A stretch of 52,641 nucleotides of DNA, taken from Catajapyx aquilonaris (lineage: Eukaryota). Under the pieces are notes generated by a model, which saw only the letters and a program-made list of their open reading frames with translations, was not told the DNA's origin and ran no database searches. The DNA lies in the NCBI GenBank assembly GCA_000934665.2, contig KZ537994.1, positions 124,001 to 176,641 of the forward strand, written 5' to 3'. Shown here piece by piece: positions 1 to 52,641 of the stretch; the first letter of the stretch is position 1; every line of letters begins with the position of its first letter. Both the position numbers and the translations under genes were made by a program.

Positions 1-2404
1 GAGCTGGAATACACAGCACTTACTTCTCGCCCAACACGAAGATGTTGGCTGAAACCATCCTGTGGGCTATGCTGTGCATATTTCCGTCTTTGACCATGAT
101 GCAAGGCCTGATAAACCTGTTCACGCTGAGCCTGAACAACCACCGCTGCCAGTTTATACCACATTCTTTGGTGGCCATGGCATGCTCCTTCCTGCAGAGG
201 AGCGGAGAGGATGTGATGGGACAGACCTGTGCCGATGTGACAAAACACACCAATTTTGCTTGCTGCAGTAAGAATACCGCAAACACAGAGGTCTTCTTCA
301 GCTTCGCCATGCCCATGGATCGACTGCACATGTGGGGCAGTAACTGCTTCTTTCCCGAACGTATAGATGATGGCAAAGTCGAGGACAAAGTTAATTGCGA
401 ATATCACTTCCCGGCCAATGTCCCTGGAATGATGGCGATCTTCGCCATGCTTGTGTTTCAAGCTCTCTTCTACTTCCTGTGTGTATTGCTCATTGAAAAG
501 GGGATCTTCAGGCATTTGTATAATTACGTAAGTACCCTGATTCAGTGCATGTCCAACGTCCAGGTCAGCATTAAATGTGTAAAAGGCAGACTATACACTG
601 TCCGCATACCACCAGCAAAATGCGGATAGTCCTGTCGCGTCGTAGTGCCTTGCAAAACACACCATCCTTTTTTTTCAATCGCGTAGTCCAGCTTGCATGA
701 ACGACTATAGGCTATGTCTAGTTACAATGCGCAATCAGAGATGTTCTTTATACAACCAGCCAGCCCTGTGAATGAGTAGCGGAAAGAAGCACTTTTCTTT
801 CCGCTACTCGTTCATCCTGGAAGTCTGGTTACCCAGCGACCAACAGAGGCACACGGGTGGCTCTGAAGAGTTAGGATAATCGCCAGGCAATTACGCGTAC
901 TGGTGTACTACAGTACAATGCTGTAGGCCTACAGTACAATAACCTACAGGAGAAACCAATCCTTAAATTCTCAGGTCAAAGTTCGTTTTCCTTGACGAGT
1001 TGACGCTTCGATGACGCGGATTCTTATATCTGTCTCCTGACAGATTCTCGGCAAGAAGAATACCCTGCAGCCATACCTCGGGATGTCCCTCAGCTTCGAG
1101 CCAGGTGTCCGTCAGGAGCGCGTGGCCGTGAGCGGCTTCGTGCGTCGAGGAGGCCTGCACCAGAGGGCCCTGGTCCTGTACGAGATGACCAAAGTGTACA
1201 AGAAGAAGACGGCCTGGAGGGGCAGTGGGGATTGGCGCAGCCTGGGGTACCCTCTGTACAACTTGAGTCTGAGCGTGCAGCACGGGGAGATCGTCGGGGT
1301 GGTGGGGCCAGTAGGAGCAGGAAAGACCACCCTGGTGAGGATTCTGACTGGTCAGACCACCCAAACCCACGGGGACGCCTTCCTCTTCGGCACCAGCCTG
1401 CAGTCGGATCCGAACAAGTTCCTGTCCATGGTTGGGTACAGCCCCGCGCACGAAGGGCTGGTCACAGAGATGACCGGGAGGGAGACGGTGGCCCTGATGG
1501 GCCAGCTGAGGGGCGTTTGCGGGAGGAAGCTGAAGCACGAGATTAGCAGGTGGTGCAAGGACTTTGGCATCCTGGAGAAGGAGCTGAACAGGGAGTGCAG
1601 GCTGATGGGGGTGGCGCACAGGAGGATCCTCAGCATCTTTAGCGCGGTGGTGGGACGGCCTCCTCTGGTGGTGCTCCACGAGCCCACCAAAGGTCTGGGG
1701 CCAAGGGCCAAGGCCAGACTCCTCGCGGCTCTCCTAAAGAACAAGAAGAAGTTTCGGGCCTGTCTCGTCGTTTCCAGCAGGTATGACAAATGTCCTGAAT
1801 GTTCATGTAGCACTTGCTTCAGGTAGGTCCTATTCTAAGACCATTCTTAACATGCATTGGCAAATACATTTAGATGACATTATGAGTTGTGATGGGTTAT
1901 AAACGCCTGCCAGTTATATCTTCCAATTAATAATACATATGGAATTTCATGCAGCGTGGAAGACTGCCAGAACCTGTGCCAGAGGATAGGAGTGATGATA
2001 GATGGATACCTCATGTGTCTGCAGTCTCCAGAAGAATTGCAGGTCATGTTTGGAACTGGCTACTTGGTGAAGCTGCTTCTGCACCTTCCCACGCTGGTTG
2101 ACGCACCCTATCAGCTCCAGCAGTTGTGCAAAGACATGGCTTATCACTTCCGGCCCTGCCACATAATCGCCGAGGGACCAGTAAGTCTTTTTCAAAAATC
2201 AAGGAGCGTGGCGTGCATCTCTTGTATTGTTAATATTTGCAGGCTCACATGTTCTACCACCTGAGTAATCCTGAGCTCGACCCTTCGGCCGTGTTCACTA
2301 CAATGGAAAGCTTTCGCCAGCAATTCCGTGTCTTGGAGGACTACACAATCAATGAAAGTAGCGCACAGGCACTGTTCAACATAAGCCACCTGCCAACCCT
2401 TTAA
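1..2404 (+). CDS. ABCA-subfamily transporter, 3' part (end of TMD2, NBD2, C-terminal regulatory domain); 5' end outside window
   Basis: Exons <1-527, 1044-1780, 1955-2180 and 2243-2404 join in frame through GT-AG introns and end at TAA. The translation has Walker A GPVGAGKTT, an 'EMTGRE' motif, 'EDCQNLCQRIGVM' and 'LEDYTINE', all typical of ABCA NBD2 and C-terminus. Confidence 0.9.
754..830. repeat. Small hairpin/MITE-like inverted repeat in ABCA intron
   Basis: TGAATGAGTAGCGGAAAGAA (769-788) pairs with 795-814; outer AACCAG/CTGGTT. Confidence 0.6.
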
Positions 2405-2947
2405 GCTGTAAGGCACATCAACTCCCATAGCCCCGCCCTATGGTACCTGTACAAGTAACCCTTACTTTAGGAAAACCTATTTTCCTGCGAGGGTGTAAGT
2501 TGATCCTGTCCTTTTCTACCACTGTCCTCCCTCAAGGCTCAATTTATTCCTCTCTGTACCTTCCCACTTCCAGTGGTCATCCAAGGTAAAATGCTCCGCT
2601 GCATGAAGTGCACTGAGGTCGGAGAAGTCTGGCTTCATTGTGTATACGTTACACCATTACAAAAGGGGCCTATTACCCAGATCTGTTACTGCAGTGCCAA
2701 ATATGGTAGCAGAGAAGTAGGCTATGAAGTAGACTGTAGAACAGATTGTTGGACAATAAATGTGTTCACTTTTAAATATTTATGTACTGCCAAGGCTGGT
2801 CCTTATGTACTGAATTTTTTTACAGCGTCGTACGACAGAACTTCCCCTTCATTGCTGCATACTATTGCTTGACTTTATCTGGATGCTTCATAGGACAAAC
2901 AAACAACTGATAAACACTACACTGAAACACTCATTCACATGCCCCAA

Positions 2948-5900
2948 TCATTTATTGCTCCATTCAACTTCTTGAGTGAATAGCTCCCGAGGGGTGAAGT
3001 TCCTCACGTTGTAGGATTTAAGGAACACATACCTGCTTCTGAGTTCTTCCATCTTGATAACTACTTGCATACTAGACAGTAGCACAGTGTTCACGTGATA
3101 ATTCATTTGTGACTAAAAGTATACAAATCAAAAAGCTTACATTGAGAAATGATTGCATAACACTTGAAAACAATAGCATTGAGCACAAAATTTAGAAATC
3201 AAGGAATGAGGTTATCATCTAAATTCAGTAACAGGAACTAATGTGTTAATAATAATAATTCATGAGAGCAGCAACAATGTGTTAAGTTTGGAGCTTCTTA
3301 CCTCATTTTCCATAAGCAGAGTGCAAGGTTTGAAACTTCTCTGAAAGTCTTGCCGTAGCTGATGAAGATCTTGGGATGAACTTAAAGCACAAGCTGACTG
3401 GAGCTGAATATTAATGAGGAATCCTGGTTCGCTTATGTTATCTAGCTTGTGTGTGGGAAGCAGGCACCACAGCACTCCACTGCTTAAAATTCCCACTCGA
3501 TGACACACCTGGTCACAGTCCTCCATGCTGGTATATGAGGAAGAACAGCTGAACTTCATTATTATGTCAAAGTATTATATTCGAAACCATCTTGTGATTA
3601 ACTTTTACAATCATTATGCAACAGTAACGGAGCCATTAGGAAATGTTGGCAGTTACTGCACAGAAAGTCAAGGTCAAAGGGAGGTTGCTTATTGAGACAA
3701 ACTGCTTCCCATGTTTCACTTGTACAGGGTGGACGGAAAGTTTCGGACCCTCCCAGGTTTTTTAACCCTACTTTTCACAGCGTCTTTTCACATCTTTTAA
3801 AAGTCCACAAGCAGTTCTAATGTACACTATCTTTTGAAGCATAATCTTGAGAACATATGAGCATCTTCGCTCTCGCAATTCCATTAATAACGTCACCTCT
3901 GTGACTCATCTAAGCATCCTATCTGTTTTGCGTTTATTTTGCTTGTTACCTTGGAGGACCCCTGGTCACCCCTGCGTCAGTTAAGGTTTTTATGACCCTT
4001 TTCCATGAGTTCCCCTTCATGCAAATGTTGTGAACTCACTCCTGACCTTATTTTTCGCATTGGTCCATAACCTGGTCCAATAAAAATTTGAAAAGGAATG
4101 CATGAAATGGCGGACCCGGATGCATTACTTTCGAATTGGTACCGTCACATTTGTCTCCATTTTTACTTTAAAATAATTTTTTGGTGGGAAAGGACAGTAA
4201 ACAGTCCTGCCTTGGTACATTAATCAACATGACACATCCTTTCGTTCACGTCCTTTCGCACCAAAAAATTATTTTAAAGTAAAAATGGAGACAAATGTGA
4301 CGGTACCAATTCGAAAGTAATGCATCCGGGTCCGCCATTTCCTGCATTCCTTTTCAAATTTTTATTGGACCAGGTTATGGACCAATGCGAAAAATAAGGT
4401 CAGGAGTGAGTTCACAACATTTGCATGAAGGGGAACTCATGGAAAAGGGTCATAATAACCTTATCTGACGCGGAATATGACCAGGGGTCCTCCAAGGCAA
4501 CAAGCAAAATAAACGCAAAACAGATAGGATGTTTAGATGAGTCACAGAGGCGAAGTTATTAATGGAATTGCGAGAGAGAAGGTGCTCAGATGTTCTCAAG
4601 ATTATGCTTCAAAAGATAGTGTACATTAGAACTGCTTGTGGACTTTTAAAAGATGTGAAAAGACGCTGTGAAAAGTAGGGTTAAAAAACCTGGGGGGATC
4701 CGAAACTTTCCGTCCACCCTGTAGTTAGACAGCATTCATTATCATGTCAGCAGAACTATTCCTGTGGACACTTGCCCCATTTCCCAGAGTTGCTGCCACT
4801 TACTGACAACCAAGGCATGGAAGCAATCATCTGCAAACCTCACATGAAATGATATCGCATTTAGAGTGTATTCATTCTTTCGGAAATTTATCAATTATTA
4901 CTAGTGTTTGGTGCAGTTGGACAGTTGAAACGTGCTACTACGAGGCCCTCCAACAACCACACGAAACCTTTAGAGCTAAACATCAGTTCTGATGACTGTA
5001 CGGTACCTGGAAGTGACCAAAAGGCTGGCCAGAAAAGTTGGTGTGAATTTTCTAAGGACTGCCCAGAGCCTGTTTCTGGCATTGCTTTCCAGTCCCTCTG
5101 TAGGTCCCTGAAGCAGAAGCATGGGTGGACTGCCCACTGCAGCTACCATGACACTCAGGAAGCGCCTGTGAGGCAATTCCAAGTCGTCACAGCGATAGGC
5201 CAATTGCTCTTTAGTCATGCCCAGAGCTTCAGCCCATTTGGACACCTCAGCTGTGATCTGCCTTCTCTTGGCACCTCTCATCTGACCAACCAAGTGCAAC
5301 ATCTCCAGCCCTGTCAGATCCCCAATCAGACCACCCTCTGTGGAACTCAGACCCATAAGTGAAAGGAACTGTAGCAAAAAGAGAGATATATATAGTGCCA
5401 TTAGCGAACAAAATATGAATTAGATAAATTGTTTGTTAGTACTATCAATACAACTGTTACATTCCTGTATGGAGGCTAAATTCCATACTTTTGGCCGAGT
5501 GAAATTGCCAATGGCCAATACAATTTATAAAATAAATACAACTTCATTACAAACTTTCTTTGGCTGTCGGTTGAGGCTGTAGCCAAAAAGCACTGCATCG
5601 CCATATGAAGGTTTACGTTGACCAGTAAGAAGGCGAACAAGGGTAATCAGTCCAGAACCTGGATGACCACAGATTCCTAGGCACTCCCCAAATCGTATGC
5701 TAAATGTTAAATTGTTGATCATTTCTTCTCCGCCATGTGTTCTGTAGAGTCCATGCACAACTAGAGCTCTTTGATGCAAATTTTCTGAAGGAAAAAAAAA
5801 GTGTAATGCAGCTGGTCTGTTCATAACATTCAAACTATTTTACTCATGATTAACAAAGTTATGTCCACAATAATAACATGCAGCAAATAAGGCAGCCTAT

Positions 5901-8900
5901 GTAACAAATGCTCATATTCTTACAACCATAGCATATATTTTCAAGAGTACTGGTACTACACTTACGTGACCGTATTAATTCAGTGACAATGTGATTCTCC
6001 TCCTGCACTCCTTTACGGTACTCTCGTAATGTTCTGGTACCCATCAGTGGTAGTGGTTGCCTTTTAAAATTCCACCATTTCCTGTACTGTATTCCTTTCT
6101 CTAAAAGAATTAGTAGAGTGAAATAGGCAAGTATCTGTCCTGCTATTACAACCATATCTTCCAATAATCCATGACATGCCACTTCTTGAAATCCTGTGTA
6201 ACTTGTGTCTATCTGAGCAAATGATACCCATGTCAAAATTCAGGTACAAAAATTTTACAAGAGTCTGGACAAATTAAACAACAAGAACATTCAATATGTG
6301 AGGCGTGTGCTGCATGAGCTTTGTAATAATACCAACTTCAAACACCAATTGGGGCTAAAACAAGGCTAAAGAATGAGAAAATTCAAGATGGAAGTTTTAT
6401 GCAGATTTTATATACACCAAGGCAAGGAACCCCAACGAATTCACTGTAAAACTAGTGATGTACCTCTTCTCCAACACTATTTTACAAAAGAGTACATCAA
6501 GAGAATGCTATCTGCAGCTGTATACTTGCAATGAAACATAGCTTTACAGTAAACTCACTGGAACTCTGGCCGAACTGTTGTTATTGCTTGTGGTGATGCC
6601 AGAGTATGCATGCTTGACCGTCACATGGTGCAAGCGTTTTAGTACTTTCTTACCTGCGCATATCTCACAGACTTGCTGTCCCACATGTACAATTTCTCCA
6701 AGTTAATAGTCCACGTAAAATATGGATGTGACATGAGAGTTTGAATCTCTGGTTCTGCAAGATATAAATTATATACATAAATGTTAACCCAACCTTGTTA
6801 TCGAGTTACAGGTGTAGTACATACTGCAACAAGCGTAGTTTGTGCGATTCATGGTCACTTTTTCTGGTAATCCTGCTGTAGGTGGCAAGTAATGGCATGC
6901 TGTTTCCAGCAATTCCTTTGGAATCAAGGAACATCGGGCATTATGTAATAGCAGAGTAAAAAAATCTATCAGTGCCTGTGTTATCAAAAAGTAAGGGAGA
7001 ATGAGAAATGGCCAACGAATGTATTGAGCAAAAGTGGATGTACTGGCCACTTCTTCCAATCCATGGATCCCAACTGCTGTCATAATTCCTGAAATAAATC
7101 ATTGTACTCTGAATATCTTTTACTACGATCCATCTCCTAATCATGTACCTGTAATCGAGTGGAAAAAGGTGAGAAACATGAGAGCAGTCCATTTGCTGCT
7201 GTCCTTGTTTTGACGACAGAAACTGAAGACATAGGAGAATATTAGGCTGGATGCACCTGACAGCAGCAGGACTACTGCGAAAGCAACTAGTGGTTGGAAG
7301 AAACACATGCATTAAAGTGGAAAAGCTTTTTTGTAATATTATGAATATTAAAATGGTTAGTTCAAAGGCTACACTATTTTTTACATTGTAGATGAAGTTT
7401 TGATAGGAAACATACATATTCGTTCTTCTCGTAATACATGTTCAATATACTGTATGCGCCAATACAAATACCCTTCTTTTTATATCCTCCTGAGACCTGA
7501 TGTCCAATATATTGGACATCAGCAAAAAAAAAGGAGTCAACTCAAATATTGACACCATTTTTTTTTTTGGACATCAGGTCTCAGGAGGATATATAACATA
7601 ATATGTACTGTGTACATTATATCACATACTGTTCAAGTACATAGCGACGTAATCCAGGGCCTATAGTACGTGTATGTCTACCGATATTGTCCAGCATGCC
7701 AGGGCAATTCTGAATATGACCTTTTTCCTCCCCAGAAATCTTGAACAACAATTCCGAAAAAATATCACCAGTCATTTTCCTTCTTTGGACACTTCACGCT
7801 CCACCAAAACAGGCTAAGGGTAACAGGAGTAGTAAATCCATTTGTCTTTTCGGGCTAAAAATTAAGAGTTGGAGGACCCTACCACGTTTACAATGAGATA
7901 ATGATTTGTAATCAACCTATTCCATGCCTGTCTTACGGCATCAATGGAAAGAAGATCTGGCTTGCCTGATGGTTATACGTCTTGTATCATGCAGACATGA
8001 GTAGTGTACTGTACTAGTTAACAGCTATACTGACCAATGGATTTGTCGCTGAAAAATCTTCTCTCTGAATCACAAAGTGTCACGAGCCCAACAACTCCTG
8101 CCACTATGAGAATCCAGATGACGAAGTCACATATCAATTTTGTAGACCAAAAGAGGGCAGGACATGCACCAGCCATATGCAGCACTCTATTTGCAAGGCT
8201 CTGTCTATCTTTCATGGGTCTCACCAGAAAAGTTGATAACATATTTGCCATTCCCAGTGCTAGGACCACCGAGGCCATCACACTTGTCCTTGACAGCATT
8301 GAAAATGAAGCAGCGTCAAAAAACATCCTCTGAAAAATAGTACCATTCTTAGCAGAAGTACGTATATTTTTAGACCAAAACATCAGGTGTGTGGCACGAA
8401 AATACAAGATTGTCATTCAATTCGATAAATTAATAAATTAATAAATGCAAGTTCTTATTCACTTACTTCAATTTCTGAAAAATCTAAAAGAGGATGATCA
8501 TAGGTGGTGATTTGGGCATCAATTCCTGCCAGCTGCTTCAGGTATACATTGGCAAGAATATTGAATCCTACAGCAGAACTCTGTGGATAATATGGGTTGT
8601 ACATTATGCGGCTAAGTAATAACCCACTGGTGCTTTTGTAGAGTCCAATGCCACCCAAGCAATTTTGCCGATAAGTATCCGGATCAGTTTCACTTAGGTT
8701 GTGAAAATTTCTCCACTGGGCATTTCCTATTTCTCTTGCTTCCATTTTGCTCGTGCCATATTCTTGCATCTGAGTTATGTAATAATCAGAGATATTCTCT
8801 GGAAAATCTTCACTCAAGACTATTTGAAACAGTGCTCTTGAAGGGATCAAATCTGTAGACAACTTCAGTGGAGAATAACTCAGAATTACATTTTTGGGTT

Positions 8901-11900
8901 CTGCACTCTGCACAGTCGCAAAAGCAAGGCGGGAGGCAGCAAGTAGCAACACGACCTAACAATGGCCAAGAACACCTGTTAATCTGGAAATATTTCAACT
9001 AGACTTATCTACTTACTTGTAGTGTGTAGAACATTATTTGCCTCCAGATAGTTTTATAATGCAGGCATATCAGAAGCAAGATTTTCATCAAAATTCCACA
9101 TACTCTCATATTTGATGTGTTACCTGTAAATTAAGTTTAAATTCAGACTTACATTAACATGGGTCAGTCTGGATATGTTTCTATAAAATTATTGCAATGC
9201 AAGGACAAAATTAATCCACTTTTCACTAATTCTGTAATATGTAGGCTGTTGAAAGATTTCTCCTTCTTATAATCGATTAGTTCTTGCAGCTATGGTTTTT
9301 AAAGGCCCAGTCTGTTATGCAACGCTTGATCATCAATTGACTTCTAGGATGATTATATATTTTAAAATTATCATGAGCATCAACAATAACTAAATGAGAC
9401 TGAACCACTCTTACTTATGCAGACATACCGGTAGTATACACATCGAAACAAATCTGATTTAACTTAAATTAATGATACAAGAGATTAAAATTTATTGAAT
9501 TTCACTCACCATGATATGCGGCACTAAGAGCAGTTTCCTGAGAAAGAAGTTTGTGATACTGACTTTCATCCATTTTAAGGCCCCTTCCTTCAGGAATAAA
9601 CCTGTAAATATGTGACACTAGATCCAATACAAACAGAAATATGGATACAAATATGTAATACTACAAGAGAGTCTACATACTCATAAAAGAGATCCTTGAG
9701 ATTAATTTTGGTAAGTGACAACTTGGCAATTCCTAGCATTTTAGATTCACTCTGAAGCAGGTCAAAAAGGCGAGAAAAGTGCAATCTCTCACACTCTGGC
9801 AAAAAGTATAGTTCTTCCCTCTCCATTCCCTGTGAACTTCTTTCTCTGCGACTGCCAGGTACGTATCTCTTCACAATTGAAGAAATTCGTTTTACTTCAC
9901 ACAAAGAGTCCTTTTTAATTTGCAAGAGAAAGCCAGAGCCTGAAAATAAGTGATTTATTTTTAGAAGTTTTGCCATAATCACCTCATGATTGACAATGTG
10001 TAACTTTCATTTGGTATTTGCAACAAAAGCAATTGCATACAATATGAATTTGCTATTTATGATGTCTCAATACTAAGCCACACATGTAGTTTCACTTACA
10101 TGTTTGATCATGGAAATTTGTTTAAGGCAGTAATAAAATAATATTTGGGGTTACCTAAATGATTTTTGACATAACGAGTCCTTCCATGACAAAGTACACT
10201 CCCTTTGTCTATTGCAATTATGCAATCACCAATCTCGAGGGCTTCCTGCAAGTTTCTGGTAGCCATCAACACAGTTGAGCTACCTATACAATCCTGAAAT
10301 GTACAGCTTTTCATGTCAACATCTCTTTAGAACTATATAGTTACTGCCGGTACCAAAAGGTCAAAATATTATTGAAACAAAAATAAAGCCCAAAACAATT
10401 CCCCCTTTTTTTGCTTATCCATGTAAGATCCCGTCCTTCTGGCACAAGCTGCAGGTATTCAGAAATTCTTGTACTAGTGTTTGATAGCATTTAACTTGCC
10501 AATCAAACCCTACTTATTACAATTAACACTATTACACTAATATACTCACAGATATGCTTGCCCAAAGATCCTTTATTGACATATCGTCAAGTCCTGCTGC
10601 AGGATCATCAAGAAGAATCACCTGAATGAAAACAGTGATGTTTTAAAACACTACAGGAAGGTCCCAGTCCACGAACGGGGTTACATTTCTGAGAACTTTC
10701 GTAAGTCGGATTTGTAAAAGTTAGCAATATAATGCTTCAAAGTTAACATACCATACATTACTTACATATTTCTATATTTCAATATATTCTTAGAGAGCAC
10801 ATACTTAAATGAATGGCTGTTTTGCAACATGGTATTGGCACATTCCTTGTAACCTAGCCTATTACTAGTACGGGTATAGTCCTTACCTGTGGTTCTCCAA
10901 GGAAGGCCACACATAAAGAGAGTTTTTTAAGAATGCAATGTGGAAGTTCCTTTGGCTGTACGTGGCGAACTTTTATCAGCCTGAAAAGTCGCAGGCATTT
11001 GTTTACTACCCTCTTCTTGTCTGCCACTGGCACACCTTTCATCTGTATCAGTAAGAAAAGAGCAGCAAAAGGTTTTGTGCAACAATGACATACTGGTTGA
11101 TACACCATGCAGGCTAATTATTATAGAGACTGTAAAACTATGTCTGATGCTTAGGCTGCAGGTTACATTATGGAGTGCTTACGCAGCCCATAAGAACAAA
11201 ACAGGAAGGTGACGTAGTTCACCGCCAGTACTGAAAACATTAATACTTTTTCGCATTATTTATCTGTGGTACCTGAGCAAAGAAATGTAGATTTTCTTCA
11301 ACAGTTATATGCTCTGCAAAACATTTAGCTTCTTGAATATAGTATCCAAAACAGTGTCGTGGTAGCTTCTGCAACTCCCTCTGTCTGTCATTTGCAATCA
11401 TATATGCCAATCCACTCTTTGCATAATTGGTACCTGCACAAAATATTCACTTTAACAAAAAATTACACCAACTTTCCATTGCTAATAAGGTTCATCTCAC
11501 CTGCCAAGAAGTTTAAAACTGTGGTTTTACCAGATCCAGATGGCCCCAGCAAGACAGTGACTTCTCCTTGCTTTGCCACAAAATTAAGGTCACTGACAAT
11601 TTTTTGCCCACATAATTCTACAGTAAGGTCTTCCACATATACACCAGGAATGGATATATGGAAAGTGCCATCCCATTCTGCACATTCTTCGTGGAATGGG
11701 CCCCACCCAACTGAAGGGGGCCATGAATCTTGATCATACATTCCTATCTCATCTCCTTTTGTGGATGGATTAACCTTGGTGCTACTCTTTTTCCTTGCTA
11801 CGCACTGAAAATATAAAGTCTGAAATTAGTATTTAATAACAACAAATCAACTAGATAAACCCAATGATTGGTACAATCAAAAACAGTACCCTGCAGCACA

Positions 11901-14900
11901 AGTGAAACTGAAACTATTGATTGTACATAGCTTTTGTCAAGTTCAGGACACTAAGTAAAACTTACCACAAGAGTCTTTAAGTTACTTATTGCATGTGATT
12001 TTTGTGTGCCAAATCCAGCTAAGACACATACTTGTATGCAATAAAAGACTATTTGTCCTGCAAAAACAAGTATCACTTGCAGCAAATTGATTGTATCCGT
12101 TTTCCCAGGCAAGTCTATAATTTCAAAACTTGGAGTCTCATCTACAGTGCTCCAATCCAAGGTCCTGTCTGGGGAATCAAACTCTTGTCAATGTCAGGTT
12201 CAATAATGATTTGTCACTCGATCCATGTGGTCCACAATAAATTGCCCTACTCCTTGATGAGCATCAAGCTCTGTGTCAATTATCACTGCTAGCATAATGC
12301 TACATAACTGTGTCATTCCTCTTTCTTGAGTTTTGGTTTATGCTATGCAATGTTCAGTACAAATTAAGAGCACTAAAGTACGATAATTAAGAAGCACTTA
12401 ATATTAAGATAAGCCTTGCACTGCAAAACCATAGGATCTGCAATGCCAAATTATAAGAGTCATGTTTCCTGATTTTGATCTATGAGGTTTTGCTGTTTGA
12501 AGGTAGCTTTATTTCTCTGGAGTCATTTGTTGCAACTTTCTCTAGGAAGTTGCAATTTCTATATCAGACCTAACTTGATCATTACGAATTCGAGGATAAT
12601 TTTTTAAAGGGCAAACATAATTTGAACATTACGCTCCTCTGAGTGCTTTTCCTTCAGATCTATATATGATTCCTGCTTCGGCTTCCTCTTAAACTGATGC
12701 AAGCATTTAAATAGACAATAGCTCCAATCATTCAGTCTCTTTTTACCCAAAATCTATATGGGTTTACTTTCAAACATTTCAGTTTTGGACCACGTGGTAT
12801 GTAGCACACCGAAACTCACCCTCTAGGTAGAAAAGTGATATGATGCGGCATGCAATAGAGAGTCCTGTATTAGGATGAATGGCAGCCAGAACGTATTTGG
12901 TCCAAGCACCCATGGAATAGTAATTAGGTCCAATCCAGAATGATGAAAATATCCATGTAGCCACCCAAATTATGGCAGTTGCAATAGCAGCAATAAAAGC
13001 TGCAAGAAACACTTATTAAATACCAGTTCTGATCTTGTAATTACAGGGCACTGAAAGGTTTGGTTGAAAGAGACAATCATATTTTACCTGTATTGCATAT
13101 TGCAGTGATGACCAGAGTGAGGAACAAACAAGACAGTGAGTAGCACAGCAGGACTACAATCAATACAGATGTGGAAAGCATTTCCAAAGGTGCTTCTTTA
13201 ACATGCACAAGTACATCAACAACATCAGTTAACGTCAAAATCGAGGAAGACAGACACACTGCTGGCACAACTGTAAGTAGCGCACTAATCATCCATGAAA
13301 TGACCTGTACTAGAGGGTGGATTCCGTATTTTTTTAGAGTATCCTGTGACAAGAAGGATTTCATCATTAATACTGGAACATGCAATCCAACAATACATGA
13401 AAATTATTAGCCACACCCACAACTCACTGTCAATCCTAATTCCTTTTCACGAGCCAATCCATAAGCAAGGGAAACCCAGTGGATAAGAAAGCTGTACATA
13501 ATATTGGAAGAAAGATACTCAAGATGCACAAATCGTCTATCTTTCAGGACTAGCATTCTTGATTTAGAGAAAGGAATTGCTCTGGCAGAAAATCCTCCCA
13601 CCATTGAAGAATCTGCATTTGAAGATGGAAAATTAATGTAACAAAGGATGCACACAAAATGTGTGTCTAGTCACCCTTCTTACCACATAGATCTTGGCAA
13701 CTCATTTGTATAAAAGCTCTGTCAATTGCATTTTGTACTGCTAGAAATTTAGATGTCAAGTAGTACTGTCCTGCTGGAATAAAACATGGTATTACTTAAT
13801 TACTCAAAATCAATTATATCAGTTGTGTTTGGCAAAATAATATTAATAATAGTAGTACCACTTAATGTGTCTCTCCAACATGACAAACACTGCAAACCTG
13901 TCCATGAGAGACCATAATATCCTCAGTCCTCAGTGGAAATATTATTGCTGTCGTTTCATTTCAGTGTAGAATTATTTGTGCATTTCTGGCATAAAAAAAC
14001 ATAAATCTGCTAAATTTGGGATTTTTTTAAAAAAATGGCCGAGAATGGCACTATTGTGAACAGACGTTATAGTCATAAAGTTATTTAATTACAAAACATT
14101 TCCAGTTTGAACTGGGTTTGAATTTTGGGTTGAATATTTTCTCCACAGATCATTCAAAGATTTCAAACCCATCATTTTCCAGGCCCTTATTAATTATGGA
14201 TCTTTTGTCCCTGTTTAATGCTCATATCCAATGAATAAACAAGATACAGTACCAACAGGGTCATAAAAATGCAATGCAAATGCTAGCTTACCTTTCACAG
14301 TGGTTTCATTGGGTCTGGTGTACCAGGACAAATGCTGTACATGGAGATTGTGATTATATCCAGGAAATCTGAGGGTGTAGGTTAGGGCTGGAGGTGTAGA
14401 TGAACTGTTTGCCACACACTTTGAGAAACTGACAAGACCCAAGAAGTTTGTGGAACTGTGATGGTAAGCCATTCCTGACATTTTATGCACATCCTCTTCT
14501 TTTGAAAGTGGGATAAGGTCTACGCATTTGAAAAATTATTATTGTATTAGGAGGCCAATCATAATTCATTCATAGCAAATGTGCCAATATGAGCAGAAGG
14601 TTTGCCCATTCCCACATCTTCCAAAGTTCCAATATGTCAGTGAAAACAAGGTCAATGAGGAGGGATGTACAAATTGCACATTTTCAGCATATTCAGATGT
14701 CAATTCCCTGTTTTCCTAGTTATTTTCAAAACATGGTTTCTTGTCATGTCACTTCCTTTTGCTCATATCATGCAACACTCTAACAAACATTTACTTGCCA
14801 ATACGATGGGGATCTCCTACTAATTCTTTCATCTTTTCCATAAGCTTCCGAGCGAAGCCTCCAGGTGGAGTATAGGCAAGCTGTAGCATTCCATTCATTT

Positions 14901-16159
14901 GAGGACAGGTATTGTTTTGTAAGGCATATGATTTAATTTCATAATCTTGCTCTAACTGCTCCCCCTCTGGTTGTATGGAATTTTTGGCAACTAACTCATC
15001 AGCCACATATGTTTTGAAGCCACCATCAGCATCAAATGGATCAATTTCTGTAAGGCTGCCATACAGCATACATTCTGGATCATAATTTTTAAAGCTGATG
15101 TGGTATGTGTTTGTGTCCTCAAAGACAGGATATTCAAGAGACAAAGCCAAAAGAATTAAGGATGCAATAGTTGGTAATATTAGTTCCAGAAGTGTTATTG
15201 GATACTGCCTTTTCCTCTCCTGGACATGCTTCCACATCAGTGCCCGGAACTGAGGGCAAACACCGCAGATCATGTTCTGCTTGTGCCTGCTGCTTCTAGT
15301 TCTGGAAAAGGAGGAGGACATCATACAATTATTTGCAGTAAAGGGCACTGCCATACAGGATTTGAAATCTCCAGACTGTTGAATCTGTTTATTTTCACCC
15401 GAAATATTTTGTTTCTGAATCTAGACGCAGTGTCAACCAGAAAAGTGAATGCCTAGTTGCCTATAATATAACAAGTCATCTGAACTGAGAAAATGGTCAG
15501 AATGTTACGGATTTGTACTTTGTTGTTTTTTATTGTAAAACACATTTTGTTTGACTATTCCGGTGGCTTTCACTTCCCTAGCTTTGACACCTTCATTCAC
15601 CAAACAGCTTTAGGGTATGTTTTTGGTCCCTCTCCAGGAAGCTGGGGAAGGGGCGCTGAGGAGAGGTAGAAGCGAGCCGCCCGCTTCCACATCTCCTCAG
15701 CGCACCTTCCCCAGCTTCCTGGAGAGGGACCAAAAACACACCCTTAGGCCTTAATGTTATAAATTAATTAATGTATCCTATGAATTTCCTATCTTCTCTA
15801 GTTTTATGCATTTATATAAGTTCTGGTCCCAAAGGCAACCCTTTGTGTGGCCGTAACCTCATCAAAAATTGATATTCTTTACTGGAATTTTGCTGGCGAA
15901 TTTCCCTCCCTCCTCCACAAGTGGGAGTGATTTTAAATGTGTTTGAGAAACTTTACATTAGCCTGTTAATGTGCTATTAGTTATAAAATCATATTTACTT
16001 ACAAATAATCTATGCATAAATGCAGGTTGTAAAACCCTTACAATATATTAACACATGCACTGGCATAATTTTACCTGCTTTCGATCATTTCTGGCATCGC
16101 TAAACTGATGTGCTTGTGGCTCCACCATCCCATACAGTTGGTCATAAAATTGAAATATA
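2948..16159 (-). CDS. Full-length (TMD-NBD-TMD-NBD) divergent ABCA-subfamily protein, about 1,850 aa or longer
   Basis: Phase-consistent exons: 16159-16075 (tentative), 15420-14799, 14519-14292, 13773-13684, 13612-13428, 13343-13088, 12999-12820, 12168-11966, 11804-11501, 11433-11273, 11042-10887, 10621-10550, 10293-10155, 9939-9681, 9601-9510, 9123-9017, 8955-8467, 8329-8035, 7286-7149, 7088-6825, 6754-6654, 6212-5966, 5784-5555, 5368-5007, 3527-3302, 3112-2948 (TGA). ABCA hallmarks include QFRALMWK..KR, FLAVQNAIDRAF, REKE.G, GPSGSGKTT and TVEENLHFFA. The 5' end is uncertain. Confidence 0.88.
3725..4721. mobile_element. Foldback non-autonomous Tc1/mariner-type element (about 1 kb palindrome)
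   Basis: TA|CAGGGTGGACGGAAAGTTTCGGA … TCCGAAACTTTCCGTCCACCCTG|TA. Arms 3725-4195 and 4250-4721 are near-perfect inverted copies. Confidence 0.9.
7481..7594. mobile_element. Small MITE with 27-bp TIRs
   Basis: TATATCCTCCTGAGACCTGATGTCCAA … TTGGACATCAGGTCTCAGGAGGATATA, plus an internal palindrome CTGATGTCCAATATATTGGACATCAG. Confidence 0.75.
15613..15743. mobile_element. Hairpin MITE, PIF/Harbinger (Tourist)-like
   Basis: TTA|GGGTATGTTTTTGGTCCCTCTCCAGGAAGCTGGGGAAGG … CCTTCCCCAGCTTCCTGGAGAGGGACCAAAAACACACCC|TTA. 3-bp TTA TSD, and almost the whole element is self-complementary. Confidence 0.82.
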
Positions 16160-17290
16160 CTGCCTAACAATCACCCCCTGTACTGTTGCTAATCAACGCC
16201 ATAAGTATTTGTACCCATGGTTTCCAATACTGCTAGGCTCTGACGGTGCACGGTGATGCCAGGAGGGAAGCAATAATGGTGCTTGAATCGGCCATGCATT
16301 GCCATAAATGCAAAACCGTAGTGTGTCGATACGATATTGGCGGCCAGCTGTTGCTTGGATGACGTCATCACAATCCCTCCTGCCATCTGGCGTCATTTCC
16401 TTTCCCCCCCTCCCNNNNNNNNNNNNNNNNCCCCCCCCCCCAACCAGACAGGTGTTGCATCAAAGCGCATGCGTGGATGAAGGCGGGCTCCAATCAGATG
16501 GCCCCGAAGGCACCAAAGGCGACCAGAAGGCGCGGGAACATACGAGCGCCATCTTGGATAAAGCACCGTGTGTGGCTGCCCGCCGGTCAGGTCGGGCTCT
16601 CCCTCGTTTTCGGTGATTGTGGCCTCCACCCTCAGGCATCGGTACCCGTGATGAGGCCGAGGGACACAACTCAAGCCGCCCCATGTGTGTGAGTGCCGAC
16701 GTCCGTCCCGTGCTGTCGGCTCACGTGCAGGACGGAACACGGAAAATATGCCCAAGCACGTCAGGACCAGGTAAGGAACTACGTTCGACTGATTGGAGGG
16801 GCGGCCCGCAGGGCCGGAGGTATACTTGCGGGGCACTGGAGCTGGGTTGTAGAAGTCAGCTGGACGTTGGTTCTAGGCCTGGTTGCATGATCCTGCTTCA
16901 ACCGGAGTATGGTACTGACATCACAAGTAGCAATGAGGTCAGTACCATGCGCTCAGGTTGAATCAGTAAGTACGGAACTGGACCACTTGCGCAGGATTTA
17001 CTACCAGTTGTGCAACCCTCCCTTTCAGGACCGCTTCCATGATGGTTGATACTCGTCATTCACTTGACAAACGTTGTCTAACAATAAATGTAGGAAAACC
17101 GATCACTTGTTCTTGATTTTCTAATGAGGATTCACCATTTTAGGGTTGGTTTTTGAGTAAATCCAGTAAACGCTATTTAGTCCTAGGTGAAAAAATTGGC
17201 GCAGGGCCTTTATGGTCGGGTCGGCGTAACTCGGACACAGGCCTAGGTGAATAACAATGGATCAACCACCGCTTATGAAGATCGATTGCA

Positions 17291-17473
17291 AAGGTACGTT
17301 TACATGTGAGCGATGCCATCGCCGAGCGATGAATCCAATTGTTTGAGGTGAAAACTGGGTGAAAGTAACAATCGATTTTCGCCTCAAACAATACTGGTTA
17401 CTTTGGTTACGCAGTGATGTTACCGCTGGCAATGACATCGTGCGATCAAATCGCTCACATGTAAACGCACCTT
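17291..17473. mobile_element. MITE with 24-bp TIRs
   Basis: AAGGTACGTTTACATGTGAGCGAT … ATCGCTCACATGTAAACGCACCTT. Confidence 0.7.
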
Positions 17474-18056
17474 AATGGTCATAGAGACGGCTAGGTGCAC
17501 ACACTAGTGGCGCTGGCTCCCCCATTTCTGGGATTATGCTGTGTAGTGGATGAAGGAATGAACCACCGCTTTCGGATTTCCATTGACCATGCAACCTGCC
17601 CTTACAGGTTAAGGCATGGCGTGGCTCCAGTAGCGCAAGTGCAAGGGAGGGAGGGACTGATCTATGCTGGTGTGATGTGAATTCAGAGATTGCCTGTAAC
17701 CAAAGAAAATTTTGAGATGTTGAATCGTGAGTTGAGCGAATGAAATATATTTAGCAGAGTTGCTCCTTTCCGCAAAATATTTTTGTGCTCTATTGGTTTC
17801 TCTTGTGCTGCGTGTTTTTGAATTAAGTTCACATCCTTATCGGTGGAAATTTTGAGGACCGTTGCTCAGGTAAATGCACCATCAAGGCCAGCATAGAATC
17901 GTACATATCATTGGAAAAGCCCATTGAATAGGCCTTCATATGTTACTGCCACTCAATCTGGCGTAGGAGAGGCAATCCTTAGCGGAAATTAGTATCAATG
18001 AGATATTGATTGATGCAGGTGTGGTATAAATTCTGGAACGCATGATATGTGCCTAA

Positions 18057-18276
18057 GTGACACAGGGTGGTGTTGAGATTAGTGCCACAGCCTTCCGTCT
18101 CTTACAGATTCATAGTTTCAATGGGTTCTCACCGTGTTATGCGTGGGTTTCCTTGCGGTACTTACGTTTCCTCCAGCTGTCAACATCAATCGCACAGTTG
18201 CAGTTAATGACGAAAGATGGTCGTTTTGAATGTGATCCCCTGAAAGGTCCCAGTAGACTTATCATGGGGTATAATT
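18057..18276 (+). mobile_element. Degraded V-domain-like SINE (family B)
   Basis: Core AGTTTCAATGGGTTCTCACCGTGTTATGCGTGGGTTTCC…TTTCCTCC and tail GATCCCCTGAAAGGTCC…TATCATGGGGTA match the copy at 24895-26137. Confidence 0.65.
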
Positions 18277-19513
18277 GAAGGGGTCGGTGCAATACTGCCC
18301 TAGCCCTCCCAAACCTGATTTCGAGAAAAACGCATTTGAAAGTTTGAGATGACCCATAAATCACATTTTCCATGGGACAATTTTCATTTCTACCCCAATA
18401 TACAAGGCACTAATAAGGAACATTTACGTGCTATTATGATGAGGATGATGCACCACCCACTCTAAGAATGAACAAAATAAGGTCGGCCGCGTGTGAAAAA
18501 ATGGCTTAGGGCAGTATTGCACCCAACTTGTAATGCGAACTAAATTGGTCAAGAACGTATCACAAGTTAGTTTAATGTTCATATAAATGATATCAAATGA
18601 ACTGTCGTGAGATGAGGAAAATTTTGGTGGCAACTGGTTTAACCTAGATTGTAAAATAAAAATGCTAAAAAAAATCGCATTATTGAGCAAAACGGACACA
18701 TTTCATATTGTCCAATGTCATGGTTAAACACATGCTAAGGGTGTGGAATTAATACGGTAGGTATACATTGTCATCTGATCATTACTATACTGTCGAAGGA
18801 CAACATCACAGGTCAAGCAGTCTTGGAAATAAAACTTCTGAAATGTCTGTCTTCCACTAATTTGGTCATCTTTGGGGTCATTTTTCTCAGTGTGGGGCTG
18901 GGTCAATTTTTAAGTTATCGCAGAAACGTCTTTTCATGCATAAAATAGCGGTATAAGAACTGTTCACTTACCATGAATGGTTCACTCGCAACATCAAATA
19001 ACGTGGAGTAGCCTATAGAGGGCTTTTTCCGACATTTCAGATTTATTATCTCCAAGTCTGCTTGACCTTGATGTTGTCCTGCAGTAGTAGGTAATGACTA
19101 CTGATGATCAGATGACAATGTACCTACCATATTAATTCCACACGCTTATCATGTATTTAACAATGACATTCGACCATATGAAATATGTCCTTTTTGCACA
19201 ATAATACGATTTTTTTTAGCATTTTTATTTTACAATCTAGGTTAAACATGTTGCCACAAAATGTTCCTCATCTCACAACAGTTTATTTGATATAATATGA
19301 ACATGAGGGTACAACAATAATTTTTCACCTGAAATAAATGGACCTTCGAATCCGGCTCCATTGTTGCTGAAAGACGTTGCCATATCTCCGTGGGATTTTC
19401 ACCTGGGAGGCTCTTAACTTTATTTTTGGCAACACTTCAATGATTTTTATATCAAATTATGAGATGGTCGAGCCACCAAGGTGTCTGTCTTGACATGGAA
19501 TGACCCAACTACG

Positions 19514-19578
<65 letters not shown>

Positions 19579-19947
19579 GCTGCAATGGACTACTACTTTG
19601 CACATCATCATTATCAGGATCAAACTGTGAATCTTAGGTACTCTCATCCACATCGGTGTCATCCGGCAAAAGCTCACTATTTAAGCCCAACTCGTGAGAC
19701 ACAGCTGCTCGCAGCTGCATCCTGCGCGCTGCAATATTTGAAGACGGAGGGTTAGGGCGGTTTTGCTGCAGAAAAGGCATTCATAACCTTGGAGCAATAA
19801 AAACATTGTTTGATTTCTCACCGACAAATGGCAGAAACTGGACAATCTCAGTGTACTTTATTAGATATTTGAGTGTAGTATATGGAAGTGCGCGAAACTC
19901 AATTTGTGTCATTTGGTGGGTTAGGGCAGTATTGCACCGACCCCTTC
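18277..19947. mobile_element. Non-autonomous TIR DNA transposon with AATT target duplication (Sola-like)
   Basis: AATT|GAAGGGGTCGGTGCAATACTGCCCTAGCCC … GGGTTAGGGCAGTATTGCACCGACCCCTTC|AATT. Internal ~260-bp inverted repeat at about 18575-18833 and 19045-19305. Confidence 0.75.
19514..19578. repeat. (ATT)n microsatellite
   Basis: About 21 perfect units. Confidence 0.95.
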
Positions 19948-20315
19948 AATTATGTGGCATGTTGGATGACATACACTATTTAAACCAACTTAGCAGTGAA
20001 CCTGTTATTCTGGCTACCAATTATATGAGTAGTTATGCATGATTTTGAGACATGATTGGCTGGCAGGAATAGAGTATGCTGCTTCTGCTGTTATGTTGGA
20101 TTAGGTTGCATATACCACAGGCCAAAAGTTTCATATTGGACAGATCCCTGCTGCCATTAGCAGCACCTAGTGCAGGTGACCTGAAACTCACAGTCAGTCT
20201 AGACTCCTGGGCCCCATTAGGCCGCCAGGTATTGCATTACCAACCACAATTTCTGATCGCCGGACTATGTCATCAAGGAAGAGTGCAGTAGGCACCAAAC
20301 AAAAATCCAAAATTA

Positions 20316-20647
20316 ATTATTATAATAATCCAAGTAATGCTTTTACCCGTATGGGGTATATCGCATGGACCTTTATTATCATCGTCACGTACAGGTTACA
20401 ATGGAATTTTTGTGCTTGATGCCCTGGTCCATGGGCAGGGTGACAGGGATGGGATGTGCAATGCTACATGGTAATTTTGTGAGCTCCCCGGGTGGTTAGT
20501 CTAGCAGAAATTTCACCCAAGACTTAGCCCAAGATGAGTCCAAACACCACAAGAGGTGAAGGGGGAAGACCCTGGGCTGCGATCGAACTCAGGACCCTTC
20601 CAGCCATTGGCGCATACGTTACCACAGCACCACTCTGCCTCCCCCCA
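20316..20647 (-). mobile_element. tRNA-derived SINE family A
   Basis: The - strand head has A/B boxes (GAGTTCGATC), the body matches 25264-25607, and the tail is ATT-rich. 15-bp TSD AAAAATCCAAAATTA at 20301-20315 and 20648-20662. Confidence 0.85.
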
Positions 20648-21119
20648 AAAAATCCAAAATTACCAGAACCTGTTGCTATGAATTCATGTGATTAAAGTGT
20701 GCCCCTGGGTTGCCATACTTGGCAATACTGTATGTATTGTGACTACCGTATGTAGTGGACTTGGTCTAGATTTACCAGTTTACGTACTTGGCACCATGTA
20801 CGTGTGCCCAGTGATAGGTGTAACTCTACGTGTGGAAGCAAGAATTAGGAAAGGAGAGGGAGAAATTCATATGTAATGCTAGGTGGAAAGGAGGCAATGT
20901 TATTAGTGCTCACAAAAGCACCATTGAGGTCACTCTGGTCAAATTCTGTATGAGTCGCTTCCACCCCCATGTCCACTCCAGATTGCACTGTACCATACCA
21001 TGTTGGGCGTGACCATTGGGATAAACTTGAAGCACTGCTGGAAATAGGGTAAAGGAAATGTGGCATTGGCTGAAAGCTGTGGGAGCAGGTGGCTTGGGCA
21101 TCATCATCATCATCATTAT

Positions 21120-21499
21120 TATTTTTATTATTTTTATATATTTTTTTATTATTATTATATTTTCACATTACCCCGTGGTAGGGCCATAGGCCCTTATAGG
21201 GGGGTGGAATACCACCATTTTTCCTTCAATTTTCTGAATTTTTCTTTTAACTCTGGTGCAAGAATGAAAGGACATGGGGTAAGGATAGGGATTTTTGGGG
21301 AAGGAACACAGGTGCAAGTGCAATGTCGGAAATGGGTAATGTGCAGTCCCCCAAAAGGCTAGGTTGCCAAGACGCCTTCTTAGGTGCGGGCAGAGACCCA
21401 ACTGACACTGGCGTAAGGGAAATCCTGGGCGGGGATCGAACCCGGGACCTTCCACTCAGCAAGCCAAGACGTTACCATCTCGGCCACCGCGCCTTCCCC
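21120..21499 (-). mobile_element. tRNA-derived SINE family C
   Basis: Head GGGGAAGGCGCGGTGGCCGAGATGG…GGTTCGATCCCC; collinear with 22838-23185. Confidence 0.85.
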
Positions 21500-21577
<78 letters not shown>

Positions 21578-21903
21578 CTGGGTAGTGCTTGACCTAATTG
21601 CAAGGTATGTAGCATGAACCTTCATTATAACTTTGTGTACATAATGAAACCATTTTATGAAGCTCCTGGGTCTGCAGGCAGGGGTGAGTGGGAGGGGAGG
21701 TGCAGTGTGCAAGTGCAAAGTTGTTCCTCAGTCATTTAGTGAGTTCCCCTAGGTGGTTAGTCTCAGGGAATCCCACCCGAGATGGAACCAGAGACAAACC
21801 AACTCGGTGCGAGATGAAGGGGGGGAATGCCTGGGCTTAGGATTGAACCTACCCCTCCATCCGTGGGGACATATGTTCCCACAGGGGCCACACCACTTAG
21901 GCT
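21500..21903 (-). mobile_element. tRNA-derived SINE family A with long (TAA)n tail
   Basis: Body and 3' end GGTCAAGCACTACCCAGA(TAA)n match the other A copies; the microsatellite at 21500-21577 is its tail. Confidence 0.8.
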
Positions 21904-22649
21904 TACAGTAATATAGGCGACACCCCCATCCTAAAGTAGCATTTTTTTTTGTGTGTGTGAACATATCGATTGCCCTGGCTGCATACAGGCTGCAGTTATT
22001 ATCATTATCGTCATTATTTTGTCTCTCTCGAAAATTATCCCATTTATTTCACTGCTGACCTGTCTTTTCTTGTTGGGGAATGAAAATCTGCACATCGGGG
22101 GGGGGGGGGGGGGGGGNTTTTTACGAGACGATTTTCTGGTGTCGCCAACGGAAAAGATTAGGAAGCACTATGTTACACTGATACGTATGCTCCACATTTG
22201 GATCTCTACTTAGGGGTTGGCCAATTGTGTAATCAGGTGCATTCTTTGTTGTGTAATCACTCTTATTAGCATGTATGCAAACATGAGTAATTAAAATCAG
22301 GTGTACGCTCTAAGGCAGTGGTTCCCAACTGGGGTGCCTTGGACGTGTCACGTAGGTTTCCGGTTTGAAAATGAAATTAGAAATCGAGGGTGTTATAATT
22401 TTATATAAGAAGTGTCATAATACTGATTGAAATGTGATATTTCTCTTTTCAATTTTTATGCAAGAGTCTGGGTGCCAGTGATTGAAGGCCGGTTTACTCA
22501 TAACTAAACAATTCCTGCTGTTCAAGTGGGCAAGGCTGAATTACTTCCCAGTTTGTGGCACTGACTGGTTAAGGATTTGTTAAATTGTGGTCTATGGCAC
22601 AGTTGTAGTGAGTCACACGAGCCCTCCAGGAACTGATCAAAATTATATA

Positions 22650-22788
22650 CAATAAAACCTCGATATAACGCTCTTCAAGAGACTGCCCAAAAGTAGCATT
22701 ATATGCTGGAAAATTTACCTTATGGAAATTATCAAGGGACTGGGAAAAGGGACATTATATGCGGGACCGTTATATCGAGGTTTTACTA
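22650..22788. mobile_element. Small pogo/Tigger-like MITE
   Basis: TA|CAATAAAACCTCGATATAACG … CGTTATATCGAGGTTTTACTA. Confidence 0.65.
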
Positions 22789-22837
22789 TCCTTGATTGGA
22801 GTTTTTCTGGCTAATGATAAATAATAACTAGCATACA

Positions 22838-23185
22838 GGGGGAGGCGTGGTGGCAGAGATGGTAACATCTCGGCTTGCTGTGCGGAAGGTTCCGGGTTCG
22901 ATCCCCACCCGGGAGTTCCCTTCCGCCTGCATCAGTGGGTCTCTGACCCGCACCTAGGAGGCGTCTTGGCAACCTAGCCTCCTGGGGGACTGCACATGAC
23001 CCCTTTCCAGACTTTGCACTTGCACCTGTGTCCCCTCCCCAGAAATTCCCATCCTTACCTCATATCCTTTCATCCTTGCACCGGAGTCAGAAGAAAAGTT
23101 ACAGAAAATTGAAGGATGGTGGTATTCCACCCCCCCTAAAAAGGGCCTATGGCCCTATCATGGGGTATTATTATTATTATTATTA
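22838..23185 (+). mobile_element. tRNA-derived SINE family C
   Basis: GGGGGAGGCGTGGTGGCAGAGATGG…GGTTCGATCCCC head; tail CCCCTAAAAGGGCCTATGGCCCTATCATGGGGTA(TTA)n. Confidence 0.88.
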
Positions 23186-23520
23186 TCATCCGGGTAGTGC
23201 TTGACCTTTTGAGGTACCGGTATGTAGCACGGGCCTTTATTATGTATCATAGTATACATTGGCACTACATCGGAATATTTTTGTGAAATCCACGGGTCTG
23301 CAGGCTGGGGGGTGGGTGGGACGAGAGGTGCAAGGTGCAAGTGCAATGTCATATGTAGCCATTTTGTGAGTAGGTGGTAAGTCTCAGGGAGTTCCACCCA
23401 AGACGGAGCCAGAGATGAACCAACTCCACACGAGATGAAAGGCCCAGGCTTGGGATCAAACCCAAGACTCTTCCATCCGTGGGCACATATGATTCTGCAG
23501 CGCCACTTCTGCCTCCTGGG
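23166..23520 (-). mobile_element. tRNA-derived SINE family A
   Basis: The - strand ends GGTCAAGCACTACCCGGATGA(TAA)n; it lies tail-to-tail with the family C copy. Confidence 0.82.
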
Positions 23521-24513
23521 TAGTAGGCTAGACAAAATAATAACAGATGGGGGTGGGGAAAGGGGGTAGCCTTCTTGAGAAACTGGTGTACACTTTCATG
23601 CAGAAACCATCTTAAAGCCACCTAAAACTGGCCAGAAATGACTGGAACCAACAAAAACCGTTGGACTCCAATGTGGTTTCAGGAGAGATCACCTGAAACT
23701 GATATTGTTTCAGCTGAATCTGCGAGAAATCAGTGGCATTAGGAAACCAGTGTGCACCTTCCCTTCCATGCAATTGACAACCCCTTGATTAGGGACGAAG
23801 CCCCAGCATTTCATCATGCCAGAAATACGTGTTTGGTCTGGTGTGGCTAGGTAATCACTTGGTCGGCTATCAAAATACATTGCACTGTATGTCACTTACG
23901 TTAGTATGTTTTTCAACTGGGAAGTGATCAATCTTGTGTAACTTATTAAGAGGTATGTGCAGGCAGGTTTGGAAAAATTAAGTCCATATTTGTGTGATCC
24001 AGACCCTGCAATCAGATAAAAGTGAAACAGACTCACCTTTAGTTAGATAGCCTGATCTGAAATGCCATATGCTTTTGCAGGTGAAATGTATGGTATTGAG
24101 TGCATTGCTAAACTCAGCGCTGTCAGAACTGCTGACCTCTCCAATTGGTTACCGGTACTTATTGTTATTTTATTGTTACTTTGTTTATTTCGCTGCGGCA
24201 GCTTGGTTTATTTCACTGCGGCAGCCGCTGAGTTGAGCAACGTATAGAGTGTATTGTACTGTGCATGAAAATGCAGTTTCATTAATTATGGCTGACATCC
24301 AGGAGTGCCGAACATTTAGAAAAAGGTATTGTGAACAGTGATAATCATCCACTTACCCCTCTTCTATCTATTTTATTCCACTTTCCACTTTCTTGTTATT
24401 CCACTTTCCCTAGAGTGTGGACCGACTCATCCCCACCCACCCTGGTCTTCACATTCCCAACATCCCCAAATGGTCAAGGAGGAGGAAACAAAAGCAATAT
24501 AGGAAAATATATC

Positions 24514-24756
24514 TCGCTCATGCATCAGAAAAGTGACACATCTCTAAATGACCACACTTCGTATATAAACTGCATTGTGCCACTGTGAGAAGATCAAATT
24601 TGGCCGTTTCTGTCATAGCAAACTACATCAGTGTGCTATGACACATCACTACGCACTATGACAGAAACAGCCACATTTGATCTTCTCACAGTGGCACAAT
24701 GCAGTTTATATACGAAGTGGTCATTTAGAGATGTCACTTTTCTGGTGCATGAGCGA
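24514..24756. mobile_element. Hairpin MITE (about 100-bp arms)
   Basis: TCGCTCATGCATCAGAAAAGTGACA…CTGTCATAG versus CTATGACAG…TGTCACTTTTCTGGTGCATGAGCGA. Confidence 0.8.
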
Positions 24757-24982
24757 TCTGTCCTTCATGAAGCAAAAATCAATAAGAAATACCTTATTGT
24801 AATAATCAATTAGCAGGTAGGTCTTATGTCTAAAAACAAAATATATTTCTGTAGTCCTACAACAACCATGACATGACACTTTTACTACATTTTCGGGCGA
24901 CACGGTGGCTGAGTGGTTAGCGCCGCAGCCTTCCACCTCTAAGGTCCCGAGATTGATCCCCGGGTCGGACGGAGGATACTTA

Positions 24983-25919
24983 GAGTGAAACTTCTATAAG
25001 TCGAAGTTCTCTATAAGTCGAAGAAAGTGAGGAGCTCGGTTGGTCCCAATGTAAAATAATAGGAAATAAACTTCCCTAACTCGAAGTTCTCCATATCTCG
25101 AAGTCCAGGCAGGGCCTTATGATGGGATATCAATGCAATTTCAGTCTCCCTAAGTCAAAGTTCATATTGGAGAGTACGGAACATTTTCTCATTTCTCAGA
25201 CGAAGGGTAGAGAGTAGGCCACATATACAGAAAGGCTCAATTTCCTGATCTCAGTCTACCAGAAGGGGAGGCGGAGTGGTGCTGCGGTAACGTACGCGCC
25301 CACGGATGTTAAGGTCCCGGGTTCGATCCCAACCCGGGCACACCCCCTTCATCTCGTGCAGAGTTCATTGGGTCACCTCTGGCTTCGTCTCGGGTGGTAT
25401 TTCCTACAGACTAAACCACCCGGGGGAGTTCACTAAAAATGGCCACATGAAGACATTGCACTGCACCTTGCACATCCCCTCCTGTCATCCTGCCCGTGGG
25501 CCCGGGCGCTACGTAAAAAGGCTCAAATGTACTTGATGTAATAAATAAAGGTCCGTGCTGCATACCTCAGATGAGGTCAAGCACTACCCCGGATTATTAT
25601 TATTATTATCTCAGTCTACCAGACGTACCTAAAGAAGCGTTTGACTTGATTGTGACAATTGAATCCTTGAATCTAAGAGTAGGCAAATGTTCATAATGGA
25701 GATTTTTTTACAACAAAACAACAAGGAACATTGTAAGTGATAGTTATTTTTAAGTTATGAACACCTTTCGTCACTGGATATGAAGGTAGGCTTCCTTATA
25801 GAGGTATGTGCTTTAAAAACTCAAAACTTCTCTAACTCGAATCTTCTATAACTCAAATCTTCTATACCTCGAAGTTTTTTTCTTGTCCCATGGAGATTCG
25901 ACTTATAGAAGTCTTACTG
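24983..25919. mobile_element. Non-autonomous Tc1/pogo-type DNA transposon
   Basis: TA|GAGTGAAACTTCTATAAGTCGAA … TTCGACTTATAGAAGTCTTACTG|TA, with repeated subterminal TTCTCTATAAGTCGAA-like motifs. Confidence 0.8.
25264..25607 (+). mobile_element. tRNA-derived SINE family A
   Basis: B box GGTTCGATCCC, (TTA)n tail and a perfect 16-bp TSD ATCTCAGTCTACCAGA at 25248-25263 and 25608-25623. Confidence 0.92.
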
Positions 25920-26199
25920 TATATGGATAGAGTTTCAATGGATTCTCTCTGTGTTCGCATGAGTTTTCTCGGGGTTCTCCCATTTCCTCCCACAATCAAA
26001 ATCCATCACAGTGGAGGCAATGATTAAAGTTGGTATTTAAAAGATGATCCCCTAAGAGGCCCAAGGAAGCCTATCACAGGGTATCCATTATTATTATTAC
26101 TACTACTACCAGCTCTTGCTACTACTACTACTACTACTACTACATTTTCATGGACTGGACTTAGAAGTTGGAATTAGGATTACACCTGCTGACTGAAGA

Positions 26200-26590
26200 A
26201 GAAATACCACCTGAAGTGTTTGGAAACACCTTCAAAAATAATGCCATGCTGCCTTGCCCACTTGGCAAGGGAAGGATTGTCTTTATCTTCTTCACTAGAC
26301 TCCTAGATCAATGATGTTTGCAGATCAGCATGATGGAAAGCTCTGGCAAACATGGTTCACGTCACTCTTTCCCTTGCTTTCTTTAGCATCGGGACAGCAT
26401 CCAACACATTCATGCTAATCTTGACCTTTTATTGATTCTCTTGATGAGCTGGAGTGCCAATAGCATTTTGAAGTGTCCAGGTAATTGAAAGCAACGTATT
26501 TCCCCACCAAAGGGCCAAGAAGTAGTTGGCTGGATCCGATATAAAAATCCAGGCCTTATGGAAGTGTGCCCTGACCATCCTTTCGAGTTG
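26200..26590 (-). pseudogene. Decayed pogo/Tigger (CENP-B-like DDE) transposase fragment
   Basis: Frameshifted translation PTTSWPFGGEIRCF…HFKMLL…ISMNVLDAVPMLKKARERVT*TMFARAFHHA resembles the C-terminal part of pogo DDE domains (QPLDQGII…NVLDAI..L..AW..V…I..CF). It contains stops. Confidence 0.5.
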
Positions 26591-27339
26591 ACTGTACAGG
26601 GTGCTGAAATTCAAAGCACCTTTGCTTTGGGGGATGGGACAAGGGTTCTAGGCGATAATATTAAGCATAAGTATCATGGGTCTCCAAAGCACAGTTACCA
26701 AGCAAATTAGCATCAAATAAAAAGTGCATTATACCAGCTTGTATGTTTTGGATGCACCCTATTCCATTGCCTGCTACACCTATCCCCCAAAGCAAAGGTG
26801 TGTTAAATTTCTGCACCCTGTATACAAGGTATACTTTTTGTATAAAAGGGGTGTGCAATGAGATACGGATTTTAGCCTGGTATGCTTGATAATAATATTA
26901 TACTCAAAAGGACTTTTGCCAATACAAATAGCAATTTCAATTAATATAGGATCCTTCAATAGGCTACTACTTGTAAAATTTATTATGAAATTTTGCGACA
27001 TTACAATGTAGGTCTATACATAGTCGCAGATTGCAGGAATTAAATGAAGGTTGGAAAATAACTTTTGTTACCATACTGCTGACCACCTCAGGGTCCTCTA
27101 ATTATTTTCTATTTATTATTCAAAGTCTGGAGTTACTGGCATTAAACATTGACCTTCTGCCTAGGGTACACATGGCAATAGAGTTCTTCACTTACATTAG
27201 ATTTGGTATTCAAGCTGCATTGCTTTTAGCTACCGTATCAAGAGTTATGGTGGCGATGAATAGGATTCAATAGGTTCAACCCTTACGCCCAGGGAGGGGC
27301 TTCTCACATTTTCTTTTGTGTGACTATACACGAACAATC

Positions 27340-27490
27340 ACATGTGAATGCATGGCAGATACATGGCTAGTAGAAGGCAGACGCCAAGAATTGATTGAGA
27401 ACCACTTTTCCTTAGCGATAACATTGCCATCCCAGCTAATCACATGATCTGAATCAGCCAAGCTTGGTGCTTGCGCTGCTAGGAATTGCA
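27340..27490 (-). pseudogene. Possible Penelope-like GIY-YIG endonuclease C-terminal remnant
   Basis: Translation DSDHVISWDGNVIAKEKW followed, after a frameshift, by QFLASAFY resembles the H.I.W…VI.KE…R.FLE motif of Penelope endonucleases. Confidence 0.35.
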
Positions 27491-29236
27491 GCCCCTCAAC
27501 AAGTTCTATGCATCACGTGTCCGGGGGAGGGGGATCCCAGTATTCTCTGGAGTAAGAATGGTTTCAACTTCACCAATAATGAGAGGGGGAAGAGTAAGGA
27601 GGGAGAAAGATTGACCTGTCAGCGAGAGAACCTGTGGAGAATATGATTTATCTGATAATGCAAAGTGTTAGTTGAAACTTCTTTCTTGTGGGATTTCAGG
27701 CGATTATTGTATGAGGCCAACTCAATTTCTACCCGCTCTGAGATGACCATGGGTCCAAATTGATTGCATAACCACGTTGAAACCTTTCTTCTGCAGGCAT
27801 TGCCAACAATTGACATAATAATTGAAGTACTTCCGAATGGGGTTACTATAAAGGGGAGGAGGGATGCGATGGGAAGAAGGAAGCAGGAAGGGGAGTTGCA
27901 ATTTTGAATGTCACAGCCTGGGTATATTCTCCACTCGATCCGATCAAGCACCGAATGCCCGAGTATTCGTAGATATTCCTGATCCGAGCCAGGTGCTAAT
28001 GTGCAAGCCAATGTGCATTTGCACGGAATGCAGTTGAGTTAGGAACTGGTCAGGCAAAAACCAGGTGGCACAGATTGTCATCTCCATGTACGTCTCCCTC
28101 TTGCGCTTTTTTTTTTTCCTTCTTTTTTACTAGCACCCTCGTGCTCATTTTTTGCTGCTCTTCTTAGCACCTACTCTGGGGCAGGGGCCATCTGGGGGAT
28201 GCGGCGTAGTAGGCTGCCACAGGCCCTGGCACTACTACTAGCGTAAGATGGGCATGCGTCCGTGGGAAAAGGCCCGTGTTCTTTTCCCTCGTGGGAAAGA
28301 GACAAGCCCCGGTCTGGCCCAACCCGTTTCCACCTGGATGGAGAGTAGGGTGAAGGAGAGGGGGTGAGGAGATACTATGGGAACCCGCAGACTCACAATG
28401 AGGGCTACCCAGCCTCCTCTCGACGGCTACCAGAACTCATTAGCAAGTCATCCAAATTCACAATTTTAGGATTGACCTGTATGACAGGGAGACAATGTCC
28501 TTTTATGGGACATGTAGTGGGGGTGTATATTTTAACACGATCATTGCCAGCAACTAGTGACATCTAATCATAGAATGTATGCAGTGTAACACTGCAGGGA
28601 AATGTCTCAGTACATATGGAACATCGTCATTGCAGTGGAAGTTATCGCAACAGCCATCAGTAAATGGATTTCAACTTATCAATACCAGACTATTCACACA
28701 AATTATTATCGTTCGTCATCTTGCAACATGTCCGTGATTAGCCACACTGCCCTGTACCTCTGCAGTCTTCAACTATATGCGACATCATTTTTATGCCATT
28801 GAATTGGTACTTCACGCATAGAGCAACGAATCTGACAGTCATCGACATCTGCAAAAAGGGGGGAAATACTGTAAAGGCGCATGTTGGGTTTCCATGGCGC
28901 CCTGCCTTGACTTTCCTGTCCCATTCAGACTGCCCCCCCCTCCTGGTTTGGGTTTGAGCAGGATCCATCCTGCTACATGGGTGAAACAAGAAAGTGGAAT
29001 GGCCTCTCCATGAAATTGTATAGGGACTACATAAATTATTAATCCTGCCTGCAGTTGGCAGCTAGGCAGGAGGGTGGGATGGAGTGTAGTCGCAAATCCG
29101 TATGGGACCCATGTCAAGTTGTAATTTTAGCTTCAACTGGAGATTGACAAAAATTATTTCCAACTATGCTGGAAAAAGTGGAAATTAAGCTAATAATATA
29201 TTAAAGATAAAGGCTATTGTGCCATTCTCTGCCAAG

Positions 29237-29445
29237 ACTTCCACCTGAGGTCCTGAGTTTAACCCCTGGGTTGGCCATAGGGATTTCTCATGTGGAAGGC
29301 GTTTCGACCGTTCTCTTCGTGATTGCGAGTTTTCTCGGGGTTTTGTCGTTTCACCCACTCAAAAGCCATGATCAGCCCGCAGTGATTGAGTAAAGGATTA
29401 GACGAGGATCCCCTAAAGGCCACAGACATGTGATGGGGGTAACAA
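29237..29445 (+). mobile_element. Degraded SINE family B copy
   Basis: CTTCCACCT..GGTCCTGAGTTTAACCCC, core GAGTTTTCTCGGGGTT and tail GATCCCCTAAAGGCC…GGGGTA. Confidence 0.6.
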
Positions 29446-29525
29446 ATCGGTTGGTAGTCCCTGGGTGGGAAGTGTTGCAAGCTATTGAATGAGATTCTAG
29501 GTAGATACATTTTAATTATTCCGAC

Positions 29526-30096
29526 CTGGATGACCTTTCCGCGTTGCTGGATTTCAAATGGCGTGTAATTATTTCCGAAGTGACTCTCCGACTCTCCCCA
29601 ATGTCGTGGAAGTGTACGGAAGCGGCGCAGGAAGTGGAAGGGCGTCGATGGAATCTTTTGAAAAGCAGCGGTTGTGACGAGGCGACGTGAATCATATCCA
29701 TTGTCTTGGACTTTGAGGCAAAGCCAGCAGCTGCTCGCCATTTCCTGGACTTCCTCCGCCACCAAGGCAAGGAGTCATCCCGAATAAGCTTCATACCCGC
29801 GAAAGAACATTGTCTTATTGAGATGAAGTCTAATCCTATAATGGAAAATGAGTGTTGTTGTTTATTCAAATGCATTGTGGATGCACGTAAATGAATGGTG
29901 GTGGTAGAGGGTAACATCTCTCCCTCTCTCTTGGCGTGGGCCATCTGCTGCCTGTGCCTCGGTGTGCATCACCTGGAAGGAAGAAGGGCAGAGAGGTGGC
30001 CATGCGAAACCCCCTACCGCCACACGCGCCCCTGAGGAAACAGCCCATCCCCTGGCACACCAATTTTAGACACTCACGATTTTGTTCTTCCACCAT
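29526..30096 (-). CDS. Candidate 5' coding exons (30096-30078 and 29835-29526) of a gene divergent from Myb, possibly the ABCA gene
   Basis: ATG at 30096, donor C|GTGAGT, acceptor TTCCATTATAG|, an open 310-nt exon (…PWWRRKSRKW…RRPSTS…) and donor AG|GTCGGA. Phases match each other and the exon at 16159. I recognise no homology. Confidence 0.4.
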
Positions 30097-30871
30097 ATGT
30101 GGGTGGTATATCAGTAGTCACATCCGATGAATACGGCCAGTTTTTACGATGGACAAGGCAATCTGAATAAACAGATGCGGCGAATCTTCGCGTCATTTTC
30201 AGAGTTGCATTTCGATATTTTAGCTACATCTCACTTTGAATACGTAATTTAGACTACCTTTTGTGTAAATGACATGTATTGTGAGCGTTTCCACATGTTC
30301 GACTTTTCAGAGGTACCGTAGTCAGGTAGTGCATATCCCAGAGAGGGAGAGGATGTGGTTGTCAATACGCCATGTTGGCACGAATAAAAGAGGGTATAAG
30401 TGAAGAGGTCCGGATTCATTGGGAAGAAACGAAGGGACTGGCGTTTTGAAAAGAATCCTGCTTGGCCCAGAATGCAAGAGGGTGGGGGGGGAACCCTCGT
30501 CGAAGGAGAGGGGGGGACATGCAGGGGGGCAGAGGGGGCTGGTGGAAAGAAACACATGCGCTTTTGTTGGCACAGGCCAGGCTAGGTGTGCAGTTTAAGT
30601 TGTGTCTCTTGCCCACCTGGACGTGCTACAAGGCACATCTACCTCTCATTTCTGACCAACTTGCACTTGCAATACACGGCCGGGTTGAATTTGCCATCGC
30701 GAGTTTTCGCGATTTAGTGCTGATTTGTAGAAGCCGTCTCTGGGATTATCTGATAGTGTGATTGTGATCCGAAGTGAATAGTGCGGTGGAAAAGAGTGCT
30801 GGTAGTACACGAAAGTAGCAAGTGTGGTTGTGTGTGTGTGTTCAACCCAAGGGCATCGCGCGTGTACGCGG

Positions 30872-33800
30872 ATGCTCGGCCAGCAGGAAATGTGAGTTTT
30901 ATGTGCATTGGGGCTAGTTGCGCGTTGCGGGAAATTGGGCGCCAAAATTGCGTCATAGGCGGGTTTTCTTGTTACTGATGTAGCATAAGTGCTGCCTCGA
31001 TTTTCATGGGATCTGTGGTTATCTCAATGGATGTACTGTTTAAGTGTTGCATGTGAAAATTAAGCAATTGGTTTGCCCAGTATACGAAATTATGATGATC
31101 ACTTATTGAATGAAGCCCTGAAAATAGTACCGGCTGGCAGCATGGTATCACAGGACACATGCTAAGAAAAAAGTTTGTTGTCTTTTGTTGCTGGAAACAG
31201 AATATGGCAAACTCAAATTCTCCCTACTAATTGGCACAGGGTTGCCCTGTGACCAGGCTTTAGAAGCACTCAGATTTAGAAGGGACTTGGAAGAAATGTA
31301 AACACCTAGATTCCTTCCCCACTACCTTTCCTGAATTAAAATAGTACAGGCTTCTAGTGGAAGTTCCCCTCTTCATACCTCTTCTCAAGTAAACCATAGT
31401 TTTACTTTCCACCATGTTAAACTCGAAATATTGGATGGTTCTCTTATTAGGCTTCAACTAGGGAGAGGGGCCTTTCCATACCAGGTTAGATTAATTTTTT
31501 GCTGTGCATCACGTTATATAATTTAACTGGCATGGTATGGCTACTAACATGTTATGTGAAAGGCATCCTCTTGTTTTCCTCAATGTTTCCTAGTTGTAAA
31601 AATTTGCTTTGGAAACTGTTAAAATTTAGGCTGCTGCAGTATTTCCATGAAACCCCCTCATGGTAAATGTGTGCAATATTTTCTGTTATTCTTTATGCGG
31701 AAAACATACACTCTGGCAATGGTGGCATGGTGTGCATATTTCAGTGGAATATTCAGTGTTGTTTTTGGGCACTGAGGACAGAATTGAAGAGCATCTGATC
31801 CCTAGTGCATGAAACAACGTTTATAGACAATTGAAAGTAACGCAAACCTTGCTATGGTCAGGCATATCGTCAGCAATATCAGCAATGTGAATATGAGGGA
31901 TTTTTGAGAGAGGGGCATAACAGAGGAATCCTGAGACAACTCATACAAACAGGGCGAGAACCTGTTGAAAGTTGAAACTTTCCCATGAAAAAATCCTCCA
32001 TGCAACTTGGGATCAAACTTGAAACCTCAGAGGTGCATTCCTAATTACAACACTAACTCATAATTAATCTGACAAAATGACGAATTCCATATTTTTGCTA
32101 AAATGGGATTATGGTCTCTGCCGGCACCATCAAGTATTGGGTCAGATTCTGACAAAACAGTGAACCCATAGAACAAGTGGTGTCAGAGTGAGAACGGAAA
32201 ATATAAACGCCATCTTATGTATTTTTATGGCAGTTTGCAGGTTCTTTTGGCTCTCTTGTAAAATTAAGAAAATGTTGAATTTGTCCTTTTGTCAGATTAA
32301 CGATGAACTCTAGTCCATGGAAATTGTAGTATGATATTTCCATATTAAGTGATCATTGCATATACTGTATCGTTATGAGATGAGGAACGTTACTTGCTGC
32401 ATTTGTCATGGGAAAGGGAATAAAGCTTCTTGAAGATTGAGACACAGTAATAGAAGAGAGTCACTTGAGCTTTCAATTTTTAATTGAAATGGTTTTTGCA
32501 GTGCACCAGCTGAGAGAAGCAGTGCAAGTGTGGACAGCTGGTCAGACGACTCACTTTATGAGGAGCCAGCACCTCGAGCAGTTCAAAAGAAGACATCAGT
32601 TGGGAAGAGTCGTTGGAGCAAGGAGGAAGATGAACAGCTAAAACACCTTGTGGCTGTTCATGGGGAATTCTGGGATAAAATAGCACCTCACTTCCCTTGC
32701 CGATCAGAACTGCAGTGTCAGCAGCGGTGGCAAAAGGTTGTCAATCCAGAACTTGTCAAAGGGCCCTGGACCAAAGAGGTATGCTGATAATAGTTCCCAA
32801 AGAAGCTGCAGTACCTGTGTACAATTGAAACTTAGATTAGTGGCGATTATTATGGATCCAATATTCACAACTCATATTTATTGGGATTTTAAAATTTAGT
32901 AGCAGCAAGTGAGCGTAAGTTGGATTGGCATTAGGCATAATTTTGTTGGAGCAGGAATTTTGTGTTCTACTAGAGAAAAAGCAGCTGCATATGGATGAAA
33001 CTTCAGTGGAAGAATATATTATTTGGTTTGTGTAGTCATGAGGGATATGAGTGCATGAAATGAATGACAGATAGAAGGTGGAGATATTAATGTACAATTA
33101 CTAGCTATGAATGAGTGTGAAGGGAACATTTTATGGCGTGAAGAAATCGATTTTTGAAAGATTGTCTTGCTGGGCAGTTGATCAAGCTATGGGATAAATG
33201 CATGGACATTGTTCACAGCTGTATTTTGAATATGGTTGGCTCATTTGCTTCATCGTGTGATTGTGGTCATAGTAGTTAAATTAATGTTCATTTTTTTGTA
33301 CTTAAATTTGCCAACTGTCATTGTGATGAATTACAGGAAGATGAGAAGGTGGTGGAACTAGTAAAAAAGTATGGGGCGAAGAAATGGACAGTTATAGCAA
33401 GATGCTTGAAGGGTAGGATTGGCAAGCAGTGCAGGGAACGCTGGCATAACCACCTGAACCCAGCAATCAAGAAGACTGCTTGGACAGATGAGGAGGATCG
33501 AATCATCTTTGAAGCCCATAGGGATTGGGGGAATCAGTGGGCCAAGATTGCCAAGTTGCTTCCAGGAAGGTTTGTAAAAAGTTTTAAATTGTGCAAACAG
33601 TGAGTGGACATCTACATGTACACAGACAGCCAAGTCACTAGCTTGAAGTTATTGATTCGTTTTAAAATCTGTTATTGTGATACCATGCCATGTCCCCTTT
33701 CTTGTTAGAAGCATCATGCAGAGCTGCTCTTCCTCAGCCACTGGCAAGATTTTAAGCACATGATATTTACTTGCAGGACTGACAATGCAATAAAAAACCA

Positions 33801-36800
33801 TTGGAACTCAACGATGCGGAGAAAGTATGAAGCAGACGAATGTGGGCCTCAGGAAGCGAGGAGACGCAACAAGCGCGGCAAGAGTGATGTGCAACAATAC
33901 CAAGAGCATGTCAGCAGTCCACAGATGTCCACTTCAGACTTTTCTCTAGATCTCCTCCAAACTACTGTCCAAGTTACAGAATCATTCCCTTCGCAAGAAA
34001 CGCCTGTTCAAACTTCTAATTACACTCAGGTAAAGTACACTATATCTTGGAGCATTTCCAAGCACCTTTTCTGCAGGCTAGCTAATTTTGGAGTCCTTTC
34101 GTTTCAGGATGCTTCAGCTTGGTCGCAGGTCTGCTACGATACGGTAGTTGAGGGCAGCACTGCTTACCCACCTAATCCCAGTCCCAAAATTGGCACCATC
34201 TTACCAACTTCCTCTACTCCTAGCTCCACCCCTTGTGCTACACCTACACCAACCCCTCAGTCATTGTGTGCATTCGAACTGGAGTATGCAATGGAGGTTT
34301 CACCGTCACACTCTAGTCTTGATCCGGATATATCGAATATTTCACCTCTAAAGTGAGTGGGTCTGAGTATTCAAGCTTATACGGACTGCAGATTTCAGTG
34401 TAATCACACACGTTTTGTCACTCTAGATACTTGGATTTGGATGCATTGGTTCAACAACAGAGCCCGGTGAAGCAGGTTAACACTTTTAACTTATTAAACC
34501 AGTTAGATTCTCCACCACGTAACTTGATGAAGCTGACGCCTGTGAAGCAAACTAGGGTGACTGTCAAGAAGGAAATGCTAAGTACGAGGCTTGTGTTAAG
34601 TGGAATTGAGGGCAATTTAAGCATGGCATTAATCTTTTCAGGCTACACGTTCTCAGGTGACACTGTGGATCAGGCATTGAAGCAAGAGTCTGCATCAGGT
34701 GGGTTTGTGCCAATGGCTTCTACAGTGGTGTCCAACAAACTGGCCACTCCTCCCATCCTTCGTCGACGCAACCACTCCAGGTCCAAGTCAAACGCCAATG
34801 GAGATGATGAGGATGATGATGAAGATAGGAGGGGAGCCATGCTTCTTTCTGGTATGACCATTGAAGACATGATGCTGGCAAACTCTGTGGGTATCAAGGA
34901 GGAACCTCTCAACACTCCAGAGAAGGCTCCTACTACTCCAAGGAAACTACCATTCAGTCCATCACAGGTTGGGATATTTTACGACTCGGATGATACATAA
35001 AATTTGCCTCTCTTGAATACTAGATGACTATTTTTGCTCCTGCAAACCTTTTTTTATGTAGTACAATCAAACTTGTGTAGTACAAGGGATCAAGATAAAG
35101 ACTGTGTACAGCCAACCCTCTTATTCACCATAGTGTTTCTTCATCCATCATAGTCAAAGTACTGTTTTTATATACAATGACTGTGATACAGCAAAACCTG
35201 TCTGCAAAGGACATGCCTTCCACAAAAATTTTGCTCACGGTAGCTTCCATTGTGAGAGACAAAAATGCATTGAAAATAATTTGTCAAGACCAAACAGCAG
35301 TTATGTGTTGGACAAGTTTTCACTGTATTACAGAGGGTGTTTTTCTGGCGAAGTGATGATCCAAAGTAGGGGTGATAGAAAAGAGTGGATGGATTAGTTA
35401 CTCTAGGGCTACATAAGTACTCCAGTCCTGATTTGGCGCAAAATTTTAGGTGTTTTTATACACCTTCCTGCATGCCTCTGACTTCATGTACGTGGCCAGA
35501 GGAAAAAATCCACCAGCTCTTCCCCATGCCCAGCTCTTTGGATTGTCAACTTGGGGAGATAAACACCCTTTATTATTATTTTTGGCGGTATTAAACACTG
35601 TATTATATATTACAGACAGGTTTCGCTGTGTAACTGTTGTGGTACATTTAATTGAACGCAGTTATTTCATCAAGTTCATTATTGGTCTTGCCAAATCATG
35701 TACTTTTGATGTGTTCTTAACATCTATTTGGATATTAAAGTGTATTCACTGCAGTTTTCAAGTTTACTGACTTCAGAAACCAATGGTTTTCTCCCTATCA
35801 GTTTTTGAATAGCCCGGGAGTCCCCTCATTCCAACTCAGCCTGAGCCCAACAGTCATGCGAGGGTCAACTGCAGTCCCATCCGCCCACTCCACCCCTCTT
35901 CCCTATGCAACGGAGGCCCATCATCCCATGACTGGCAACGACAGCAGTGTCCTGTCCACTCCAAAAGGAATGCTGGTGAAGACACTCAACTCCGGTAGCT
36001 CCCTTGTAATGGACATCACCACTTCCTCTGGCTCATCCAATGTTGTGGCAGGATTCTTGCCTACTGACACCACAGAGCACAGAGAGTCATTCCACACACC
36101 TAAAATGGAGAGAAAGGGTGTCACTCCAAGGACACCCACTCCTTTTAAACATGCCTTGGCAGAGCTGGTGAAGAAGAGTGGGCCAGTCAAGTACTCGGTG
36201 TGTTTCTATTTGTGCCCTTTATGTAATCTAGTTCCTTGTCCGACTGAAGAATGATGCAGCCCTAAAGGTTATTCACAAGTGCACGGGGAAAGTGCACAAA
36301 TAGGCGTGAAATAAGTAGGAGAGCTTGTGCCACTGTAGGAAAACAGATTATGAAATTCTCAATGCATTGGTAGAAAACCTAGGCATGATAACAACTGGAT
36401 GTTACAGCTGCAATGGCCATGAAGATTTAAGTCAGGGTTATGAAAGTGAGAAAATTCAGCCTCCTGCTGAAGCAAAATTCAGCTACGACCATGTGCGTCG
36501 AAGGATATGTTAGGGAATTGACTTTCATTATTGTACAGTTATTGTACAGCCGGAGCTCAGATAGTTGATCATAGGACAGCCTGATAGGCAACTGATTCAT
36601 CTCAGACATGCCATAATTGGGTACATCAGGCAAGAAAACTCGATTGGTCGAAAATATACTGCAGGCGAGAATTCCACTGGACAAAATGTTTGGCGAAATT
36701 TCAGGAAAAATGCAAAAATCTGCTGCAGCTGCTACATATCCACAGCCTGTTCTAGTTTGACTGCCTCTGAGGAGTTTGATTCTTTGATGTGCCCTTTGAT

Positions 36801-38303
36801 CCTCTCTTGGACTGAGGTTGTATCACTTATCACTCAAATGCTAGAAGAAGAAGAGCAGATCATGCATGTAGAAAAGCTCGTGCACACTGTGGCCCTTTCA
36901 TGCGCATTTGTGAATAGGTTTTTAAGAGTCTTTATTGTTGCAATAGGAAGCACTGTTTTTCCTTCACACATTGCTGTAATCTATGCTTACAGTGACGAAA
37001 TGAACTGCACCATTCTTCACATGGGAGATCATGGGGAAGGGTTATGCAGTAGTGGCAACATAACTTATTTAAATAATCTTTTTCAGCCTCAAACGCCAAC
37101 ACGACTTGAAGACTTGACTGAAATCATGCAAGAGGAACAAAATGCTGAAGGAAACTTTGCAGATATATCCATCCTGCCAGATTCAACACCACTGGTATGC
37201 TGATTAATAATAGGCAACTCGGTCGAATGGTTTCATGTCATTTTCTCATTTTCTTGCAGAATATGTTGCATGACAGTGGATACATGACTGTGAAGAGGCA
37301 CATACCATCAGACAAGGAAAACCAGTCCCCCAATAAGAGAGCCAGGAAGTCCTTGGCAGCCTCGTGGAGCACACCAGGAAATATCACGTTTGCTGATTCT
37401 TCCATAGCAGTTGAGACACCTGTAAGTAGAAACATGAGCGAATTTATACTTATTGTGCATGGATCACACTGACTATGTTGAATTTTTTAAATGGGACATG
37501 TGCTTCTAATATATTTACAGAGCAAATCCCTGGGTGACAGTTCAGTCCTGTTCTCCCCTCCTTCCATCATCCTTTCTGAAGAGGTATTTCCTTCTGCCTC
37601 TCACATGGGATACTCCACCAAGTCACCTCTCAAATCAAAGGTTGGTGCACGTCATGAGTGTATCTCGTATTACTTTGATATCTAGAGAGCTACAGGTGAA
37701 GAGGGTAGAGAAAAAAAGTCAAATCATATTACTTGGAGCCTGCACTAAAACAGCAGTTCTTTTTTCTGCTATGCTAATTTTAAACTCTGTAATGCTGAGT
37801 ATGCAGTAACTCTGGTTGATACAATGTGTGCTGGACACATAGGTCTGCTGAGGGATACTTGTTGTCATTGCCATTACTGTACTTCAAAGGACCTCAGGAT
37901 GGAAATGACAAAGATTCAGTCCTTCCATGGTTTCAATGTGAGATGTTAGGCAGAGGATTGCATAAGTATGATTGGTCGTCATTGTGAATGCAGCCATTTT
38001 GCCACTCACCTTGTACTTGCATGTAGGGGAAAAATTATTCCTACTTTGAGATCCGGCATGTGTAGATGATAAGTGTGACTCACAGGCATAAGTTGCACAT
38101 GAATTGTTTAGGTGCACAACAAGACAGAGAGAGTGGGTCCTGTGAAGCGCATCCAGTTTGGCAGCGCACCCCAAGAGCAGAAGCTGCCACAGGTGGATGT
38201 CAGGTGGGAGATGGTGGCGTACGGACGCACCAAGGATCAGCTGGATCTCACAGAGCAGGCCAGGATGTACTTGGAAATGAAATGCTGTTCCCTCAATCTC
38301 TAA
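30872..38303 (+). CDS. Myb: R1R2R3 Myb transcription factor (B-Myb/invertebrate Myb type), about 828 aa
   Basis: Exons 30872-30891, 32502-32778, 33337-33569, 33777-34029, 34108-34352, 34427-34581, 34642-34967, 35802-36197, 37087-37194, 37260-37421, 37521-37640 and 38112-38303 are all in phase. Three Trp repeats (WSKEED…, KGPWTKEED…, GKQCRERWHNHLNP…, PGRTDNAIKNHWNS) plus conserved C-terminal motifs LPFSPSQFLN, TPRTPTPFK and WEMVAYGRTKDQ. Confidence 0.96.
30927..30947. promoter_or_regulatory. Two E2F-type sites at the start of Myb intron 1
   Basis: GCGGGAAA (30927-30934) and GGCGCCAAAA (30938-30947) within a CpG-rich promoter region. Confidence 0.55.
32055..32308. mobile_element. Old MITE-like inverted repeat in Myb intron 1
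   Basis: TTAATCTGACAAAATGACGAATTC versus GAATTTGTCCTTTTGTCAGATTAA. Confidence 0.55.
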
Positions 38304-41300
38304 GGTGTTGGTGCTGCTGAGGTAGGAAGGAAGGAATCCTACCAGACATCCTCTTTGCATTATCCTTAATTACTTGTCAACTTGTCACTTAATACTGGTT
38401 ACAAATGCCTCACGCTGTATGCCAGAATGATGAACTTGTGTTCACATGTTCATCCTCATTAATCTGAAGGGACCAATAATGGGCTTTTAAAGTGCAGGTA
38501 CTGGTTTAATTATGTAAACATGTTTTTTTTTTGTATGGATGATGTCTGGTAGAAGTATACAGTAAAAGAGCAGTAGTTTTATAATGCAGCAATTTGGCTT
38601 CCCAGCAAGCATTGCACGAGTTACACGTGGCACTCAAATGAACAATATTATACCTTCTGCAGTGAACTATAGCACCATTATTATGCATTACGATGATTTG
38701 CAGTGTCTCCTTGATCATGTAAGTTCTCGGCAGTGAATGTTTAAACTTAGAGCTATTCCATTTTATGTAAATCAGGAGGTGACAACCATTGTACAAGCAC
38801 TTTGAGCTTCACTTCTCCCATAGCCATGGTTAATCTTGGTTAGTAATCATGATGAAATGTTGCAATATTCTTTTTGGATTATTTTTATCCCATTCAATAC
38901 GGTTTTGGTGTCATCAGTAAATAATTACAAATTTGTGAAATTGATTGTTTTCGTCTCCTGGTATAGATCATGTCCATGGTATTTTGGGTTATAGCAGAGC
39001 TTTGTGAGGGAACTATTTTTGTAGCATGTTTACAAATTTGAATGATCACAAGTGAATTATGAAAATCATGTCCACAATTCACATTCTTATACTATGTAGT
39101 AATATTGGCAACCAGATGTTTACACTGGAATATTTTTGATAATGTACCTGCACACCCAAGTTACAAGTCCTGCAATATTTTACTGTGCAGAATTCCAGTA
39201 GTTTTGTGGAGCATGTGCGATGTATGTTGTATTCTGACAGAAGAAGTATTAGTGTACCTGGAGTTTGTACGAAATGAAGGATATAATGTCCCACACAGAG
39301 GCCTGTATAGCAGTGCATACCCTTTGAAAATTGATCATGTACTGAAGAAATTTAATTTTTGCTAAGGATATTTTACACAAAAATGCACCCTGCATTGGTG
39401 CTGTTTCTGGTAGTATTTGCTACACTAACAAAATGCTACCATAATTACAAATGCGGTATTTTTGTTACTTCTGATAAAATCATGTGTGTAAATCAAATAG
39501 GAAACATTTTGCTTCACTTGCCTTTCCGAAGTCCGGGTGTTTTTACAAAAAAGTGTGTGTGTAAGATTAACAATGCAGATGTCAGCATGAAATGTAGAAG
39601 TAAGGATTGCATATATGATGTGATGATAAAGGTGGCTCTTCTAAAGAGTGGTACTGTAAATGTAATTGTGTTTCCATTACTTTGAAACCTTTTGAAAGAT
39701 AATATAGCTTTTGAGATTTCGTAACCAGAGTTTTAGTGCTAGACTGACATGTTGGTCCAGTCCTCTCACAAATGCAGTCCAAAGCATATGTTGCATCTTA
39801 TTTTCAACAATTCACTTTTTATTGCCCTCTAGAACAGTAGGTATGCACAGTATGAAGAAGTAGCATGTATGCTTTCATTTTCCAGTTTTTTGGTATGAAA
39901 AATGTTTGCCAAGTACACTATTTCTATAAATTTTATTGACATTAAACAGTGCCTGATCTCTGACATTGCATTAAATTGGTAGTCTGAAAATTGATGAAAT
40001 GTATTGAATTTGATTTTGCACACAGGCTTCATTTAGGATCCAAATACGCAGTAATTATTTTCATGGTGCCCACTGATATCAGTTTGCAAAGCGATAATTA
40101 CTTCCAAAAACGTGTACACTGGTTGCAGGAACCTGAGTGCTCCTGAGAGATCCAGATGGTTCCTGAGGGTACTGTGCCTCTGCAACCAGTCTCCAGTAGT
40201 GATGTGTGAAACTGGTTAATGGCTGCTCCATCAGAACTGTGCACAAAGGATAAAGTGCTATAGCTTCATGGGTTTCTCTCTCCCTTCTATTTCTATGCAT
40301 CACATTTTGCACACATTGTTAGTTGGATTGGTTATCTAGGTAATATTGGAATGCAGAAAATCAGATAATATTCAGCGACCATTACATTCACATTCAGTGA
40401 CGGCATTTTCCCAAGATGGGGTTACCAGCGATGACCACGTACAGTCCACCATTCAGCTACCAACTTTTGCAATGTTAGATTCCTACTTAGTATTCATTAT
40501 ATTAACATTAATTTTAGACAATTGGATGAAAAAGATACAATAAATTCATGTTGATAATTGATACATCAGAGATGTTTCCAAATTTCTGCTCTTGCATACA
40601 TTTCAACATGATTATACTACTAACTTGGACAGAAAGGTCTGACCTTTGGGTCTGACAAAATGTCAAGAAAAGTACATTTCCGAAATTATTTCCTGGTCAA
40701 CCAATCCAAGCAACTCAACAGTCACAAGTTGATTGAGTAGAACTCCAATGTGTTGATTAAAGTTATATTTGCTTTGTGTTACAAGTGAGCTGGCACTGAC
40801 ATTTAACACATATCACACCACATCTAATTTTTAACAATTTTTTTTCTCCGTGTGTTTTGAAATTTGATGTCCACCTTTGATACGACTGGATGTCACTATG
40901 GCAGGGAAAGGATTGTAATTTTTGTTTGCTATTTTTGCGAATGTGCCTGTGGTTTTATACGATTTTACATTTTCTGGTGTGTAGCGCTTTTTTTTTTGCA
41001 CTCAATTTTATCAAAAGTGTCGTGTTACATTAGCAGTAGACGTTTTGTGTATTGCATAATGAGCAGTAACAATTTAGGTCACAGATGGCGGAAGTAACTA
41101 GATTTAACAGTGAAATAAGTGGGCGTCTTTGTGGGGATATGGTTTGGTGGAAAGGATTGGGGTACCTGATGAGATTTATCACATTGATGTGGTGCGATGT
41201 TTTTGAAACGAGTAAGACAGAGTCAAAGGTCCATAGAGATACAGTGAAAGTTATTATAAGAGGGAATTTTTTTTTCGCCTTAGTTTTTCTTTATTTTGTG

Positions 41301-43649
41301 CTTTTTATTGCTTACTACCAGTGGTTTTACGGTTACTGTTGCTACTTTTGGCCTGGGATTTTTTTTTTCCAATATAGTTTTTTTAATATTACACATTCAT
41401 TTAATCATGTTGCACCAAGAAATATAATGTAGAGTAGTAACAGTATTTTAGTGGCAGCTGTTTTATTTTTTTTTTAAAGGGCAGTGTTGGCACAATGTCC
41501 TAGCTCGTTCAGGATGTGTATAAAGAATTGTAAGGAGTGCCTAACTTACGAAGGAACAAGGTCTATAACCTTGAAAATGTAAAGGGTAATAACATCGGAA
41601 GTAATTGGCTCGAGTTGCATGAAATGTAACTTGGATACCAGTCAGTGTTTCCCCCTAATGATGGTAGATTGTGTGTACAGAAGGATATTGGATCATGGGA
41701 AATGAAAACACAAGGAAAAAATCATGATGTATTGGATGAAATGTAATTTTTTTTATATAGTATATATTTGCTACCAACCAAAGTGTGATGTATGTAGATT
41801 TTTTTTTTAGAATTAATAAATTTACATGTCCTTGTGTGGAAATTTACATCTGAAGGATTGGATAATAAAGCTTGGTTGTGCTTACACTTGATTATTTTTT
41901 AATGTGACAGTACTGGTACATGCCAGAGCACCATCCGGACATGTTATGTGTCTGTCATGACCAAGGATATGCTTGCAGATTTTTGGCTGATCATAGCTGG
42001 AGGTCACTAATTTATAAATGAGATCTGGGAACAGGGTACTTGGAAGGCTGGTTTTCCCGCTTGGCATGAAAGCTGGCTTGGGATTTCTCCAACGGACTCG
42101 TCCCGCGTTATTACCGGTATCATGTCCTTGACGTCACGCCTGGGATGTAAATCGGAGAATAAAGAACTGCGAGGGGAAAAACTCCACGTGCGTCTTCGCC
42201 AACACTTTGCTCTTAGGAGGAGGGATCCCTGTCCAGACCTGCCTGGGGCCTGCAGCTGTCGAGGTCAAAAGCACCCCTTTTCGCAGAAAAACCCACGAAA
42301 CTCCAAATGGATCCTTCTAACGGATAAAATCTGCTTGAATCAGACCCCACCTGCCTGGTTTTGCGAATAATGCCAAGTTCGCCAATTAGTGGCGAAAGTA
42401 GTGACGAAATGTTTACATGGACCTACAACATACACTTCGATTGTACAGTACTGAACTCATTGGGAATTTCCTAACATGCTTTCTCATAACTGCAAGAGAA
42501 AGTGATTTCTTAGGAATTTGCCGGTTGTAAGTTGTTGTTTTTTTTGGCGATGTTGCAGTCCTATTTGATAACAAGGGTTTATTGCGATAATTTTTAATGA
42601 TTGCAGCATGCGAGGGGTGCATTTAGGCTAGAGATTACGGCTGAATGGAGATGAAGAAAAAAAATCACTTCCTGAAGGACAAAACTCGTGACCGGCGGAA
42701 TCTAATTACAAGTATTGCAGGGTGTTTTTGAAATTTGTTTATATAGTGCATTTAATAGTGTTCTGCGAACTAGATTCCGTCTGGAGTTTCAATGACGTCA
42801 ATATAACAAGGTCGTAATAGGGGACGGGACTTGGATTAGTTGGGTGGGGTCATATTATGAAATACTATACGAGATCATTAATTAAAACGTAATTAGAAGA
42901 TTCGGAACTTTCGAGAGTTTTCGGTTTAATTATTACTGTGTCAACATTATTAGAAGTGTCATAATCGGGAAATATAAATATTGGAACCAAACATGGGATT
43001 CTTTTTTCTACGACATTTATTATCGTTTTACAAATAGTTTGCCTTACAATGACGAAACTCTAACAGAGCACAAACATGAATCTTGATGTAACAATATTTA
43101 TAGTGTGTAAAGAGATATGTAACTTCACATTGTAACAACAATAATAATCACATGCTTTGCAGCACAGTATACAACAATTCAACACTCAGATGTCAATGTG
43201 TCAATCTATATCTCAGACTCGTCCCTATATTCGCACCCAAAAAAAAACAACTCCCAAGCCAAGATCCAGCCTCAGTGCAGATCCTCATTCCTCTCTAATC
43301 ATTACTTGCACCCAAAAAGCCCCTGGTGTATACATGGTAAATAGTGCAATAATATACATTCACAGGAACCCCCCTCTATCTGTAAGGTGTCAGTTGAATA
43401 GCTGCACTATAGGTGGGCTGCCAGGTGAAGATGACATTTGTGGAATGGCTTCAGTAGCAGAAGCTGCAACATCATCATTCACAGCAAGTCCTGCTGGTGT
43501 CCATACATACATGGACTGGAGTTTAAAGTCACGGACTACACATCTGCGATGAAAAAGTACATATATAGCACAATTGTTTTTATGCCAGATGATTGCAATC
43601 AAGTAGACGTATACTAACCAGGAATGTATAGCGAGTTCAATGAGGGAAT

Positions 43650-45377
43650 TCAGGGGACTGGAATGTCCACAATATCTTGTGTCCATAGCTGGTAGCTGTC
43701 ATTGCACAGCTGCATCAGCTGCTTCACATCAGGGTCGGTGACACTCCCATGAGTTGGAGCAAGCAGCAAGACACAGCTAAAGTCTGGCGGTGCTGAACTG
43801 TTGCTGTGTCTCCGTGGTCTTCCCGGGGGCTCACGGCCCTCCAGAATCACACCCACCTTCTTGGCTGAATCAACCTGAAGAGGGGAAGGACACTGTGAGA
43901 CACTGAACACAACTACTAATAGTTTTTCTGACTGCAAAATTAAGAGACACCTACCTTAAGGATGGGTATGTCATTCTCGTGGCAGAAAGCCTGCAGTAGA
44001 ACTTGATGAATGTGACTACGCAGGTCAGCATGGGGCAGGAGACACAGGAGCACACGTTGTGGTGCACGCTCCAACACTCTGACACAGGGTACCACACCAC
44101 ACACCACTTGCTTCTGGCCTCGTGCCTTCAACAGGGCCTTCACCACGACTTCTCCCATCTCCTTCTGGCACACACTGTGAATGACAAAAATACTAATTAT
44201 TATCACTATCTATAACATAATTGCTTGATCAGTGAACATTGTAGCACATTGTTATTTTAGGTCAAAAATACCCGGAATAACTTAATAGGTCAGTGACTAA
44301 GCGTAGGTTGTCATGTGGACACCCCGTTATATTTAGCGGCAAATGCATGCTACTTTTAGATACACGCAAAAATGTCGATAAACCCAAGGTTAATGTCCGA
44401 ACTCTGTATAGTTATTTTATATCAAGGAGTTCCAATAATAAGTGAAACCTACGTATATTCCATCGAGTTAACCTGGCAGTGAATGACCTCACAATTTTTT
44501 TGTTTTGTTTTCTTCCAGAGAGCAGGAAACAGACGCGTCTGATCCGTCTAACAATTTTGTTACTACTGAAAATATTCTGGAGAGTTCATGAAGTTTATTG
44601 GTAAATATTTATTGGACTGCATACTGATAACCGGATTCCCCATGATATAGTTTCCGTTGCCCGGTAAACACCTCCGTATGCTCCACCCCCTTTGACCATG
44701 ACGCATCATGGTGCAATATTTACGTAAGATTAACCATGCAGAACCGACAGGTGTTTCGCCCACATGTTATTACGGATGTATTTTTAGGAAAATATCTATT
44801 TATAAAAATCCGCGACTAAAATCCGGGTAGACCCGGATCAATATTGAGCCACGCGCACGACTATAACTAGTGAACATCTCACGTGCTATTTGCATGCGAT
44901 GTTTATGGACATGTTCCCACATGTTTACAGCCAGTACTGTACACAACTAGCAACAAGTTAATAACCTCACGGATGTTTTTAGAAATCTGCATTACAATTA
45001 CGTCTGATTATTGTCAATTTTTTACAACCGGCTAATTACAATATTGGCGCCAAATGTGACGTAACTAGCATTTTCCGAAGAAAATAATAATGGGTGGAAT
45101 TTTCGTCTGACTGCTAGATACTGCTAACTTAGCAGCACCAGTGTCGGCAACGGTATCTGTGGACGAAAATTTTACACAATGTGTCGAATTTTCATTCCAC
45201 TGCTAATTTAGCAGTAAACTGGCAGTGGCACGAAAATTCCACCCAAATGTTTCTGTGGTTAATAGCATTTGACGTAATGTCACATGTTATTACACCAGTC
45301 CATAAAATCACTTGAACTCACCCTTTAGTCTGTCCTTCCATGGTGGAATCTCCGGGTTCGTCATCCAAAAGTGTCAT
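43650..45377 (-). CDS. Gadd45: GADD45 family protein (L7Ae-like fold), 166 aa
   Basis: Exons 45377-45322, 44174-43955 and 43874-43650 total 501 nt in frame. Motifs: MTL.D start, VLLCLL, HIHQVLLQAFCHENDIPILKV, DFSCVLL. AATAAA on the - strand near 43020. Confidence 0.93.
44907..44926. promoter_or_regulatory. Candidate p53 response element in Gadd45 intron 1
   Basis: GGACATGTTC|CCACATGTTT: two RRRCWWGYYY half-sites, zero spacer, 18/20 match, both with CATG cores. Confidence 0.55.
45091..45245. mobile_element. MITE in Gadd45 intron 1
   Basis: TGGGTGGAATTTTCGT … ACGAAAATTCCACCCA with internally duplicated CTGCTAA.TTAGCAG. Confidence 0.65.
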
Positions 45378-46060
45378 CTTGACGATCTTTTCACTCCTCA
45401 CAACCGGAACCGTACGAAATATGTTGATCGCTCTAGGCAAAGCACTTGGGAGAGAACTACTAAACTGTAACCTTCTCCTTGTGATGCAACTAGTGTGAAT
45501 GGGGGTACCCGTTTGCCGGAGCCTGGTTTTGTAGTCCGTGCGCACGTCTACGTCACGAGGCTTTCGTGGAAGCTACGTCTAGATAGAGGCATGCTCCGTA
45601 CGGGGCCGTGCACTGTGGAGCATGTGTAAAGTACGGGGCTTCTACGAAGTGACCTTTTCCAACGTACCCCCACCCCCGCCTTGGCATACTCCCCAGTAGC
45701 TCCTGTGCTGGGAATTTTGGACACCTCCGGGAACACAGGGCGTGTCTGGGAAGAGATGCTGTTCTCCGACACTAATGTCACGCCGAATTTTGGCTTTCTC
45801 AGATTCTGGTCCGGTAGTACTTGTATACTATATCGAATGTGGGTGGGTTGAAAATTGATTGATTATTGGAGCGACTCCATGAGCTGGTTACATAAATGTG
45901 TCATATTAATTATCGTAACCTAGAACGTCCTGGCGCCTCATAACGATTTTTGATATTCGAGTCGGGACTGCAGTCATGGCCATCTGTATTAACAGGGTTT
46001 ATAGACGTACCGAGTACGTCAGGGACATCATACTGGACACTAATTATTTTATTGGGAGTC

Positions 46061-46101
46061 TGCTGCAAGGAATTCTGAAAATTTCAGAATTCCTTGCAGC
46101 A
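46061..46101. repeat. Perfect palindrome, 20-bp arms, 1-nt spacer
   Basis: TGCTGCAAGGAATTCTGAAA-A-TTTCAGAATTCCTTGCAGCA. Confidence 0.9.
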
Positions 46102-49100
46102 CGGCGGAATATGACAGGTGCCGGCGGCTAAATTGACGCCTTGTTTGGATAGCAATGATTCAGCCCTGTTGCGTGCACAGTTAATCTGCACGATGTGTGT
46201 CATCAGAATAGAAGTTCAAGATCCGCAGGAAACAACAACATTTTGAAACGTGGCATTTGCAATAAGTAAGCGATGCCCTTCGCACAGCTTTGCTAATTTA
46301 AAAAAAAGCAACATTCATGATAGCCAGTTAACGAATCTGAAAATGCGAAGAAACATGTGACATTAGGTACATGTAGCTCATTATTATGGATTGTACTTGT
46401 GTCCAGTGGCCGTGCCATTCATATTAACAGTTACATCAAAGACGCGCTCATGCAACATTGATGGAATGTTCAAAATGGCATATTATCATTATTTATTTAT
46501 ATGTTTATTATCTGTTAAAATCATTGACGCCCTCTTCGTGATCAAGCATATGTTAGGAGGTAGGGCATGAATGTTATTGTGTGTCCTTGACCGATTACGA
46601 CAGTAACAGTAAGAAGCCGCGTGGGCACGTTCCTCGGAGGAATGTGATTGATAACTTGAGATATCGCTTGCGTGCAACTTACGTCTTACCATCAGTTCGC
46701 CATCTTAGATGAAATCTGAAGGCATGCTGTGGTCGGTATGCCCACTGCCCCCGACATATCCAATCAGAGTTAACAAGAGGTACTCTGATTATGCAACATT
46801 GACACAAGTTGAGTAATATGAACAAAAACAATATTGCAGTTAGCGCTAGACATGCGTTCAATTAATGTTCCTCTGATGTTTATTTACAGAACACAATTTT
46901 AGTACATCTCATTTGATGACCGTTATGACCTGAGAGGTTGGATTTCCCATACTGAATTAGCCTGAATATTATCAGCCACCGGTTATTTTTCATCGGGATT
47001 CTCCCATTCCCCTCCACAGTGAACCCAAGGCTAACTAAATCTGAATATTTCCCCGTATGCAAAACCACACTGCCCATCGGGGCAAACCATTACATAGATT
47101 ACAACCAGGAAATTTTGTCACCACGTGTAACATGCTTTCCTTCCATTACCCAATCTCACATTCCTTATCAATAAGTGCGCCCCATTTTTTTTTTTACCCA
47201 GCCCAAATGCCAACGAATGGACACGCCAACTTGGTGCAGGTAATGGGTGGGAAATTCCAAGCCAGGGGCGTAGCCAGTCTTTCGGAGGGAATCCCGTGAT
47301 CGGTACTTCCCCCGGCTCATGTGCCGTAGCTTGTGGCCCCATGGCATGACTCAGAATCACCACCTCACGTGGCTTCCAACACACGAGGGGCCAACCAGAC
47401 ACCAGGCCAGAGGAATGTGGGCTGAGCTGGATCACATGATCCCTCTTTCCGGGAAGTCAATCGATTCGATGTGGAAAAGGACAAAACCTTTGGTCCGTGA
47501 CCTTTTTCCAGACGTAACAATTACGTAGTCGATGCTGGAAGAAACAACGTTTTCCTCGCCCGATTCCAAGATTTTCCTTGTTTTGAATTATACATTTTAT
47601 GTCTGAAGGTCACCTGTAAGCGCCGTGCCTGTAACCTGTAAGATTCGATTTTATTGCCGGTATCGCTGCGCGGTATGTTTTCCTCTTATCGCGAGCGTGG
47701 AGAGCAATGCAAACAATAAATTACACGCAAGCTATACACAAAAATCCACTTGATTCACCACGTTTTAAGGTCGCCATAATTATGGTATTACCCTGGCCTA
47801 TTTACCAAGCAGTAGGCTACTATACACATACATGGACATGACAGATTCTGTGAAGTTGGAGCAATATGGGCGATAAAAACCTATTGTTTCCAAATTGCGC
47901 AATTCAATGCAATTTTGTGGATCAGGTTTTACTCCGTTTGAAATCGGGGCAAAAATTAGGCCTACATTTACTTGTATATGTACTGTACATTTCACCAAGT
48001 AAGTCACAGATGCCTGGATGGCGGGCGTGTATCTGTTATGAATCATGATAACGAAGGATTTCCCATTTTCAGACAACAATTGCGTATGTTCCGATGTGGG
48101 AGTTCACCCTTGTCAAGCTGAATCCGATGCAACATAATGTCACAAAGAGGAATGCAAGTACATGTCTATTCAGTGTACCAAATTGCTGGCATGAATTACA
48201 GAGGCTACAAAAAATACTATATTCGTCTAATGGAACATAATGTATACTAGTTAGCTAACTATACCAGCATTTGGACTTTGATAAACTATTATCTGTGGAA
48301 GGGTGAATGCCAGGACGTTCACTTTGCTTGGATAGCTAGATTTTTGTGGTCCCAAAGTTGTGTCCGCATAAATGTGTCAACGCCCTATGGTGAACCAGCC
48401 CTTTTAGGGGCGGGTGAAGAGACTCGCCCCTGGGGTTGTTGGTCCAGGTGCCTCTACCCCTGGGCCCCTTCACCGGATCAATCACCCTGTTTATGTCTGA
48501 TGCCCTTACTCCCCCCCAGACCAGGAGTTCGATTGGACTGTCCCTTTCATTGCGGCGCACGTGGCCTTGCAGCACTCACGTGAAGGCCAAGGACACGTGG
48601 AGCAAGGCCACGACCTCGCTCTCCATCTCGTGCAATACTCTCTGGTTCCTGCATGTTGGGCCACGAATCATCCTTCTGGGTAAACACATGCTCGTTACCA
48701 AGACCCACAAGTCACACACAGAGAAATGATTTGCCAATGTTTATATAAACTGGGGCACTCACTAAATGTGGGTATACACTACAGGTGTGTCACAATATTG
48801 TGCGTAGTTATGATAATCTCATGTACAGACATAACGTGTTAATATTACCGCGCGTTATCACCTTGTGATAATAAATGTGTCTCACGGCTCATTTTAAGAG
48901 ACAGGGTTCATGTCGGCGGGTATCTAGGTAGATGTGTGACGTGAAACTGAGGCTACATGGTGCGTCAGTTGCAGTTGTTGTGATTGATGTGACATAATTT
49001 ATTGGAGGATCTGCTAATTGACAAAGGGTGTGGTGAAATCAGTATTGATGATGCAAAATCTCAAACATGCCCGTATGCTTGGTTTATTCTCCATGGGGTC

Positions 49101-51021
49101 AAATGTTACATAATATCAAGAGTGATAATATGTATCCCACATGCGAGCTTGATCATCTATAGAAGTTACTACGTTCGGTAATGGCAATGAGCAAAATTAA
49201 ATATTAATGGCAATGTTAGACATAGAAGAGACGATTCTTTTTGAAGTGAAAAAATTGCTAAATATATTAATTTAGCCCATAGTTATGCCCATATAAAAAT
49301 TATAAAGCAGTCAAGACCCTTGTAGAAAATACCGGTAATGAAGATGTAAGCAGTTTAATGTAAGAATGTAGCTAATGGATATATTACATAAGCAAACTTT
49401 TGTTATAATAAATCGACTCATTCACTCAAGTTGTTCAAAGTTCATTATCATCAAGAGCCGGCTTGATTAATGGAAGGGTGTAGCCGACCTTTATCGCTAA
49501 TATGACTGCACGACATCGGCGAATTATACATGCAATATTTTCTGCACGATACCAAAGGCTCGTGTGAATGCATGTAGTGATAGCTAGCAACACTTATGTC
49601 CGCTAGTATGTGATCAAGTGAGCATTGCTCCCTCTCATCTCATTATGCTGTACAGAAGTTATATTGAATGAAGTGTGCATCTGCACTTGTGCTCAAGGTT
49701 AAAAATTTCTTAAATATTGGTACATAATTATGTCCATGAAAATCTGCATATTCTATGAACAAGTAAAAAACCTTGATAAATTTTGCTTTATGGATTGTGG
49801 TCTGCACCATACTTCATGTCGTTGCGTGTACGGTACCGGAAGTTACTTCTTAAGCATGCGCCAACCTGTTAAAGTTCTCGTCGATATCACGAGGTCGTAG
49901 GAAGTAAACTTGAACTGTTGTGGGGGTGGGCGGCTCTCAGAACTCTGAAGGACACAAGGACAATGTTCCTGGTGGGGCTGGGAGGAAGGGCCAGGGGGAA
50001 GATATCGACAAAATATTATAACTTGCATGCAGGAAGGGTGCACTATGTTGCATTAGAATCCCAATTACCAAAAAGTTAGTGCCAAGTTACATACAAGTGT
50101 TTACTTCCGTAACAATATTATTGCCACCACAATAAATAGCCTACGTTACACTGCGTGTGTATGGGGAAAATTTACATGCCATTCCAAAGCGCAATCTTTC
50201 TGATGTACTTCACGTTAAGAATCTCATTTATCACTCCCAAGTGAGTCAAGTGCATTGAAATCATTTCAATGTACAATTTGAATCATAAGGATAAAGAGGC
50301 TGCATAGCCTAATTTGCTAAGCTTGTAAAAAAATTTAATGTAAAGCCTTTATATCCCATCTGTGGATCGGGTGACTGGTAAGCTTGGGTCTAATATTATT
50401 TTACGCGATCTGAAATTAGCATAGACCGTAGAGGAAGTGGTGGCACCTCGTGTTGCGCATTACACAGAAGAAAGGCGCTGATACAGAGCGCATCCGCTTA
50501 TTCTTATATGACCAATCCATTCTAGGAGCCTGTTTATGCTGCACAATAATTCAATCTGACGCTCGTGTAGTAAGAATAGGACGCTGGACCCTGTCTGGAC
50601 CAAGAAAAATATGCTGCTTTTCATTACTCAGCTCGACTCAGTCCTTTCCCACACAAGGAAATGACTGCATACAGCAAACAGGAGCGGGGGTGATTTTCCC
50701 ACCTGTCACTGATCTAACACTTGTCGAAAAGGTCAAAATCATACTCTTTTAGTTCGGTGTATATTTGGCAAGAATAATATAGAGCTACACCGCTACAAGG
50801 CCGAAGATAATTACGGATTTCCTGTCTAATTTACGGGTGAGCTAATTTCGAATTTTTGTGGATAGGTTCATTAATCAGTACTCAATCAGTGTGTACGCAT
50901 ATGGGCGTTTAGAGCCATCAGAGATATCACAGTGCTGTCACAATTATATGAATCATATTGAGTAACGTGAAGGTCATCACCCTAGGAGAGTGGAGTACCT
51001 CCAGAAGAAGCACCCTCTCTC

Positions 51022-51140
51022 GCCAAGGGCCATACCACGTTGAAAGCACCGGTTCTCGTCCGATCCCCGAAGTGAAGCTACGTCGGGCCCGGGTAGTACT
51101 TGGATGGGTGACCGCCTAGGAATGCCGGGTGCACTTGGCT
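51022..51140 (+). rRNA. 5S rRNA gene
   Basis: 119 nt GCCAAGGGCCATACCACGTTGAAAGCACCGGTTCTCGTCCGATC…AGTACTTGGATGGGTGACCGCC…CTTGGCT. Helix I ends pair, and an oligo-T Pol III terminator follows. Confidence 0.93.
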
Positions 51141-51225
51141 ACTCTTTTTTTTTCCTCTTCTTCTTTCCAATGGAGTAAGGTGGCCCTAGTGGAGTGGAGT
51201 ACCTCCAGAAGAAGCACCATCTCTC

Positions 51226-51344
51226 GCCAAGGGCCATACCACGTTGAAAGCACCGGTTCTCGTCCGATCCCCGAAGTGAAGCTACGTCCGGCCCGGGTAG
51301 TACTTGGATGGGTGCCCGCCTAGGAATGCCGGGTGCACTTGGCT
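51226..51344 (+). rRNA. 5S rRNA gene (variant copy, possibly pseudogene)
   Basis: Tandem copy 204 bp after the first, with two private substitutions (CGTCCGGCC, GGTGCCCGCC) and a T5 terminator. Confidence 0.85.
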
Positions 51345-51803
51345 ACTCCTTTTTATGTCATCGTAATATTATTTTCATCATTTTGCACCTATATATTTCC
51401 GCCCGAGATGTGTACTTCAGTATAATATTATTACGCATGGGAACTGTCCAGATATACAGATTCCTATTCTTACTACGCGAACGTAAGATTGTCGTCGCCA
51501 CCTGAATGATTGTGCAGCATAAACAGGCTCCTAAGAATCTCTGGTCCTAAGAAGTGGATGCCTTGTATCAGCACCTTCTTCTGTGTAATACGCAACACGA
51601 GGCGCCACCACTTCCTCTATGCTAATTTAAGATCGGTTCCAGTTAGACGGCCCCATCAGTAGCTATATTGGAGCACTAACCCTGCGATAGACCTCTGGGA
51701 AAATTATCTCCATGATGTCACCATGCTTTTGAACCCAGGTTGTCCCATACGCCATACTACTGGGATAATGTAGGTGTGACAACATAAATTATACAGTAGA
51801 ATC

Positions 51804-52092
51804 CAGTGGCGGATCCAGGGGGGAGGGGCGAAGGCAAAAAACGGAAAATAGAAAAAAAAGGAGGGGGGGGGGGGGGGNNNNNNNNNNNNNNNNNNNNNNN
51901 NNNNNNNNNNNNNNNNNNNNNNNNNNNNNNNNNNNNNNNNNNNNNNNNNNNNNNNNNNNNNNNNNNNNNNNNNNNNNNNNNNNNNNNNNNNNNNNNNNNN
52001 NNNNNNNNNNNNNNNNNNNNNNNNNNNNNNNNNNNNNNNNNNNNNNNNNNNNCCCCCCCCCCCCCCCCGAAAAATTTCTGGATGCGCCACAG
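51804..52092. mobile_element. Non-autonomous hAT-type element spanning an assembly gap
   Basis: GTAGAATC|CAGTGGCGGATCCAG … CTGGATGCGCCACAG|GTAGAATC: 15-bp TIR and 8-bp TSD. Confidence 0.85.
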
Positions 52093-52504
52093 GTAGAATC
52101 AGGATATTGCGGAAAAAGTTATGTTATAACCGGTTATAACCGAGGTCTGTTAATACTGTTATAGTAAATTATCTCTTCAAGGACCACACAGTTTTTGTGT
52201 GTTTATTATGTGCATATAATGCACGCTACTATATGCTGATTTACGAAACTATCGACGAAAAATTTTAACTGGCCCAACCGTAAATTATGGGAGATATTTA
52301 AAAATCCGTCATTTATCTTCTGCCATCTCCGTGTTGCCAAATATACAAGAAAAAAACGATTTTTAATATTTTCGGCAAGTGTAAATAGGAGCATCTAGAT
52401 CAGCTTTGCTAAATTTCTCATAGCAAAACAGCATCCAAAATTAAAGCAGATACTCGTATGATTAAATATTACATGAGGAAATTGGTAGCGAAAAATAAAA
52501 GAGT

Positions 52505-52623
52505 AGCCAAGTGCACCCGGCATTCCTAGGCGGTCACCCATCCAAGTACTACCCAGGCCCGACGTTGCTTAACTTCGGGGATCGGACGAGAACCGGTGCT
52601 TTCAACGTGGTATGGCCCTTGGC
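52505..52623 (-). rRNA. 5S rRNA gene, inverted orientation
   Basis: Reverse complement gives a 119-nt 5S with canonical GAAGTTAAGCAACG, the same 5' flank (GAAGAAGCACCCTCTCTC) and a T-run terminator. Confidence 0.93.
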
Positions 52624-52641
52624 GAGAGAGGGTGCTTCTTC

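Follow-up and report, generated by a model that had tools for sequence, protein, structure and literature searches.

The window analysed here, a stretch of 52,641 nucleotides from Catajapyx aquilonaris (contig KZ537994.1), contains on its minus strand (15273 to 2948) an intact gene for a full ABCA transporter whose two composite ATP sites both depart from the canonical pattern. Of ten key catalytic positions in the two nucleotide-binding domains (NBDs) of the encoded protein, eight are non-canonical, while the gene is free of lesions and the domain architecture of the family is complete. On balance we lean towards the view that the gene is genuine, of the ABCA3-like full-transporter type and maintained by selection, and that its product has kept the fold and does not hydrolyse ATP.

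The gene was rebuilt from open reading frame (ORF) blocks and splice sites, and the model is guided by homology only. A profile built from the 97 of 150 ABCA representatives with a length of 1550-1900 aa finds 22 ORF blocks on the minus strand, which follow one another strictly in profile order and span positions 9 to 1580 of the 1653 in the profile. An i-Evalue of 0.01 or less was obtained for fifteen of these blocks; the other seven are weak (0.03-4.9) yet lie in order, and two NBD1 blocks aligned to the corresponding NBD2 positions of the profile. Junctions were solved by combining splice-site and profile scores. The resulting model has 25 exons, GT-AG boundaries at all introns and no internal stops, and measures 5,361 nt including the stop codon, which gives a protein of 1,786 aa. 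The first-pass annotation had described 25 exons in frame without stops, 5,571 nt in length, spanning 2948 to 15420. The exon count and the open frame agree with our model and the length does not; of the two ends, 2948 is the final base of the stop codon, while 15420 is the upstream limit of the first ORF, the likeliest start codon being the ATG at 15273. With an alternative in-frame ATG upstream, at 15354, the model would measure 5,442 nt. The exons and the neighbouring features are listed below.

14795..15273, minus strand: exon 1; ATG at 15273 (context AACATGA), TM1 (residues 26-44) and start of ECD1; profile positions 9-101, i-Evalue 6.5e-07
14292..14455, minus strand: exon 2; ECD1; acceptor uncertain, alternative at 14428
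13684..13770, minus strand: exon 3; ECD1
13428..13612, minus strand: exon 4; end of ECD1, with an EKE motif ahead of TM2
13088..13343, minus strand: exon 5; TM2-TM3 region
12820..12999, minus strand: exon 6; TM4-TM5 region
11966..12168, minus strand: exon 7; TM6
11501..11804, minus strand: exon 8; NBD1 begins; Walker A GPSGSGKTT (11546-11520) with its Lys
11273..11433, minus strand: exon 9; NBD1 Q-loop GYYIQEA at 11347-11327, Gln kept
10887..11042, minus strand: exon 10; LPHCILKKLS (10946-10917) in place of the NBD1 signature, with PHC for SGG
10550..10621, minus strand: exon 11; VILLDD (10621-10604) as NBD1 Walker B, its Asp retained and the catalytic Glu changed to Asp; AGLD as D-loop
10155..10293, minus strand: exon 12; NBD1 H-switch MATRN at 10266-10252, His replaced by Arg
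9681..9939, minus strand: exon 13; regulatory domain R1, ending ...LGIAKLSLTKINLKDLFYE
9510..9601, minus strand: exon 14; linker, the least certain exon
9017..9123, minus strand: exon 15; segment ahead of TM7
8467..8955, minus strand: exon 16; TM7 and extracellular domain 2
8035..8329, minus strand: exon 17; TM8-TM9; profile i-Evalue 1.5e-11
7149..7286, minus strand: exon 18; TM10
6825..7088, minus strand: exon 19; TM11 and a Cys-rich loop
6654..6754, minus strand: exon 20; loop ahead of TM12, uncertain, placed on splice scores and a longer loop in the paralogue
5966..6212, minus strand: exon 21; TM12 and linker to NBD2
5555..5784, minus strand: exon 22; NBD2 begins; GHPGSGLIT (5668-5642) in the Walker A position, with Leu for Lys and Ile for Ser/Thr
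5007..5368, minus strand: exon 23; NBD2 with Thr for Gln in the Q-loop position (GLSSTEG), LELPHRRFLS (5182-5153) in place of the signature and MLLLQG (5122-5105) in place of Walker B, with Gln-Gly for Asp-Glu; ending ...LLVTS
3302..3527, minus strand: exon 24; remainder of NBD2 (H-switch position Ser, across the exon 23/24 junction) and R2 domain
2948..3112, minus strand: exon 25; C-terminal end of R2 ...YNVRNFTPRELF...; stop codon at 2950-2948
2543..2548, minus strand: candidate polyadenylation signal AATAAA, about 400 nt downstream of the stop codon of the ABCA gene
3..2404, plus strand: ABCA paralogue in convergent orientation, represented by its 3' part, the upstream part lying beyond the window; exons 3-527, 1044-1780, 1955-2180 and 2243-2401, stop codon at 2402-2404

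The profile runs on across all 24 junctions without skipping a position, and match states hold 1,484 residues of the spliced protein. Most donors read GTAAGT, GTGAGT or GTATGT, and the acceptors are CAG or TAG preceded by pyrimidine-rich tracts; several donors, those of exons 9, 13, 19 and 22, score weakly with the crude matrix used. The least certain boundaries are those of exon 2, exons 13-15 and exons 19-21, for which alternative solutions exist. GC content is 0.42 in exons and 0.356 in introns, and GC1 exceeds GC2. A chance match is excluded because full-length BLASTP aligns residues 218-1771 with the best match, P0030, at 24% identity (E 6.6e-102) and because the exon ORFs reach 130-209 codons in DNA of about 40% GC. 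We found no stops, frameshifts, lost splice sites or missing segments in the 1,786-codon model.

The architecture is that of an ABCA protein. The domains follow the order TMD1-ECD1-NBD1-R1-TMD2-ECD2-NBD2-R2 in one polypeptide, co-linear with the profile. In the hydropathy plot TM1 (residues 26-44) is followed by the next transmembrane segment at 313, and TM7 (942-960) by the next at 1128, which leaves room for large extracellular domains in the places where ABCA proteins have them. Each NBD is followed by an R domain (profile positions 706-788 and 1464-1580 are matched), and the conserved residues Phe 787 and Phe 1579 of these domains are kept. The best full-length BLASTP matches are ABCA representatives. 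Against the PDB, the NBD2 exon gives ABCA4, ABCA1, ABCA3 and ABCA7 as its top matches (E 2.7e-15 to 1e-11) and the NBD1 H-switch exon finds ABCA4 and ABCA1 weakly at the expected place (E about 0.3), while the 52-aa NBD1 signature exon has no match there at E of 10 or less. In a Pfam search with 24 single-exon pieces, 18 matched no family and the TMD pieces did not match ABC2_membrane_3 (PF12698). The ECD2 exon matched only unnamed eukaryotic clusters in the ESM Atlas, at 0.90-0.92, and in a comparison of exon 1 with longer proteins none of the 544 candidates scored.

In a full ABC protein the two ATP sites are composite: site 1 is formed by the P-loop and Walker B of NBD1 with the signature of NBD2, and site 2 by the P-loop and Walker B of NBD2 with the signature of NBD1. 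Only the NBD1 Walker-A Lys and Q-loop Gln are retained among the ten key positions here. In site 1 the P-loop is intact and the Mg-binding Asp and Q-loop Gln remain; the catalytic Glu is replaced by Asp, the switch His by Arg and the partner SGG by ELP. In site 2 the P-loop Lys and the Q-loop Gln are gone, as are both acidic Walker-B residues (Asp and Glu), the H-switch His and the partner signature SGG. The protein thus has neither canonical motifs in both NBDs nor the single fully canonical composite site of the ABCC/CFTR/TAP type. In each NBD, as read directly from the sequence, signature and Walker B are 25 residues apart, the canonical distance. The ten motif strings quoted in the first-pass annotation are all present, among them GPSGSGKTT, LPHCILKK, ILLDD, ATRN, GHPGSGLIT, LELPHRR, MLLLQG and VTSS; NBD2 has no Q-loop Gln, as stated there (the string is LSSTEG), and our analysis bears out its statement that neither site is canonical. 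The 150 nearest ABCA representatives have no deviation in 136 cases, one in nine, two in three and six in two, and one of the latter two, P0118, is a fragment.

The convergent paralogue shows that this condition is partly old. Its NBD2 has the Walker A GPVGAGKTT with Lys kept, Ala for the Q-loop Gln, MGVAHRRILS at the signature position and Ser at the H-switch position; in its Walker B, LVVLHEP, His stands in place of Asp and the Glu remains. Both genes have lost the NBD2 Q-loop Gln, with H-R-R where the signature should stand and Ser at the H-switch; they also share two intron positions and are sisters in the tree (SH-aLRT 100). They are 34.6% identical over 518 codons, with pS 0.824, which is saturated so that dS is not computable, and pN 0.446; pN/pS sums both lineages and is distorted by a GC3 shift (0.39 vs 0.73). 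Because these NBD2 losses are common to both paralogues and synonymous sites are saturated, part of the degeneration predates an old duplication, since which both visible frames have stayed open. The NBD2 Walker-A Lys and Walker-B Glu, still present in the paralogue, were lost in the target gene alone. The GC3 outlier is the paralogue; low GC3 in the target gene was considered as a sign of decay and rejected, since a conserved MYB gene in the window is similar (0.43-0.53). No orthologue was found: a search with the NBD2 of the paralogue in a library of 1.84 billion representatives gave 119,410 matches, none above 35% identity.

In Tajima relative-rate comparisons with seven outgroups, 34-45 positions are unique to the target protein and 32-42 to the paralogue (p 0.2-0.9), so it evolves no faster than its sister; the terminal branches measure 1.58 and 1.03, respectively. 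It fills 151 of 152 highly conserved ABCA columns and keeps the conserved residue in 80 (about 53%), while the 150 representatives retain at least 68-73% of invariant ABCA residues per region, more than it does in every case. Conserved glycines outside the signatures are kept at 23 of 25 positions, while the residues of the chemistry are lost. A long branch and low retention of invariant residues are also expected under relaxed constraint. The earlier view that the gene is not a decayed pseudogene is supported by the open frame, the seamless junctions, the canonical splice sites, the ancient shared degeneration and the lack of rate acceleration.

In the phylogenetic analysis the protein falls inside a clade of 18 sequences with ABCA3-like proteins from a cricket, a mealybug, a wasp and ticks (SH-aLRT 90), on a very long stem of 1.64 substitutions per site. 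FastTree grouped the window genes with the tick protein P0044 (0.936); the mixture-model IQ-TREE analysis disagrees, which points to possible long-branch attraction. The best tree places the tick proteins in a neighbouring subclade, apart from the window genes. When the window genes were constrained to form a clade with P0044, P0152, P0153, P0158 and P0159, the lnL difference was 10.4 and the AU p 0.249, so that the constrained tree is not rejected, long branches being involved. The tick clade, as named at NCBI, consists of P0044 from Ornithodoros turicata and relatives in Haemaphysalis, Dermacentor, Rhipicephalus and Ixodes. Like the target protein they are full ABCA proteins, and both of their composite sites carry conserved non-canonical residues. 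NBD1 has the signature L[NT][AT]G and Asn for His, and NBD2 has Arg for the Walker-A Lys and the signature YGSG; P0159 shares H-R-R at the NBD2 signature position with the target protein. The tick deviations are milder, however, in that the Walker-A Lys is replaced by Arg and not lost, and both NBDs of the main tick clade (P0044, P0152-P0154) retain the catalytic Glu, although P0158 and P0159/P0160 have lost that of NBD1. In BLAST searches with the target protein the tick proteins rank 86th or lower, and the likeness in motifs may be convergent. The tick proteins also show that the first-pass statement that ABCA proteins normally keep both sites was too strong, as does a subset of human ABCA proteins described in part of PMC7756269 as deviating in NBS1.

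Since the model is homology-guided, with alternatives at exon 2, exons 13-15 and exons 19-21, and since N runs occur elsewhere in the window, a gene-modelling or assembly artefact could in principle have hidden a protein that is canonical through other exons or correct sequence. We find this hardly credible. The ten motif positions all lie in long, unambiguous ORF blocks with strong profile scores and not in the uncertain exons, and there is no N between 2948 and 15420. When all 865 ORF pieces of 12 aa or more in window 1-16500 were scanned with the profile, none proved to be an alternative NBD exon with canonical motifs; none of the NBD exons has a second copy, there or beyond, and the independent paralogue shows the same NBD2 pseudo-signature. 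A stronger alternative is that the gene was very recently inactivated or is drifting under relaxed constraint, as a redundant tandem duplicate that has lost catalysis and carries no stop or frameshift yet. Consistent with this are a retention of invariant ABCA residues below that of every other sequence compared, the longer terminal branch of the pair, the two NBD2 residues lost here and kept in the paralogue, and the lack of an orthologue in the 1.84-billion-representative library. But a 5.4-kb open frame with 24 seamless canonical introns permits only a very short neutral period, whereas the motif losses are many, embedded in deep divergence and in part older than the duplication; with no acceleration relative to the paralogue and structural glycines selectively retained, we regard such drift as unlikely.

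A still active, if slow, ATP-driven transporter working through site 1 by non-canonical chemistry (P-loop, Walker B Asp-Asp and Q-loop Gln) is quite improbable in our judgement. NBD1 does keep GPSGSGKTT, the Walker-B Asp and the Q-loop Gln, and residual ATPase is reported, in a passage of PMC7756269, for ABCB1 variants with both Walker-B glutamates mutated. Against this, site 1 has substitutions for the catalytic Glu, for the switch His and for the partner SGG, and the second site is dead, which leaves no consensus site, while the asymmetric transporters described in the same part of PMC7756269 retain one.

Our preferred reading, a maintained non-hydrolysing ABCA protein, implies that it probably cannot pump in the usual ATP-driven way. 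Judging by its motifs, site 2 should not bind nucleotide. ATP binding without hydrolysis at NBD1 fits the sequence better than no nucleotide interaction, because this domain keeps the P-loop, the Walker-B Asp and the Q-loop Gln. The likeness of site 1 to ATP-retaining sites, together with the degenerate site 2, would point to ATP occupying NBD1 as a structural or regulatory ligand and to the absence of a transport cycle driven by its hydrolysis. The conserved membrane and extracellular domains might then serve a lipid-binding, lipid-presenting or regulatory role. More tentatively, we speculate that both window genes belong to an ABCA3-like lineage, possibly sharing ancestry with the tick clade, that long ago abandoned ATP-driven transport. 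Its members would be selected, non-catalytic 'pseudo-transporters' in which ATP at NBD1 is only a structural or sensing ligand and the membrane and extracellular domains act as lipid receptor, chaperone or regulator. If this is true, they would constitute the first family of full-size ABC transporters in which no consensus ATP site is left. A full ABCA protein maintained without a consensus site would also extend the pseudoenzyme concept to ABC transporters, and would be a natural experiment on what the ABCA scaffold does without hydrolysis, whether it binds or presents lipids, regulates or senses ATP. To judge from the paralogue and the tick proteins, automatic annotation hides such forms under the name 'ABCA3-like'.

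Among known systems, ABCA3 and the arthropod ABCA3-like full transporters share with the target protein the domain order, the two ECDs, the R domains and a length of about 1,600-1,800 aa, but these relatives are, as the counts above show, mostly canonical in both NBDs. The listings of the literature searched include no description of an ABCA protein with both sites degenerate. ABCA9 (P0190) has Gln for the NBD1 His and the NBD2 signature SEG. Site 1 resembles the ATP-retaining, non-hydrolysing sites of CFTR, MRP1 and TAP1, as treated in part of PMC7756269. In the terms used there, NBD1 is NBS1-like, with an intact P-loop, a residue other than Glu after the Walker-B Asp and a changed H-switch, and a degenerate NBD2 signature is likewise common to the target protein and to asymmetric ABC proteins with an ATP-retaining NBS1. 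The asymmetric full-size transporters discussed in that part of PMC7756269 all keep at least one consensus ATP site, on which current transport models depend. CFTR, MRP1/ABCC1, SUR, TAP1/2 and the human ABCA6-like proteins have a fully canonical, hydrolysing second site, whereas that of the Catajapyx protein has lost every key residue.

On the minus strand of this eukaryotic stretch, long ORF blocks follow one another between window positions 2948 and 15420. The block at 11466-11825 matches ABC_tran in Pfam (E 1.4e-08) and, in the PDB, ABCA3 (E 1.4e-07) and ABCA4 (E 3.5e-07), while for the block at 4979-5419 the ABCA4, ABCA1, ABCA3 and ABCA7 chains rank above every other chain (E 2.7e-15 to 1e-11). 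For want of a close relative as a splicing guide, an ABCA profile was built from 97 of the 150 nearest ABCA representatives from a library search (1550-1900 aa) and used to scan window positions 1-16500, split into 865 stop-to-stop pieces (12 aa or longer). Twenty-two minus-strand blocks match it in strict order, from position 9 to 1580 of 1653, 15 of them with i-Evalue <= 0.01 and seven weakly, yet in order; two NBD1 blocks match at the equivalent NBD2 positions. This co-linearity and the PDB matches bear out the ABCA assignment made in the first-pass annotation.

Each junction was picked from two scores, one from a simple splice-site matrix and one from the fit of the joined peptide to the profile, and the gaps between blocks yielded three further small exons. 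The resulting model has 25 exons, all GT-AG, from the ATG at 15273 to the stop at 2950-2948. It reproduces the in-frame, stop-free exon count of the first-pass annotation and differs from its length of 5,571 nt, the CDS being 5,361 nt (1,786 aa) and free of internal stops. Profile positions are lost at none of the 24 junctions, and 1,484 residues occupy match states. Donors are mostly GTAAGT, GTGAGT or GTATGT, acceptors are CAG or TAG behind pyrimidine-rich tracts, and GC is higher in exons (0.42) than in introns (0.356). Residues 218-1771 align with P0030, the nearest full-length database match (24% identity, E 6.6e-102), and a hydropathy scan places TM1, ECD1, TM2-6, TM7, ECD2 and TM8-12 where they usually lie in ABCA proteins. 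The 1,479-nt intron 23 contains a near-perfect palindrome (window 3723-4195 and 4250-4723; arms of 246 and 222 nt, complementarity 96% and 98%, inner arms 54 nt apart); a foldback element, an inverted duplication of recent date and an assembly error are possible explanations.

Every motif string first quoted for this gene is present in a profile alignment of the target with 150 ABCA representatives, from which the following states were read:

Walker A, NBD1: GPSGSGKTT, Lys kept
Walker A, NBD2: GHPGSGLIT, Lys to Leu
Q-loop, NBD1: YYIQEA, Gln kept
Q-loop, NBD2: LSSTEG, Gln to Thr
Signature, NBD1: LPHCILKKLS, SGG to PHC
Signature, NBD2: LELPHRRFLS, SGG to ELP
Walker B, NBD1: VILLDD, Glu to Asp
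Walker B, NBD2: MLLLQG, Asp-Glu to Gln-Gly
H-switch, NBD1: MATRN, His to Arg
H-switch, NBD2: Ser

Eight of ten key positions deviate, confirming the original observation of an ABCA gene in which both ATP sites are non-canonical. The spacing from signature to Walker B is canonical in both NBDs, and the PDB alignment of block 4979-5419 sets 'lelphrrfls' opposite the ABCA4 signature and 'mlllqgpteg' opposite Walker B. Of the 150 representatives, 136 deviate nowhere, nine at one position, three at two and two at six (one of these two being a fragment). Neither the target region nor the rest of the window contains another NBD exon whose motifs are canonical. The accompanying statement that ABCA proteins normally keep both sites was too strong, since a passage of PMC7756269 describes a subset of human ABCA proteins as deviating in NBS1 (site 1: the NBD1 P-loop and Walker B with the NBD2 signature); P0190, an ABCA9, shows this pattern. 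Literature search listings contained no paper about both sites being degenerate in an ABCA or in another full ABC transporter.

A second ABCA gene, present here by its 3' part (window 3-2404, plus strand), faces the target tail to tail; its NBD1 falls outside the window, and its NBD2 matches ABC_tran (Pfam, E 1.2e-18). In a mixture-model tree (50 rows x 440 columns) it is the sister of the target (SH-aLRT 100), with a stem of 1.64 and tips of 1.58 (target) and 1.03 (paralogue). The two are 34.6% identical over 518 aligned codons (pS 0.824, saturated; pN 0.446) and have two intron positions in common; two NBD2 introns of the target are missing from the paralogue. The paralogue NBD2 keeps the Walker A Lys and Walker B Glu, and has Ala for the Q-loop Gln, MGVAHRRILS at the signature position, His for the Walker B Asp and Ser at the H-switch. 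Most simply, the Q-loop loss, H-R-R pseudo-signature and H-switch Ser of both genes predate the duplication, so that part of the degeneration is old and both visible reading frames have stayed open since. Only 544 bp separate the stop codons (window 2405-2947), and putative poly(A) signals (AATAAA, at 2755 (+) and at 2543-2548 (-)) imply overlapping convergent 3' UTRs. Across this short distance GC3 differs between paralogue (0.73) and target (0.39); this and the missing introns may stem from GC-biased conversion accompanying the loss of introns, or from expression under a very different regime.

A library search with the paralogue NBD2 yielded no orthologue of the target; identity did not exceed 35% for any of its 119,410 protein hits (E <= 1e-3). 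P0044, an ABCA3-like protein (NCBI) of the tick Ornithodoros turicata, has six deviations, and relatives from five more tick species (48-63% identity) carry the same ones. In this group the NBD1 signature reads L[NT][AT]G and the NBD2 signature YGSG, Asn replaces the NBD1 His, and in NBD2 Arg replaces Lys and Glu replaces Gln.

In a further tick pair, P0159 and P0160, Walker B reads FFDC and the place of the NBD2 signature is taken by CSSTHRRKLT. In the comparison set including tick proteins (at least 1000 aa) 78 of 99 have no deviation, and the seven with five or six are all from ticks. Conserved non-canonical residues at both ATP sites occur in P0044 and P0152-P0160, annotated as ABCA3-like or ABCA17-like, from soft and hard ticks; a literature search found no paper describing such sites in tick ABCA proteins. 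In the best tree the tick clade adjoins the window genes and is separate from them, a tree constrained to join them is not rejected (AU p 0.249), and no tick protein stands higher than 86th among the BLAST matches to the target. Both common origin and convergence are possible.

Further along, the window carries:

32488-37500, plus strand: multi-exon MYB gene with Myb DNA-binding repeats and a Cmyb_C domain (Pfam)
51022-51140, plus strand: 5S rRNA gene (Rfam)
51226-51344, plus strand: 5S rRNA gene (Rfam)
52505-52623, minus strand: 5S rRNA gene (Rfam)

The 5S genes (87.6-102 bits) lie around a 175-base N run (51878-52052). A C-terminal exon of the MYB gene had a single word-based database match, a beetle Myb-related protein B (35% identity), suggesting an invertebrate lineage that is sparsely sampled.

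The target shows no rate acceleration relative to the paralogue (Tajima tests with seven outgroups; 34-45 unique changes against 32-42, p 0.2-0.9). Its GC3 is near that of the conserved MYB gene (0.43-0.53), the paralogue being the outlier. Over 152 conserved columns (one residue in at least 85% of representatives) it keeps 34 of 64 in NBD1, 30 of 59 in NBD2 and 16 of 28 elsewhere, a retention below that of every representative (minimum 0.68-0.73). Most of the retained residues serve structure, among them Trp, Pro and 23 of the 25 glycines that lie outside the signatures, and the conserved residues lost are those of the chemistry. Taken together, the rate test, the retained structural residues, GC3 and the absence of an alternative NBD exon argue for a fold that has probably been held by selection while catalysis was given up. 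The same points count against recent pseudogenisation and against errors of modelling. In our judgement it is unlikely that the gene is drifting under relaxed constraint or is a pseudogene of very recent origin, and the first-pass view that this is not a decayed pseudogene stands, given also the open frame and seamless junctions. An artefact of the gene model, in which alternative solutions exist for exon 2, exons 13-15 and exons 19-21, seems highly improbable.

The ABCA architecture, integrity and motif states of the target are direct observations. The first-pass interpretation is partly supported. We somewhat favour the reading that the target encodes an ABCA3-like protein that is maintained, does not hydrolyse ATP and at most binds it. 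Site 2 (the NBD2 P-loop and Walker B with the NBD1 signature) would bind no nucleotide, and site 1 may bind Mg-ATP through its intact P-loop, Walker B Asp and Q-loop Gln. Site 1 is without catalytic base, switch His and partner signature, and a slow non-canonical ATPase there is doubtful, slightly more so than drift. Because the target has no consensus site, a hydrolysis-driven cycle would not be expected of it. Its site 1 resembles the ATP-retaining site of CFTR, MRP1 or TAP1 (in part from PMC7756269).
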